Positions 1 to 64,000 of a stretch of DNA of 64,000 bases are shown one piece after another; within the stretch, counting starts at the first letter, position 1, and each line of letters begins with the position of its first letter. Origin of the DNA: Bacteroidales bacterium (GTDB lineage: Bacteria > Bacteroidota > Bacteroidia > Bacteroidales > UBA12077); the NCBI GenBank assembly GCA_028282585.1, contig JANQHR010000046.1, forward strand, positions 57,021-121,020, read 5' to 3'. The notes beneath the pieces are model-generated. The model made no database searches, was not told the origin of the DNA, and saw only the letters and a program-made list of their open reading frames with translations. Made by a program: the position numbers and the translations under genes.

Positions 1-2173
1 AATAAACAACAATATATTTTTGACCTGTTTTATCATCAAAATTTATAACAACCGATTCTTTGATCTCTTGAATTTTATTTAATATCTTTTCAATCTCGCC
101 TAATTCTACTCTAAATCCTCTAATTTTAACCTGGTGATCTATTCTACCCAAGAATTCAATATTTCCGTCGGGCAACCAGCATCCTTGATCTCCTGTTTTA
201 TATAACAAATCTTTCATTGAACCGGCAAGCTTATTTACAATAAACTTACTATGAGTTAACTCTACTTTGTTTAAATATCCTCTAGCCAATCCTTCTCCTG
301 CAATACATATCTCTCCAGGAACTCCTATTGGGCACAGCTCATTATATTTATTTGTAATAAAAATCCTCGTGTTACTTCGCGGTTTTCCAATTAATGAAAT
401 CTCATTATCTGATTTTCCCGAGAAATGATATGTAGTAGCTTCAACAGAAGCTTCGGCTGGTCCATAAGCATTTATTATCTTACCATTCCAATTTAGATAT
501 TTTCTGCTATTTTTAACAATTTCGATGGGTATATATTCGCTTCCTAAGGATAGGTGACTAAGATCTGGCAAAATTTCTCTATTTGAATCTAACTCTATCA
601 TATTAAAAATTTCTTTCATCACAACTGGTACCTCATCAATATTATTAATATGATTATTTCTAAGATAATTAATATAGCTACTGATATCTAGCCTCAATTC
701 TTTTTTAATAAGATGTAAAGTTCCCCCTGAAATTAAAGGAGGGAATATTTGCTGAATAGCACCATCAGAAGCATAAGAGTTAGATAATAATACTTGAAAA
801 TCCTTTTTATGACCAAATTCCTTTATTGCCCATAAATTAAACTCTAAAAATGATTTATGTTCTATCAAAATTCCTTTAGGTACACCTGTAGTTCCAGAAG
901 TGTACATGATATATGCAATGGAGGTTAACCATTCCTCATTTCCTTTACAATTAATGCCTTCCGATCGTAATTCCGTTTTTATAATCTTATTTACATTAAT
1001 TATCCTTTCCGATGGTAATTCTAATTCCTTGATTGTTAACCTATCAGTAATTAAGTATTTTGAATTACTATCTTTTAATATAAAATTGATTCTCTCAACC
1101 GGATTTGAAATATCTATAGGTAAATATGCTGAACCTGCACGTAACACACCTAATATTGCTATAACCATTTCAATAGATGTACTGCAAAGAATCGAAACAA
1201 TATCATTGGACTTGATACCTTTTTTACATAAGTCAGAGACAACATTTGAAGATTTCTCAAATAATTCTTTATAAGTAATTTTTTTGTCTTCTAATATTAA
1301 AGCTGTACTATTAGGGGTTTTCGCTGCCTGCTCTTCAAAAAGTTGAGGAATTAGTTTAACCTTCGGGAACTCGGTTCTTGTATCATTAAACTCCTGTATT
1401 ATAAGCTTTTGTTCTTCAAAACTTAAACTAGTTACTTCTTTTAATGATCTATTCAAATCATAACAAAAAATCTGCTCAAAAATATGTACTAAGTTTCTTG
1501 AAATTCTTTCTATTAAATCCAACGAATAACTAAAAGAATCATAATTGATATTACAATCTATATTTAAACCATCATTATTAAAATTAAATATTAAACCACA
1601 GTTGAAATCTGCAATAGATTCTGAATGATGGAAATCATTTAACATAACAACAACATCAAATAAAGAGCTTTGATTTCTATTATTGAATTTACCTATTTGT
1701 TTTATCAGTATGTCAACAGGGTAATTCTGGTTACTTGTAGCTTCAATAATTGAATTTCTAATATTTGATAAAAAAGATCGTACGGAAAGACTTTTGCTAA
1801 TCTCGATATATATTGGTAATACCGTATTTATCACATTCTTGGTATAACTTTCATTTTTTATAGGAATTCCAATAACCGTATCTTTATTACCGGTATATGC
1901 CTGAAGTAGAAGAAAAATGCCAGATGTTAACATTACATGAAGCCTTTCTTTGTTACCTCTACTAAACTTTCTTATTGGTTCAGATATTTTTGTACTGAAT
2001 TTAATATTATATGTATCATATTTGCAAACATTCCCACTATTTACTCTATTTTCTCTTTTATCAAAAGGAATACAACTAATAGATTCAATATCAGAAAGTT
2101 TATTTAACCAATAAGATCTTTCCCTGAACTGCTGAAAGGCCCAGACTCTTTTATCCAGATCAGAAACACTCAT
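1..2173 (-). CDS. NRPS subunit, 3'-truncated by the window edge: N-terminal half-C domain plus A domain
   Basis: Absent from the ORF track (no stop in window). My translation from ATG at 2173 begins MSVSDLDKRVWAFQQFRERSYWLNKL and contains A-domain motifs IAYIMYTSGTTGVPKG, NAYGPAE, YKTGD and GRIDHQVKIRGFRVELGEIE. No HHxxxDG precedes the A domain. Specificity code read by eye is about DGQDSGAVE, which I cannot assign. Confidence 0.9.
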   Translation of the reverse strand, partial: MSVSDLDKRVWAFQQFRERSYWLNKLSDIESISCIPFDKRENRVNSGNVCKYDTYNIKFSTKISEPIRKFSRGNKERLHVMLTSGIFLLLQAYTGNKDTVIGIPIKNESYTKNVINTVLPIYIEISKSLSVRSFLSNIRNSIIEATSNQNYPVDILIKQIGKFNNRNQSSLFDVVVMLNDFHHSESIADFNCGLIFNFNNDGLNIDCNINYDSFSYSLDLIERISRNLVHIFEQIFCYDLNRSLKEVTSLSFEEQKLIIQEFNDTRTEFPKVKLIPQLFEEQAAKTPNSTALILEDKKITYKELFEKSSNVVSDLCKKGIKSNDIVSILCSTSIEMVIAILGVLRAGSAYLPIDISNPVERINFILKDSNSKYLITDRLTIKELELPSERIINVNKIIKTELRSEGINCKGNEEWLTSIAYIMYTSGTTGVPKGILIEHKSFLEFNLWAIKEFGHKKDFQVLLSNSYASDGAIQQIFPPLISGGTLHLIKKELRLDISSYINYLRNNHINNIDEVPVVMKEIFNMIELDSNREILPDLSHLSLGSEYIPIEIVKNSRKYLNWNGKIINAYGPAEASVEATTYHFSGKSDNEISLIGKPRSNTRIFITNKYNELCPIGVPGEICIAGEGLARGYLNKVELTHSKFIVNKLAGSMKDLLYKTGDQGCWLPDGNIEFLGRIDHQVKIRGFRVELGEIEKILNKIQEIKESVVINFDDKTGQKYIVVY

Positions 2174-2232
2174 GCTAATCAATAATTAAAAGCTATTATT
2201 ATACTTCTTAATTGCTTATCTTACTATGATGG

Positions 2233-3354
2233 TTAGTTTGAAACGAAACTCTCTAATAAATCAATTGCTTCATTGAATTTAATAGATTCTATTCCGTAAT
2301 TTATTCTAAAGTGATTATTTTCACCAAAAACATTACCGGGGAGTAATGAAACATTTTTACTTTTTAAGAGTTTTTGGCAAAATTCATTTGAATTGATGTT
2401 ACCTTTAATTTTTGGAAAAGCAACTAGTCCTCCCTGAGGTTCCACATACTCAAAAATATGACGATATTTATGCATAAAGCTATTTAATGTAGCTACATTA
2501 CTTAATATTTGTTCTTTAATATGCAGTAATAACTTAGCTCTATTTCTCAAAATAATTAAAGCCAGATAATCACTAATAGGTGAGGTTACATGTGTTAAAT
2601 AATGCTTATATTCTCTGCATTCTTCTATAATTTCCTGATCTGAAATTAACCAACCTATTCTTAAACCATTTACACCAAAACATTTTGTAATTGATCCGGT
2701 TGCTGCAACTTTTTTATGAATTTTATAACATATATCAAATCCTGACAACATCAAATCAGTACCAGACTGCAATGGTAAAAACTTATAATGTTCGTCAAAT
2801 AATAAATAAATATTATGCTTCTTAGCCATATAAGAAATAGCTTTTACTAATTCAATATCAAGTTTAGAGCCAGTTGGATTGTGTGGGTTATTGATTATTA
2901 ACAACTTTGTTTTAGGAGTAATTATCGATTCAAGGGTTTCTAAACAGGGTATATAATTTGATTTCTGTTTTAAATCTAAATATTTAATTTCACAGCCTAT
3001 GGCTTTTGGCAGTTCCGATAAAGTCTGAAACTCCGGATACTCTACTATTACTTCATCACCAGGATTTAATATTGAATTAAAAAAAGTAAATAATGCTTCA
3101 GTAACGCCAGTAGTAACTAATACGTTTTCCACATTGACATTTTCATAACAAGAAATTATTTCTTTTCTAAGTTCAATAGATCCTCTAGTATCAGGGTTCA
3201 TTAAATTAATTTTTTTGAGATTATTAATATCTTCATTACAAAGTTCTAATATTTCATTTAATGTAAAATCAACATACCCACTTTCTGCCAAATTATATCT
3301 AATAAATTGATTATCAGCCAACCAGTCTTCCATAATTAATTTGTCAATTTTCAT
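2233..3354 (-). CDS. PLP-dependent fold-type I (class I/II aminotransferase-like) enzyme, resembling the VioD/CmnD capreomycidine synthase group
   Basis: Motifs INNPHNPTG, FDEHY and GSITKCFGVNGLRIGW (PLP lysine). N-terminus MEDWL...NLAESG. Its start overlaps the stop of the upstream radical SAM gene by 4 bp. Confidence 0.85.
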   Translation of the reverse strand: MKIDKLIMEDWLADNQFIRYNLAESGYVDFTLNEILELCNEDINNLKKINLMNPDTRGSIELRKEIISCYENVNVENVLVTTGVTEALFTFFNSILNPGDEVIVEYPEFQTLSELPKAIGCEIKYLDLKQKSNYIPCLETLESIITPKTKLLIINNPHNPTGSKLDIELVKAISYMAKKHNIYLLFDEHYKFLPLQSGTDLMLSGFDICYKIHKKVAATGSITKCFGVNGLRIGWLISDQEIIEECREYKHYLTHVTSPISDYLALIILRNRAKLLLHIKEQILSNVATLNSFMHKYRHIFEYVEPQGGLVAFPKIKGNINSNEFCQKLLKSKNVSLLPGNVFGENNHFRINYGIESIKFNEAIDLLESFVSN

Positions 3355-4319
3355 ACAAGTGCTCCTTTCTTTTTACCGATCAAATCTTTACACTCACAGA
3401 ATAATCCTTTTAAACCTGATACATCTTGTGTCTTATTAAAAAATTCGATTTCCCGCCGAATATTTTCATCACATTTTGGACAAGAATTAGGCATTCTATC
3501 TTTAGAAAGGTTTTCATCGCTTAAACCAACAAAAATACAACCTTCCTGATGTGTTTTTAATATTACTTCAACAACACTCCAAAGGTTTAGCATTCTATAT
3601 TCGGATTGTAAATATAATTTCTCAAGGTTTGAATCTTCTGATATGAAAACCGGCTCAAATGCTACTCGCGCATTTATCTCGTACTTTTTAGCAACTGAAA
3701 ATACATATTTTGCACTTTGAACCGCATCATCGACAGCTTCACTTTCTGTTAGAGTTGGTGGTTTAATTAAAAGATAAACCAATAATGTACAACCTGATTC
3801 TTTTAGTGTCATAACAGTTTTCTCAAAGTCCTCTTTTGATAAGTTTTTATTTATTACTGTGTTTCTTACATAATCGTTAGCACTTTCAAGTCCAATTCCA
3901 AAATCTAATATTTTATTTTTTAGAACTTTTTTACACTCAGCTAATTTTTCAATGGTAACATACTCAGCTCTCGACTCAATAGAAACTCTCTTTATATGAG
4001 GAATATCTGCAATCATTTTAAGCAAAGTTACTCTTGTTTGGGGATTAACTTCACTATCATTCAAAAAAGATCCAAGTGTTAGTAAATCAATTTCACCAAC
4101 ATCGTTAAGATCATGTGTTTTTAATGTTCTTTCAAATTGCATTATAATATCATCTTGGGATATGTTGTTACCTGCATTCTTTATAAATCCACAAACAGTA
4201 CAACCACCATGATTTTGTCGTGCATATTCACATCCTGTAGTTTTCAACACTACCATAAGTCTATTCGTGTTTATACCATTTATGTTAACAGGACTTATTC
4301 TACTAAAAGCTGGTTCCAT
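3351..4319 (-). CDS. Radical SAM protein of the archaeal TIGR01210/RaSEA-like family
   Basis: Expanded cluster motif GCEYARQNHGGCTVCG, plus GSFLND, IESRAEY, GIGLESAND, YLLIKPP and C-terminal CPKC/CEC motifs typical of that family. Confidence 0.75.
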   Translation of the reverse strand: MEPAFSRISPVNINGINTNRLMVVLKTTGCEYARQNHGGCTVCGFIKNAGNNISQDDIIMQFERTLKTHDLNDVGEIDLLTLGSFLNDSEVNPQTRVTLLKMIADIPHIKRVSIESRAEYVTIEKLAECKKVLKNKILDFGIGLESANDYVRNTVINKNLSKEDFEKTVMTLKESGCTLLVYLLIKPPTLTESEAVDDAVQSAKYVFSVAKKYEINARVAFEPVFISEDSNLEKLYLQSEYRMLNLWSVVEVILKTHQEGCIFVGLSDENLSKDRMPNSCPKCDENIRREIEFFNKTQDVSGLKGLFCECKDLIGKKKGALV

Positions 4320-4348
4320 AATTTCTCAATTTATTAAATTATATATTA

Positions 4349-5899
4349 TTAGAAGTTACCAAAGGAATCACCATACTGTGAGTCTATAAGGGAAACATTT
4401 TCTTTTGCCACAATTATTTCATTAATAGTGATACTAGTATTATTAATGACTTGATTGACAATCTCTTTAAAGTATGTTATTATTTTATCAATTGTTTCAG
4501 ACTTAAATAATCTGATACAGTAAACAAAGCTTATAACTATATCATCTTTTGTTTCAACTACGTCTAATATCAAATCAAATTTCGCTACACTTTTAACATG
4601 AACTAAATCGTTCTGAGAATTTTGGAAATTATCTTGTAAATCACCTACATTCAAGACATTAAACATAGTATCAAAAATTGGATTTCTGCTAAAATCTCTA
4701 GTTATATTTAATTTCTCAACTAAGTCTTCAAACTGATAATCTTGATTTTCGTAAGCTGATAATGTTCTACTTACTAAATCCTTAAGAAAATCGTTAAAGC
4801 ATAAGTCGTACTTTGGATAATTCCGTAATGGTATTGTATTTACGAATATTCCTATAATTTTTTCCAAATCCGGATGGCTTCGTCCTGCTATAGGTAATCC
4901 AACGACTATATCTTGCTGTCCGGTTATTTTTGAAAGTAAGATATTGTATAAGGCTAATAATGTCATGCTAATTGTTGAATTAGACTTTTTACATAATTCT
5001 CTGATTTTGGATGTAATAGATTTACCTAATAAAAAACTTACAGTGGCTCCCTCATAGCTCTGTGTTTCTGGTCTAGGAAAGTCATATGGCAAATCAAGTG
5101 TAGGAATATTATTGCTAAAAATTTCTAGCCAGTAATCTTCCTGCTTTTTCGTTTCTATATCATTCAGTTTACTATTTTGCCATTCTGAATAATCTTTATA
5201 TTGTAACCTAGAATATTTAATACTTTTTCTATTTAAAAGATTTATTAAATCTTTCCTTAAGAGCTCCATTGATATTCCATCTGATATGATGTGATGCATA
5301 TCAACTAATAAATAACATTTACCTTCCTTTTCTTTTATTAACGCAACTCGAAATAATGGAGCTTCATTTAATTTAAATGGCTTAACAAATTGTACGAAAA
5401 CAGAATCAATTTCCTTGGTATTCTTAATTTCAAATAGATCTATGTCATAAGAAAGATTCTCTACAATTTTTTGCTTTGGATTATCATTATACAATTCAAA
5501 TGAAATTCTAAAGCTTTCGTGTTTTTGTATAATCTTTTCTACAACAACTTTTAATTCATCAATATTTATATCATTAATAGGAAGTAACTGAGGCATATTA
5601 TAAGCAGTACTTGATATATCCATCTGTTGAAGAATATATATTCTCTTTTGTGAAGAAGATAAATTATAATATTCCTTTTTCTCAGCACAGGAAATACCAG
5701 TATGAACCTTTTTTACTACTTTCTTACTAAGAAAATTTAAAAGATCTCTTTTATTATATTTTATTTCTTCTAAAATATCCGCACTTAAAACACCTTTGGG
5801 AGCATTAATTTTTAACTGGCCATTTACATTTTCTATGTATACACCCAAATTATTAAGCTTAGTTACTAAACCTATTACATTATTAATATCTGTTTTCAT
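4349..5899 (-). CDS. Stand-alone NRPS condensation domain with N-terminal TubC-type beta-hairpin docking domain
   Basis: N-terminal LNNLGVYIENVNGQLKINAPKG...EEIKYNKRDLLNFL, then LSSSQKRIY, active site MHHIISDG and C-terminal tail GDSFGNF. No A or T domain. Confidence 0.9.
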   Translation of the reverse strand: MKTDINNVIGLVTKLNNLGVYIENVNGQLKINAPKGVLSADILEEIKYNKRDLLNFLSKKVVKKVHTGISCAEKKEYYNLSSSQKRIYILQQMDISSTAYNMPQLLPINDINIDELKVVVEKIIQKHESFRISFELYNDNPKQKIVENLSYDIDLFEIKNTKEIDSVFVQFVKPFKLNEAPLFRVALIKEKEGKCYLLVDMHHIISDGISMELLRKDLINLLNRKSIKYSRLQYKDYSEWQNSKLNDIETKKQEDYWLEIFSNNIPTLDLPYDFPRPETQSYEGATVSFLLGKSITSKIRELCKKSNSTISMTLLALYNILLSKITGQQDIVVGLPIAGRSHPDLEKIIGIFVNTIPLRNYPKYDLCFNDFLKDLVSRTLSAYENQDYQFEDLVEKLNITRDFSRNPIFDTMFNVLNVGDLQDNFQNSQNDLVHVKSVAKFDLILDVVETKDDIVISFVYCIRLFKSETIDKIITYFKEIVNQVINNTSITINEIIVAKENVSLIDSQYGDSFGNF

Positions 5900-6020
5900 G
5901 TATATATTCTAGCAGGAATTACTTGCCAAACGATTAAAATACTACTAATAAGACAACTAGATAATTACTATGTTTTATTATTAGAAAGTATTTTAGTTTA
6001 AAATTTAACTGAGTTTGATA

Positions 6021-9000
6021 CTATATAATCACATTTTCGTACTCTAAATCTTCCAATAAATTATCAGAAGTTTTCATGTTACTTATAATTACTGCAATCT
6101 CTTCAATTGTTGAAACTTGAAAAATATCCTTTAATGAAAAAGTAATATTAAATGTCTCATTAATCTTATTTATTAACATTGCGGCTTTAAGAGAATGCCC
6201 CCCTATTTCAAAGAAACTTACATTTACACCAATTTCTGTAGTGTTTAGATTTAATATTTCAGCCCAGATTTCGGTAAGTTTCCTTTCTGTATCATTTCTA
6301 GGATTAACTAACTTATTTTTAGGTTCTATCGTTATGTTAGGTAGTTGTGCTTTATCAACTTTCCCATTTTTTGTTAAAGGAATATGATCCACTTCCATAT
6401 AATATGAAGGAACCATATAATCTGGCAACTTATTTAATAAAAATTCTCTTAAATGTAAATCAGCATCAACATTCTGAGATTCCTTAACGTAATATGCACA
6501 TAGAAACTTATCATCATCAATCTCCGCATCAACCACTACTATATCTTTTATCGAGTCATGTTTTAACAAGTTATTCTCTATTTCTCTCAACTCTATTCTA
6601 AAACCTCTCAATTGAACCTGTGAATCTACCCTCCCAAGGTATTCTACTTCTCCATTAAAAAGTACTCTACCTATATCTCCTGTCTTATACATTCTTTCAC
6701 CTGAATTGAAAGGATTTATAATGAATTTTTCATTGGTTAAATCTTCCCTTCCGATATATCCTAAACTAACACCATTTCCAGCTACATATATTTCACCAGG
6801 AATTCCGAATGGTTGAACATGCATGTCACGATTTAAAATATACATTCTTAATCCGGGAATTGGTTTTCCAATATTACATATTCCATTTTTAACATCTTTA
6901 GAAGAAATCTTCTTAAATGTTACGTGAACTGTTGTTTCTGTTATCCCATACATATTAACTAATGAAGTACAAGGATATTTTTCCATCCAAGATTCAAGCT
7001 TAGAGAAATGTAATTTATCACCCCCAAAGATCACATAACGTATACTTTTCAAATTGTTTACCTGAGTTTTATCTTCATCGATTAAATTATAAAATATAGG
7101 TGGGACCTGGCTTAAAACGGTAACACGCTCTTTTTGTAGTAGTCTATAAAAATTACTCATATCTACAGAATTCATTTTATCAACTATAACTAGCTTGCAA
7201 CCATTAAGTAATGTTCCAAATATTTCCCATACTGAAAAATCAAACGTATGTGAATGAAACAATGTCCATATATCGCTATTATTAAATTCAAATAATGTTT
7301 TACAACTTTCTAATAAACTTATAACATTTTTTTGTTGTACTTTAACTCCTTTAGGTTTACCTGTTGACCCGGATGTGTAAATGATATAAGCTACATCGGA
7401 TGCAGACCAATCTTTCGTATAAACCGGATTTGACTCGTTTTCAGGAAAATTATCAATTGTAATTAATTTCTTATTGAAAACAATATTATGAGAATATTTA
7501 GATCTTGTAATAACCATATCAACATTACTATCTTCAAGTATAGTCTGTGTTCGTTCATTAGAGTAAGTGGCATCCAAGGGTAAGTAAGTAGCTCCTGATT
7601 TTAGAACAGCTAAAATTGCGATTATAACATCAATAGATTTTTCTAAGTAAACACCCACGATATTTCCTTTACCAACTCCAAATGTAGAAATACTAACTGC
7701 CCACTTCTCAGCTTTTGCATTTAACTCTTTATATGTAAGTTGTTGATCTAAATAGGAAACTGCAATTTTATTAGGTACTTTAGTTACTTGCTTTTCAAAT
7801 AGATTCTGTAAAGTATCCTCTTTTAAGTTTATATTTTTATAATTATTCAGTTTGTTTAAAATTGAAGTTTTCTCATCTTCAGAAATTAATTCTATAGAAG
7901 AAATTTTCTTATTTGGATCATCTAATAGTTTATCTAATAAACTTATATAATGACCAATAAATAAGCTTATTGTATTTTCATTAAAATAAAGTTCATTGTA
8001 TACCAGGATTGCATTTAGACTATTACCTTCTTTTCTAATTTTTATATTAATATCATACTTTCCTAGACCTAAATTTAAATCCTTAATTTCAATTTTTAAT
8101 CCTTCAACTTGTGGACTTTCCAGAGCTTCTTCGTTAAACTGAAATAAAATGTCGAATAAAGCTGTTCTGCTCATATCCTTTTCCGGATTGAGTTCATTTA
8201 CCAGTTGTTCAAAAGGTAAGATCTTATACTTATTAGTTTCATTTAAGGTTTTTTTTACATGTTTACAATATTCTGTAAAATTTACACCTTCGTCTAAATA
8301 AGTTCTTATTGCAACTAAGTTCGATATAGGTCCTATAATATCTTTTAAAGGTTGAATGTCACGATTATTAAAACTTGTTCCTACAACTATTTCATCATTA
8401 TTACAGTATTTGTTTAATAAAATGTTAAAAGCAGACAATAAAACAGATTCAATATCTCTCTCATTATCAAAACAAAAGCTCATTATTTTTTTACATATAT
8501 AATCTGGAATTTTAAAATTACAACCAGCACTTTTATAAACATGTACATTAGCTCTTTTTCTATCTTCTGGCAGCTCCATTACAGGTAATTTACCTTTAAG
8601 CTGGTTTTTCCAGTATGGTAGAGATTGTTCTTTAATTTCTTGTATAGAATCTATTTGCCAATTAGTATAATCACGATAATTAATTTTTTTAGCTCCGTAA
8701 GTGTCAGTCTTGTCATTAATAGTTTTATTATAATTATTAAATATTTGTTGAGCAAGTAGTTTTAAAGAATAAGTATCAATAATTAAGTGATGTGCAACGA
8801 TTACAAGAATATACTCAGTATCTGATAAACTATAAACTTTGCTACGAATTAATAAATCTTCTTCCAGATCGAAAGGTTTTTCAAGATATTCTTCAAATAA
8901 TTTACCAAAATCATATTCTGAAATTGATTCTTGTTCTAAAATAAATTCAATTTCATTTTTTATGTATTGAAATGGTTTATTATTTTCAATCAGTAGTCCT

Positions 9001-9209
9001 GTTCTTAATATTTTATTTCCCTGTATTTTATTTCGAATACTGTTACATAGAGCTTCATAATTAAGCTTACCATTAATATTAATTATAATTGGAATATTAT
9101 GGTAAATTGGACCAGAGCTATATAATGTTCCTTTTTCAAAATTATCAATAAACCAGATTCTTTCTTGATGAAAGGATGCTGGAAATATATTTTCTTTATT
9201 TATCTCCAT
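6021..9209 (-). CDS. NRPS module C-A(Thr-like)-T
   Basis: C domain with atypical HHLIIDTYS. A motifs YTSGSTGKPKG, FDFSVWE and NMYGITETTVH give a code of about DFWSIGMVHK (Thr consensus DFWNIGMVHK). T motif FFEIGGHSL. Confidence 0.9.
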   Translation of the reverse strand: MEINKENIFPASFHQERIWFIDNFEKGTLYSSGPIYHNIPIIININGKLNYEALCNSIRNKIQGNKILRTGLLIENNKPFQYIKNEIEFILEQESISEYDFGKLFEEYLEKPFDLEEDLLIRSKVYSLSDTEYILVIVAHHLIIDTYSLKLLAQQIFNNYNKTINDKTDTYGAKKINYRDYTNWQIDSIQEIKEQSLPYWKNQLKGKLPVMELPEDRKRANVHVYKSAGCNFKIPDYICKKIMSFCFDNERDIESVLLSAFNILLNKYCNNDEIVVGTSFNNRDIQPLKDIIGPISNLVAIRTYLDEGVNFTEYCKHVKKTLNETNKYKILPFEQLVNELNPEKDMSRTALFDILFQFNEEALESPQVEGLKIEIKDLNLGLGKYDINIKIRKEGNSLNAILVYNELYFNENTISLFIGHYISLLDKLLDDPNKKISSIELISEDEKTSILNKLNNYKNINLKEDTLQNLFEKQVTKVPNKIAVSYLDQQLTYKELNAKAEKWAVSISTFGVGKGNIVGVYLEKSIDVIIAILAVLKSGATYLPLDATYSNERTQTILEDSNVDMVITRSKYSHNIVFNKKLITIDNFPENESNPVYTKDWSASDVAYIIYTSGSTGKPKGVKVQQKNVISLLESCKTLFEFNNSDIWTLFHSHTFDFSVWEIFGTLLNGCKLVIVDKMNSVDMSNFYRLLQKERVTVLSQVPPIFYNLIDEDKTQVNNLKSIRYVIFGGDKLHFSKLESWMEKYPCTSLVNMYGITETTVHVTFKKISSKDVKNGICNIGKPIPGLRMYILNRDMHVQPFGIPGEIYVAGNGVSLGYIGREDLTNEKFIINPFNSGERMYKTGDIGRVLFNGEVEYLGRVDSQVQLRGFRIELREIENNLLKHDSIKDIVVVDAEIDDDKFLCAYYVKESQNVDADLHLREFLLNKLPDYMVPSYYMEVDHIPLTKNGKVDKAQLPNITIEPKNKLVNPRNDTERKLTEIWAEILNLNTTEIGVNVSFFEIGGHSLKAAMLINKINETFNITFSLKDIFQVSTIEEIAVIISNMKTSDNLLEDLEYENVII

Positions 9210-12200
9210 AACTAAAGAGTCTGTTTGTAATTTCTATCACTGCTTTTTCATTTAAAAAATCTATATCAGAAATCTTACAGTTTTTATTGTGCTTGATAGT
9301 AGATATTATTTGTTTAAAATAGTTTGCAAATCTTTTAATTGTTTTGGCTTTAAATATTTCGGCATAATACTGAAAACTTAGATAAATTACATTCTTATAT
9401 TCTTTTACATTCAGTGTAATATCAAATCTTCGTGCATTATCTTCCTCAAAATTGACATAGAGATCATCATTTACACTTAGATATTCAGATTCCGACATAT
9501 TTAACATATTCACTAATACATCAAAAACCGGATTTCTACCGGCTTCTCTTTTTACCTTTAGTTTATCAACTAAATCGTTAAACTGATATTCTTGATTATC
9601 TTGAAGTTCAAGAACAGAATTCTTTACTTCATTTATGAATTCCAACAGAGGTTTATCATTATGAAGTTCGGTAATTACTGGTAACGTATTAACGAACATC
9701 CCTACTATATTTTCTAAATCGTTATGATTTCTACCTGCTATTGACAATCCAACAATTATTTTATTCTGTCCGGAAAGTTTAGAAATCAAAACACTAAAAA
9801 TTGATAGGATAGACATACTTAATGTAACATTCTCCTGCGCACTTAATTTCCTAAGAAACTGAGTATCTTCTTCATTTAAAATTACTCCAACAAATCCTCC
9901 TTTGTTACTTTCAATTATTGGCCTTTCATAATCAGTAGGAAGTTCCAATTTAACAATATTATTCTTCAGTTTATTTAACCAATATATTTCCTGATCTTGT
10001 AGCCGCTTTTTAACCAGATTACTATTTTGCCATTCTGAATAATCATGATATTGTAGATTTAATTTCTTTAACTTTTTATCATTAGTTAATTGTTCGAATT
10101 CTCTTTTTAATATTTCGCTTGTGGTGCCATCACCAATTATATGATGCAAATCTGTAAATAAGTAAGATTTATTACTGGTTTTTATATATGCTACTCTAAT
10201 TAATGGTGCTTTGCCAAGATCAAAAGGTTTTATTAAACTTTTCTGAATTTTATTGATTTCTCCCTCTGCAACTTCATAAATATCAATTTTAATTTCTAAT
10301 TCATCGTAAGTTTTTAATACCGGTTCGTTATTTACAAGTTGAAAACTACATCGGAAATTTTCGTGTCTTTTTACTATTTCATTTAAAATATTCTCAAGTT
10401 TTTCTTGATTTATACTATTTGAGATTGGAATTAAGCTTGAAATATTATATGAAGTAGTTTCCTCATTCATTTTCTGTAACAGGAACATCCTTTTTTGTTG
10501 AGCAGAAAGTACATAATATTCTTTCTTTTCGGTAACAGGGATAGAATAATATTGCTGTAAATTTGATTGTTTAATTAAACTAGATATTTGTCTAATTGAA
10601 CCTGAAGTATATATATCCCTTATATTCAGTTTAACATTAAAATCTTTAAACAATCTAGATATTAAAATTGATGCTTTTAAAGAATGGCCCCCCAGGTCTA
10701 AAAAGTTTGAGTTCATGCCGATTTCTTCTTTTGGCACATTTAAAATAACACTCCAGATATTTAATAAGTTAAACTCTATGTCATTTTGAGGTTTGGAATT
10801 ATCACTATTTCTGTTAATATCATATTCCTTTAACTGCTTTCTTTCAATCTTTCCTGTGTTTGTTAAAGGGAATTTTTCAAGCTGGATAATTCTCTTAGGA
10901 ATCATATAGTCAGGCATCTGACGACTAATCTTCTGCAATAATTCTGTTTCATTTAATTGTGTTCCAGGCTTAACCACATAAAATGCTACAATTTCTCCTT
11001 CGGGTAAATTTATGTTATAATACTCAACAACACTTTTGTAAACCTCTTTTTGCTTGTCGATAATACTTTCAATTTCGCCAAGCTCTACTCTATAACCACG
11101 AACTTTAATTTGTGAATCTTTTCGACCAATAAATTCGATAGAACCATCAGCTAACATTCTACCAATATCACCGGTGAAGTAACATCTCTCATTATTATTG
11201 GCACTTACTTTGAAAGATGAATGAGTTTTCTCAACATTATTCAAATAACCATTAGCTAGATATTCGCTTTGAAAAACTATTTCCCCTTCAATAAATGGTA
11301 ATGATCTTTTATCATCATCTAAGTTTATAAAAACTTGTGTTTCATCAACCGGATATCCAACTGGAATTGTTTCTCTTGTTTGGTCGGTTTCTTTATTTAG
11401 AAAGTTCTGAACTGTAACAGTTGATTCAGTAGGACCTAATCCATTTATAAAGATGCAATCATCAGGTAAGAAGTTTTTAAAGTTTATAAAATCATTTAAA
11501 AGAACAGCTTCACCTCCTAAAACAACTAAACGTAAATTTAAATCACTTTCTTTATCAAATAGCGAAATAAAATATCTATAAACCGTTGGTGTAGAATGAT
11601 AAATTGTTATTTCAGATTTTTTTACCCAATCTAATAAATTAGTTTTTTCGCCTTCCTTTTTCATATCATAGATATATAAGGACGCTCCATTTAATAATGC
11701 TCCATAGATACTCATAACAGCAGCATCAAAACCATAATATGACAACTCGGTAAGTTTATCATGGCTATTTATATGTAATCTGTTTGTGTAGGTTCGAATA
11801 AAATGTAATACATTTCTTTGGCTTTGTATTACTCCTTTTGGATTACCTGTTGAACCCGATGTATAAAGAATATATGCTAGTTCATTTTTGTGCTCCTGAC
11901 ATTCATCACTACTAAAATTATAATCAAATGTATCTGAATATATATCAGAGAGATTAATAATTGTTATTTTCTGAGACAAAGAATTATAAATCCTATTTGC
12001 GACATCAATATTTTCATTATTTGTAAGTATAACATTTACTGAGGAATCTTTAATTATGTATTCAATTCTATTTAGCGGAAACTCTGGATCTATAGGTATA
12101 TAGTAATTTTCTGATTTAAGCACTCCAAGCAAACCAATTATCATATCAATACCATGTTCGAATAACAAAGCTATACCTGTACCTTTTTCAAAATAGTTAT

Positions 12201-13878
12201 ACCGAATAATTTCAGAAGTTTTTTTAATATCTTGTTTTACTTCACTATAAGTACGTTTTTCGCCATAAAAATCAATTGCAGTATTCTCAGAATATTTATC
12301 TGCAATGTCTTCAAACCTTTGAATTATATTATCTTGCTTTTCATTTTTTCTAAAAGGTTCAAATTCTATATTTGGTTTAGGTCTTTCAAGTTTTACTTGC
12401 TTTATATCTTTTTTAAGGTCTAAAATCTTAATTGAATTTTTCTGTTCTTCATTTGAAAATGCTAAAAAGTTAAGTAAATCCGAAAATGCTTTCCCCATAT
12501 TTTCAATAGTGGAACTTTTATAAATTGAGCTGGCATATACCCAGTTTATTTCTAAACAATCTTCATATTCAGTAACAAATAATTCAACTTGAAATTTAAT
12601 AGATTCATTTTCATTACCGTAAGTTCTATTATTACCAACATTCATTGTTGTTTGAGAATTATGAATCATATTAAAAGCAAAAGGTAAATCAGGATATTGC
12701 AAATTCTTTTCTTCAAAAATAGATTCAACCGGATAATTCTGATGCTTAAGTGTTTCGAGCAGATTACTATGTACAGTTCTTATAAAATCCTCAAAAGAAT
12801 CTAAGTTAGATACATTTATCTTAGAAATAAGTGCATTAATAAAATGACCCGCAACATTTTCAAGTTGGCCATTATCACGTCCGGAGCTTATTATGTTTGA
12901 TATTATTTCGGCGCTACCTGTAAAATAAGATAGAATAATATTAAATACTGAATATAATATAGTAAATAAAGTTGTTTCATATTTAATAGCTATATTTTGT
13001 AATTGAGTTTTTGTTTTTTTATCAAGAATTGAAACAAAACTTCTACCAGAATTCTCATCAAACGCACTTACATAATCCTTCACTAATTCACTAATGTTAA
13101 ATTCATTATCGAATTTATTATTCCAAAAATTATATGAACTTTTTTGAAATTCTTTTACACGTTTACTATTTACCTGCCACTCTGAATAATCTTTATATTG
13201 CAATGATAGTTTAGCTAAATTCTCATTTTTCATTAATTGATTAAACTCTGATTTTAGTAAATCATAAGTGCCACCATCACAAATAATATGATGCATATCG
13301 ATCAATAAAAAATTTTGCTTCTTTTCAGTTTCAATTAGCTTAATTCGAATTAATGGTTCACCTTCTAAGTTAAATGGTTGGATAAATTCTTTCTTTACTT
13401 TATGTAATTCGTTTTCTAAAATCTTAACCTGATCTATATTTATTACTAAATCCTTATCTACTATTTGAGCTGGCTCATCATTAATCATTTTAAACCTTGT
13501 TCTAAATATCTCGTGTCTATTTATAAGTTTCTTTAGATTTTTTTGAACATAATTTATATTAGCATCATAGCCTAAATTAATAACATCAGAAATATTATAC
13601 GAAGTACTATCCAGGTTTAATTGTTGTAATAAATACATTCTTTTTTGAGCAAAGGATAACTTATAATATTCCTTTTTTTCACAAGCATAAATTAGATCAT
13701 GTTTTTTACCCGAATCTTTGTCCAAGATGCTAATTATCTGCTGTTTATATTTTTTCAATTCCAATAAGATAGAGTTAGGAACTTTATTCTTAGTTAGTTT
13801 TAAAACCAGTTCCCCATTATCAGTTGATAGAAAAACTCCCAGTTTTTTTAATTCTATCAATAATTCATTTAATTCCAT
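9196..13878 (-). CDS. NRPS subunit: docking domain-C-A-T-C
   Basis: Start more likely ATG 13878 (MELNELLIELKKLGVFL, docking domain) than 13968. C1 HHIICDG; A with YTSGSTGNPKG and unusual NGLGPTES (code about DAMHVGGVTK, unassigned); T FLDLGGHSL; terminal C HHIIGDG. Confidence 0.9.
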   Translation of the reverse strand: MELNELLIELKKLGVFLSTDNGELVLKLTKNKVPNSILLELKKYKQQIISILDKDSGKKHDLIYACEKKEYYKLSFAQKRMYLLQQLNLDSTSYNISDVINLGYDANINYVQKNLKKLINRHEIFRTRFKMINDEPAQIVDKDLVINIDQVKILENELHKVKKEFIQPFNLEGEPLIRIKLIETEKKQNFLLIDMHHIICDGGTYDLLKSEFNQLMKNENLAKLSLQYKDYSEWQVNSKRVKEFQKSSYNFWNNKFDNEFNISELVKDYVSAFDENSGRSFVSILDKKTKTQLQNIAIKYETTLFTILYSVFNIILSYFTGSAEIISNIISSGRDNGQLENVAGHFINALISKINVSNLDSFEDFIRTVHSNLLETLKHQNYPVESIFEEKNLQYPDLPFAFNMIHNSQTTMNVGNNRTYGNENESIKFQVELFVTEYEDCLEINWVYASSIYKSSTIENMGKAFSDLLNFLAFSNEEQKNSIKILDLKKDIKQVKLERPKPNIEFEPFRKNEKQDNIIQRFEDIADKYSENTAIDFYGEKRTYSEVKQDIKKTSEIIRYNYFEKGTGIALLFEHGIDMIIGLLGVLKSENYYIPIDPEFPLNRIEYIIKDSSVNVILTNNENIDVANRIYNSLSQKITIINLSDIYSDTFDYNFSSDECQEHKNELAYILYTSGSTGNPKGVIQSQRNVLHFIRTYTNRLHINSHDKLTELSYYGFDAAVMSIYGALLNGASLYIYDMKKEGEKTNLLDWVKKSEITIYHSTPTVYRYFISLFDKESDLNLRLVVLGGEAVLLNDFINFKNFLPDDCIFINGLGPTESTVTVQNFLNKETDQTRETIPVGYPVDETQVFINLDDDKRSLPFIEGEIVFQSEYLANGYLNNVEKTHSSFKVSANNNERCYFTGDIGRMLADGSIEFIGRKDSQIKVRGYRVELGEIESIIDKQKEVYKSVVEYYNINLPEGEIVAFYVVKPGTQLNETELLQKISRQMPDYMIPKRIIQLEKFPLTNTGKIERKQLKEYDINRNSDNSKPQNDIEFNLLNIWSVILNVPKEEIGMNSNFLDLGGHSLKASILISRLFKDFNVKLNIRDIYTSGSIRQISSLIKQSNLQQYYSIPVTEKKEYYVLSAQQKRMFLLQKMNEETTSYNISSLIPISNSINQEKLENILNEIVKRHENFRCSFQLVNNEPVLKTYDELEIKIDIYEVAEGEINKIQKSLIKPFDLGKAPLIRVAYIKTSNKSYLFTDLHHIIGDGTTSEILKREFEQLTNDKKLKKLNLQYHDYSEWQNSNLVKKRLQDQEIYWLNKLKNNIVKLELPTDYERPIIESNKGGFVGVILNEEDTQFLRKLSAQENVTLSMSILSIFSVLISKLSGQNKIIVGLSIAGRNHNDLENIVGMFVNTLPVITELHNDKPLLEFINEVKNSVLELQDNQEYQFNDLVDKLKVKREAGRNPVFDVLVNMLNMSESEYLSVNDDLYVNFEEDNARRFDITLNVKEYKNVIYLSFQYYAEIFKAKTIKRFANYFKQIISTIKHNKNCKISDIDFLNEKAVIEITNRLFSYGDK

Positions 13879-13972
13879 ATACTTATGAACTAAATTTATA
13901 ATGAATAATAAATTACAAAGCGAATTTTGTTTCTTTTCTGACCTTAAGGTACAAACGTGAATTATCAAATGA

Positions 13973-16900
13973 TTATATTCTTATTTCTTCAGCTCCTTCC
14001 TCTTCAATCAATTCATTATCCGATAGATTATTTATTTCTATATAGATTGCTTGGTCTTTAATAGTAGGACGAATAAAGATCTCATTAGCAGGAATTCTAA
14101 TATTAAAGTTCTTAAAAATCTCTGAAAGCAAGATATTTAATTTTAATGAGTGTCCTCCTAACTCAAAAAAATTATCTTCCGCACCTATTTTATCTGAATC
14201 AATTTTTAAAATATTTCCCCAAACTTTTGCCAATGTTTCTTCAATTAAACCTTCAGGTTTAACATAATTTTTGTTTTCATAATGAACAGAAATTTTAAAT
14301 AATTCTCTATCAACTTTTCCATTTTGATTTAGTGGTATCTCCTCTAATTGCTTATATGTTGATGGAATCATATAATGAGGCAAGCTTTGTGATAATAACA
14401 CTTTAATCTGAGGTAATGTTTCTTTTAGCTTTACATTATTTAATACCAAAAATGCTCTTAGGATCTTTTCTCCAAAGCTATCGTTAATTGCAACAACTAA
14501 AGCTTTTTCAACATCTTGGTGTTTTAGGATACAACTTTCAATCTCGCCTAATTCAATTCTAAAACCTCTAATTTTTACTTGATTATCTTCTCGCCCTTGA
14601 AATTCAATATTGGTATCATTTAATAATCTAACACGGTCGCCTGTTTTATACAATTTTTCATTTTTTACAAATGGATTTTCAATGAAGCTATCGTTTGTTA
14701 ATTCAACTTTATTTATGTAACCTATACCAACGCCTTCGCCTCCTATATATAAATCACCAATGGTGCCAAATGGAACCAAATTAAGTTTTTCATCTAAGAT
14801 ATAAATACTTGTGTTGCCAATTGGTCTTCCGATAGGTAAGCTTGAATAATCTTTATTAATTTTTTTAACCAACATTTCAATCGAAGTAACTGTTGTTTCA
14901 GTTGGGCCATATTCATTATAAAAATCATATTCCTTATTAAATTTCTCAGCTAATCCAACTCTACATACATCACCACCTGCAATAACTCTGTTAAAGTAAT
15001 ATTTTGATTCATTAAGTCCTTCTAAGAAAGAAGGAACAGCATGCAAATGAGTTATATTTTTTCTTAATAAGAACCTGGTAAATTCATCTTTATTCAAAAT
15101 AGATTCTTTACTAACTAAATTAAGATTTGCACCACTAAAGAATGCCAACCATATTTGTTCAACCGAAGCATCAAAACACACTGATGAAAACTGACAAATT
15201 TTCTCAGTACTATTTATTTTGAACTCATCTTTTTGGCTTTGTATTAAATTAACAACATTTCTATTATTTATCAGCACTCCTTTTGGTACACCGGAACTGC
15301 CTGAAGTGTATATGGTATATACTATATCTTCAGTACTACTTGATATATTTATATTCTCATTATCATAATCTTCCAGATTAATCTCATCAACTACAATAAC
15401 TTTTCTTTGAGCCACACCATTAGGAATACCATCTGTTTTTATGGCTAAACCTTCTATTTTTAGTAATGATTCAGTGTTAGGTAATATCCCATTATTAGCT
15501 ATGATCTCTTTTACTATCTCATAAAAAGTAACTTCCCCCTCACCCATACATACCATATCTATATTGGTATCATTTAATAAATCATCATAATTACTTGTTG
15601 CATATGGACCACCTGCTATAATTGGAGCTTCATATCCCCATAAGCGAATCAATGAAATCATTTTATGAAAGAAATCCTTATAAAAACTTAAAGTTCTAGT
15701 ACCAATAACATTAGGTTCAAACTCTTTAATTATTCGTTTTAATTCTAAATTACTATCAAAATCAACTCGAGATTTTATAATCTTGCATTCAACTTGTTTT
15801 CCTAGCTTGTTTTTAAGGTATGTTGAAATATACATTAATCCTAAAGGAGGCTCTACAACGTCATATAATATATCGCTATCGTTAGAATAAAACTGGGACA
15901 AATCAATGAGTAAAATTTTAAGCGCATCATTATTAGCTGGTTCTTCAGGCACAAAGATTTTCTTTATTTTTTCATTTAAATTATTTACATAAGAATAATC
16001 TTCATTTATAAAATTATAATCTTCCAGCTCTTCTATATTGATATTCACAAATTCCAGAAATTCTTGTAATGTATCTATTTTTACAGGTAAGTAACTTCGG
16101 TATTTTTGTAATAACTCATCTTCCGTAAGAACTTTCATTTGATATGGAAGAACTTTAAGAAGACGTTCCTTTAGCAAGAAATAATTATTTAAAAACTCTG
16201 TTTGATATATTAGTGTAAATTCATCTTCAAAAGGCAAAGTTTCAGGTAATTCGTGATAAGCTAAATTTATTGATCTATTGATTACATCTTTAGATATCCC
16301 ATTTTTTAATGCGATCTTTTCCATATCGGTATTCGGGTATATTTTTAATATGTGAACATATGGAAAGTGTAACCATTTAATACTTTTAATAAAATTTAAA
16401 GTGTCTAACGCTTCTGCTGTTGTTTCGCCAGGAAATCCATGCATAGTAAAAAGTTCAAGAATAACTTCAGGATACTTTGAACTAATATATTCTACATTCT
16501 CTTTAAATCGTTCAACATTTAAATTTTTTCCAATAAGTTTTTGTAATCTTTTCGATGTAGTTTCTAGAGCAAGTGCAAAACTAACTGTACCTGCCGCTAC
16601 CATTAAATCAATATATTCTTTGGTTAGAATATCTCCTCTTAACCCATTTGGAAAATACAGTTGTAGCTTTAAATTGTTATCGACAATTAATTGGAAAAAT
16701 CTTTTACTATTCTTTATATCTAAATTGAATATATCATCAACAATTACAAATCTTCGTACCCCGATTTCATAATAAAGCATTAATTCATTAAAAATATGCT
16801 CTGCTGATCTTGTAATATGACCTTTTGGCCATATTTTATGACAATATGCACATTTGTATGGACAACCTCTTGAACATTGTAATACTATACTATTTTTAAC

Positions 16901-19900
16901 CATTGCTTGTCCAATATGTTGATTATACTTTTCATAATCAACTAAAGATCTATTTGGAATCGGATGATTATCCAAATCTTCAATTTGCTTTCTTACAGAA
17001 CTTTTACAAATTTCCACAGGAGCATAATTATCTCCTTTTAATAAAGTAAATGATTTATCTTCTAAAGATTTATTGTCTGTTAATAAAATTGATGTCTGTG
17101 TATCATTTAGCACATTTCTAATTCTTTGGATTGGATACTCTGGTTCGATTGGTAAATATGCTGCTCCAGACTTTAAAACTCCTAAAATACTTATGATCTG
17201 ATTTAACGATCTATCTTGCATTACTCCTACAAAATGATTTTTTCGTATCCCTTTTTCATACAAATATCTTGATAATCGATTCGCACTATCATTTAGCTGC
17301 TTATATGTTATATTCTGATCATTTAAGGTAATGGCTGTTCTATTCTGATTCTTAACTACTGTTTCTTCAAATATATTTATTAGACTTTTGTCATCACTGA
17401 ATTTTCTATTTGTATTATTAATCTTATACAGTAATTCTTTCTTATCAGCCTCATCTAAGATATCTATTTCACTAATTAAGCCATCCGGATAAATACATAT
17501 TTGCTCTATTATACGTTTGTAATATTTTACAATTCTTTCAATTGTTTGGGGTGCAAATAAATTTGTATTATATTCCAATATTACCAGAATATCACTTCCT
17601 TTATCAATTGCATTCCACACCATGTCAAATTTTATTTCACCTTTTTCATGATCTATTAGATCAGCCTTAGGTAAAAACTCTGCCGAAACATATTCAGCAA
17701 TAGTCCAAGCAAACATGATATCAAAAACAGGATTTCTTCCTGCATTTCTTTCTACCGAAAGTTCTTCAATTAAATTTTCGAACTGGTAATCCTGATTCAC
17801 AAAAGCTGATATAGTAGATGATTTAATTTCTGATAAATACTCTTTTATAGTCTTATTTTTATCCGGATAACTTCTTATCGCTAGTGTATTAACAAAATTA
17901 CCTACAATGTTTTCTAAATCTACATGTCTTCTGCCAGCAACGGGAGTACCTACTATAATATCATTTTGATTACTTAATTTGGATAACAATATTTTTAGCG
18001 CAGCTAGCAACAACATATACAATGTCATATCCTGTTGCACAGCTATTTTTCTAACACCATTGGTATTTGCTTCACCTAAAAGAAATTTAACGGAAGCACC
18101 ATCAAATGTTTGTATTAAAGGTCTTTTATAATCTGTTGGTAATTGCAAAACAGGAAGTTCTCCTGAAAGAACATTTAACCAATAGCTCTCCTGCAATTTA
18201 GCCTTTTTAATTTGCTTATCGCTATTTTGCCAATCTGAGTAATCTTTATACTGCAATTTTAATTCGGGTAACTCTATTCCAGAGTATAAATTGATGAACT
18301 CCGACTCTAATATTTCTTGTGATATTCCATCACAAATTATATGATGCATATCTAAAAGTACCAGGTTTTCGTTATTTTCAGATTTTACAACAACTCCTCT
18401 TATTAACGGTGGTGAATTTAACTTAAATGGTTTTATAAAATCCTTCTTTATTTCATCAATATTTACCCTATTAAGATCCTTACAATCAATATATTGAACA
18501 TTAAAATCAACATTTTCATAAATCTTTTGCACCGGTTCTTCATTCAATAATTCAAACCCAGTGCGCAGTACTTCATGTCTTTTAATAATTTTTTTAAATA
18601 TTGATTCAATCCTCTGAATTTTAAAGTCACTATTCATTCTAAACTCCTGTGTCATATTGTATGTAATACTTTCAGGATTCATATTATGAATGATAAATAA
18701 CCTTTTTTGGGCAGATGACAGGGTGTAAAATTCTTTTTTATTTGTTCTATTTATGGAGTAATAATCTTCTTTCTTAGCTCTGGTTATCAACTCCACCTGA
18801 TTCTTAATTTTTTGATTTTCAAAAATATCACGAAGCGAGATACTTACACCAAATTTCTTTTGAATATTTGCTATTAAAACTGTAGCACTCAAGGAATGCC
18901 CTCCAAGTTCGAAGAAGGATTTTCTACTGCTAATTTCTTTCTGAGATATACCTAAAACTTCAGCCCATATATTGGCAAGTAACCTTTCTTTATAACTTAG
19001 TGCTTCATTTTGCTTTTCTTCAATAATTTTTGGTTCAGGTAAACGATTTCTATCAATTTTACCACTTGTCGTTATTGGTATTTTATTAATTCCCACAAAG
19101 TAATCCGGAATCATGTATTTGGGAAGACTTAACATTAGTTCTTCCTTGATATCATTTAAATTTGTTCTATCAAATATACCTTCTGCCTTGTGCGTAATCC
19201 ATACGGCAGTATCATAATACTCTCCGATATTTTTATCTATATTAATCTTTAATGGTGTATGTCCACCTTTAATTATATATATGTCTGAAGATGAAAATGT
19301 CTCTCCGGTCCATTTTTCCCAATCTTCAACAGTTGCTTTAATATATTGCGAATTTTCACAAAACCTAACAACTTCTCCACCCATTTTTTTATGTACTCTA
19401 AACCATGGATCAAATATATCACCTTTGTCATTTAATTTTTTGTAATAATTTTTCAGGTCTAGTAAAGGGAATTTAGACTTCAAAGCTGGTCTTACAGGAA
19501 TTAAAACTCTTTCATAATTAAAAGTTTTAGCAATATTTTGCATACATTTAATTATCTCATAACTTAATCCTACATTTCTGTATTTTTCACTCACAACTCC
19601 AACAAGAGTGAACAAAGTATTCGCATTGTTATTTGGTTCCAATCCCATTTCCAAAGCCCTACTCCAACTGGAAGGTAAATTGTTTTTTGTTTTATCCCAG
19701 TAAATCGGGATTGTATTTCCTGCAGCAACTAATTCTCCATTACTGCTTAAAATACCAAACTGAAATGAACTATATTCTTTATATAATCTTTTCCAGTATT
19801 TTTTTAAGTATATATCTTTCTTTAAAAAAATCGGCCATGTCGAAGCGTGTAATTGTTCAATGGAATCTTCCAGAGAAGGGCATTGCTCAACCGTGCTTAT

Positions 19901-22792
19901 ATAATACTTATTGTCCTTTAATGTGAATTCTTTTCCAATCTTTTGAACGTAGGTAATTAATTGCTCTATATTGTTAATTTCTCTTTTTACTACTAAACAT
20001 TTTTTTACATTTTGAAATTTATTGATAGCTAATTCTATCTCCTTAATCTCAATTCTTTGCCCCCTAATTTTAACCTGGTCATCTATACGACCTGCAAATT
20101 CAATATTTCCGTCCGGAAGCCATCTGGCTATATCTCCGGTTTTATATACTATTTTCGTATTATCAAGTATATTTACAAATTTTGCGTTAGTTAACTCCGG
20201 ATCATTTAAATATCCATCTGAAATCCCATCTCCAGTGATACATAGTTCTCCATATACTCCAATTGGCACAATCTGATCGTCCTTTAAAATATAGATTTGC
20301 GTATTTTCAATTGGCTTTCCAATTGGCACTTTGGTCTGATCTTTCTTAATCTGTTCTAATAAAAATTTAGTTGAAGTAATTGTAGTTTCCGTAGGTCCAT
20401 ACAAATTATATAATTTATATTCATTAAAATATTGTGTAGCTAATGCAATATCACATTCTTCTCCACCTACTATTAAGCGTTTAATCTCCTTACAACCATG
20501 TACATCGACACTTTTCAAATATGCAGGTACTGTATCTAAATGAGAAATAGAGTTTTTTATAATATATTTTTTAAACCTAAGAGGATCAAACAAAATTTCC
20601 TTTTCAACTAATACTAAACTAAGGCCATTTAAAATGGGTAATAGAATTTGCTCAATCGAAGCATCAAAGCTTGAATTAGAAAACTGAAGAATACGTTCAT
20701 CTTTTGAAAAACTAAACTCATTGGTTTGACTTAATATTAGGTTTATGATACTATTTTGTTTAACTATTACTCCTTTGGGATTACCTGTGGTACCTGATGT
20801 ATAAATAATGTAAGCATATTTATTTACTAATGGTGCTACATTTTTATAATTACTTGACTTTCCGGCAAGTTCTTTATTTATATGGATACTTTCTATCTCT
20901 AAATCATTAGTAAAATGATACCGATCAGCAATTAATAGAGACATTCCGGTATCTTTGATAATATATGAAACTCTCTTTTTAGGAAGCTCTGGATCAATTG
21001 GTACATAAACAAATCCAGATTTAAAAATTGCTAACATTGATATTACTAATTCGGCTGATCTTTCGACCTTTACACCAATTACACCTTCTTTAACTTTAGT
21101 TTTACTATTAATAATATAAGATAAATTAGCCACTAAAGAATGTAATTTTTTAAATGTAATATATTCGTCATTTAATATCAGGGCAATACGATCCGGATAC
21201 TTTTTACATTCATTTTCAAACAACTGATATATACCTTCCTTTTCATATTCGGTTTGTTTAGAACAATTAAACTCATATAATATCTTGCGCTTTTCTTTTT
21301 TTCCTAACAAATTTATTTGTGATATAAATTTGTTCAAATCCATTAATTGATTTATTATGTTTTTAAAATAACTAATATATCGTTCTATTGTCTTAGGGGT
21401 AAAAAGATTAGTTTTATATTCGATATTAATTAGTATTTGTTCGTTTAAATCAAATACAGTAAATGTAATGTCAAATGGAGCAGTAGTTTGCTCGTGTATA
21501 TATTTATCTTCACTAACAATTTTGGATACTTCTATGTCATAATCCTTTTGATTAAGAACATTCAGCATAACATTAAACAAGGGATTTCTAGTTGTTTCTC
21601 TATGATCTGTAACTTTCTCAACCAGATGTTCAAATTGGTATTCTTTATTATCGAAAGCATTAATTACGTTTATTTTTACTTGTTCAATAAATTCATTTAA
21701 TGAAAATTCATTCGGTATTTTATTCCTTATAGCCAGCGTGTTAATAAAATTCCCTACAACCGTTTCAAAGTCTACATGATCCCTTGTAATAACCGGAGTT
21801 CCGATTACAATATCATTTTGACCGGACAGTTTTGCAAGTAAGATATTAAAAATGGATAACATACTCATAAATAGAGTAATTTCCTTTTCTTGAATTATAT
21901 TCTTAATAATTCCGGTTTCATTTTGATCTAAACTAAAGAAAACTTTTGCTCCGCCTTGAGAGTCTTGAAGATTGTATGAAAAGTCATATGGTAATATTAA
22001 TTCTTCAGGCGCTACATTAAACCTTTTTAACCAATAATTTTCTTGCTTTTTTATTTCTTGTTGGTACTCCGCAGTACTCTGCCATTTCGCGAAATCCTTA
22101 TATTGAATTTTTAAAGGTTTTAATGAATTTTTATTTAAAAGGTTAAAAAAATCATTTATTAAGATATTGTTTGTTACTCCATCGCTTATAATATGATGCA
22201 TATCTATAAAAAGAATAGAGTCCAAATCTTCGATTCTAAATATGGTAGCTCTTAAAAGTGGTGCTTTTGATAAATTAAATGTTACTGTATTTTCCTTTTT
22301 AATATTTTCTACTTCATCAAATGTTATATATTTTTCTTTGACTTCAAACTCTAATTCATTATGAATTAGTTGCACAATTTCGTTATTGATTATTCTAAAA
22401 CTTGTTTTTAAGCTTTCGTGATGTGATATAAGATCTTTAAAAATATCTTCTATATCAGATGTCTTTAATTTACCCGAAACATTAAAAGTTGCAGGCATAT
22501 TCTGTGATGTACTCTCTGAATTAATTTGTTGAATTAAAAACATTCGCTTCTGAGCTGAAGAGACAGGATAGTATTCTCTTTTTTCAACGTTCTTTATATT
22601 AAAATCATTAGCTTTTTCCTTAACATCGTTTAAAAACAAAATGATTTCTCTTTTATGTTTTTTAAGTTCTAAGAGTAAATCATCGGTTAATATATTATCA
22701 CCTTTAATAAATAAATCCAGTTCACCTGATGGAGAAACTGACATATTTATTCCATGTTTTTTAAGTTTTGAAATTATATCTAGTACACTCAT
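13973..22792 (-). CDS. Two-module NRPS: docking-C-A[GNAT insert]-T-C-A[radical SAM/B12 insert]-T
   Basis: C sites HHIISDG and HHIICDG, two A domains and two GGHSL T domains. A1 code about DAEDIGLITK and A2 about DAEHIGEVTK (both Lys/Arg/Orn-like). CPYKCAYC at 16841-16864 lies inside A2. Confidence 0.92.
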   Translation of the reverse strand: MSVLDIISKLKKHGINMSVSPSGELDLFIKGDNILTDDLLLELKKHKREIILFLNDVKEKANDFNIKNVEKREYYPVSSAQKRMFLIQQINSESTSQNMPATFNVSGKLKTSDIEDIFKDLISHHESLKTSFRIINNEIVQLIHNELEFEVKEKYITFDEVENIKKENTVTFNLSKAPLLRATIFRIEDLDSILFIDMHHIISDGVTNNILINDFFNLLNKNSLKPLKIQYKDFAKWQSTAEYQQEIKKQENYWLKRFNVAPEELILPYDFSYNLQDSQGGAKVFFSLDQNETGIIKNIIQEKEITLFMSMLSIFNILLAKLSGQNDIVIGTPVITRDHVDFETVVGNFINTLAIRNKIPNEFSLNEFIEQVKINVINAFDNKEYQFEHLVEKVTDHRETTRNPLFNVMLNVLNQKDYDIEVSKIVSEDKYIHEQTTAPFDITFTVFDLNEQILINIEYKTNLFTPKTIERYISYFKNIINQLMDLNKFISQINLLGKKEKRKILYEFNCSKQTEYEKEGIYQLFENECKKYPDRIALILNDEYITFKKLHSLVANLSYIINSKTKVKEGVIGVKVERSAELVISMLAIFKSGFVYVPIDPELPKKRVSYIIKDTGMSLLIADRYHFTNDLEIESIHINKELAGKSSNYKNVAPLVNKYAYIIYTSGTTGNPKGVIVKQNSIINLILSQTNEFSFSKDERILQFSNSSFDASIEQILLPILNGLSLVLVEKEILFDPLRFKKYIIKNSISHLDTVPAYLKSVDVHGCKEIKRLIVGGEECDIALATQYFNEYKLYNLYGPTETTITSTKFLLEQIKKDQTKVPIGKPIENTQIYILKDDQIVPIGVYGELCITGDGISDGYLNDPELTNAKFVNILDNTKIVYKTGDIARWLPDGNIEFAGRIDDQVKIRGQRIEIKEIELAINKFQNVKKCLVVKREINNIEQLITYVQKIGKEFTLKDNKYYISTVEQCPSLEDSIEQLHASTWPIFLKKDIYLKKYWKRLYKEYSSFQFGILSSNGELVAAGNTIPIYWDKTKNNLPSSWSRALEMGLEPNNNANTLFTLVGVVSEKYRNVGLSYEIIKCMQNIAKTFNYERVLIPVRPALKSKFPLLDLKNYYKKLNDKGDIFDPWFRVHKKMGGEVVRFCENSQYIKATVEDWEKWTGETFSSSDIYIIKGGHTPLKINIDKNIGEYYDTAVWITHKAEGIFDRTNLNDIKEELMLSLPKYMIPDYFVGINKIPITTSGKIDRNRLPEPKIIEEKQNEALSYKERLLANIWAEVLGISQKEISSRKSFFELGGHSLSATVLIANIQKKFGVSISLRDIFENQKIKNQVELITRAKKEDYYSINRTNKKEFYTLSSAQKRLFIIHNMNPESITYNMTQEFRMNSDFKIQRIESIFKKIIKRHEVLRTGFELLNEEPVQKIYENVDFNVQYIDCKDLNRVNIDEIKKDFIKPFKLNSPPLIRGVVVKSENNENLVLLDMHHIICDGISQEILESEFINLYSGIELPELKLQYKDYSDWQNSDKQIKKAKLQESYWLNVLSGELPVLQLPTDYKRPLIQTFDGASVKFLLGEANTNGVRKIAVQQDMTLYMLLLAALKILLSKLSNQNDIIVGTPVAGRRHVDLENIVGNFVNTLAIRSYPDKNKTIKEYLSEIKSSTISAFVNQDYQFENLIEELSVERNAGRNPVFDIMFAWTIAEYVSAEFLPKADLIDHEKGEIKFDMVWNAIDKGSDILVILEYNTNLFAPQTIERIVKYYKRIIEQICIYPDGLISEIDILDEADKKELLYKINNTNRKFSDDKSLINIFEETVVKNQNRTAITLNDQNITYKQLNDSANRLSRYLYEKGIRKNHFVGVMQDRSLNQIISILGVLKSGAAYLPIEPEYPIQRIRNVLNDTQTSILLTDNKSLEDKSFTLLKGDNYAPVEICKSSVRKQIEDLDNHPIPNRSLVDYEKYNQHIGQAMVKNSIVLQCSRGCPYKCAYCHKIWPKGHITRSAEHIFNELMLYYEIGVRRFVIVDDIFNLDIKNSKRFFQLIVDNNLKLQLYFPNGLRGDILTKEYIDLMVAAGTVSFALALETTSKRLQKLIGKNLNVERFKENVEYISSKYPEVILELFTMHGFPGETTAEALDTLNFIKSIKWLHFPYVHILKIYPNTDMEKIALKNGISKDVINRSINLAYHELPETLPFEDEFTLIYQTEFLNNYFLLKERLLKVLPYQMKVLTEDELLQKYRSYLPVKIDTLQEFLEFVNINIEELEDYNFINEDYSYVNNLNEKIKKIFVPEEPANNDALKILLIDLSQFYSNDSDILYDVVEPPLGLMYISTYLKNKLGKQVECKIIKSRVDFDSNLELKRIIKEFEPNVIGTRTLSFYKDFFHKMISLIRLWGYEAPIIAGGPYATSNYDDLLNDTNIDMVCMGEGEVTFYEIVKEIIANNGILPNTESLLKIEGLAIKTDGIPNGVAQRKVIVVDEINLEDYDNENINISSSTEDIVYTIYTSGSSGVPKGVLINNRNVVNLIQSQKDEFKINSTEKICQFSSVCFDASVEQIWLAFFSGANLNLVSKESILNKDEFTRFLLRKNITHLHAVPSFLEGLNESKYYFNRVIAGGDVCRVGLAEKFNKEYDFYNEYGPTETTVTSIEMLVKKINKDYSSLPIGRPIGNTSIYILDEKLNLVPFGTIGDLYIGGEGVGIGYINKVELTNDSFIENPFVKNEKLYKTGDRVRLLNDTNIEFQGREDNQVKIRGFRIELGEIESCILKHQDVEKALVVAINDSFGEKILRAFLVLNNVKLKETLPQIKVLLSQSLPHYMIPSTYKQLEEIPLNQNGKVDRELFKISVHYENKNYVKPEGLIEETLAKVWGNILKIDSDKIGAEDNFFELGGHSLKLNILLSEIFKNFNIRIPANEIFIRPTIKDQAIYIEINNLSDNELIEEEGAEEIRI
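15410..17070 (-). other. Inserted radical SAM plus cobalamin-binding didomain (permuted order) within A domain 2
   Basis: Lies between A2 (LKSGAAYLPI) and A3 (YTSGSSGVPKG). Contains DLDNHPIPNRSL, SRGCPYKCAYC and VDDIFN, then KILLIDLS, EPPLGLMY, IIAGGPYAT and MGEGE. Boundaries approximate. Confidence 0.88.
19190..19915 (-). other. GNAT-fold acyltransferase-like domain inserted between A8 and A9 of A domain 1
   Basis: About 240 aa extra between GRIDDQVKIRGQRIE and LPKYMIP. Contains acyl-CoA-binding-like VSEKYRNVGLS plus IPVRP, DPWFRVHKKMGG and WEKWTG, as in a family of free-standing GNAT proteins. Confidence 0.7.
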
Positions 22793-22907
22793 AACAAACT
22801 ATTTCAACCTTATATTTATTGAATATACCACAACCATTTTAGGCTAGATAAAAACTAAGTAAAATATAAATTATTAATAATTAAAGAATTAAAAATGAAG
22901 TGTTGTT

Positions 22908-24176
22908 TCAACTAATAATATTTTTATTTATAAGCCATCTTTTAATAAAACGTTGGTATTCTTTAGTAAGTTTTGGAAACATTCCTTCAATTCTATTATT
23001 GCTGGTATATGTTATATTATGATCAGCATTTTTGAAAATTTTTACTTCAATGTTTTTAAGATTAAATGACCGTATTTTCTTAATATTTTCTAATGGATTT
23101 ACCAACGTGTCATTGCTTCCCCAAAATACTAAAGCCGGAATATTCATATTTTTCCAAAAAGGATCAAACTTTGTTATTCTACCTTTCCATGCCCAACTAT
23201 CAAATTCATTTTCTGGAATTTTAATATTTTCAAACAAAGCTGTTTCATTCATGAAACCATATATTTTCGCATTATTTTTAATATATGTTTCTACTTCATT
23301 ATGCTTTGCTCCATTAAAAATTAATTTTTCTACATTTTTATGTGACTGTATAACAACATCACAATCTTTTTCCGAGAATCCCTTTTCTTTTATCCTAATG
23401 CTATCTTGATATATTGCAGATTCAGTTAAACTTATAATTTCCGGCGATTTAGCAATCATAAATGATGGAATTTCAGATCTACTACTTATCATAGGTAATA
23501 TAGAAGCTCCTTGACTAAATCCCCAAATTCCTATACGTTCTTTATCCACATCATTCCTGGATCTTAAATATTTCAAACAAGCAATTGCATCATCGATTAA
23601 ATCATTAAATGTTATTGATTTATAATTGCCTGTAGATTTACCATTTCCTCTTTTATCAAAAGTTAAAACAATAAATCCCAGTTTTTTATATATTTTAGCC
23701 TCGCTAATATATTGATTTGCCAAATTTGTATGAGACCCATGTAACATTAATATAGCTGGGCATTTTAGGATTTTCTCAGGTTTTATAATTTGACTAAACA
23801 GTTTATCATTCTTATTGGAAATAAAAATCTCTTCAAAACTGCACTCCTGAAGATAATTTTCATTTACATTTTTATTTACTTCAAATTCAATTTCTAAATC
23901 GGAAGATGAATTATCTGATGATACCTTTCCTAAAATATTATTTTCATTTACTATTCCTTTAAAAACCAATTTAGTATCACCTGGTTGAATATTAAAATGA
24001 ATTATACCATCTTTTAATTCCAAATATTCTATAACCAAACAATTAATTAAGATCTCGTCACAATTAAAATAGCTCTTATTATTATCAATTAATATAGAAA
24101 TATTAACAGAATCAATCTTACTAACCATTTTCCCTTTCCATAACCCATTTATTTGATTTCTTTCTTCAAAGGCCAT
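22908..24176 (-). CDS. Alpha/beta-hydrolase (S9/S15/CocE-like serine hydrolase)
   Basis: LMLHGS, FDKRGNGKS, nucleophile elbow GIWGFSQG, acid GSNDTLV and His in NADHNI. Confidence 0.85.
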   Translation of the reverse strand: MAFEERNQINGLWKGKMVSKIDSVNISILIDNNKSYFNCDEILINCLVIEYLELKDGIIHFNIQPGDTKLVFKGIVNENNILGKVSSDNSSSDLEIEFEVNKNVNENYLQECSFEEIFISNKNDKLFSQIIKPEKILKCPAILMLHGSHTNLANQYISEAKIYKKLGFIVLTFDKRGNGKSTGNYKSITFNDLIDDAIACLKYLRSRNDVDKERIGIWGFSQGASILPMISSRSEIPSFMIAKSPEIISLTESAIYQDSIRIKEKGFSEKDCDVVIQSHKNVEKLIFNGAKHNEVETYIKNNAKIYGFMNETALFENIKIPENEFDSWAWKGRITKFDPFWKNMNIPALVFWGSNDTLVNPLENIKKIRSFNLKNIEVKIFKNADHNITYTSNNRIEGMFPKLTKEYQRFIKRWLINKNIIS

Positions 24177-24216
24177 TCTAATCTTTTTTTCTAATTCTTA
24201 AAGAATTATCCGGATT

Positions 24217-25875
24217 TTAAATACTTAATTCCAATTCAATTTCCAGGTTCTTACATTCATCTATATAACCGTTTTTAAAATCCATAATATTAGGGACTGC
24301 ATTTTTTTGTAAGTCTGACCATCGTTTATCTGCTTCTACTACCTCCTGCAAATAGTAAGGATTTGGAATATTAAGCTTTTTACAATGATTTACAAATCTT
24401 GCTACTCGATTATAAATGTCTTCTCTGGAAGGAGTTGTGTCCAGTTGATAAGTTTTAAATAATAGATATTTATTCATCTCATCCGGATACACCGAATATT
24501 TTTTAAACTGCATATCCCATGCATTAGAAAAAGACTGCCCTGAATTAAAATATCTAAAAGGATTACATTCAACTTCATATAAGTAATCTCGTAATTCTTC
24601 GATTAAATCTAATGTCTGAATAAAATCACTTTCTTGCTCGCCCGGATGTCCGACAATCCAGTAAGTGGAAGTTTTAACACCCGCTTTAGCCAGGTTTATT
24701 ATTGTTGATTTAACTTGATCCATACTAACTTTTTTATCCATCAGATCTAAAACTTTTTGAGACCCGCTTTCAATTCCAAGCCTTGCCCTATAAAAGCCCC
24801 CCTTTCTCCATTGAAATACTTTATTATAATTACATGAGTATTTATCAACTCGTAGGTATGCATCAAAATAAAATACTCCCGTATGTTTTATAAGGCTTTC
24901 TGTTAAATCATTAAGTACAGGATTAATTAATGAATCGGCCATTAAAAATAATTGTGTATTATATTCTTTCTGAATATGTTCAAAATCATTAATAATTACA
25001 TCAATAGACCTTTTTCGGAATTTTCCCCAATTAATTGTTTCTGAGCAAAAACTACACTGAAATGGACAACTTCTTGAAGTATAAACTGGCATATAAGGAT
25101 AAAATCCCAAATCGTTCACACTATAATTCTGAGCAAGTGGCAAATTAATATTAACTCTCTCATTATCTATGTCACTTGACATATATACTCTTTGATCTTT
25201 TTTTAAATTACCATTTAAAATCTTTGTAAAAAGAATTTCACCTTCACCAATAACAATTTTATCAATGTAATCTGTCTCGTTAACGAATTTTTTAAAATTG
25301 GGAGTATCAACAATTAGTTCTTGCGAGAAAACAGGTCCTCCCATAACTGTTTTAATCTCAGGAAATCTAGATTTAACCAATTTAAACGCAAACATTGATG
25401 CCGGAAGCGTTCCTCTAAAAACCGAAAGACCAAATATATCTACCTTTTTATCTATTATACTGATTATAAAATCTTCAAGTTTAATATAAAAGTTTTTTAC
25501 AATTGAATTTAAATCAGTTATTAATTTATCACTAATTTTAAAATAAAAATTACTTTCAATTAATAAACCAACCATATTATTAAACGCATTAAAATTTAAA
25601 CCTTGCCGGTTAAGCTCAAGCATTAAATGATTATTTAGTACATCATTTCCAACGTTATAAACATTACCTAATTTCTGCTTGGGAATCCATTTTTTAATAG
25701 TCTTTATATAATCCTTATAGATATTATCAAATTCTCCTTGAATGTTACAATCAAATATTTCGACCTTATGTCCATCTTTTTCTAAATAGTCTTGTAAACA
25801 TTTCAAACCAAAAGGAGGAACCAATGGAGCCCAGAATGGCATTAATCCAAGTGTTATATTCTTTTTCGTACTCAT
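24217..25875 (-). CDS. Stand-alone cobalamin-dependent (class B) radical SAM enzyme with canonical domain order
   Basis: N-terminal B12 domain (VPPFGL, VMGGP, IGEGE), then SRSCPFQCSFC, GIESGSQKVL and IVGHPGE. Confidence 0.88.
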   Translation of the reverse strand: MSTKKNITLGLMPFWAPLVPPFGLKCLQDYLEKDGHKVEIFDCNIQGEFDNIYKDYIKTIKKWIPKQKLGNVYNVGNDVLNNHLMLELNRQGLNFNAFNNMVGLLIESNFYFKISDKLITDLNSIVKNFYIKLEDFIISIIDKKVDIFGLSVFRGTLPASMFAFKLVKSRFPEIKTVMGGPVFSQELIVDTPNFKKFVNETDYIDKIVIGEGEILFTKILNGNLKKDQRVYMSSDIDNERVNINLPLAQNYSVNDLGFYPYMPVYTSRSCPFQCSFCSETINWGKFRKRSIDVIINDFEHIQKEYNTQLFLMADSLINPVLNDLTESLIKHTGVFYFDAYLRVDKYSCNYNKVFQWRKGGFYRARLGIESGSQKVLDLMDKKVSMDQVKSTIINLAKAGVKTSTYWIVGHPGEQESDFIQTLDLIEELRDYLYEVECNPFRYFNSGQSFSNAWDMQFKKYSVYPDEMNKYLLFKTYQLDTTPSREDIYNRVARFVNHCKKLNIPNPYYLQEVVEADKRWSDLQKNAVPNIMDFKNGYIDECKNLEIELELSI

Positions 25876-25903
25876 TACTAGTTATAATTAAATAGAGAAA
25901 CGA

Positions 25904-28900
25904 TTAGATTGTAATTTTCTTACCAGCTGACATTTCTTCCTCTACCAAACCTACATTCTTAATCATATCGATTAGTACCGCAATTTTTCGAATGGTAGTA
26001 GCAACGAATATATCAGAAATAAGTATTTTAATATCAAAGGTGTTATTTATTTGATTTATAAGAATATTTGCTTTTACGGAATGTCCGCCAAGTTCAAAGA
26101 AATCAGCATCAATACTAATCTTATTATCAGAAATACCTAATATATTGGACCATATTGTAACCAGTTGAGCTTCTAACTCTGTTGTAGGTGGTATATATTC
26201 AATTGTATCTTCAATATTTATCTCTGGCAATGCAGTTTTATCAACCTTTCCATTTTTGTTTAAAGAAATATTTTCAATTTCTTTGAAATACTGAGGAATC
26301 ATGTACTCAGGAATAACATCTTTTAATTCCTCCTTTATATCATTTGAATCTATTTCATAATCTGTAACATAGTAAGCACATAAATATTGCATGTTTAAAT
26401 TATCCGTTTTTACAATTACAATAGCATCTGATATACGATCCAGTGATTTTAAAACAGACTCGATTTCTCCTAATTCAATACGATAACCTCTAATTTTAAC
26501 CTGAAAATCATTTCTACCGATAAATTCTAAACTGCCATTTGGTAACATTCGAGCTAAATCTCCTGTTTTATATAGTTTTTCATTATCAACAAAAGGATTT
26601 TTAATATAACATGTATTAGTTAATATCAGATTATTCAAATAACCTTCCGTTATACATTCTCCACCTATATATAATTCACCAACCATACCTTTTGGTAAAG
26701 GATTTAAATCCTCATTTAAAATGTAAACTTTAGTATTTGGAAATGGATTACCAATTGGAACATTGGTGTTCTTATCTGTTTCAGTATTATATTTATGGAT
26801 AATACACCCTACAGTAGCCTCAGTTGGGCCATACTCATTAAATATTTCTATCCTATTGGCAAATAAATCAATTATATTATGTGCCAATTGTGTTTCTAGT
26901 TGTTCTCCTCCTATTACTATTGTTTTTACTCTACTCTTATTGATTATATCACTCAAACCTTGATTGTCTCTAATAAGCTTTAAATGTGAAGGCGTTAATT
27001 TAATTACATCCACTTTATTATCCGATAGTACTTTCTCAATATCCGCTTCTTCGTAAATTACTAATTTACTACCATTTATCAAAGGAGTAAAAATTGATGT
27101 GATGGTTAAATCAAAAGTCAATGATGTATATAACGGGAAATTAGATTCCTTTTGTTTACAATAAAACTTATTAGCACTCCAAATGTAATTAACCAAGTTC
27201 TTATGATTAACCAAAACTCCTTTGGGATTTCCTGTAGTTCCTGATGTATAAATGCAATAAGCGATATTATACGTAAATCCCTCGGGTAAGTTTTCTTTAT
27301 AGCTTAAAAGCTTTTCGTTATTTAAATTTTCATAAAAATCATTTATCTCAAAAATCTTTATTTTACTATAACTATCCTTATTAAAAGCAATTCCAGGAAT
27401 TTCAATTAACTGCTTTTCTGTAGGGAAACTTCCCTTATTTTCAAGGATTGTTGAAACTACCTGTGCAAAGGTCTTCTCACCTTCTCCAAAAACAACCAAA
27501 TCAACGTTTAAGTTTTTAAGTACTTCATCATAATTACTAGTTGGATAAGGACCTCCTGCGATTAATATCCCTTTATAATATTTCCTAATATTTTCAACTG
27601 TTTCGTTAAAATATAGTTTATAATAAACTAAGGACCTACAACCTACAATATCCGGTTTGAATTCTTCAATTATTTCTTGCAATTCAGAATGACTATCAAA
27701 ATCAACCCGTGATTTTATAATTTTACAATTAACTTTATTATTAAATTCTTTATTAATGTATGTTGCCAGATACATTAAGCCCAATGGAGGCTCAATTACA
27801 TCATAAATATCCTGAGAATCTTTTGAAAAATATAATGATAAATCTATTAAAAGTATTTTAAGTCTATCATTGGATTTAACATCATGTGAAAAATGAGCTT
27901 TAATTTTTGAGTTTAAGTCAATTGTTTTATTACTTTCAGAATTATTCTCATCTAATTCTATTTCATCTTTAAGTCCTATAAAATTCAATAATTCTTCAAA
28001 TGTGCTAATATTAACAGGTAGATAACTGTTATATTTTTGAACTAATTCATCTTTCGTTAATACCTTTAATTGATATGGCAATACTTTTTTAAGTCTCTCT
28101 TTAGAAAGAAAGTATTCATTAAGAAATATTGATTGATACTTTTTTGTAAATGATTCATTAAACGGCAAAGTTAAAGGTAATGCATGATGAGGAAGATGTT
28201 CTGACATTGAAATAGATTTCTCAGAAATACCATTTTCCAATGCCATTTTATGCATATCTGTATTTTTATAAATCTTTAAAATATTGATATAAGGAAAATG
28301 TATCCATTTAATACTTTGAATAAAATTTAATGTCATTAGAGCTTCCTCTTCTGTTTCAGTTGGGAATCCATGCATTGTCATTAGTTCAATAATAACCTGA
28401 GGATAGGTTTTACTAATATATTCAAGATTATCTTTTAATTTTTGTAAATCAATATTTTTATTTATAAGCTTTTGTAATCGTGGAGACGCGGTTTCAAGAG
28501 CTAAAGCAAAATTTACAACACCTGCTTTTACCATCAAATCAATGTACTCTTTAGTTAAGATATCTCCTCTTAATCCGTTAGGGAAAAAAAAGTTTACTTT
28601 TAATCCATTTTCAATAATCAGTTCAAAAAATCGCTTACTGTTTTGAACATTTAAATTAAAAATATCATCAACAAATGAGAATCTTTTAATTCCCATTTTA
28701 TAGTAAAGATTAACTTCTTCGAATATATTATCAGCAGATCTAAATACATGCTTTTTAGACCAAACTTTATGACAATATGCACATTTAAAAGGACAACCTC
28801 TGGTTGCTTGAATTGAAATGCTATTTTTCACCATAGCTTGTCCTATATATTGAGTATAATAGTTATAATCAACTAAAGAACGGTTAGGCATAGGTAAAGA

Positions 28901-30850
28901 ATCAAATTCTTTAATTGGATCTCTATTTATTGTTTTTACAATATTATCGGTATCAAGAATATTCTGAATTTTTCTCTCTCGAATTATTTTCTTCGAAGCT
29001 ATAATCAATGATAATTGAGAATCAGTTACAATAGTACGAAGTCTTTTTTCAGGTATATCGGTATCCAAGGGTAAATAAACACAGTTTAGTTTAAGTATTC
29101 CCAGTATTGCAACTATTGTATCGATTGATCGTTCCATCATAACACCGACCATCTCACCTTCGTTGATATTTTTATATTTAAGAAATGCAGCAAATTTATC
29201 TGACACTTCTCCAAGTTCTTTATATGTCAGAGTTTCTTTATGCATTTGCAATGCTATATCGGAAGGAGTTTCTTCTACCTGATTATTAAATAAATCAATA
29301 ATGGTCTTATCGTAGGGAAAATACGATTTTGTTCGGTTAAGGTCAAAAACTATCCGTTCTTTTTCTTCAGAAGTAAGCAGATCAACCTGTCCTAAAGTCA
29401 ACTCATCATCTCGAACAATCTGATTAGAAAGATTTTTAAAGAAACTCCCAAATCTATCAATAGTATCTGAATTAAATAAATCAGTTGAATATTCAAAGTT
29501 TAATAAGATTTGGTTACCGTAATCATACACATTTAGTCTTAAATCAAACTTAGAGTGTCCCTTTATATGGTTGTTTATTGTATTATGATCAGATTTTTTA
29601 ATTTCAGTTTCTTTGGTATTTTGTAAAGCAAATACAACATCAAATAAGGGATTTCTATTGGTATTTTTTGTTATGGTTAATTTATCTAACAACTCCTCCA
29701 GAGGATACTCTTGGTTTTCAAAGGCTTCCACTGTTAAAGTCTTGATTTCTTTAAGGTAATCTTTAATCTTCTTATTTCCATCCGGGAAACTTCTTAAAGC
29801 CATTGTATTAACAAACATTCCAACAACTCCCGCAAAATCAACATGAGGTCTGGCTTCATTTGTAGTTCCAATAATAATATCATTTTGTCCGGATATCTTT
29901 GACAATAGTATCTTAAATGTTGCTAACATTATCATGTATAATGTTAATCCATTTCTTGATATATATGCCTTTACATTTTGAGTTTCACCTATCGATAGTG
30001 CATAGGAAACCGTAGCTCCTTCGAAATTTATATTCGCGCTGCGAGAATAATCAGTTGGCAGGTCTAATGAAGGTAATTCGCCAGCTAATTTTTGTAACCA
30101 ATATTTCTCACTTTGGAGCTTCTTATCATGTTGCTGTTTACTTTTTCGCCATTCAGAAAAGTCAGTATATTGCAAATTACGTGAAGCCAATTTTTTCCCT
30201 TCATACAATTTTATAAAATCTTCAGTTAGTATTGAGTGTGATATACCATCGCAAATGATGTGGTGCATATCAATAAACAAAAGTGATCTGTTCGTATTTG
30301 TTTTTATCAAACTACTTCTAACTAATGGAGCTTTATCCATTTCAAAAGGTTTTAATAAAGTATGCTGAATATTATTAATTTCTTCTTCTTGAATATATAA
30401 CTCGTTCAAAGTAAAATTGATATTTTCATTAATTATTTGAACTATGGAATCACCCACCATTCTGTAAGATGACCTTAAAATATCGTGATGATTAATCAGA
30501 ATTGAAAATAATTCTTCGATTTTATCCTTGTCAAGGCCATCAGGTAATGGAATGAAAAAGGGCATATTATATGCAACATTATTAGATAACTGTTGCAATA
30601 AATACATTCTGGTTTGCGGAGAAGTTAATGAATAATATTCCTTTTTTTCACTTTTTTTTATATTAGCAAATGAATTTTGCCTATTATACTTAACTAGAAA
30701 TTCAATTAATTCTTTCTTATTATCTCTAATTAATTCTATTAACTCCTTCGTTATTTTTTCCTTATCACCTTTCAGTTTTATTTGATTTTCACTTAATCCA
30801 ATTTTAATTCCTTTCTGATTGAGGTGATCTACCAGTTCGAAGATATTCAT
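25904..30850 (-). CDS. NRPS module: docking-C-A(Asn)[radical SAM/B12 insert]-T
   Basis: C HHIICDG. A code about DLTKVGEVGK (Asn). CPFKCAYC at 28772-28795 lies between A2 and A3 (YTSGTTGNPKG). T FFELGGHSV. Confidence 0.92.
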   Translation of the reverse strand: MNIFELVDHLNQKGIKIGLSENQIKLKGDKEKITKELIELIRDNKKELIEFLVKYNRQNSFANIKKSEKKEYYSLTSPQTRMYLLQQLSNNVAYNMPFFIPLPDGLDKDKIEELFSILINHHDILRSSYRMVGDSIVQIINENINFTLNELYIQEEEINNIQHTLLKPFEMDKAPLVRSSLIKTNTNRSLLFIDMHHIICDGISHSILTEDFIKLYEGKKLASRNLQYTDFSEWRKSKQQHDKKLQSEKYWLQKLAGELPSLDLPTDYSRSANINFEGATVSYALSIGETQNVKAYISRNGLTLYMIMLATFKILLSKISGQNDIIIGTTNEARPHVDFAGVVGMFVNTMALRSFPDGNKKIKDYLKEIKTLTVEAFENQEYPLEELLDKLTITKNTNRNPLFDVVFALQNTKETEIKKSDHNTINNHIKGHSKFDLRLNVYDYGNQILLNFEYSTDLFNSDTIDRFGSFFKNLSNQIVRDDELTLGQVDLLTSEEKERIVFDLNRTKSYFPYDKTIIDLFNNQVEETPSDIALQMHKETLTYKELGEVSDKFAAFLKYKNINEGEMVGVMMERSIDTIVAILGILKLNCVYLPLDTDIPEKRLRTIVTDSQLSLIIASKKIIRERKIQNILDTDNIVKTINRDPIKEFDSLPMPNRSLVDYNYYTQYIGQAMVKNSISIQATRGCPFKCAYCHKVWSKKHVFRSADNIFEEVNLYYKMGIKRFSFVDDIFNLNVQNSKRFFELIIENGLKVNFFFPNGLRGDILTKEYIDLMVKAGVVNFALALETASPRLQKLINKNIDLQKLKDNLEYISKTYPQVIIELMTMHGFPTETEEEALMTLNFIQSIKWIHFPYINILKIYKNTDMHKMALENGISEKSISMSEHLPHHALPLTLPFNESFTKKYQSIFLNEYFLSKERLKKVLPYQLKVLTKDELVQKYNSYLPVNISTFEELLNFIGLKDEIELDENNSESNKTIDLNSKIKAHFSHDVKSNDRLKILLIDLSLYFSKDSQDIYDVIEPPLGLMYLATYINKEFNNKVNCKIIKSRVDFDSHSELQEIIEEFKPDIVGCRSLVYYKLYFNETVENIRKYYKGILIAGGPYPTSNYDEVLKNLNVDLVVFGEGEKTFAQVVSTILENKGSFPTEKQLIEIPGIAFNKDSYSKIKIFEINDFYENLNNEKLLSYKENLPEGFTYNIAYCIYTSGTTGNPKGVLVNHKNLVNYIWSANKFYCKQKESNFPLYTSLTFDLTITSIFTPLINGSKLVIYEEADIEKVLSDNKVDVIKLTPSHLKLIRDNQGLSDIINKSRVKTIVIGGEQLETQLAHNIIDLFANRIEIFNEYGPTEATVGCIIHKYNTETDKNTNVPIGNPFPNTKVYILNEDLNPLPKGMVGELYIGGECITEGYLNNLILTNTCYIKNPFVDNEKLYKTGDLARMLPNGSLEFIGRNDFQVKIRGYRIELGEIESVLKSLDRISDAIVIVKTDNLNMQYLCAYYVTDYEIDSNDIKEELKDVIPEYMIPQYFKEIENISLNKNGKVDKTALPEINIEDTIEYIPPTTELEAQLVTIWSNILGISDNKISIDADFFELGGHSVKANILINQINNTFDIKILISDIFVATTIRKIAVLIDMIKNVGLVEEEMSAGKKITI
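27370..28980 (-). other. Inserted radical SAM plus cobalamin-binding didomain (permuted order) within the Asn A domain
   Basis: EFDSLPMPNRSL, TRGCPFKCAYC and FFPNGLRGD, then KILLIDLS, EPPLGLMY, LIAGGPYPT, FGEGE and IPGIAF. Boundaries approximate. Confidence 0.88.
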
Positions 30851-31006
30851 TTTCTATTTATTAATTATTAATTCAGATTAAGCTTATCTTTTAATTATTC
30901 TTTGAACAGTAAGAAAATAAGCCTTCAATATTTATTAATTTGATTATCTTTTATTTACAAATTACACTATACTAAAATCTAAGAAAGTAAGGTGGTATCA
31001 GATTAA

Positions 31007-34000
31007 TTAAATAATAATTTCAACTTCCTCATTAACTTCATCGTCTTCTTCAATATTTTGGAGTAATTGAATCAGTTTTGAAATTGTTTTTATGTTAGGG
31101 TTTTCAAAGAAATCTCCAAGTCGGATTTCTATATTGAATTCTTTATATATCATTGAAGTAATTTGAATTGCATTTAAGCTATGTCCTCCAATTTCAAAAA
31201 AGTCGTCGTATATGCCTATTTTATCAAGTGCAAGAACTTCTTCCCAAATTTTAGTTAATTTTTTTTCTACATTGGTTTGTGGTTCGACATAGCTATTACT
31301 TTCAAGCTTAAAGTCTTTTAAATTTGCCAACTGCCTCCTGTCAGCCTTTCCATTTGTATTTAATGGTATTTTATCCAGTTGAATAAAAAAAGTTGGAACC
31401 ATGTAAGCTGGTAATTTTTTTGAGATTTCCGATATAATAACACTGGTGTCTATTTTATTTTTATTCGATACAGTATAAGCCACCAGTTTTTTATTTCCCG
31501 AGTTATCATCTATTGCTATTACAACACTTTCTTTAATATCATCCAATTGATTAAGTACCGATTCTATTTCTCCCAGTTCAACTCTAAATCCTCGTATTTT
31601 TATTTGATCATCTATTCTACCCAAAAATTCTATATCGCCACTTGGAAGCCATCTTGCTATGTCGCCAGTTTTATAAATTCTAACTGCATCCTTAGGGTTA
31701 TCTTTTTCAGAATAAATTTTACCACGTTCTTTATTCCATATTATAAATTTATCTTTTGTCAGAGAATTATTCTGATAATACCCTCGTGCTAAACCGACAC
31801 CACCTATATGTAATTCTCCGGGGATACCAACAGGTTGTAATTTGTGGTTATTATTTAAAATAAAAAGATTAATATTATCAATAGGTTTACCGATTGGAAT
31901 TGTATCTACTTTTTCATCCCTGGTGCAATTATAATATGAAACGTCAACTGTCGCCTCGGTAGGACCATAAAGGTTTACTAAATTAACTTTTAAGTTTTTA
32001 AATAATTCATTAAAAAATAAAACACTATTTGCCGATAAGGCTTCACCACTAGCAAATACCTGTATTAAACTTTTTAGATTGTCTACGTCTACATTATGAT
32101 CCTTAATATACTGTAAAAAAACATTTAACATAGAAGGCACAAAATGTATTTTTGTTACTTCTTTTTTAGTTATTGTCTCAATTATTCTATTTGGATCTTT
32201 TTCTTCATTTTTGTCTAATAAAACCAATGATGCCCCATAAAAACTCCACCAAAATAGTTCCCATACTGAAACATCAAAACCTATTGAAGTCTTTTGAATC
32301 AAAATATCCGTTGGAGAAGCATTATATTTTTTTTGCATCCAGTTAATTCTGTTTATTACAGAATGATGTTCTATCATAACTCCTTTAGGTTTTCCTGTAG
32401 AACCCGATGTATAAATAACATATGCTATATTGTTGGAGTTAGCCTGATTAAATTCTTTTAATCCAGGTTTTTCATAAGAAAAACTATCTATGAATATCAA
32501 ATCTGTACCCGTTTCTTCGAACTTATCCTTTAAATGAATTTTTGTTATAACAAGGTTACATCCACTATCTGATAGCATTATTGATATTCTTTCATCAGGA
32601 TAATCTGGAATAATAGGTAAATAAGCAGCTCCTGACTTTAAGATTCCATAAATACAGATCATCATTTCTATTGATCTATCCATACTAACTCCTACTAGCT
32701 TTTCAGGCCCAATTCCACAATGTCGAAGATATTCTGCTAATTCATTTGCTTTAGCATTTAATTCTTTATATGTTATTCTTTCATCTTTATAGATTAAAGC
32801 AATCTTATTAGGAGTTTTTAAAACCTGCTCTTCAAATAAATAATGGATACATTTCTCTTTAGGATAATTAACTTTTGTATTGTTGAAATTACCTAAAATC
32901 TGACCCTTTTCTTCTTTTGTCAATATATCCAGTTCATTTATAATAATATCTTTATTCTCAACTACACTTGTAACTATCTTGTTAAAATGCTTTAATATTC
33001 TTTTAACCGTATCTCTATAAAATAAATCGGTATCGTAAATTATAGAAAGTTTTATTTCATTATTATTATGATGAAATATGAAATCCAAATCAAATGTACT
33101 TTTTATATTATTGCTGCTGTTTTTAAAAGGTTTCAAACTTAAATGATTGCTATTACTTGTTTCATTTTCATAAACAAAATCTCGATCACTATTATATAAT
33201 ACAATTACATCAAAAAATGCAGATCCTACCGAATTTCTTTCTGTAGATAATTCCTCAACTAATTTACTAAATGGATATTCCTGGTGATTATATGCTTCTT
33301 GAGTATTATCTCTAACACTATTTAAAAATTGCTCAAAAGTTTTATTTCGATCAACTTTATTTCTTAAAGTCAACATATTTACATAATATCCAATTTGATC
33401 TCTTAAATTATAATTTTGTCTACCTGATACAGGAGTTCCAATTATTATATCATTTTGGTCTGTATATTTATAAAGTAATATTTTCACTAATGAAAGTAGT
33501 GTCATAAATGGAGTAGAATAATTGCTTTTACTGATATCAAGTAAACTATCCACCTGGTATTTGGATAGAGTCAGGCTTACAAGATCTGCTCCATGTGATT
33601 TGCTTTTTGTCCTACTTTTATCGGTTGGAATATTTAAAGATGGCAGTTTACCTCCAAGTATTTTATGCCAATATTCTTTGTGTTTTCTATAAATATCCGA
33701 GTTTACTATATTATTTTGCCAGGCACTGTAATCTTTATACTGAATTGTTAATGGTTCAACTAGTACTTTTTCATTATTTATTCGAGAATTGTATAGATTT
33801 AATGCATCTTTACCAAATACATACATTGACCATCCATCGCTTATAATGTGATGCATTGCGTAAACAAAGACATATTTCTTTTCTTCAATCTTAATCAGAT
33901 AGCTTCTTAACAAAGGTCCTTTGTATAAATCAAATCTTTTTGTTTTAGCTTCTTTTATTAATTCATTTACTTTCTTTTCTGTAGAAGCTTCTTTACTAAA

Positions 34001-37000
34001 GTCATATTCCTCTATCTCAAAATCAATAGAAGTTAATACCTTTTGTTTAAATTGTCCATCCTTTTTTGCGAATACCGTTCTAAATGATTCATGTCTGTTA
34101 ATTAACATATTAAATACATTTCCAAAAACACCAGCGTCAACTTCTCCTTCCAAGATAAAAGAGTTAGATATTATGTACCCATAATTATTCTTAGATAATT
34201 CATCAATTAAAAGTAGTTGCTTTTGCGAATATGATACTTCGTAATACTCCTGATGCTGTACTTTCGGAATAACATTTCTATTGTAATTTAACTGATTTGT
34301 TGAATCAGTTGAATTATCTATTAATTCATTTAGTTTATCGATATCAATTCTATTAAAATCGATGCAATCAATAAGTTTTATTTTATATTCATTACCAGTA
34401 TAAGAAGGATCATTATAAAGCATTTTTTGAAGATTCCTAATAAATGGTTCTACTGACAATAAAGAAACAAACTCTTCAGCTTTAATTTTTGCAATACTTG
34501 ACTGCTTTTCATAAACTTCTTTGCTATAATATAAATCTTTTAATGCCTTTATCCAAGGTTCTATTTCTTGTTCAGGAACTATTGCTTGTGGTAAAGAATT
34601 TTCGTTAAACTCATTCTTATATTCTTTAATATGATTAATAGGTATCAGGTAATCCGTTTCTAATTTTGCTTCTATTAATCCTCCATGCTGACTAGCTAAA
34701 ACAGGAATTCCCCTTAACATAGCATCAGTACAGGCCATACCAAATCCTTCAGCCCATAATGTTGGCATTAATAATATCTTTACATTAGCCAAGAGTTCAT
34801 TTAAACTCTCTTTATTTTCCATTATTGTAATGTTAGGCACCTCATTCATCAACCTCATATCTGTTGGCGTAGTACCCCAACCCGGAACAATTGCGAATTT
34901 AATTTCAGGTAATAATTTTGCTAAAGTCAATAGTATTTTAATTCCTTTTACATCACACGGATTAAACATAAAAACATATTCATTATCAAAGGAAGCTAAC
35001 TTTGGAAAAATGTCATTTCCAAAATGAGGCGGATGGTTTACAAAAGTACTGAATCCAGTATGTGTTTTAACATAATTAGAAACATACTCACTAATTGTTA
35101 CAATCTGAGTTGATTTACCTATTAATTCGGTTCGCTTTTTTCCAGGGTAAAGACTTTCAGGCCCGAATGGAAGTAATTGGGGAGTATGAGCTAAATATAT
35201 TATATTATCGGATCTAACCTCATGAATAGCTTTTAACAGTTGTTGAGATGGATCTTCTGCAGAAATAAATATCCAATCGGGTTGAAATTCTTTAATTATC
35301 TTTTGAAGTTCTACTTTTAAATCATCAGTTTCTAAAATTGCATGTACTTCAACATTCTTTATATTAAAAACATACTTTTTATCATAAACATCAACGGTTA
35401 TTCCATCATCTTTTAAGCTTTCCAATAATTCCTGGCTCGTAATATCACTAGGAACAGCTAGTGCAGGTGTAACAACTTTTACATTATGACCAAGTTGTGC
35501 AATTTCTTCTACCAAATATTTATTTGATTTATTAGCGCCTCCAAATACTCTTGTATAAGGTAGATTCATAGTTAAAATCAAATCAAGTTTAATATTAGGT
35601 GCTACATCTATCTTCTGTAGAATTTCCTTAATATTTGCAATATCAGATTGCTCTATTTTTCTTCTTAATATCAGTTTCCCAAAATCTTGAATTGTTGTTT
35701 TTGAAAATAGAACTACAAAATCAATATCTGTTGAGAATTCATGATTTATCCTTGATAATAATTTTATTGCTAGTAAACTGTTTCCACCTAAATCAAAAAA
35801 GTTTGAGTTAATACTAATTTCATCAACTTCAATATTTAAAACTTCGGCCCAAATAGATGCTAATTGTTTTTCAGTCTTATTACGAGGAGCAATATAGTTA
35901 TTGTTAATACCTGCACGTGGTTCCGGTAATTTTTCTTTATCAACTTTTCCGTTAATTGTCAAAGGTAAATTATCAATAATGACAAAAAATGATGGGATCA
36001 TGTATTCTGGAAGCTTTCTTTTTAAAAACTCCCTAAGAATATCATTCAGCTCTGATATTTTATTATCATGGAGTATAATATATGCGCACAGATATTTTTC
36101 ACCAGAGTCACTTAATTTATCCACAACAATTGTATCTTTAATCAAATCATGTTTTAGAAGATTCTTTTCAATCTCACCTAATTCAATACGATACCCTCTT
36201 ATTTTTATCTGGTTATCAATCCTTTCAACGAATTCTAAGTTTCCATCTGATTTAAAAAAGGCCTTATCTCCGGTTTTATATAAAATATGGTTATTGGAAG
36301 TATTAATAAATTTTTCAGATGTAAGTTCAACTCTGTTCAAGTATCCTTCGGCAAGGCAGTTTCCTCCAATATAAATTTCACCTGGGATTTCTTTAGGAAT
36401 AACATTAAATTTATTATCGAATAAATAAATATTAGAATTTGATATTGGTTTTCCAATAGGAACATTTTCGGCATAGTCATCTTCAATTTTGTATTCATAA
36501 ATCATACATCCAACCGTTGCTTCAGTTGGACCATATTCGTTATATATTTGTACAGATCTCTGAAATGCCTTTGATACAATTCTGCAGTCTTTACTTTTAA
36601 GCTGATCTCCACCAATAATCAGTTTCCTAACATTTGAGTTTTTAAGATTATATTCATCTAATATTTTTAAGTGAGCTGGTGTTAACTTTACGATATTTAT
36701 ATCCTTATTATCAAATATTCTGCTAAAAGTTTCAGGAATATCTGTCGAATCATAAATAATAATTTTACCACCGGTTAAAAGTGGAACATAAATAGAGGTT
36801 TTGGTTAAGTCAAAGGATATGGATGAATATAATGGAAAATTAAAATTACCATCTATGTTATATATGTCCGAAGCCCAATTTATATAATTAGCAATACTTT
36901 CATGATTAACAATTACTCCTTTTGGATTTCCAGTTGAACCGGAAGTATAAATTATGTATGCGCTTTTATAATTCTTGTTTGATATATCAAAACTCTGACC

Positions 37001-38203
37001 ATTTGAAAATATATTATCATTTTTTATACTAACTATATTATAATCATGATTCCATTCCTCTACATATTTAAGATCTGTTATTAAATTGTTAACATTTCCA
37101 TCCTTCATCATAAATTCGATACGTAACTTAGATAAGTTGGTATCAATAGGCATATAGCAAGCACCTGTTTTTAAAACTCCCAGAATGCTTATAATAAGCT
37201 CAATTGAATTATCTAGCATAATTCCTACTATCGAATTTTCTCCAACACCTTGCATTATTAAATAATTTGCTATAGCATTTGATTTAATATTTAATTCCTT
37301 ATAAGATAGCTGTTCTTCATTATATTCAACAGCAGCATTATCTGGAGTTTCCAAACATTGTCTGACAAATAATTCACAAATAGAATTATTTAAGTAATCC
37401 TTCTTAGCAGTATCATTAAATTTATTTACTAACTCTTCTTTTTCTTCCGATGATATTAGTGAGAAAGAATTTATTGGATTTTCTAAGTTACTTATAACAG
37501 ATTTGAAAAATCCTTTATAATATTTTACTAAATTTTTTATTAACTCTTCAGAGTAAAGACATGAGTTGTATTTTACTTTTCCTTTAAATATTTTACTTTC
37601 TTTTTCAAATGAAAATGAAAAGAGTATGTTGTAATTAATTTCGTTAAGATATCCTTCTTTTTGAATATTTTCATATAATATACCAATATCAAATAAAGGA
37701 AAGCTTTCATTCTTTTTTAAGTTTAATCCCATCTTTTGAACAAGTGCATCAACTGGGTAATTTTGATTTCTAATAACATTAACTAAATTGTCCTTTGTAC
37801 TTAGAATAATATCCTTAAAACTTTTCTCCCCATTCACTTGATTTCTAACACATAAAACAGTGTTAAGAAATTCATCCTCAACCTTTTGTTCATGAATTGA
37901 TGTACCTATACTGATATCCTCAGATTGTACATATTTAGATAAAAACGCACTTATTCCGGCAATTAATAATACCTGAATTTTAAAATCCTGTTCTTTACTG
38001 ATGTCAAGTATTTTCAATGTAAGGTCTTCATCAAATTTGAACTTATACTCCTGCTTTTCGATCTCTTTATTTATCAAAGAATCTTTACTATATGGAATTA
38101 TTGTTTTCTCTTCAAAACCTTTTAAATAATCCAACCAGTACTTTTCTTCGTTATATCCTATATTGTTCAGATATAATATTTTATCAGTTTTACTATTACC
38201 CAT
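31007..38203 (-). CDS. Two-module NRPS: half-C-A(Asn)-T-glycosyltransferase-C-A(Ser)-T
   Basis: A1 code about DLTKIGEVGK (Asn); T1 FFDLGGNSL; GT-B segment; C HHIISDGWS; A2 code DVWHFSLVDK (Ser); T2 FFEIGGHSL. Confidence 0.92.
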   Translation of the reverse strand: MGNSKTDKILYLNNIGYNEEKYWLDYLKGFEEKTIIPYSKDSLINKEIEKQEYKFKFDEDLTLKILDISKEQDFKIQVLLIAGISAFLSKYVQSEDISIGTSIHEQKVEDEFLNTVLCVRNQVNGEKSFKDIILSTKDNLVNVIRNQNYPVDALVQKMGLNLKKNESFPLFDIGILYENIQKEGYLNEINYNILFSFSFEKESKIFKGKVKYNSCLYSEELIKNLVKYYKGFFKSVISNLENPINSFSLISSEEKEELVNKFNDTAKKDYLNNSICELFVRQCLETPDNAAVEYNEEQLSYKELNIKSNAIANYLIMQGVGENSIVGIMLDNSIELIISILGVLKTGACYMPIDTNLSKLRIEFMMKDGNVNNLITDLKYVEEWNHDYNIVSIKNDNIFSNGQSFDISNKNYKSAYIIYTSGSTGNPKGVIVNHESIANYINWASDIYNIDGNFNFPLYSSISFDLTKTSIYVPLLTGGKIIIYDSTDIPETFSRIFDNKDINIVKLTPAHLKILDEYNLKNSNVRKLIIGGDQLKSKDCRIVSKAFQRSVQIYNEYGPTEATVGCMIYEYKIEDDYAENVPIGKPISNSNIYLFDNKFNVIPKEIPGEIYIGGNCLAEGYLNRVELTSEKFINTSNNHILYKTGDKAFFKSDGNLEFVERIDNQIKIRGYRIELGEIEKNLLKHDLIKDTIVVDKLSDSGEKYLCAYIILHDNKISELNDILREFLKRKLPEYMIPSFFVIIDNLPLTINGKVDKEKLPEPRAGINNNYIAPRNKTEKQLASIWAEVLNIEVDEISINSNFFDLGGNSLLAIKLLSRINHEFSTDIDFVVLFSKTTIQDFGKLILRRKIEQSDIANIKEILQKIDVAPNIKLDLILTMNLPYTRVFGGANKSNKYLVEEIAQLGHNVKVVTPALAVPSDITSQELLESLKDDGITVDVYDKKYVFNIKNVEVHAILETDDLKVELQKIIKEFQPDWIFISAEDPSQQLLKAIHEVRSDNIIYLAHTPQLLPFGPESLYPGKKRTELIGKSTQIVTISEYVSNYVKTHTGFSTFVNHPPHFGNDIFPKLASFDNEYVFMFNPCDVKGIKILLTLAKLLPEIKFAIVPGWGTTPTDMRLMNEVPNITIMENKESLNELLANVKILLMPTLWAEGFGMACTDAMLRGIPVLASQHGGLIEAKLETDYLIPINHIKEYKNEFNENSLPQAIVPEQEIEPWIKALKDLYYSKEVYEKQSSIAKIKAEEFVSLLSVEPFIRNLQKMLYNDPSYTGNEYKIKLIDCIDFNRIDIDKLNELIDNSTDSTNQLNYNRNVIPKVQHQEYYEVSYSQKQLLLIDELSKNNYGYIISNSFILEGEVDAGVFGNVFNMLINRHESFRTVFAKKDGQFKQKVLTSIDFEIEEYDFSKEASTEKKVNELIKEAKTKRFDLYKGPLLRSYLIKIEEKKYVFVYAMHHIISDGWSMYVFGKDALNLYNSRINNEKVLVEPLTIQYKDYSAWQNNIVNSDIYRKHKEYWHKILGGKLPSLNIPTDKSRTKSKSHGADLVSLTLSKYQVDSLLDISKSNYSTPFMTLLSLVKILLYKYTDQNDIIIGTPVSGRQNYNLRDQIGYYVNMLTLRNKVDRNKTFEQFLNSVRDNTQEAYNHQEYPFSKLVEELSTERNSVGSAFFDVIVLYNSDRDFVYENETSNSNHLSLKPFKNSSNNIKSTFDLDFIFHHNNNEIKLSIIYDTDLFYRDTVKRILKHFNKIVTSVVENKDIIINELDILTKEEKGQILGNFNNTKVNYPKEKCIHYLFEEQVLKTPNKIALIYKDERITYKELNAKANELAEYLRHCGIGPEKLVGVSMDRSIEMMICIYGILKSGAAYLPIIPDYPDERISIMLSDSGCNLVITKIHLKDKFEETGTDLIFIDSFSYEKPGLKEFNQANSNNIAYVIYTSGSTGKPKGVMIEHHSVINRINWMQKKYNASPTDILIQKTSIGFDVSVWELFWWSFYGASLVLLDKNEEKDPNRIIETITKKEVTKIHFVPSMLNVFLQYIKDHNVDVDNLKSLIQVFASGEALSANSVLFFNELFKNLKVNLVNLYGPTEATVDVSYYNCTRDEKVDTIPIGKPIDNINLFILNNNHKLQPVGIPGELHIGGVGLARGYYQNNSLTKDKFIIWNKERGKIYSEKDNPKDAVRIYKTGDIARWLPSGDIEFLGRIDDQIKIRGFRVELGEIESVLNQLDDIKESVVIAIDDNSGNKKLVAYTVSNKNKIDTSVIISEISKKLPAYMVPTFFIQLDKIPLNTNGKADRRQLANLKDFKLESNSYVEPQTNVEKKLTKIWEEVLALDKIGIYDDFFEIGGHSLNAIQITSMIYKEFNIEIRLGDFFENPNIKTISKLIQLLQNIEEDDEVNEEVEIII
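34430..35590 (-). other. Embedded GT-B (GT4-like) glycosyltransferase domain
   Basis: N-terminal FGGANKS...LGHNVKVV, TISEYV, VKGIKILL and the GT4 signature variant WAEGFGMACTDAMLRGIPVLASQHGGLIE. Confidence 0.8.
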
Positions 38204-38295
38204 TTTAATTTGATTAAAACTTCGACGAAATCTAAGAGTTACTTTGTTTATAGACGTTGATTAATATTCAGATATTTTCTTAACTGTTAAGTGTG

Positions 38296-39579
38296 TTAAA
38301 AATTAAATGAAGAATCATTTATATCGGAAATATTTGTAATTACCTCTTTTTTAGTATTATTCTTGATAACCTCCATACCATCTTTATCAAAAGTATTGAC
38401 ACAAAAAGAAAAATCTTTAAATCTGGTAATCCTGAATGTATTATCATCATGCCTTTCTTCCTCTACTTCATCAGAATAACTTCTTGCTCCAAGAACCTCA
38501 TTTAGTACATTCCATCTACGCGCAATTTCTCCATCCTCCACTTTATTACTGAATCCTGTTGAAGTAGCACCATTTACATCGCTGTACCCAAAGTGTTTAA
38601 CTTTATTAAAACACTTATCTTTTTTAAAAAATTCGGTTAACTCATTAAAAATTTCAATAGTTTCTCCTGGGAAGCCTACCATAATATCTGCAACCATATG
38701 CATTTTAGGATTATCAAATTTTATTTCCTGAATTGTATCGTATAACTTGGTTAAGTTAATAGGTCTTCCCATGCGGTCCAGGATGTGCTCATTAACGTGT
38801 TGCAGCCCTATATGCAATTCATTTATCCATCCTTTTTTACATAAATCCTTTATTTCAGTTGAGTACTTCTCTAACCATCTAATATGTAAATAACTAAAAT
38901 AAAGATTTGCCAATGGAACAGCATTTTTTATTTCATGAACTAGTTCTATTATTGTTTTGTTGCTATCGATTCCATAGGCAAAAGCATCTTCTCCCATTAA
39001 ATATATTTTATCGTAACCTTTTTCAACTCCGGTTTTTACTTCTTTAATTATATCTTCAACAGGTCTACTGTTTATATATCCTTTTGCTTTATTTATAATG
39101 CAGAATGTACACTCTCTTAGACATCCTTCAGAGATTTTTATATAATATACAGGAATTTTTTCTGGAGGTGTTAGGTTATACTTGTTAAAAACATTGACAT
39201 ATTTAACATCCTTAAATTCTACTTTCGCTCCAATTATCCTGTCAAGAATTTCCTCTTCATGTATGCCAATAATTTCTCCCCCAAATTGTTCTTTTAGTTT
39301 TTCTGACTGTGTCTTTGGCAAACATGCCATAACAATTATATTCTTTTCAGGAAAATTAACTTCTCTTGCAGCTTCTAGTATTTTAATAAACTTCTCATAC
39401 ATCAAATCATGGAATCCACAACCGCAAATAATAATTTTATCTACATTTAAATCATCACATACCTTCCACCCGTTAGTTCTAAAATATTTTTCAACCGTAG
39501 CATAATAAGAAGTGTGTCTTTCGCAATGGACATTATTAGTAACTATAGCTACTCTTTTATCTAATAATAAATTATTCAT
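38296..39579 (-). CDS. MiaB/RimO-family radical SAM methylthiotransferase-like protein without a TRAM domain
   Basis: UPF0004-type Cys residues (VHCERH, ICGCGF, MACLP), ISEGCLRECTFC, SRPVEDI, LMGEDAFAYG, LHIGLQH and IMVGFPGET. Ends soon after the radical SAM core. ATG 39579 preferred to GTG 39624. Confidence 0.8.
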   Translation of the reverse strand: MNNLLLDKRVAIVTNNVHCERHTSYYATVEKYFRTNGWKVCDDLNVDKIIICGCGFHDLMYEKFIKILEAAREVNFPEKNIIVMACLPKTQSEKLKEQFGGEIIGIHEEEILDRIIGAKVEFKDVKYVNVFNKYNLTPPEKIPVYYIKISEGCLRECTFCIINKAKGYINSRPVEDIIKEVKTGVEKGYDKIYLMGEDAFAYGIDSNKTIIELVHEIKNAVPLANLYFSYLHIRWLEKYSTEIKDLCKKGWINELHIGLQHVNEHILDRMGRPINLTKLYDTIQEIKFDNPKMHMVADIMVGFPGETIEIFNELTEFFKKDKCFNKVKHFGYSDVNGATSTGFSNKVEDGEIARRWNVLNEVLGARSYSDEVEEERHDDNTFRITRFKDFSFCVNTFDKDGMEVIKNNTKKEVITNISDINDSSFNF

Positions 39580-39623
39580 AATAAGAGTTATTAAATTATT
39601 TAAGGGATTACTGTAAATGTTCA

Positions 39624-42600
39624 CTAGAAGTTAAATTCTTCTTCGTGGTTTTCAATTAATTCGCTATTTGCCAAAATGTAGTTATTTGTTAAGTTGATTT
39701 GGCTCAATATAATTGAATTATTGTTAATTACTAATTCTATTATTCTTTGAAAATGGTCGGCCATCTGAGAAATAAAATCTTGATTAAATGAATCTGAGGC
39801 ATACCTAAAAAGCATATTTGTTCTGGATGAACTCCCAAAAGCATCTAATGTTAAAAGGTATTTTAAATTTTTATTATGTAGATTTTTTTCTCTTTGGGCG
39901 TTAATTGTATTATTTATCTGATTTGTCCCCTCATCAATATACTGCATAGTAAAAACAGTATTAATCAAATCAAATTCTGATAATTTACCGGATTTTCTTA
40001 AATGAAAAATTAACTCGTCATATGGTAAGTCTTGATTTTCAAAGTCTACAATAGTTTCATTTTTTATTTTATTAAGATAGGTTTCATATTCAAGATCAGT
40101 ATCTATATAACTTTTTACCGGTAACATATTTATAAAAAAACCTACTATATTATTTAAATTGTTGTCAATTCTACCTGCAACTGGTGTCCCAATAAAAAAG
40201 TTTTCTTGGTTAGTATATTTAAATAATAGAATATTATAGACCGAGAGAAGAAAAGCATATAAGGTTGTATTATTTCCTTTTGTGTATTCTCTAATCTTTT
40301 TATGTAGATTCTTATCAATTGAGAATAGATAATTTTCAGACTCAGGTTCTTCTAACTTTATTCTGTTAACTGGAAGTTTAAGGATTTCAAAAGGATCCTT
40401 AAATTTATTCAACCAATAGTTTAATTGTTTATCCAAATTCAAATTATGCTGTGAATTAGCCCATTCAGCGTAATCTTTATATTGTAATTTTAATGGAAAT
40501 AACTCCTTTTTATTATAAAGTGATAAAAAATCTTCAATTAATATATCATTTGAAATTGCATCGGAAATAATATGATGTAAATCAAATAAAAGATAACTTT
40601 TTGATTCTGTTTGAGCAATACATGCCCTTAACAATGGAGGATCATTTAAGTCAAAAGGTTGTATAAAGTTCTTTATTACCTGATTTAGATTACTCGATTT
40701 TTTAAAGTCTTGATTATTAAGATTTCGCAAGTCAATATATTCAATATCAAAATTAACATCGTCAGTTATTTTTTGAATAAGCTTATCATTATAATAACTA
40801 AAAGAAGTTCGTAAACTCTCATGGCGATTGATTAATTTTAAAAATATATCTTTAATCAAATCCTTATCTAATTCATCTTCAAATGAATAAATTCCAGGCA
40901 AGTTATAACTAGTACTATTTTTATTTAATTGATACAGTAAGAATAATCTTCTCTGTGCAGCAGATAGTTCATAATAATCCTTTTTCTCTGAGGATTTTAT
41001 AGTTTCATATTCTAATTTCTTACTTGAATTTACCACTGCAGATAGTTTACTAATATCTTGATTAATAAACACATCAGACAATGTTAATTTAACATTAAAC
41101 TCTTCAAAAATTCTTGATATTAAAATTGTAGCTTTCAAAGAATGTCCTCCTAAATCAAAAAAGCTATCATTTATACTTATCTCTTTCTCTTCGATCTGTA
41201 ATATCTCTGACCATATTTTTACCAATTGTAACTCTGTTGTACTGCGTGGTGCAACATAGTCCTTACCAGAGCGAATTTCCGGTTTTGGCAATGACTTACG
41301 GTCTATTTTACCATTACTGGTTAATGGTAAACTCGTTAGTTCTTCAAAATAACCTGGAACCATATAGTCCGGTAATATACCTCCTAAGTAATTCCGTAAT
41401 TCTGATTGATCTATTTTTGAACCCGGAACATAATATGCACATAAGTATTTATCACCTTCTTCTTCCCTGCATAATACAACACACTCCGAAATATTTTCAT
41501 GACCCAGAATGACTCGCTCTATTTCTCTCAACTCAATTCTAAAACCTCGAATTTTTACCTGGTAATCGGTTCTACCTAAAAACATCAAATTACCATCTGG
41601 TAACCAGCGTGCTAAATCTCCTGTCTTGTATAGTTTACCTGTTGATTCAAATGGATGTTCAATAAATTTTTCTGAACTTAATGCTTCATCTTGAAAATAG
41701 CCTCGTGCCAAACCATCTCCTCCAATGCATAATTCGCCTATACAACCCTGGGGAACTAATCCATTACTTTCATCTAATACGTATAGCTGTGTATTTACAA
41801 TCGGTTTCCCTATGCTTATTTCTTTTTCTCTTGTTACATTCTTTATGCTTGACCAGATCGTCGTTTCTGTCGGACCATACATATTGAATATCTCTGCATT
41901 GGTTAATTGACGAACATTTTCTAATAGTTGCAAGCTTAACTCTTCGCCACCTAATAATAACGATTTTAGATTACGAAGGGATCGGCCCACTCGATCTGAT
42001 CCCAATAGTAGTTGTAAACGTGAGGGGGTTAATTGTAATATGGTTACTCCAAATTCTTCCAATCTTCTCAATATCAAGTCTCCATCCAACTGTTCTTGCT
42101 CGTTACCTAATACTAATCGTGAACCACGTAGCAAGGGAACAAATAGTTCTAAGCCAAATATGTCGAAGCTTATGGTGGTTAAAGAAAATAAGCAGTCTGT
42201 GGTACTAAATGGAATTTCTTTATTGATTCCATATACAAAATTAACCAAGGATTTATGTTCTATCATTACTCCTTTGGGAGTACCTGTAGAACCTGTGGTA
42301 TAAATAATATAAGCTAAATCTGTTGGGGTTGTGGTATCCGGAAATGATAAAAGTCCTGGATAAGTGTGTATTAATGGATAATTTATGTCTAAAACAGTTA
42401 AGTTATCGGTTAAAACTTTATTCAAACTGTTGTCGCTTAATAAATAGTCTATTCCACTACTTTCAATGATGTTCTTAATTCTTAATTCCGGATAACTGGG
42501 ATCTAACGGTAAATAAGAACATCCGGATTTAAGTATGCCAAATATTCCGATTATTAACTCCAGCGAACGGCCCGATAATAATCCGATGGTTTGACCAGGT

Positions 42601-45600
42601 AAAACTCCCTGGTCACGTAAATAGTTTGCCATCTGATTAGAACGTATTGATAACTCTTTATAAGTTAATAAGCTTTTTCCATATGATATCGCTACATGAT
42701 CTGGTGTATCATCTGACCGATCTTCAAATAGCTCATGTATACTCCTTGTTTGAGGATATTCGTATGTTGTCTCATTAAACCTTTCAATTAATTTACTTTT
42801 CTCATCTGGTAAATTACACTCTATATCATACAATCGTACACTTGAATTATCTATTAAAGTTATCAGTAAATTTCTAAAATGGTTTGTAAACTGATTTATA
42901 AAATCCTTTCTGAAAATATCTGAACAATATTCAACCGAGATTTCAATTGTATCACTTTCATTACAATATATCGTAATATCATTCTTTGCTGCCTCTTTAT
43001 TAAAAATTTTAACTGGTTTAATATCTAGATTATCCGAAAGGTTTTTAAGTTCGCTACTTTCGTCAAAACCCAAATATGAAAATCCAGCTTCAAACACAGG
43101 ATTATGACTTGTGTCTCTTTCAATTTTTAAATCATTAACAAGATCATCAAACTGATAATCCTGGTTTGACATGGCCTCTATGGTTTTATCTTTTATTAAA
43201 TTGAAAAAATCCAATAATGTTTGCTTTATATCTATTTGTATTCTGATAGGAAGTATATTAATAAAAATACCTATTAACTCTTCAAAGTCTTTTGATGATC
43301 TACCGAATATGGTTGATCCAATAATTATATCTTTTTGATTCGTGTATTTATACAAAAGAATGTAATATACTGATAAGAAATATACATAAGAGGTAACACC
43401 TATATTCGTGCAAAATTCTTTAATTTTAGTCGTTAAAACCGAATCAAGCTCAACAACAATCAAATCGCTATTAGTACTCTGCAACACCGGTCTACTAAAA
43501 TCTACAGGTAAATTTAAAATCGGTAAATTTCCATTTAAAAGATTTAACCAATACTTTTTTTGAGATTCAAATTCTTCAAGTTTGTTTCTATTTTCCTGCC
43601 AAATACCGAATTCTTTATATTGAATATTAATTGGCTTAAAACTGGTAGAATTGCTTTGATACGTATCGAATAATTGATTTATAAATAAACGACAAGAATA
43701 AGCATCAGCAATAATATGATGAATATCGATAAAAAGTAAATGATCATCATCACTTATTTTAAATACTTTAATTCTAAACAAAGGTGCTTTACTTAAATCA
43801 AATGGTAAAATTGAATTTTCAAAAATATCCTCCAATTCATTATTATCAATTTTAGTAACATTTAATTTATCGAATAATATTTCTTCTGGATCGTGGACAA
43901 TTTGCACAGCATCTCCTTTAATAATCTTAAATGATGTTCGTAAAGATTCGTACCTTTTTATTAATAACTCAATTGAACATTGTAATCTTTCAGTATAAAA
44001 TTCTCCTTTAATTCTATAGCAGTGAGGTAAATTAAAACTAATAGTACGGTTAGTTAAACTATCTAGTATAAATAGTCTTTTTTGAGCAGAAGAAATAGTA
44101 TAGTATTCTTTCTTTTCCGACGGCAGTATATTAATTGAATTTGTTGAATCTGCAATAGAACTTCTGTTTAAGTAATCTGTAAGCTTTTTTACATTTTTAT
44201 TTTTAAAGAAATCAGCGATTTTAATGTTGAAATTCAATTTTTCTCTAATGCTATTTATGATTAAAATTGCTTTTACAGAATTACCGCCAAGCTCAAAAAA
44301 ATCATCAAATACTCCTATACCTTCAAACGTTAGATGGTCTTCCCAGATTTTTACTAATTGCTCTTCAATATCGTTATTTGGAGCTACATAGTTTGTACTT
44401 AATTCTGGTCTTGTTCGTAAATTAAGATTCTTAACACTGCTAGATGAATTAATTAATTTTGATTCAAGCTCTTTATTGTCATCTATTTTTCTCTGTTCTA
44501 AATCTATTGTTGAAACTATAATTTGGTTGAGATTACATGCTAAGGCCCTACTAAAAATAATTTTACCTTCGCTTGGCTTAATTGCATCCTTTAAATAATA
44601 ATTAACTTTCTCACTTTCTTCTTTTATTATTTTTTCAGGAGATACATAATTAATAAAATCACTACTTGTATAATTAGATAGTTCACCTGAATCTGTCGAT
44701 TTTATTTCTGAATTGCTAATATCAAGCAGGTTATAACCTTCCACCTTAAGTATAGTGCCCGAATCGTCTGATAATACAAAATCATAGTTTATAAAATCCT
44801 CATTCTCACTTTTATTTAAGCGAACTAAACTACAAAAGTTCTTTGTAAGTGGTTTAATAATAGTAATCTTATGATAATAGGCAGGTAAAAAAGCTCCTTT
44901 ACTTAGTATTGGAGATAAAGCTACATCTACTAAACCGGGATGCAAAGAATATTCTTTCAAATCTTCTAATGATTCCTCACCTATAATAATATCAGAAAGG
45001 CCAATATTTTCTCCTACTTTAATTTTCACATTATTATTTCGCCATCTTTTACCAAATCTTAGATATTCGTTTTCATGTAAATTATTTTCAAGTGCTTTAG
45101 TTGGTTTCAATTCCTGATTTTTAAAATAATCTATGTTTTCCTGAATATTTAATTTGGCTTCTAAAATTGAAACCTGACCTTTACAATGTTCTATCCAACT
45201 ATCTTCATCTTCGTAATAGCTAAGAATTTTAAAGTCAAGCAAATCTCCTTTTTGGGTAATAATTGTATGGATTTCTTTATTTTCATCCTTTTCAAACACC
45301 ATAGCTCTTAAAATATGTAAAGCTCTTATCTCTACAGAATCATTTTTGGGATATAAAAATTGTACGGCAGCATATAACATTTGCAGATATCCGGTACCAG
45401 GCATTGTTGCTTTATCTAGTATTCTGTGTTCGTTTACTATCCAATCATTTTCAGAATGTATATAGCTAATCAGTATACTTTCATTTTCATTTGAAATATA
45501 TTTTCTGAAAAGAAAGTGATCAATTTTCCTTTTAATGAAGCTATTTTCATTAAAAGGATTAGAAAGTTGTTTTAATGTTTTTACCGCACCGCCTACCTCT

Positions 45601-48600
45601 TGCCATGCATCCCAATTAATACTTATATACTTTGTATTTTGAGTATTTTTGTAATATGCAAAAGCATCTAAAAAAGCATTTGCTGCAGTATAATCAATTG
45701 TTCCTACATTTGGGTAAATTGCATTTAATGAAGAAAACAGTAAAACAAAATCTAAATCTAATTTAAGTTCTTCAATTATTCTATTTATTACTAAAGTTCC
45801 ATACAGTTTTGTGGTAAAGACTTCTTCAACTTTTTGTGTTGTTTTAAGTTGAATTAATCCTCCTCCGGGTAAGCCAGCACAATGTATTATTCCATCAATT
45901 CTACCAAACTTTTTGATTCCATTTCTCACAATATTATTAACACTATTATAATTAGAAATATCTGAATTACATATTATAGTGTCATGCCCAAAGGACTTTA
46001 TAAATTTCAGCTTGTTAATTTTCTCAACTATTTGATCGGAGTTTGGTTTATTTAACAATTTATCCCATTCACTTTCATCAGGAAACTTTGATCTGCTCAC
46101 TAATATTAAATTCGCACTAACATTTTTTGCCAAATATTCAGCAATTTCTAATCCCAATCCACCTAATGCACCTGTAATTAAGTAAGCACCATTCTTTTTC
46201 AAGTATAACTCTTTATCTTTACCTGTATTAATATTTACGCGTTCATAATTTAAAGCAAAACGATGGTTATTTTGATAACTTATAATACGATCCTTAGTGT
46301 TAATTAAAATCTCATCTAAAATACTATTAATGAGTTGTAACTCTTCTTTTTCTCCTTCAATGTTTTGAGCAATATCAACACTTTTACATCTAAAGTTAGA
46401 TAATTCTAACGGTATTGTTCTAATTGCACCAAGTAATGTTGCCTTTTCCGGATATTGAATCTGGCTACCTGAAATACTTTGCATTTGATCAGTTACAACA
46501 CAGAGCTCAACTTTATTAGTTATCGAGTTATTTGCATAAGCTTTAGCAAGAAATAATAAACTATAAAATCCTAGATTTTGAGATCTTTTAACCTTTTCTA
46601 TTTCTTTTAAATTGTGTTTTTCATTGGATAAGTTCCATAAATGAACAACCATTTCAGGAATAGTATTCTTATTTTTTAGATATTCAATTAATTTATTTAA
46701 ATCCTTTTCGTTTCCAGGTCGAATCTCAGCCTCATTATTTTTGTTTATATTAAACTTATTACCCTCTTTAACAATTATTGTTGACTCATATATCTTATTA
46801 AATCTATCAATAAGTCTTGAGCAAATTTTTTCATTGTTAGCAAATACTAAACAAACCTTATCTGAATTAACTTCTCCACTATCTGTGTAATTAAGAATTG
46901 TGGGTTTCCATATGGGAAAGTATGTCCAGTTATCAATACCAAGTCTTTCTTTAATATTATCGTTCACTTGCACAAGTTCGGATATATCTCTCTTTTGTAA
47001 TATATTTTCCGCAAGAGATTCATTTATTTCAAACTTCTTTTTTGAAAATGAATATCCAGGTAATGAAATTCTTCTTCTTTCTTCACCGTGATAATACTTT
47101 TGCCAATTAATCTTTATCCCATTTAACCATAGGTATCCAATACGCGAAACGAGATAAAATACATCGGAATATTCTTGATTTTCCAGTCTAATAGTATTGA
47201 ATATTTTCTTATTTGGCACATTCTTAATAAATTGGTAGGTAATAGTACTTAATGAATTTCCTGGTCCGATTTCACAAAAAACAGGATCCTCTAATTTAGA
47301 CAACTCTTCTAATCCCTTACTAAACTGAACAGTTTTTCTTAACTGCATTACCCAATAATCAACCGAACCGGCATCCTCTATAGTAATCCATTCGCCAGTT
47401 ACATTTGATATATAAGGTATTTGGGGTGTACTTAGAACTTTAGTTTGTAGCTTTTGTTTATATTCGTTCATTATCATTTCCATATCACGAGAATGACCTG
47501 CTACATTTATCTTAAGTCTTTGACAAATTATTCGATTTTCTTTAAGTAATTTTTCAACAAAAGAAATACTATCCACCGAACCTGAAATAATACAAGATTC
47601 TCCATGATCAGCCGCTAAAGAAATCTGATCATTTAAATATTCTGAAAGCTTTGAACTTTCTAAAGGAATATTTAACATAACACCTTCAGGAAGTTTAGTC
47701 ATTAGGTAACCTCTATAGCTTACTAAATCAAGTGCATCTTCCAGGGTTAAAACACCAGATAAACAGGCAGCTGTGTACTCACCAATACTATGGCCAATCA
47801 GAGCAGAAGGTTTTATATCCCAATCCATTAATAACTTTGCTAACGAATATTCAATTACAAAAGTAATAACCGGTGAAACATCAATATTATCAATAACAGT
47901 TTCATTCAAAAATTCTTCTGTTGATGGATAAATAATTTCTTTATAATTATAATCAGAAATGGTACTTAGTATCTTGAAACAGTTATCCATTACATTTCTA
48001 AATTCAGGTTCTGTTTTATAAAGCCCCAGCCCCATATTAATATATTGAGAACCCTGGCCTGAAAACATAAAGACAATAGGAGAATTACTGTTTTGACATA
48101 TTTTCTTTATAAATCCCTTTTCCTCTACTTTATTTAATTTGCCCAATGCATCGTCAATATCAGAACAAATAAGGTATGCTCTATGATCAAATTCTTTTCT
48201 TCCAACACTTAAAGTATATGAAATATCTGATAAATTAATGTCACAATTATTTTGTAGAAATTCCGTTAATTTTTTGATATTTTCTTTTAAAGATTCTTCG
48301 TTATTAGCCGAAACCAGTAATAACTTATACTCCTTTTCTTGTTTGCTATATTTTAATTCAGGCGCTTCCTCTATAATTACATGGGCGTTTGTACCTCCTA
48401 TTCCAAATGAGCTAACTCCTGCGCGTAAAGGATATTCATTATTAGTCCATTCCTTCAAATTTCGATTTATATAAAATGGAGAATCCTCTATACCTAAACT
48501 GGGATTAGGTTCTTCGAAGTTTATACTTGGCGGTATCATTCTATGTTTTAACGAAAGAATTCCTTTAATAAAACTTCCTACTCCCGATGCGGTGCCCATA

Positions 48601-49670
48601 TGGCCTACATTTGCTTTTAGCGACCCTATTCCGCAAAAGGACTTCTTTGAGCTATTAAACGCTTTTTTTAAAGCTTCAATCTCAACGGGATCTCCCAACT
48701 TAGTTCCTGTTCCATGAGCTTCAATATATCCAACACTTTCAGAAGGAACTTCTGCCATCTTTAATGCAGCTTCAATTACAGATTTCTGCCCCTTAACACT
48801 TGGAGCTGTATATCCAACCTTTTGATTTCCATCATTATTAACCGAGGAACCTTTAATAATAGCATAGATATTATCACGATCTTTTATTGCATGATTTAAT
48901 TTCTTTAATACAACCAAACCTACACCCTCGCCTACTGCAATACCACTTGCATTTTTATCAAAAGCTCTACAATGTCCATCCTTAGATAACACCATTCCCT
49001 CTTTATAGACATAGCCCTTTGATTCTAAAATATTTAAATTAACACCACCAGCAACAGCCATATCACATTCTCCGGTCAACAAAGCCCTGCATGCCAAATG
49101 TATTGCTACAAGTGAAGTAGAACATGTTGACTGTACTAAAACACTTGGTCCTTTTAAGTTTAAATTATATGAAACTCTTGTTGTTAAATAGTCCCTCTCG
49201 TTAAATAAAGAAGCAAAAAATGTATCTAAACCCAGTTCTCTTTCATTTAACATGGATATTACTTTCCATTCAAAGTCTGAGGAAGATCCGGCATATAATC
49301 CAATAGAACCTTTATAATCCTCCGGATTATATCCTGCATCCTCTAATGCATGCCATGTAGATTCATGTAAAATCCTAGATTGAGGATTTAATGCTTGTGC
49401 CTCGTTTGGGGCGTATCCGAAAAAATCAGGATCAAAAAGATCCTTACCATCCATTATTCCTCCCTTACAATTTACATATTGACTGTCGTTTTTTACTTTT
49501 GGATCAATATCTAGATTTTCAACCTCTCCTTTGGTTAAAAAAGTTATTGATTCAACTCCATTCTTTAAATTTTCCCAGAATTCAATCGTATTAACAGCTC
49601 CTGGAAATCTTGCTGAAATTCCGATAACAGCTATTTCAAGACCATTATATTTAGAGTTTTGTTTAGTCAT
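39624..49670 (-). CDS. Hybrid PKS-NRPS: KS-AT-KR-DH-ACP-C-A(Gly)-T-C
   Basis: KS STCSTS, HGTGT, NVGH; AT GQGSQ, GHSIG, VAGHS; KR GALGGLG, YTAAN; DH EHRILDKATMPG and HPGLVD; ACP GGNSV; C HHIIADA; A code DILQLGMIWK (Gly); T GGHSL; terminal C HHIISDA. Confidence 0.93.
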   Translation of the reverse strand: MTKQNSKYNGLEIAVIGISARFPGAVNTIEFWENLKNGVESITFLTKGEVENLDIDPKVKNDSQYVNCKGGIMDGKDLFDPDFFGYAPNEAQALNPQSRILHESTWHALEDAGYNPEDYKGSIGLYAGSSSDFEWKVISMLNERELGLDTFFASLFNERDYLTTRVSYNLNLKGPSVLVQSTCSTSLVAIHLACRALLTGECDMAVAGGVNLNILESKGYVYKEGMVLSKDGHCRAFDKNASGIAVGEGVGLVVLKKLNHAIKDRDNIYAIIKGSSVNNDGNQKVGYTAPSVKGQKSVIEAALKMAEVPSESVGYIEAHGTGTKLGDPVEIEALKKAFNSSKKSFCGIGSLKANVGHMGTASGVGSFIKGILSLKHRMIPPSINFEEPNPSLGIEDSPFYINRNLKEWTNNEYPLRAGVSSFGIGGTNAHVIIEEAPELKYSKQEKEYKLLLVSANNEESLKENIKKLTEFLQNNCDINLSDISYTLSVGRKEFDHRAYLICSDIDDALGKLNKVEEKGFIKKICQNSNSPIVFMFSGQGSQYINMGLGLYKTEPEFRNVMDNCFKILSTISDYNYKEIIYPSTEEFLNETVIDNIDVSPVITFVIEYSLAKLLMDWDIKPSALIGHSIGEYTAACLSGVLTLEDALDLVSYRGYLMTKLPEGVMLNIPLESSKLSEYLNDQISLAADHGESCIISGSVDSISFVEKLLKENRIICQRLKINVAGHSRDMEMIMNEYKQKLQTKVLSTPQIPYISNVTGEWITIEDAGSVDYWVMQLRKTVQFSKGLEELSKLEDPVFCEIGPGNSLSTITYQFIKNVPNKKIFNTIRLENQEYSDVFYLVSRIGYLWLNGIKINWQKYYHGEERRRISLPGYSFSKKKFEINESLAENILQKRDISELVQVNDNIKERLGIDNWTYFPIWKPTILNYTDSGEVNSDKVCLVFANNEKICSRLIDRFNKIYESTIIVKEGNKFNINKNNEAEIRPGNEKDLNKLIEYLKNKNTIPEMVVHLWNLSNEKHNLKEIEKVKRSQNLGFYSLLFLAKAYANNSITNKVELCVVTDQMQSISGSQIQYPEKATLLGAIRTIPLELSNFRCKSVDIAQNIEGEKEELQLINSILDEILINTKDRIISYQNNHRFALNYERVNINTGKDKELYLKKNGAYLITGALGGLGLEIAEYLAKNVSANLILVSRSKFPDESEWDKLLNKPNSDQIVEKINKLKFIKSFGHDTIICNSDISNYNSVNNIVRNGIKKFGRIDGIIHCAGLPGGGLIQLKTTQKVEEVFTTKLYGTLVINRIIEELKLDLDFVLLFSSLNAIYPNVGTIDYTAANAFLDAFAYYKNTQNTKYISINWDAWQEVGGAVKTLKQLSNPFNENSFIKRKIDHFLFRKYISNENESILISYIHSENDWIVNEHRILDKATMPGTGYLQMLYAAVQFLYPKNDSVEIRALHILRAMVFEKDENKEIHTIITQKGDLLDFKILSYYEDEDSWIEHCKGQVSILEAKLNIQENIDYFKNQELKPTKALENNLHENEYLRFGKRWRNNNVKIKVGENIGLSDIIIGEESLEDLKEYSLHPGLVDVALSPILSKGAFLPAYYHKITIIKPLTKNFCSLVRLNKSENEDFINYDFVLSDDSGTILKVEGYNLLDISNSEIKSTDSGELSNYTSSDFINYVSPEKIIKEESEKVNYYLKDAIKPSEGKIIFSRALACNLNQIIVSTIDLEQRKIDDNKELESKLINSSSSVKNLNLRTRPELSTNYVAPNNDIEEQLVKIWEDHLTFEGIGVFDDFFELGGNSVKAILIINSIREKLNFNIKIADFFKNKNVKKLTDYLNRSSIADSTNSINILPSEKKEYYTISSAQKRLFILDSLTNRTISFNLPHCYRIKGEFYTERLQCSIELLIKRYESLRTSFKIIKGDAVQIVHDPEEILFDKLNVTKIDNNELEDIFENSILPFDLSKAPLFRIKVFKISDDDHLLFIDIHHIIADAYSCRLFINQLFDTYQSNSTSFKPINIQYKEFGIWQENRNKLEEFESQKKYWLNLLNGNLPILNLPVDFSRPVLQSTNSDLIVVELDSVLTTKIKEFCTNIGVTSYVYFLSVYYILLYKYTNQKDIIIGSTIFGRSSKDFEELIGIFINILPIRIQIDIKQTLLDFFNLIKDKTIEAMSNQDYQFDDLVNDLKIERDTSHNPVFEAGFSYLGFDESSELKNLSDNLDIKPVKIFNKEAAKNDITIYCNESDTIEISVEYCSDIFRKDFINQFTNHFRNLLITLIDNSSVRLYDIECNLPDEKSKLIERFNETTYEYPQTRSIHELFEDRSDDTPDHVAISYGKSLLTYKELSIRSNQMANYLRDQGVLPGQTIGLLSGRSLELIIGIFGILKSGCSYLPLDPSYPELRIKNIIESSGIDYLLSDNSLNKVLTDNLTVLDINYPLIHTYPGLLSFPDTTTPTDLAYIIYTTGSTGTPKGVMIEHKSLVNFVYGINKEIPFSTTDCLFSLTTISFDIFGLELFVPLLRGSRLVLGNEQEQLDGDLILRRLEEFGVTILQLTPSRLQLLLGSDRVGRSLRNLKSLLLGGEELSLQLLENVRQLTNAEIFNMYGPTETTIWSSIKNVTREKEISIGKPIVNTQLYVLDESNGLVPQGCIGELCIGGDGLARGYFQDEALSSEKFIEHPFESTGKLYKTGDLARWLPDGNLMFLGRTDYQVKIRGFRIELREIERVILGHENISECVVLCREEEGDKYLCAYYVPGSKIDQSELRNYLGGILPDYMVPGYFEELTSLPLTSNGKIDRKSLPKPEIRSGKDYVAPRSTTELQLVKIWSEILQIEEKEISINDSFFDLGGHSLKATILISRIFEEFNVKLTLSDVFINQDISKLSAVVNSSKKLEYETIKSSEKKDYYELSAAQRRLFLLYQLNKNSTSYNLPGIYSFEDELDKDLIKDIFLKLINRHESLRTSFSYYNDKLIQKITDDVNFDIEYIDLRNLNNQDFKKSSNLNQVIKNFIQPFDLNDPPLLRACIAQTESKSYLLFDLHHIISDAISNDILIEDFLSLYNKKELFPLKLQYKDYAEWANSQHNLNLDKQLNYWLNKFKDPFEILKLPVNRIKLEEPESENYLFSIDKNLHKKIREYTKGNNTTLYAFLLSVYNILLFKYTNQENFFIGTPVAGRIDNNLNNIVGFFINMLPVKSYIDTDLEYETYLNKIKNETIVDFENQDLPYDELIFHLRKSGKLSEFDLINTVFTMQYIDEGTNQINNTINAQREKNLHNKNLKYLLTLDAFGSSSRTNMLFRYASDSFNQDFISQMADHFQRIIELVINNNSIILSQINLTNNYILANSELIENHEEEFNF

Positions 49671-49791
49671 CTTCCTCTACTTTGGATAGTAAATAAAAAT
49701 ACATTTAGATCAGTATTTATATTCTAAAGTTTATGATATAAACTATTGATCGATTATAAAATCTATAACACTTAGGTTTAAGTATGTCTAA

Positions 49792-50937
49792 TTATTTAGT
49801 ATTGTAATAATACTTTCTGAGTGCGTAACTGGATATTATGTTTTTTTGTATTTGTGATGTTCCTTCAATTATCTCCAATACCTTAGCTTCTCTAAATAAC
49901 CTTTCAACAGGGTATTCTGAATAACATCCATTTCCTCCATGAACTTGTACAGCATCAATAGCAACATTCATTGCAATTTTTGAGGAAAAATATTTTGCAA
50001 TTGTAGTTTTTATTACAGCTTCATGACCTTTATTCATTCTATTATTTGCAGCTTCAATACATAAGGCTCTTGCTGCATGGATATTTGTAGTAGCATCAGC
50101 AATCATTCCCTGAATATGTTGAAAGGTATGTATACCTTTCCCAAATTGATTTCTATTTCTTGAATATTTCACCATTGCATCTAACGCTTCCTGTGCAATA
50201 GCAACACCCGCCCAAGCAATACTATATCTTCCATTATCAAGCGCAGTATTAACAACAAATGAAAAGCCGCATCCTTCTTTGCTTAACAAATTCTCACGAG
50301 GTATTTCTACATTTTTAAATTCAATTTCTGATATATGTGAAGCTTTATTAGCTAATAAACCTTTTATTGGCTTAACTTCTATCCCCTCATAATTGCGTTC
50401 AACAATAAAAGTAGATATTCCTTTTTCTCCTCTTGCTACAACTATGAAGAAATCAGCAATTTCAGCAAAACTTATCCATTTTTTCTTTCCATTTAGAATA
50501 TATCCGGAATTAGAATCTGAATATGAACACTGAATATTTTTTGCATCCGTACCTACATTTGGTTCAGTTAAAGCAAAAGCCCCAATCTTCTCTCCTGTTG
50601 ACATCATTGGTAACCATCTCATCTTTTGTTCAATACTCCCCCATTTTAGCAAAGTTTCAGCAACTAAAGAGGTATTAACAGTTATTAATCCACGCGTATT
50701 ACAACATGCTTTACCAATTTCTTCCGTAAACAATCCATAATGAAGTGAATCTAGCTCAAGGCCACCAAAATCTCTTGGTATACTTGCAGTTAAGTATCCA
50801 TTTTTAGCTAAATTAGTAATTAAATCATTTGGCAGTTTTTCCTCGTTTTCAAAAATAGTAGCAAAAGGCCTTATCTTTTTTTGAGCAAATTCTTTTACTT
50901 CTTCAATAACAGTATTTTGATCTATCAAATTATTCAT
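49792..50937 (-). CDS. Acyl-CoA/acyl-ACP dehydrogenase (FkbI/ZmaE-like)
   Basis: GAFALTEPNVGTD, LNGKKKWIS, RNQFGK, AVQVHGGNG and EIIEGTSQIQ. Located in the FkbH cassette. Start may be 50937 or 50961. Confidence 0.9.
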   Translation of the reverse strand: MNNLIDQNTVIEEVKEFAQKKIRPFATIFENEEKLPNDLITNLAKNGYLTASIPRDFGGLELDSLHYGLFTEEIGKACCNTRGLITVNTSLVAETLLKWGSIEQKMRWLPMMSTGEKIGAFALTEPNVGTDAKNIQCSYSDSNSGYILNGKKKWISFAEIADFFIVVARGEKGISTFIVERNYEGIEVKPIKGLLANKASHISEIEFKNVEIPRENLLSKEGCGFSFVVNTALDNGRYSIAWAGVAIAQEALDAMVKYSRNRNQFGKGIHTFQHIQGMIADATTNIHAARALCIEAANNRMNKGHEAVIKTTIAKYFSSKIAMNVAIDAVQVHGGNGCYSEYPVERLFREAKVLEIIEGTSQIQKNIISSYALRKYYYNTK

Positions 50938-50948
50938 TGCCTCTTTAG

Positions 50949-51650
50949 TTATAAACTGCAAATGGCAACGGTAAAATCGTAGACATACCCATTACTACTC
51001 AAGCTCTGCCTCACTTTTAAACCTCCATTCTCCAGTATATTAATCAGTTCCGACTCTTTCAATAGTTCTCTGTATCCTAAATTGAGTTCTGGATGCATTT
51101 CCATAAAAACTCGTGTTAGAACAGTATCTGTAGGTACTGAGATAATTATAACACCATCTTCGGCTACATATTTTTTATGTTGCTCAATGATTGATGTTTT
51201 ATCCATAAAGTGTTCAATAAGCCCAAAACTCCCTACAATATCATACTTTTGATCCAGTGATAAGTCAAAAATATCTTCACGTAAGTAAGATATATTTTTA
51301 ACAACAGTATCCTTTATCAGTGAAAAAGAATTAAACGCTTCTTCTGATTTGTCAACAAGCGTGGCCCTTCCTCCATACTGATTTAAAAGCCATCGGCTTA
51401 AAAATCCAGTTGCGGCTCCTAACTCAAGTATTTTAGGATTTGATTTTATTTTTTCTGTTGATAAAAGTTCAAGCATTAGTCTAGTAAAAGAAAACGATAA
51501 TCTGAATTTGTCTTCTTTTAATAATTCTCGTATTTGAAAAAATAGCTTTTCTTTATCACAACTATTGATTAGTTCCTTATTTCTATCCTTTGAAAAAAAC
51601 ATGTCCCATTCGAAACCTTCTTTTGATAAATAATCTGTTGTTATATACAT
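50949..51650 (-). CDS. Class I SAM-dependent methyltransferase
   Basis: Motif I ILELGAATG, LVDKS and YDIVGSFGLIEH. Confidence 0.85.
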   Translation of the reverse strand: MYITTDYLSKEGFEWDMFFSKDRNKELINSCDKEKLFFQIRELLKEDKFRLSFSFTRLMLELLSTEKIKSNPKILELGAATGFLSRWLLNQYGGRATLVDKSEEAFNSFSLIKDTVVKNISYLREDIFDLSLDQKYDIVGSFGLIEHFMDKTSIIEQHKKYVAEDGVIIISVPTDTVLTRVFMEMHPELNLGYRELLKESELINILENGGLKVRQSLSSNGYVYDFTVAICSL

Positions 51651-51691
51651 TTTAAAAACGATATTATTTAATCCGATAAAAGCAATTATGT

Positions 51692-51937
51692 TCAGTTCCT
51701 ATTTTTATTGATAAGATTAATGATATTATCAATAGAACTAAAATTTGAGATATCAATATCTTCATTATTTACAGAAATACTAAACTCACTCTCCACATAA
51801 CTAAGCAGTTTCATTGCAAAAAGAGAATTAACAAATCCTTTTTCAAAAATGTTATCACTATCAGAAAAAATGACTTCATCATTAAAAACTATTAAATTGC
51901 TTTCGATGAATTTTCTAATCTTATCTTTAGTTTCCAT
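51692..51937 (-). CDS. Stand-alone acyl carrier protein (FkbJ/ZmaD-like)
   Basis: 81 aa with IFEKGFVNSLFAMKL (phosphopantetheine Ser) and NFSSIDNI; adjacent to FkbH. Confidence 0.88.
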   Translation of the reverse strand: METKDKIRKFIESNLIVFNDEVIFSDSDNIFEKGFVNSLFAMKLLSYVESEFSISVNNEDIDISNFSSIDNIINLINKNRN

Positions 51938-51949
51938 AATTTTAAAAAT

Positions 51950-52984
51950 TTAGTTTATTGATAATTTAATATATGGTGGAAATTCTTGAATTTTTTCAAG
52001 AGTATTTTCGAATTTTATGTAGCCGTTATCTAAAACTAATACTTCCTTAAAATTGGAAAATTTATATGTTACGTACATCATTTTATTACGATCCGTCTTG
52101 ATAAAATCTGCAGTTACCTTTTTATTTTCTGTTTTTGCTTGTTTCATAATATAAGAAAGTAGTACTGATCCTACACCACGTGATATAACTCGACAAGACA
52201 TTAATAATAGTTTTACTTCCCATGTAATTTCGGTAATATGTATTAAACCCAAACCTATTTTTCCATATGATCCATACTTGTCTTTTAATTCACAAACCAA
52301 TAATTTATGATTAGGAGATGATCTAAAATAGTTAAGTTCCTTATAACTATATGTTTTCCCTGTTGCATTTAATTGATTAGTACGCACAGTCAACTCCTCG
52401 GCTCGTTGAAGATCTTCTTCAGCTGCTTCTGAAATAATAAATTCCATATTTAATGAGGCTAAAAACTCATCTTTGGGTCCTTCATACTCTTCTTCAAGTC
52501 TTGTTCTTTTAATATTCTCAAGATACATTAATCTTCTTCGTTGAGAATCTTTTGTTATAAATTTCGGATTAAATCGTGATCTAGATAATAATTCTTTATA
52601 ATCTACTGAATCAATACATTCAACTTGAGGACACTGGGATTTAACCTCCTCTCTTTCATATGGTTGATCATCAATAAAAACAATTGTATCAATTCCAATA
52701 TTTAAATCTTTTTGTATTTGAGCGACCGATGCTGACTTAGCATTCCAATTAATTTGAGGATATAAAAAATAATGATCTATGCTGAATTCTTTCAATTTTC
52801 TCATAGCATCATCATAGTTATTCTTACTTGATATTGAGTTTAAAATCCCTCTAGAATCTAATGTATTTAATATATCCTCTATACCGGTTTTTAATTTTAT
52901 GGTTTTAGACTCAGTTAAAACATTATCCCAAATTGTGTTATCTAAATCCCAAATAACACATTTAACCTCTTTCTTATATTCCAC
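51950..52984 (-). CDS. fkbH: FkbH-like glyceryl-ACP synthase (HAD-IIIC)
   Basis: KCVIWDLDNTIW, SISSKN, FIDDQPYER, RTNQLN and LLMSCRV; GTG start. Confidence 0.92.
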   Translation of the reverse strand: MEYKKEVKCVIWDLDNTIWDNVLTESKTIKLKTGIEDILNTLDSRGILNSISSKNNYDDAMRKLKEFSIDHYFLYPQINWNAKSASVAQIQKDLNIGIDTIVFIDDQPYEREEVKSQCPQVECIDSVDYKELLSRSRFNPKFITKDSQRRRLMYLENIKRTRLEEEYEGPKDEFLASLNMEFIISEAAEEDLQRAEELTVRTNQLNATGKTYSYKELNYFRSSPNHKLLVCELKDKYGSYGKIGLGLIHITEITWEVKLLLMSCRVISRGVGSVLLSYIMKQAKTENKKVTADFIKTDRNKMMYVTYKFSNFKEVLVLDNGYIKFENTLEKIQEFPPYIKLSIN

Positions 52985-53002
52985 CTTATTAATAGATAAA
53001 CA

Positions 53003-53857
53003 TTAGTATTTATAAAATCCTTTGCCCGTTTTTTTACCATAATCTCCAGCATGTACCATTTTTTTCAACAAAGGACAACATCTAAATTTAGGATCCTGAT
53101 ATTCCTCATAAAGAACATCTAACGAATTAACAACCGTATCTAAACCTATTAAGTCAGCTGTTTCTAACGGGCCCATTTTATGGCCATAACCACGCTTAAA
53201 TATTTCATCAATTTTATCAGGGCTAGCAACTTGGTCTTGAACCAAAAATGCAGCTTCATTCATAAATAAATGTGACAGTCGATTTGCAACAAAACCTGGA
53301 AAGTCTTCTACAACTATTGCCTTTTTATTTAATAGTTTAAGTATTTTCTCTGCTTTATCAATTGTGTCTTTACTAGTATGATATCCTTTAACAACTTCCA
53401 CTATATTTTTAAGTGGAACGGGATTCATAAAATGTAATCCAATCACGTTTTCGGATTTTTCAAATTCGCCTGCAATTTTAGTTATTGAAATACAACTAGT
53501 ATTTACAGCAAAAATTTCCCATTCAATTTTTTCGTTTTTTAACTCTGTGTATAAACTCTTTTTAGTATTCCAATTTTCGGTTATATTTTCAACAATAATA
53601 TCAAGTTCTTTAAAATCCTCCCATTCTTTTGTAAAAGTAATCTTAGCCAAAACGTGCTCTGTACTTACATGAGCAAATTCCTGTTTTATCATTTTCACTA
53701 ACCTTAATTCACTACCTAGCTTTTGTTTGGCATTAAGTAGTGCATTTTCTGAAATATCCTTCAATATTACATTACAATTGTTCAGTGCAAAATCAAGAGC
53801 AACGCCTACTCCCATAACCCCTGCTCCGATTACACCAACACTTATTTCTTTATTCAT
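53003..53857 (-). CDS. 3-hydroxyacyl-CoA/ACP dehydrogenase (FkbK/ZmaG-like)
   Basis: GVIGAGVMG, NTSCISI, GLHFMNP, PGFVANR and MGPLETADLIGLD. ATG 53857 preferred. Confidence 0.9.
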   Translation of the reverse strand: MNKEISVGVIGAGVMGVGVALDFALNNCNVILKDISENALLNAKQKLGSELRLVKMIKQEFAHVSTEHVLAKITFTKEWEDFKELDIIVENITENWNTKKSLYTELKNEKIEWEIFAVNTSCISITKIAGEFEKSENVIGLHFMNPVPLKNIVEVVKGYHTSKDTIDKAEKILKLLNKKAIVVEDFPGFVANRLSHLFMNEAAFLVQDQVASPDKIDEIFKRGYGHKMGPLETADLIGLDTVVNSLDVLYEEYQDPKFRCCPLLKKMVHAGDYGKKTGKGFYKY

Positions 53858-53933
53858 TTTTCTATTTTTAATAAACAATCTATATATGTTAGAATGGATG
53901 TATCCAGTATGTTGCAACTATAGTTGACTGAAT

Positions 53934-56900
53934 TTAATTATTCAAAAAGCTATTTTTCATAAAATCTTTTCCTTCTTCTAAAGTTTCGAAATTATTCACA
54001 GTAGTATTTTCTTCACTCTGTTCAGATTCCAAATGATCTGTTAATCCTTTTATAGTGGTATACGTAAATAAGGTTGTAATAGGAATTTCTTTGTCGAGTA
54101 ACTCGTTTAGTTTAGTATTCACTAAAATTAAACTTAAAGAGCTTCCTCCGAGATCAAAGAAATTATCATTTACACCTATTCTATTTAGTTTTAAAACTTC
54201 TTTCCAAATTGCTTCAACCGACTTCTCCATTTTGCTTTCAGGTGCAACATATGTTGTCCCTGTCATGGCCCTATCTTTTTGCGGTGCAGGAAGTGATTTA
54301 AAGTCAATTTTACCACTAATTGTCAACGGAATAGAAGGAATCTCTGTGAAATATGAAGGTACCATATATTCAGGTAATGATTCTAATAGAAATTCTCTTA
54401 AGGTATTTGAATTAACATTTTCTGAAAAACCATTCACCGGAATGAAATAAGCTGCAATATATTTCTCATCATCTCTAATATTTACTTTTTCGCTCACCCC
54501 CAGCCTTCTTAAAAAGTTACCATATGCCTTTTCGGAGACCTTACAATTTAAATCTTCTTCAACGTTCTCAAGGGATAAGTGATCTAGTCTTTTTTCCCAA
54601 CTTGTTGCTGAACCATAATAATGAAATCCATGATCTTTCATAAAACCATAATCTCCAATTTCTTTTATAGCACAGTTTGTTGAATAAACTGCAAAGTCTT
54701 TTTTCTTTTTCCAGTATGAGTCTTGTTTATTTAAATAGGTTATTAAATCCTCATTTTTAATATCACAAAACCTATAAAAATCCAGAAACCTCACTTTATC
54801 ATGTATTCTACCGTCCGTTACTACATCTATATCAACTAAGTCAAATATTTTACTATCAATCTTTGGAGTATTCTTTTGCATATTTAATATTTCCTTTTCA
54901 ATTAACTGATTATCCATATTTTCAGATTTCATGAAAATATTAAGTTTGTTTTCAATTATTTGACCCCTTGAAAGTGTAGCTCCAATAACAACTTTAATAT
55001 CGTGTTTGTAAGCATACTCAGCAGCAAGCGAACTTGATACATGAAAACATCCCCTACATACAGTCGAAAAGGATTTCATACTTTCTTTAAGTATAATATC
55101 AGATATATCGTGCTTTAAAATGATATTTTCAACACCCAACGATGATGTTACATATTTTATATTCTTAATATCTGATTTAGAAAAGTAACCATTGTCATAT
55201 GTTAAAGTTAATACCTTCAAACCCATTTTAACCAGTTGATATAAAGCATAACCTGCTCCCCGTCCTCCTGCATAAAGTAAAATACAATCATATTTACTTT
55301 CTTTATCTTTATTTTGCTCTTTTACAAAAGTTTGAAGATCATCTAAAGATTTAAAATATTCATTAATGACTTTACTATTTTTTTCCAAGGAATTACACTG
55401 GTTACAGATATTACTGTCATCTATCTTAATCTCTGGATAAGTAGAATTAATTCCGCATTTTTTACAATATTTTAATTCCGGTTTATCATCCTTTGGCGAC
55501 CTAACCATTAAAACACAGTCCTTAATATTCTGATGTTTTTGTAAAGCATTCTTTATTTCTCCAAGTTCAATTCTATATCCTCTAACCTTAACCTGTTCGT
55601 CTTTTCTTCCTTTAATTTCAATATTCCCATCTATTAACCTTCTACCAATATCTCCGGTTTTATAAAGTTTCCCTTCTCCAAATGGATTATCAATAAATAC
55701 TTCATTTGTTTTTTTCCAATTATTAATATATCCTCTTGCAATACTATCTCCTGCTATACAAATCTCACCATAATAACCAAGTGGTTTTTGTTGTAAATCG
55801 TCCGAAAGAATATATACTTGATTATTTGCAACATTATTGCCAATAGGAATTATTTCTCGAGTATCATCTTTCTTTAAAGGATAAAATGTATTATTAATAG
55901 TACCTTCTGTTGGACCATAAGTATTAACAACCCTACCTTCCAAATAATTATGGAAATTTCTAACAACATTGGCAGCAACAGGTTCAGCTCCTATAAACAG
56001 GAGTGGTATTTTAATTTTAATATCATTTTCATAGGAATCTAAAATATGGGTAATAGCAGTAAACATAGATGCTGTGCAGTACATCTTTGTAATTTCAGTA
56101 GCTTTTGACAGAAGTTTTATTAAATGGTTAGCATCTTTACTTATTATGTCATTAATGACTTTTACTTTAGCACCTTTGTACAATGGCCAAAATACTTCGA
56201 AAACTGACGGATCGAATGTAAGATTTGTACGTTGTGCCATTACATCAGTTTCTAACATCCCAAATTCCTTATCCATCCAGAATACACAATTATTTACTTG
56301 TTTGTGTTCCACCATTACACCTTTTGGCACTCCTGTTGATCCTGATGTGTACATAACAAAAGCCAAATCACTACCATTGGTGGGTATATCCAAATTCGAA
56401 GATGGTTTATCTTTTAATTGATCAACCATTTGATCAATAATTATAATATTCCTGGTATCCAGCACATTTTTTTGTAATATTTTTTTATATACAATTCCAT
56501 TTATAGACTCTAGTTGCCTAGTATCAGGAATATTAAAGTCATTCTTAAAAAATTCCTTAAGTAATTCTTCAAAAGTATATTCTCCTTCACCAAGTACAGC
56601 TAAATCAACATTTTCATCTTTTAGAATAGTATCGTAATCACTTGATGCATACGGCCCACCTACAATTAATGGAACCTTTATTCCCCAATTTCTAATAATA
56701 GAAACTGTTTGGTGAAAAAAGTCTCTGTAAAAAGTCAAAGTTCTTATTCCAATTAGATCTGGATTAAACTCTTTTACCAAGGTTTGCAACTCCTGGTAAT
56801 TATCAAAATCAACACCTGCCTTATATATAAGCCCATCGATCTTATCCTTGAATTTCTTTTTAAGATATGTCAATAAGTATACTAAACCAATAGGTTGTTC

Positions 56901-64000: not shown

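Follow-up and report, generated by a model that had tools for sequence, protein, structure and literature searches.

The 64,000-nucleotide stretch of a Bacteroidales contig analysed here, hereafter the window, raises the question of how a radical SAM enzyme with a B12-binding domain came to lie inside the A domains of NRPS genes, with its domains in reversed order, and what reaction it might perform there. The reading we favour, at a probability of roughly 0.8, is that the inserted unit is a complete class B-type enzyme that was circularly permuted at a hairpin, existed first as a free-standing protein and was subsequently nested, and that it probably catalyses C-methylation.

Layout and distribution of the nested unit

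A unit of ~520 residues occurs in three NRPS genes of the window, each time between the adenylation motifs A2 and A3. A reversed domain order had been claimed for all three inserts, and Pfam assignments bear this out: in 3/3 radical SAM precedes B12-binding, opposite to the arrangement of canonical class B enzymes. The helical domain lies between the two. In each case (3/3) AMP-binding flanks the unit in two stretches, so both parts of the A domain are present. All features described below lie on the minus strand.

The best delineated host is the NRPS gene P0001 (25904..30850; 1648 aa), for which the ORF list and Pfam indicate a docking domain, a C domain, an interrupted A domain and a PCP. 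Its Pfam domains comprise Condensation (residues 70-500), AMP-binding split in two, and PP-binding (1562-1624). Radical_SAM is matched at residues 681-844 (82.5 bits; Pfam cut-off 29.5) and B12-binding at 1020-1131 (46.5 bits; Pfam cut-off 32.1), coordinates that place radical SAM ahead of B12 and both within the A domain. The N-terminal piece of this A domain (~residues 505-637; 28940..29338), defined by alignment with uninterrupted A domains, contains an A2-like motif, located by motif position (29063-29095). The C-terminal piece (26171..27373; Pfam AMP-binding 1194-1405 and AMP-binding_C 1462-1535) extends from A3, located in the same way (27218-27250), to A10. Motifs A3 to A10 are readable in P0001.

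Between these pieces lies insert 1 (P0001 638-1159; 27374..28939), delimited by a family-HMM envelope, which agrees with the 27370-28980 of the first-pass annotation, and covered by an AlphaFold model. It opens with the presumed second half of the ancestral linker between B12 and radical SAM domains, assigned from alignments and the model and consisting of hairpin strand 2 (NIVKTIN; model strand E8-10) followed by RDPIKEFDSLPMPNRSL (28874..28945 in total). The radical SAM core follows (PF04055; 28319..28810), with its CxxxCxxC cluster motif at 28772-28795. A variable connector of low conservation (P0001 959-995; 27866..27976; AlphaFold pLDDT 70-88) then links the helical domain, C-terminal in the ancestor, with what was once the N-terminus. 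Strand 1 of the B12 Rossmann domain, KILLIDLS (P0001 998-1005; 27836..27859; model strand E368-374), precedes the B12-binding domain proper (PF02310; 27458..27793), which carries PPLGL, GGP and GEGE motifs and with which TokK 65-139 aligns. The unit closes on IPGIAF (P0001 1151-1156; 27383..27400), the opening half of the ancestral linker, which corresponds to hairpin strand 1 (model strand E525-528) and is now the C-terminal end of the unit. The three cluster cysteines, GGP and GEGE are invariant in 61/61 aligned family members.

Inserts 2 and 3 were assigned by Pfam, HMM and alignment. Insert 2 (15437..17008) occupies residues 1929-2452 in the second module of ORF 13973-22792 and insert 3 (56481..58034) residues 401-918 of ORF 53934-59234; they share 59% and 51% identity, respectively, with insert 1. 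Pfam places radical SAM at 1973-2135 and B12 at 2314-2426 in insert 2, and at 443-607 and 779-892 in insert 3. Scores for these two inserts are 64.8 and 67.5 bits for PF04055 and 39.5 and 47.5 bits for PF02310, against the same cut-offs. The strings previously quoted for the ends of the inserts recur as given, namely RDPIKEFDSLPMPNRSL (P0001 643-659), RKQIEDLDNHPIPNRSL and RGHIKEFEDLPIPNRSL at the N-terminal side and IPGIAF, IEGLAIK and INGIVYK at the C-terminal side. KILLIDLS is internal, as had also been claimed, and RILLLDLS is found in insert 3.

The unit is widespread. A search of 1.84 billion proteins returned 1063 cluster representatives at E<=1e-30, the best 150 of which all reside in long proteins (725-7548 aa), and 387/599 candidate stretches from species genomes encode relatives. 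All 270 family units collected show the order radical SAM then B12. Across 153 embedded units, 45-56 residues (median 48) separate the A2-like motif, seen in 112, from the start of the unit, and 35-79 residues (median 44) lie between its end and A3, seen in 126; judged by this spacing, the insertion site is conserved among embedded units. Hosts include Aminicenantes, Bacteroidales, Clostridia and other Bacillota, Acidobacteriota, Chloroflexota, Omnitrophota, SAR324, Planctomycetales and Elusimicrobia, as well as the cultured Paenibacillus tepidiphilus and Desulfosediminicola flagellatus (loci L021 and L068).

Probable circular permutation and the position of the break

The free-standing gene P0002 (24217..25875), previously taken as the canonical reference, has the expected order by Pfam (B12 129-191, radical SAM 265-425), and this part of the claim stands; the linker motif quoted for it is absent. 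P0002 is a distant relative, with 25% identity to the inserts across the radical SAM core, and BLASTP found no match between it and the B12 part of the insert. Because BLASTP aligned the radical SAM core only and the motif was missing, P0002 was dropped as a close linker model, and the linker comparison relied on other canonical paralogues and families.

An insert family profile of 61 members was compared with the canonical family A4 (43 sequences) using hhalign. The native-order profile matched A4 in two reversed pieces (q23-272/t207-448 and q392-538/t52-192), whereas the profile rotated at the connector gave a single match, q39-447/t52-448 of 466 columns, spanning 380 columns (probability 99.3, E 2.2e-20). 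Against the P0002 family, the rotated profile matched over 308 columns (E 9.1e-21). Control rotations cut at residues 200 or 450 yielded shorter matches, and the longest collinear match was obtained with the cut inside the variable connector. The C-terminal helical domain is also collinear with A4, up to template column 448 of 466. Identity to the canonical families is low (21-22%), and the score of the single rotated match compared with the summed native pair was 157.9 vs 165.4 for A4 and 166.8 vs 180.1 for the P0002 family.

HMMER comparisons with same-genome canonical paralogues gave a corresponding picture: the native profile produced two domains in reversed order, and with the rotated profile L005 (100.2 bits) and L004 (63.8 bits) each gave a single collinear domain. 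For L097 the rotated profile scored 59.6 bits vs 18.0+26.3 for the native one, and for L094 43.5 bits vs 19.8+12.4; a score gain from the joined junction was seen with HMMER only and in these two paralogues only. Swapping the two halves, the check proposed in the first-pass annotation, therefore came out as predicted, the rotated profile being collinear and the native one reversed for two canonical families and for same-genome paralogues. Taken as sequence evidence, these results support the interpretation that the inserts are circularly permuted class B-type enzymes.

Curated profiles help to locate the break. Relative to NCBIfam KedN5, the unit end maps to profile position 155 and the unit start to 149; relative to rSAM_ocin_1, the corresponding positions are 213 and 221. 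Canonical L094 residues 2-148 align to insert residues 364-510. In the canonical AlphaFold model, where the first B12 strand spans residues 2-7, a hairpin lies right behind IPG, composed of IINK, the turn NG and KLHK. The C-terminal strand of the unit (IPG-IAFN) aligns to strand 1 of this hairpin, which is continuous in canonical proteins, and the N-terminal strand (IVK) aligns to strand 2; both IAFN and IVK are predicted as strands in the AlphaFold model of the unit. The proposal that the enzyme had been opened at its linker thus holds insofar as the break lies in the linker after the B12 domain, and can be refined to the hairpin turn. Since a cut in a hairpin turn should leave the new ends side by side, the unit ends should be adjacent in space, as far as the alignments and models indicate, and nesting as a domain in a surface loop of the A domain would be possible.

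The AlphaFold model of the unit (546 residues) is compact, with a pLDDT of 90.1 and a pTM of 0.89, and the canonical-order model likewise has a pTM of 0.89. Foldseek retrieved AprD4, MgmA, RimO, MiaB and TsrM as the best PDB folds (best TM by query 0.42) and found no PDB fold collinear over the whole unit; PDB sequence searches with the unit gave partial matches only. The unit shares a B12 Rossmann domain, a CxxxCxxC radical SAM barrel and a C-terminal helical domain with TokK (7kdx), TsrM (6wte), MgmA (9ccb) and CysS (9n1b), and TokK 65-139, the B12 domain, aligns to unit residues 436-509. The B12-less relative AprD4 (6fd2) is grouped with these solved class B structures as closest known. Unlike them, the unit has radical SAM first and B12 last, its old ends joined, and is nested in another enzyme; its class B membership accordingly refers to the presence of both domains, the canonical B12-first order being absent. 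Mmp10 resembles the unit in running from radical SAM to a cobalamin-binding part along the chain, but its cobalamin domain is not known to be the PF02310 Rossmann domain. It was rejected as a model of the unit, with Foldseek matches (7qbu, 7qbt, 7qbv) at an rmsd of 13-15 A and a TM by query of ~0.31.

Predicted chemistry of the nested enzyme

In the proposed scheme, the ancestral enzyme would have comprised a B12 domain, a hairpin linker, a radical SAM barrel and a C-terminal helical domain, in that order. The rotated chain would begin with hairpin strand 2, followed by the radical SAM barrel, the helical domain and a new variable connector (~35 residues), and would finish with the B12 domain and hairpin strand 1. 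Its neighbouring ends would let the whole enzyme nest in the A2-A3 surface loop while leaving both A-domain halves intact. The host A domain would load an amino acid onto the adjoining carrier domain, and the nested enzyme would then act on the tethered residue, probably by radical cobalamin-dependent C-methylation, making the unit a radical analogue of the conventional methyltransferases found in interrupted A domains.

Interrupted A domains, reportedly catalogued in seven families in 2020, provide the closest architectural precedent. As in the unit, those of TioN and MarQ hold a complete tailoring enzyme between a2 and a3 with both halves kept. The known guests are ordinary SAM methyltransferases, oxidases and ketoreductases, whereas the unit is a ~520-residue radical enzyme of the iron-sulfur, B12 type. 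The words radical, B12 and cobalamin have no occurrences in the main text of PMC8341866, nor do radical and cobalamin in PMC11355689. The methyltransferase in known interrupted A domains works only after the substrate has been loaded on the T domain (PMC11355689). By analogy with such guests, on-line radical C-methylation by the nested unit can be inferred.

The alternative that survives best, although we consider it unlikely, is that the nested enzyme is no C-methyltransferase and instead performs another radical reaction (epimerisation, hydroxylation-type rearrangement, dehydration or cross-linking) or has undergone an AprD4-like loss of cobalamin binding. Some class B members are indeed not methylases, and two of them are among the nearest models of the unit: AprD4, a diol dehydratase, is its closest PDB match, and BchE, a cyclase, is its best curated NCBIfam match, at 107.1 bits against a cut-off of 481.35, no curated family scoring above cut-off. 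The host A domains point in a compatible direction. At least 57 different specificity codes occur among 122 of them, presumably denoting Thr, Leu, Ile, Asx, Glx, Pro, Val and Lys. This variety does not imply any one side-chain chemistry, and it would fit a reaction at the backbone or at the alpha/beta carbon. Against the alternative, B12-binding scores above the Pfam cut-off in 3/3 inserts, and GGP and GEGE do not vary among the aligned family members. The majority of class B enzymes characterised to date are methylases. An epimerisation-type domain, scored by motifs that we assume to be diagnostic, follows the carrier domain in no fewer than 10 of the 78 modules scored, suggesting that the unit is no simple substitute for epimerisation.

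A cobalamin radical SAM methylase acting on a nonribosomal peptide is moreover documented: DscE of the discodermin pathway, a free-standing enzyme, methylates a peptide valine in vitro (PMC12858407, section 10). Like the unit, DscE belongs to the B12-type radical SAM enzymes, and its gene lies in an NRPS cluster; by its description in that paper, it differs in acting as a separate protein on the released peptide, and it is not described there as permuted or nested. The cluster in the window also encodes free-standing canonical B12-type radical SAM genes.

Order of events and significance

Free-standing proteins with the order radical SAM then B12, suggested earlier as evolutionary intermediates to look for, do exist. 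They account for 86/270 units, their permuted order being judged from motif positions and HMM envelopes, and they occur in NRPS clusters: L030 contains two such genes in tandem, flanked by NRPS genes with intact A domains, and L128 one beside canonical-order genes. In two outgroup-rooted trees, built from best-scoring matches and rooted with very distant, long-branched outgroups, the first two branches (6, then 2 sequences) are free-standing and bear neither tail nor A-domain remnant, with supports of 0.92/0.74 in one tree and 0.91/0.85 in the other. The permuted enzyme therefore most likely arose as a free-standing protein and was captured later by an A domain.

Conversely, the permutation could have arisen inside an NRPS as a consequence of nesting, the free-standing permuted proteins being later excisions, a course of events that we regard as improbable. 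It would account for the many free-standing proteins whose branches fall inside groups of embedded units: the acidic-tailed forms split into 19 pure clades scattered among embedded units, and the clade of their common ancestor also contains 81 embedded units, a distribution to which losses, gains or poor resolution all contribute. A 724-aa class that keeps 140 residues of the N-terminal A-domain piece, with the rest of the A domain absent, looks like a remnant, and a split form of the unit is present in L025. Yet both rooted trees begin with the free-standing branches described above, and rearrangement in place is harder to picture given that the canonical ends are oppositely placed and that canonical fusions are end-to-end. 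Among 120 long P0002 relatives, the canonical unit is N-terminal in 119/120 and C-terminal in 1/120, and nested within an NRPS in 0/120. By contrast with the nested permuted form, this terminal placement in 120/120 lends further support to the earlier suggestion that the permutation probably enabled the fusion.

The acidic C-terminal tail was also considered as a remnant of the A-domain strand following the insert, an idea set aside after an unconvincing comparison with 124 embedded flanks. The tail resembles an NRPS C-A junction motif, a likeness offered as an idea only.

Tandem-duplicate intermediates, likewise suggested for a search, did not appear: in a small test, 0/6 long proteins held two units. 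This absence, the ability of recombination to give two-domain proteins either order, and the lack of any hhalign gain from joining the ends beyond two separate matches would suit an independent shuffling of radical SAM and B12 pieces, possibly from different parents and newly joined, but such an origin is very improbable, given that each unit end retains one strand of a single hairpin, that lengths fit across the junction (30 L097 residues cover 34 profile positions), that both halves share the same best canonical partners (L097, L005 and L094), that the helical domain is collinear too, and that the ancestral N-terminal strand is preceded by a poorly conserved connector, as expected of joined old ends.

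In the literature searched, which covered few subscription journals, no account was found of an A domain with a radical SAM guest or of a permuted class B enzyme. Tentatively, and with the odds leaning slightly against its holding in full, we propose that these modules constitute an undescribed, phylogenetically broad class of interrupted A domains, in which a permuted cobalamin radical SAM enzyme methylates unactivated carbons of varied carrier-tethered residues during assembly, the permutation at a hairpin turn being the invention that allowed nesting. Current tools would miss the unit: the family goes unnamed in NCBIfam, and the guests listed in reviews of interrupted A domains are limited to methyltransferases, oxidases and ketoreductases.

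For enzyme evolution, the unit would be a natural case of circular permutation altering how a protein combines with others, canonical relatives being strung end-to-end with NRPS parts and the permuted form nested in a loop. For engineering, it would offer a ready-made design for placing a large cofactor-dependent enzyme within an assembly-line domain, and the cultured hosts make it directly testable. If the proposal is true, polytheonamide-type chemistry, associated until now with ribosomal peptides, would be open to NRPS lines, and the hundreds of NRPS modules flagged here, mostly from uncultured anaerobes, probably make radically modified residues.

Domain order and placement of the nested enzymes

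Every large ORF in the window lies on the minus strand, and all belong to a single hybrid NRPS/PKS cluster with a G+C content of about 29%. Three adenylation (A) domains of this cluster contain an insert in which Pfam places the radical SAM (rSAM) domain before the B12-binding domain. These occupy residues 681–844 and 1020–1131 of P0001, the NRPS protein of ORF 25904–30850 (minus strand), residues 1973–2135 and 2314–2426 in the second module of ORF 13973–22792 (minus strand), and residues 443–607 and 779–892 of ORF 53934–59234 (minus strand). In contrast, the free-standing protein P0002 (24217–25875, minus strand) has the usual order, with B12 at 129–191 and rSAM at 265–425. The matches of all three inserts exceed the Pfam cut-offs and fall inside the A domain; alignment with the uninterrupted A domains of the cluster places the extra unit between the A2 region and A3. 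The second and third units share 59% and 51% identity with the first, whose family-HMM envelope (window 27374–28939) agrees with the insert delimited by the first-pass annotation at 27370–28980. The domain orders reported there were confirmed by Pfam, and all the strings it quoted were found in place.

Several other features accompany these modules. A GT4-type glycosyltransferase (Glyco_trans_1_4, Glycos_transf_1, Glyco_transf_4) occupies residues 887–1198 of NRPS ORF 31007–38203 (window 34610–35545, minus strand), where it separates a carrier domain from the condensation domain that follows. The A domain of ORF 53934–59234 is interrupted twice, by the rSAM/B12 unit and by approximately 330 residues between A8 and A9 (54495–55502, minus strand) that contain two CxxC pairs and whose sole match is a weak QueC/PP-loop hit below cut-off (E 0.021). 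The first A domain of ORF 13973–22792 likewise carries about 280 additional residues between A8 and A9 (19163–20020, minus strand), which may represent another unnamed guest domain; their sole match, Acetyltransf_15, is weak and below cut-off (E 0.016). Two further radical SAM genes, 38296–39624 and 3351–4319 (both minus strand), comprise one of the MiaB/UPF0004 methylthiotransferase type and one with a weak Radical_SAM match below cut-off. Upstream of the window on the same contig (C124), the canonical-order free-standing B12/rSAM genes L004 (553 aa), L006 (575 aa) and L094 (608 aa) adjoin more NRPS genes, indicating that the cluster continues outside the window and holds an unusually large number of these enzymes.

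Evidence for circular permutation

The proposal that the inserts are circularly permuted class B radical SAM enzymes is supported by four agreeing lines of sequence comparison, namely NCBIfam models, a rotated family profile and two profile–profile comparisons. On NCBIfam models of canonical order, the start of the unit matches at approximately the profile position where its end stops. On the KedN5 model, the C-terminal part of the unit aligns to 17–155 and the N-terminal part of a free-standing member to 149–366, while the two parts of the unit cover 118–213 and 221–436 of the RiPP C-methyltransferase model. A family profile derived from 61 members, together with a second version whose columns were rotated at the variable connector joining the old ends, was run against the nine canonical-order ORFs that this genome encodes. 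The native profile matched the canonical paralogues as two domains in reversed order, whereas the rotated profile gave one collinear domain in L005/L095 (100.2 bits), L004 (63.8 bits), L097 (59.6 versus 18.0 + 26.3 bits) and L094 (43.5 versus 19.8 + 12.4 bits). In P0002 and L006 the domains still matched separately in the now correct order, and in L007 and L098 only the rSAM part was matched.

Profile–profile comparison with a canonical family of 43 relatives of L097 gave two reversed matches in native order (q23–272/t207–448 and q392–538/t52–192) and, after rotation, one match (q39–447/t52–448 of 466 columns, 380 aligned, probability 99.3, E 2.2e-20). Similarly, the P0002 family (41 sequences) yielded two reversed matches in native order and one of 308 columns after rotation (E 9.1e-21); when the rotation was instead cut, as a control, at residue 200 within the rSAM part or at residue 450 within the B12 part, the matches to this family were shorter. 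Identity between the rotated unit and the canonical families is just 21–22%, and the single rotated match scores slightly below the two native matches summed in hhalign. A failure of the re-permuted unit to align with class B enzymes, which would have spoken against permutation, was not observed, whether with HMMER against the canonical paralogues or in profile–profile comparison with the two canonical families.

The point of opening had been assigned to the B12/rSAM linker, an assignment that holds and can be sharpened to a hairpin turn within it. In the rotated-profile alignments, the canonical order runs unbroken across the junction through the GEGE motif, a helix, IPG, a strand, a short turn and a second strand, after which canonical proteins continue with an arginine-rich stretch bearing an LD..P.PDR-type motif and then the cluster motif. 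The AlphaFold model of a canonical paralogue (pLDDT 88.1, pTM 0.89) contains this hairpin as 165–168 (IINK), the turn NG and 171–174 (KLHK). The C-terminal IPG-IAFN of the unit aligns with the first hairpin strand and its N-terminal IVK with the second, both being strands in the unit model (E525–528 and E8–10; pLDDT 90.1, pTM 0.89). Given this opening at a turn, the new ends of the unit should lie side by side; for this placement, and for packing of the B12 domain on the barrel, the high pTM of the model offers indirect support at most. The ancestral B12 N-terminal strand, residues 2–7 in the canonical model, is internal in the unit (E368–374), as the first-pass annotation stated, and is preceded by a poorly conserved connector of lower model confidence; the helical domain following the barrel aligns collinearly with the C-terminal part of canonical proteins. 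These three features fit a rotation. Foldseek searches with the unit model returned AprD4, MgmA, RimO, MiaB and TsrM as the best folds. Each aligned with part of the unit only, the best TM by query being 0.42, which is what a permutant should give. Mmp10, in which the radical SAM part also comes first, was rejected as an example of the same arrangement because it superposes poorly on the unit model (rmsd 13–15 Å, Foldseek).

Distribution, forms and order of events

Searching the unit against 1.84 billion representatives returned 31,647 matches at E ≤ 1e-3, including 1,063 at E ≤ 1e-30. The best 150 of the 31,647 all occur in proteins of 725–7,548 aa and are collinear with the whole unit, with 98% identity in one and 49–60% in the other 149. 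In one genome per species, at least 387 stretches, among the 599 candidates listed, encode relatives. The 78 best loci belong to Aminicenantes, Bacteroidales, Clostridia and other Bacillota, Acidobacteriota, Chloroflexota, Omnitrophota, SAR324, Planctomycetales, Elusimicrobia, Paenibacillus tepidiphilus and Desulfosediminicola flagellatus; the closest of those listed, with 98% identity, is in a Bacteroidales MAG. The HMM envelopes in these loci define 80 units, of which 68 are embedded, 2 are free-standing and 10 are ambiguous owing to contig ends or short flanks. A search limited to proteins of 300–956 aa recovered many free-standing permuted proteins of about 535–585 aa, the form suggested earlier as an evolutionary intermediate, and the 270 units from all collected proteins comprise 153 embedded, 86 free-standing and 31 ambiguous. 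In free-standing members the cluster motif lies close to the N-terminus and GEGE close to the C-terminus, so that they are truly permuted; the precomputed Pfam listing of homologues gives PF04055 ahead of PF02310 even for canonical-order proteins and is no guide to domain order. In one database locus (L030), two such genes form a tandem pair flanked by NRPS genes whose A domains are uninterrupted; another NRPS cluster (L128) has one beside two canonical-order genes. The insertion site of embedded units is conserved, lying 45–56 residues after an A2-like motif (found in 112 of 153) and 35–79 residues before A3 (found in 126 of 153).

Approximately half of the free-standing permuted proteins (e.g., P0153, P0155, P0159–P0162, P0208 and P0211) terminate in a conserved acidic tail (F-N-D-D-L-E-N-E type), which lies about 35–40 residues past the last strand. 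This tail, which we take to resemble the junction motif at the A-domain start, may be a docking peptide for an NRPS partner. A class of about 724 aa (P0154, P0157, P0172, P0059, P0174 and P0169) consists of a 140-residue A-domain N-terminal piece, the permuted unit and a 62-residue tail; A3 to A10 are missing, and the class resembles what is left of an interrupted A domain that has become unable to adenylate. On one MAG contig (L025), an interrupted A domain is split over ORFs 4765–7845 and 7906–10425, the first stopping 79 residues past the unit and the second beginning at AMP-binding profile position 237.

Phylogenetic trees were constructed from rotated match columns using FastTree (LG+gamma), with six canonical paralogues as the outgroup; L095 (a duplicate of L005), the weakly matching L007 and L098, and 11 duplicate locus rows were left out. 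The permuted family formed one clade in both trees (support 0.97 and 0.96), and its first two branches, of 6 and then 2 sequences, were purely free-standing, tail-less proteins (node supports 0.92/0.74 in the 276-tip tree and 0.91/0.85 in the 345-tip tree). This topology fits permutation first and A-domain capture later. It is not conclusive, because the outgroups are very distant, the sampling consists of best-scoring matches, acidic-tailed free-standing proteins form 19 clades scattered among embedded units, and the A-domain remnant kept by the 724-aa class suggests that releases from NRPS genes probably occurred too.

In 119 of 120 long P0002 relatives, the canonical-order unit is N-terminal and precedes either a Condensation-type region or an entire module; in one it is C-terminal, and in none of the 120 is it nested. 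Conversely, every nested unit found is permuted. Canonical units joined end to end and permuted units nested are what the first-pass annotation predicted in proposing that permutation enabled the fusion, a proposal further supported by the existence and basal position of free-standing permutants; the contrast is a correlation involving one canonical family. P0392–P0510 (approximately 1000–1250 aa; Pyrinomonadaceae, Blastocatellia, Chloroflexota and others) constitute a large family with an N-terminal canonical-order B12/rSAM unit fused to a Condensation-type region, in which a pattern scan for the catalytic histidine motif gave no match among the rows listed.

Novelty and predicted function

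The unit contains the parts of class B radical SAM enzymes but lacks their defining canonical order. No NCBIfam model reaches its cut-off on it (best 107 versus 481 bits), and the ESM Atlas offers only generic names. Seven families of interrupted A domains, whose methyltransferase guests sit at a2–a3, a6–a7 and a8–a9, were catalogued in 2020 in an article whose main text contains no occurrence of radical, B12 or cobalamin (PMC8341866); a 2024 review covers M, Ox and KR guests, with no occurrence of radical or cobalamin (PMC11355689). Full-text searches of openly accessible articles did not turn up any account of a class B enzyme that is nested or permuted. On these grounds, we regard the unit as a variation on known kinds, namely a permuted class B enzyme that forms a new class of guest in interrupted A domains.

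Across all 61 aligned sequences, neither the cluster cysteines nor the GGP and GEGE motifs of the B12 domain vary, and the unit therefore looks active. In known interrupted A domains, the guest methyltransferase acts once the carrier domain bears its amino acid (PMC11355689), and a free-standing cobalamin rSAM enzyme methylates valine in nonribosomal discodermins (PMC12858407). By analogy with both, the nested unit would perform on-line radical C-methylation of the tethered residue. Other radical chemistry is the alternative, consistent with BchE and AprD4 being the nearest named models to the unit. Among 78 scorable modules, the next domain, as judged by sequence motifs, is C-type in 51, epimerization-type in 10 (plus one possible) and other or none in 16; a further 47 modules lacked the length needed for scoring, and in 28 the carrier motif was absent from its expected position. 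Nine specificity-pocket residues, at approximate positions set by motif anchors and GrsA numbering, were extracted from 122 interrupted A domains and yielded 57 distinct codes, most often DFWNIGMVH (24), DAWFLGNVV (10) and DGFFLGVVY (6), which we take to specify threonine, leucine and isoleucine, respectively; the three window domains have DLTKVGEVG, presumably asparagine-like, DAEHIGEVT and DPFYFGTIN. Such diversity indicates that the guest is not tied to one side chain, which would suit chemistry at a site that many residues share, for example the beta carbon.

What the first reader, a model, noticed from the sequence alone, without database searches (positions are those of the whole stretch)
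53934..59234. Doubly interrupted A domain with two unrelated enzyme inserts and an unrecognised specificity code
Seen: one A domain hosts the radical SAM/B12 didomain at A2-A3 and a second ~335 aa Cys-rich domain at A8-A9, so the inserts together are longer than the A domain itself. Its code (about DPFYFGTINK, with GAE replacing GGE) matches no standard residue I recognise, and the next assembly-line gene is the PKS. Inference: this module builds a heavily modified monomer that is then ketide-extended.
Basis: partly seen in the sequence, partly recalled or inferred. Interest (0 to 1): 0.85.

Follow-up and report, generated by a model that had tools for sequence, protein, structure and literature searches.

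The report
Twice-interrupted peptide-synthetase adenylation domain
One amino-acid-activating domain of a peptide assembly line carries two foreign domains, a vitamin-B12 radical enzyme and a relative of a known asparagine-modifying domain that has lost its ATP-binding loop; the same three-part unit recurs in anaerobic bacteria of several phyla and probably makes an unknown, unusual building block.

Summary
Window 53934-59234 (- strand) is one 1766-aa NRPS protein: half-C lobe, A domain, T domain. All A motifs are intact. About 540 aa are inserted between A2 and A3 and about 341 aa between A8 and A9.

Insert 1 is a radical SAM plus B12-binding unit in reversed order.

Insert 2 is a recognisable fold. 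It is a PP-loop (adenine nucleotide alpha-hydrolase) domain of the N-acetyl-sugar-amidotransferase type, and its NRPS-embedded relatives fit the published AMDH domain of CysH/AlbIV (PMC7966384).

In the clade that rides with the radical SAM insert, the SGGKDS loop is lost: 0 of 118 sequences keep its Asp. In the sister clade 126 of 127 have SGGKDS. Seven cysteines are invariant and an eighth nearly so.

The specificity code DPFYFGTIN(K) is real. The family consensus is DP[WF]Y[ILVF]GTIN, and it is neither Asn-like nor Gln-like.

The unit occurs in 118 protein clusters, including cultured Ruminiclostridium, Acetivibrio and Pseudobacteroides.

The chemistry is unproven. I found no paper describing this arrangement.

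The parts
53934..59234 (-). Whole gene: halfC - A(insert 1, insert 2) - T, 1766 aa
58455..59234 (-). N-terminal half-condensation lobe (residues 1-260). It matches only profile positions 188-451 of the Condensation family and has no HHxxxDG.
58050..58454 (-). A domain, N-terminal piece with motifs A1 (299) and A2 (344-354)
56460..58049 (-). Insert 1 (residues 396-925): radical SAM then B12-binding, in reversed order. CxxxCxxC at residues 449-456 (57867-57890). Pfam Radical_SAM at 57414-57908 and B12-binding at 56559-56900.
55485..56459 (-). A domain, middle piece with motifs A3-A8 and nine of the ten specificity residues (DPFYFGTIN)
54450..55484 (-). Insert 2 (residues 1251-1595): NASAT/AMDH-like PP-loop-fold domain
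55395..55466 (-). Tetracysteine motif CKKC...NICNQC (C1257, C1260, C1277, C1280). It fits the Zn motif CXXCXn[GN]XCXXC of NASAT.
   Evidence: PMC10607449
55254..55271 (-). Degenerate PP-loop AGGRGA (residues 1322-1327) where relatives have SGGKDS
55047..55058 (-). Invariant CRGC (C1393, C1396). With C1521 (54672-54674) and C1317 it forms a candidate second metal or Fe-S site.
54255..54449 (-). A domain, C-terminal piece with motifs A9 (1620) and A10 (1640, with the code lysine)
53937..54254 (-). Thiolation (carrier) domain, GGSS at 1696
59361..60647 (-). Complete condensation domain (HHIISDG) at the C-terminus of the upstream protein. It probably serves this module in trans.
49792..53917 (-). 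Five genes between this module and the PKS: 3-hydroxyacyl-CoA dehydrogenase, FkbH-like HAD, 81-aa candidate ACP (not family-searched), methyltransferase, acyl-CoA dehydrogenase. This is a methoxymalonyl-ACP-type set.
48513..49637 (-). KS domain of the next assembly-line protein (KS-AT-KR-DH-ACP-C-A-T-C, 39624-49670)

Best explanation
This is a working NRPS elongation module that belongs to a conserved, undescribed type of twice-interrupted A domain.

Shown:
- The A domain has all ten core motifs and a family-specific code, DP[WF]Y[ILVF]GTIN-K.
- Insert 1 is a cobalamin-type radical SAM unit with its two halves in reversed order.
- Insert 2 is a PP-loop-fold domain of the NASAT/AMDH family.
- In this clade insert 2 has lost the SGGKDS ATP-pyrophosphatase loop. 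It keeps the Zn tetracysteine and four further cysteines (three invariant, one nearly so), and it stays as conserved as the A-domain core.
- Code, insert 1 subtype and insert 2 subtype travel together as one unit across several phyla.

Inferred:
- The module loads an alpha-amino acid that is not Asn or Gln.
- The upstream protein's terminal C domain condenses the growing chain onto this residue in trans.
- The radical SAM/B12 unit modifies the carrier-bound residue in cis, most likely by C-methylation at an unactivated carbon.
- Insert 2 works without ATP. It either holds the pantetheine-bound substrate or supplies a metal or Fe-S site for the radical step, or it acts as an ATP-independent isomerase left over from the AMDH aminomutase activity.
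- The product is then often passed to a KS.
For: Architecture and intact motifs.

Insert 1:
- CxxxCxxC is present in this and the two other interrupted A domains of the window.
- The radical SAM part matches the C-terminal halves of class-B profiles. Residues 398-524 of the insert match positions 31-154 of the KedN5 profile, so the order is permuted.
- Mean column identity is 78% over 10 sequences.

Insert 2:
- TIGR03573, E 9e-28; PDB 8wex by sequence.
- AlphaFold2 model with pLDDT 89 and pTM 0.88.
- Foldseek best hit 8wex at TM 0.59, followed by NcsA, YcfA, TtuA, LarE and asparagine synthetase.

Family structure:
- 2268 representatives at E<=1e-3.
- Two clades separated by a branch with support 100 (FastTree, midpoint root).
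- In the sister clade 126 of 127 have SGGKDS, and hosts carry Asn-like codes in 85 of 116 or Gln-like codes in 23 of 116.
- In this clade 0 of 118 keep the loop Asp, and the loop takes 28 different forms.
- Cysteines 1257, 1260, 1277, 1280, 1393 and 1396 are present in 118 of 118, C1521 in 117 of 117 and C1317 in 115 of 118.

Conservation relative to P0001 (median identity): insert 1 66%, insert 2 53%, A middle 53%, A ends 44-45%, T 45%.

Code: 113 of 118 fit DP[WF]Y[ILVF]GTIN.

Other support:
- The upstream C domain is complete, with HHIISDG.
- ThnK, TokK and CysS act on pantetheine-bearing substrates, and Mmp10 has its radical SAM domain before its cobalamin domain (PMC8950095, passages).
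- CysH protein was dark brown, and its AMDH domain carries SGGKD (PMC7966384, passages).
Against: - No substrate, product or activity is known for any member.
- The loop keeps a Gly-rich, basic pattern ([SAN]GG[RK]G[SA]) in most members, so some nucleotide or phosphate binding cannot be excluded.
- I could not check the Fe-S idea on coordinates. The only residue-level hint is an HMM alignment to [4Fe-4S] LarE that ends one CxxC register away.
- Methylation is only the commonest function of class-B radical SAM enzymes. The best profile matches include non-methylases such as BchE, BzaD and AprD4, and all scores lie far below the curated cut-offs.
- The tree is unrooted, so loss of the loop (rather than gain in the sister clade) rests on outgroup knowledge: NASAT and other PP-loop enzymes have SGGXDS.
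- The direction of chain transfer is inferred from gene order only.
Confidence: 0.55

Rival explanations
1. Insert 2 is still an ATP-dependent amide dehydratase/aminomutase like the AMDH domain of CysH/AlbIV, with a variant loop, acting on an amide side chain.
For: It is homologous to the SGGKDS-bearing NRPS-embedded clade at 29-38% identity, E 1e-53 to 1e-67. It sits at the same site, A8-A9. Several motifs are shared (C.GCF, LSRGQ, S.NC). Most members keep a Gly-rich loop.
Against: 0 of 118 keep the loop Asp. The loop has 28 forms, including ACERVA and SGSLGS. The host code is never Asn-like or Gln-like in this clade, whereas 108 of 116 sister-clade hosts are.
Confidence: 0.08
2. Insert 2 is a catalytically dead relic, kept only because removing it would disturb folding of the small A subdomain.
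For: The family's signature catalytic loop has been lost. Interrupted A domains tolerate large passengers at A8-A9 (PMC8341866, passages).
Against: It is as conserved as the A core (median 53%) and more conserved than the A ends and the T domain (44-45%). Seven cysteines are invariant, and many polar positions (TLSRGQIIENKL, YSTNC, HYYG..T.WE.R) are conserved across phyla. Only the loop is free to vary.
Confidence: 0.12
3. Insert 2 is an Fe-S sulfur-handling domain of the TtuA/NcsA/LarE/CtaC kind. Together with the radical SAM/B12 unit it installs sulfur, for example a thio or methylthio group, on the carrier-bound residue.
For: The fold neighbours after NASAT are [4Fe-4S] sulfur transferases. 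A CxxC plus a distant Cys is invariant. CtaC is described as an Fe-S-containing AANH-superfamily enzyme in the abstract of a paper on closthioamide thioamidation (PMC6772006, abstract only). A MiaB-like gene lies in this cluster, and one lies directly after the module in L011.
Against: As I recall, the known enzymes of this kind adenylate their substrate through the PP-loop, which is missing here. No sulfur-carrier or cysteine desulfurase gene was seen in the window. The B12 domain points to methyl transfer rather than sulfur insertion.
Confidence: 0.1

Closest known systems
AMDH (aminomutase/amide dehydratase) domain of CysH (cystobactamid) and AlbIV (albicidin), PMC7966384
   Same: A roughly 340-aa domain embedded in an NRPS A domain. 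The NRPS-embedded sister clade found here fits the paper's description: an SGGKD motif and Asn-specific hosts. Insert 2 is homologous to that clade. The paper noted a coloured, metal-containing protein, which agrees with the invariant cysteines.
   Different: The ATP-binding loop is lost (0 of 118 keep the Asp). The host code is not Asn. A radical SAM/B12 insert is always present in complete members. I could not compare the CysH or AlbIV sequences themselves.
N-acetyl sugar amidotransferase (NASAT; WbuX/WbpG, TIGR03573; LpNASAT, PDB 8wex, PMC10607449)
   Same: Best match by sequence profile and by fold. The CXXCXn[GN]XCXXC zinc motif is present.
   Different: NASATs are free-standing sugar-modifying enzymes with SGGXDS. 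Here the domain is embedded in an A domain, the loop is degenerate, and the score (97.7 bits) is below the curated cut-off of 203.2.
Di-interrupted A domains with two methyltransferase domains (families 5 and 7 of Lundy et al. 2020, PMC8341866)
   Same: One A domain carries two passenger domains. In family 7 they sit at two separate sites, one of them A2-A3. A8-A9 is the commonest site for single inserts.
   Different: Those passengers are all class I SAM methyltransferases. The paper contains no mention of B12 or amidotransferase. Here the passengers are a cobalamin radical SAM unit and a PP-loop-fold domain.
Class B (cobalamin) radical SAM methylases acting on pantetheine-bound substrates (CysS, ThnK, TokK) and Mmp10
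   Same: CxxxCxxC plus a B12-binding domain. These enzymes provide precedent for action on pantetheine-linked substrates, and Mmp10 for a radical SAM domain placed before the cobalamin domain (PMC8950095).
   Different: Insert 1 is embedded in cis inside an A domain. Its domain order is permuted relative to the canonical class, and it falls below every curated NCBIfam cut-off.

Membership tests
NRPS interrupted adenylation domain | All A core motifs present, with a foreign domain between two of them | tested here: met
   A1-A10 located. A2-A3 spacing is 620 aa against 77-82 aa, and A8-A9 spacing is 411 aa against 67-71 aa. Foreign Pfam and NCBIfam domains lie in the gaps.
AMDH domain (CysH/AlbIV) | Embedded in an NRPS A domain | tested here: met
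   Lies between A8 and A9
AMDH domain (CysH/AlbIV) | Conserved ATP-binding motif SGGKD (core region 1 of PMC7966384) | tested here: not met
   AGGRGA in the window. 0 of 118 clade members keep the Asp, while 126 of 127 sister-clade members have SGGKDS.
AMDH domain (CysH/AlbIV) | Host A domain specific for L-asparagine | tested here: not met
   The code is DPFYFGTIN. 113 of 118 fit DP[WF]Y[ILVF]GTIN. The Asn assignment of DLTK.GEVG is recalled from the Stachelhaus table.
AMDH domain (CysH/AlbIV) | Sequence homology to the characterised CysH/AlbIV domain | tested here: inconclusive
   Insert 2 is homologous to an NRPS-embedded SGGKDS clade that fits the paper's description. No CysH or AlbIV sequence was available, and two look-ups gave no such name.
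NASAT (TIGR03573, PDB 8wex) | Tetracysteine motif CXXCXn[GN]XCXXC | tested here: met
   C1257, C1260, N1275-I-C1277, C1280; the four cysteines are present in 118 of 118
NASAT (TIGR03573, PDB 8wex) | PP-loop SGGXDS | tested here: not met
   AGGRGA aligned to SGGKDS of 8wex
NASAT (TIGR03573, PDB 8wex) | Profile score above the curated cut-off | tested here: not met
   97.7 bits against a cut-off of 203.2
NASAT (TIGR03573, PDB 8wex) | Same fold | tested here: met
   Foldseek E 2e-10, TM 0.59/0.54, on a model with pLDDT 89
Class B cobalamin radical SAM enzymes | CxxxCxxC cluster motif and B12-binding domain | tested here: met
   CPYKCLYC at 449. PF04055 scores 67.5 bits and PF02310 47.5 bits, both above their cut-offs.
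Class B cobalamin radical SAM enzymes | B12-binding domain N-terminal to the radical SAM domain | tested here: not met
   Radical SAM at 443-607 comes before B12 at 779-892. Profile coordinates are reversed.
[4Fe-4S] PP-loop sulfur transferases (TtuA, NcsA, LarE) | PP-loop plus three Cys ligands of a [4Fe-4S] cluster | tested here: inconclusive
   The loop is lost. CxxC plus a distant Cys is invariant. These enzymes are fold neighbours at TM 0.28-0.38. Cys proximity could not be measured because no coordinates are returned.

The most novel reading that the evidence does not exclude
The unit is a new kind of in-cis radical tailoring machine. A cobalamin radical SAM enzyme and an ex-PP-loop domain are both nested in one A domain. 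The second domain has been converted from an ATP-using amide dehydratase into an Fe-S or substrate-clamp partner. Together they would turn a loaded amino acid into a conserved, still unknown non-proteinogenic residue. Anaerobes of several phyla would build this residue into peptides and often extend it by a ketide into a gamma-amino acid pharmacophore.
Probability: 0.3. Interest if true: 0.85.

Novelty: new variant of a known kind. Interest (0 to 1): 0.7.

Why it matters
Interrupted A domains are a main route to modified residues in nonribosomal peptides. The catalogued ones carry class I methyltransferases, plus a few reductase or oxidase types that I recall from the literature.

This family would bring cobalamin radical SAM chemistry into the A domain itself, which would allow modification of unactivated carbons on the carrier-bound residue.

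It also gives a natural experiment on the poorly understood AMDH domain. One clade has discarded ATP use but kept every cysteine. That separates the ATP-dependent function from the ATP-independent one and points to a metal site the original study could not assign.

The unit occurs in cultured, genetically tractable cellulolytic clostridia, so the chemistry can be tested directly. Its fixed specificity code offers a new entry for specificity predictors.

Tried and rejected
- **Contact between the inserts.** Complex prediction on insert 1 with insert 2 (alignments A3 and A4) returned 'no answer'. I make nothing of it.
- **Mapping Fe-S ligands.** I looked in the window's own genome for a TtcA/TtuA-type protein to align against (PF01171). 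It gave one match only, a 442-aa frame that I did not pursue, so I dropped the idea.
- **Tying the sister clade to CysH/AlbIV by name.** A search with P0119 listed 120 of 2033 hits, none named for Cystobacter or Xanthomonas. A cluster look-up of ten A-AMDH-T-sized proteins gave no such name either.
- **Literature on the R. cellulolyticum gene.** A search on neighbouring locus-tag prefixes found only a proteome paper. A cellulolyticum/NRPS/radical SAM search listed nothing on this gene by title or abstract.
- **Searches for the arrangement in print.** Searches found no paper that describes a radical SAM or B12 domain inside an A domain, or an AMDH-like domain without the ATP motif. Subscription journals and supplements are outside this library. 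Supplements of PMC7966384 (its AMDH alignments) and of PMC8341866 could bear on this and were not seen.
- **Specificity from the nearest solved A domain.** The top score (LgrA, 330 bits) is the sum of two A domains (143 + 185 bits) and gives no specificity clue.
- **Recalled code comparisons.** The Thr, Leu and dihydroxyphenylglycine codes each share about 5 of 10 positions, so none decides the substrate.
- **Free-standing insert 2.** The short hits (394-734 aa) were treated as fragments. I did not check their ends further.
- **Specificity predictor on the spliced A domain.** I did not run one, because that needs a joined sequence.
Full report
**What is there**

The finding's coordinates are one open reading frame on the minus strand, 53934-59234, encoding 1766 aa.

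Pfam finds the following:
- only the C-terminal half of a condensation domain (residues 18-255, profile positions 188-451)
- an AMP-binding domain in two pieces
- Radical_SAM (443-607)
- B12-binding (779-892)
- a carrier domain (1673-1735)

All ten A-domain core motifs are present. A1 is at 299, A2 at 344, A3 at 964, A4 at 1007, A5 at 1104, A6 at 1156, A7 at 1191, A8 at 1209, A9 at 1620 and A10 at 1640.

Spacing was compared with the uninterrupted A domains of the same window. A2-A3 is 620 aa here against 77-82 aa, and A8-A9 is 411 aa against 67-71 aa. So about 540 aa and about 341 aa are inserted. Together that is more than the remaining A domain.

**The specificity code**

I aligned the A3-A8 cores of the window's eleven A domains and read the Stachelhaus positions. 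The positions were placed from recalled GrsA numbering, anchored on FDxS, GGE and NxYGPTE.

The other window domains give ordinary-looking codes (the amino-acid names are recalled):
- DVQFIAHVV, Pro-like, in the upstream module
- DILQLGMIW, Gly-like, in the PKS-NRPS
- DLTK[IV]GEVG, Asn-like
- DVWHFSLVD, Ser-like
- DFWSIGMVH, Thr-like

The odd code is therefore not an artefact of the method.

**Insert 1**

It carries CPYKCLYC (CxxxCxxC) at residue 449.

Against NCBIfam, its first part matches the C-terminal radical SAM halves of class-B profiles (PhpK, MJ_1487, BzaD, BchE and others). Residues 398-524 of the insert match positions 31-154 of the KedN5 profile. The two halves are thus in reversed order. 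Every score is far below its curated cut-off.

The window has three such interrupted A domains. This one is about 51% identical to the other two in the insert. It is 57-72% identical to its counterparts in other organisms, so it belongs to a distinct orthologous subtype.

**Insert 2**

It is in fact recognisable.
- NCBIfam TIGR03573 (WbuX, N-acetyl sugar amidotransferase) matches at E 9e-28 over residues 15-323 of the 360-residue stretch searched. The score is below the curated cut-off.
- The only significant solved relative by sequence is LpNASAT, PDB 8wex.
- An AlphaFold2 model built on a 26-row alignment is confident: pLDDT 89, pTM 0.88.
- Its best structural match is 8wex at TM 0.59. The next matches are NcsA, YcfA, TtuA, LarE, asparagine synthetase, NAD synthetase and QueC, which are all PP-loop ATP pyrophosphatases.
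- The language-model atlas gives the same superfamily.
- The NASAT zinc motif CXXCXn[GN]XCXXC (PMC10607449, passages) is present as C1257, C1260, N-I-C1277 and C1280.
- The family's other hallmark, the SGGXDS PP-loop, reads AGGRGA.

**The wider family**

A full HMMER scan with insert 2 found 2268 representative proteins at E<=1e-3 and 477 at E<=1e-30. Nearly all of the 150 listed are large NRPS proteins.

These split into two groups joined by a branch with support 100 (FastTree, midpoint root, 152 rows).

The larger group is less than 40% identical to the window's insert.
- 126 of 127 have SGGKDS.
- Host A-domain codes are Asn-like in 85 of 116 and Gln-like in 23 of 116, with 8 of 116 other.
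- This fits the published AMDH domain of CysH and AlbIV: a domain inside an Asn-specific A domain with a conserved SGGKD motif, which dehydrates carrier-bound Asn to cyanoalanine or isomerises it. The purified protein was dark brown (PMC7966384, passages).
- I could not compare CysH or AlbIV sequences directly, and two look-ups gave no such names. The identification of this clade with AMDH therefore rests on the description only.
- A search with one member shows the clade is very large: 2033 clusters at E<=1e-20.

The smaller group is the window's own.
- A word-indexed search for proteins of 971-3091 aa found 118 hit clusters. One of them, P0119, falls in the sister clade. The other 117 plus the window's own protein make the 118 sequences counted below.
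- Of the 119 sequences compared, 116 also have insert 1. Two of the other three are fragments that begin after the insert 1 site. The third is the sister-clade protein P0119.
- None of the 118 keeps the PP-loop Asp. The six loop residues take 28 different forms, including AGGRGA, SGGRGS, ACERVA and SGSLGS.
- The cysteines hold: C1257, C1260, C1277, C1280, C1393 and C1396 are present in 118 of 118, C1521 in 117 of 117 and C1317 in 115 of 118. All eight are also kept in the sister clade.
- Motifs such as TVCxGCF, TLSRGQIIENKL, YSTNC and HYYG.AT.WE.R are conserved.
- Median identity to the window protein is 66% for insert 1, 53% for insert 2, 53% for the A core, 44-45% for the A ends, 45% for T and 31% for the half-C lobe.

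The two passengers are therefore at least as constrained as their host. Only the ATP loop has been released from constraint.

The host code is fixed: 113 of 118 fit DP[WF]Y[ILVF]GTIN, three are near variants and two are incomplete.

Two sister-clade proteins (P0193 and P0206) combine a radical SAM/B12 insert with an intact SGGKDS domain and a Gln-like code. The two kinds of insert have thus met more than once.

**Distribution and context**

Named sources include:
- Ruminiclostridium cellulolyticum, Acetivibrio cellulolyticus and Clostridium botulinum
- MAGs labelled Halanaerobiales, Bacillota, Aminicenantes, Acidobacteria, Deltaproteobacteria and Omnitrophota
- Pseudobacteroides cellulosolvens and Halothermothrix

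The window's own genome has a single copy. Earlier notes of this scan and the title of the near-identical locus L001 place the window's bacterium in Bacteroidales.

Of 12 loci with sequence after the T domain, 6 have a KS as the next assembly-line domain: L001, L002, L004, L005, L012 and L013. In L013 a trans-AT gene intervenes. The rest continue with NRPS domains or nothing recognisable. In L011 a MiaB-like gene follows directly.

In the window, the module is followed by five genes: a 3-hydroxyacyl-CoA dehydrogenase, an FkbH-like HAD protein, an 81-aa ORF that looks like an ACP (not family-searched), a methyltransferase and an acyl-CoA dehydrogenase. By recalled pathway knowledge this is a methoxymalonyl-ACP set. 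A KS-AT-KR-DH-ACP-C-A-T-C protein comes next.

Upstream, the preceding protein ends in a complete condensation domain with HHIISDG and the other C motifs. The module's own N-terminal lobe lacks the catalytic motif. The same pairing of a full C followed by a half-C lobe recurs in L003-L005. Longer family members (about 2100-2250 aa) have a full C of their own. I read the module as an elongation module fed in trans.

**How it most likely works**

Shown:
- an intact A-T pair with a fixed, unusual code
- a cobalamin-type radical SAM unit with an intact cluster motif
- a PP-loop-fold domain without its ATP loop but with all its cysteines
- co-inheritance of the three across phyla

Inferred:
- The loaded residue is modified in cis by the radical SAM/B12 unit. 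Methylation of an unactivated carbon is the commonest outcome in this class. ThnK, TokK and CysS accept pantetheine-linked substrates (PMC8950095).
- Insert 2 no longer adenylates anything. It serves either as a metal-bearing partner or substrate clamp for the radical step, or as an ATP-independent isomerase.
- The four cysteines beyond the zinc motif, the brown colour of CysH and the [4Fe-4S]-bearing fold neighbours (NcsA, TtuA, LarE) suggest an Fe-S site. I could not measure distances in the model. The only residue-level hint is an HMM alignment to LarE that stops one CxxC register away.

The substrate is unknown. By recall the code is about equally close (5 of 10 positions) to the Thr, Leu and dihydroxyphenylglycine codes.

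**Rivals**

- Insert 2 is still an ATP-dependent dehydratase. This is unlikely given 0 of 118 Asp and non-amide host codes.
- Insert 2 is an inert relic. This is unlikely given its conservation.
- Insert 2 is a sulfur-handling Fe-S domain. This is possible, but as I recall such enzymes need the PP-loop.

**Novelty**

Interrupted and even di-interrupted A domains are known, but the 2020 catalogue covers only class I methyltransferase passengers and never mentions B12 or amidotransferases (PMC8341866). AMDH is known, but only with SGGKD and Asn hosts.

Five searches found no paper on a radical SAM/B12 unit inside an A domain or on a loop-less AMDH relative. Subscription papers and supplements were not covered.

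The scan had already noted the nested radical SAM unit on this genome (e1-2566774). The second insert, its link to AMDH and NASAT, the clade-wide loss of the ATP loop and the fixed code are new here.

I class it as a new variant of a known kind and rate interest at 0.7.

Noticed in passing
window 19118-20035 (- strand), first A domain of the protein at 13973-22792: A8-A9 spacing here is 322 aa against 67-71 aa elsewhere, so a third kind of insert of about 250 aa sits in another A domain of the cluster (code DAEDIGLIT). Pfam gives only a non-significant acetyltransferase_15 hit (E 0.024).
   Followed up: partly
window 3351-4319 (- strand): A 322-aa radical SAM protein scores above the curated cut-off for RaSEA, the archaeosine-biosynthesis radical SAM protein (TIGR01210, E 6.7e-68, 229 bits against 212). 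It lies inside this NRPS cluster next to an aminotransferase gene (2233-3354). This is an unexpected place for that family.
   Followed up: no
window 58455-59234 and 2-2182; loci L003-L005: Two NRPS proteins of the window start with only the C-terminal half of a condensation domain, without HHxxxDG. Here the protein upstream ends in a complete C domain. The full-C-then-half-C arrangement recurs in three other loci.
   Followed up: partly
proteins P0148-P0274 (one search hits); P0193 and P0206: The SGGKDS-bearing AMDH-like domain is hosted not only by Asn-like A domains (85 of 116). It is also hosted by Gln-like codes such as DAQDIGIVD (23 of 116) and by a DPRH/DARH group (7 of 116). The 2021 paper reported Asn hosts only. 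Two proteins combine it with a radical SAM/B12 insert.
   Followed up: partly
window 31007-38203 (- strand), residues about 887-1198: A GT4-type glycosyltransferase domain is embedded between a carrier domain and the next condensation domain of an NRPS protein.
   Followed up: no
locus L011 11512-12690; window 38296-39624: A MiaB/RimO-like radical SAM gene, 51% identical to the window's, lies directly after the twice-interrupted module in a Bacillota MAG.
   Followed up: no
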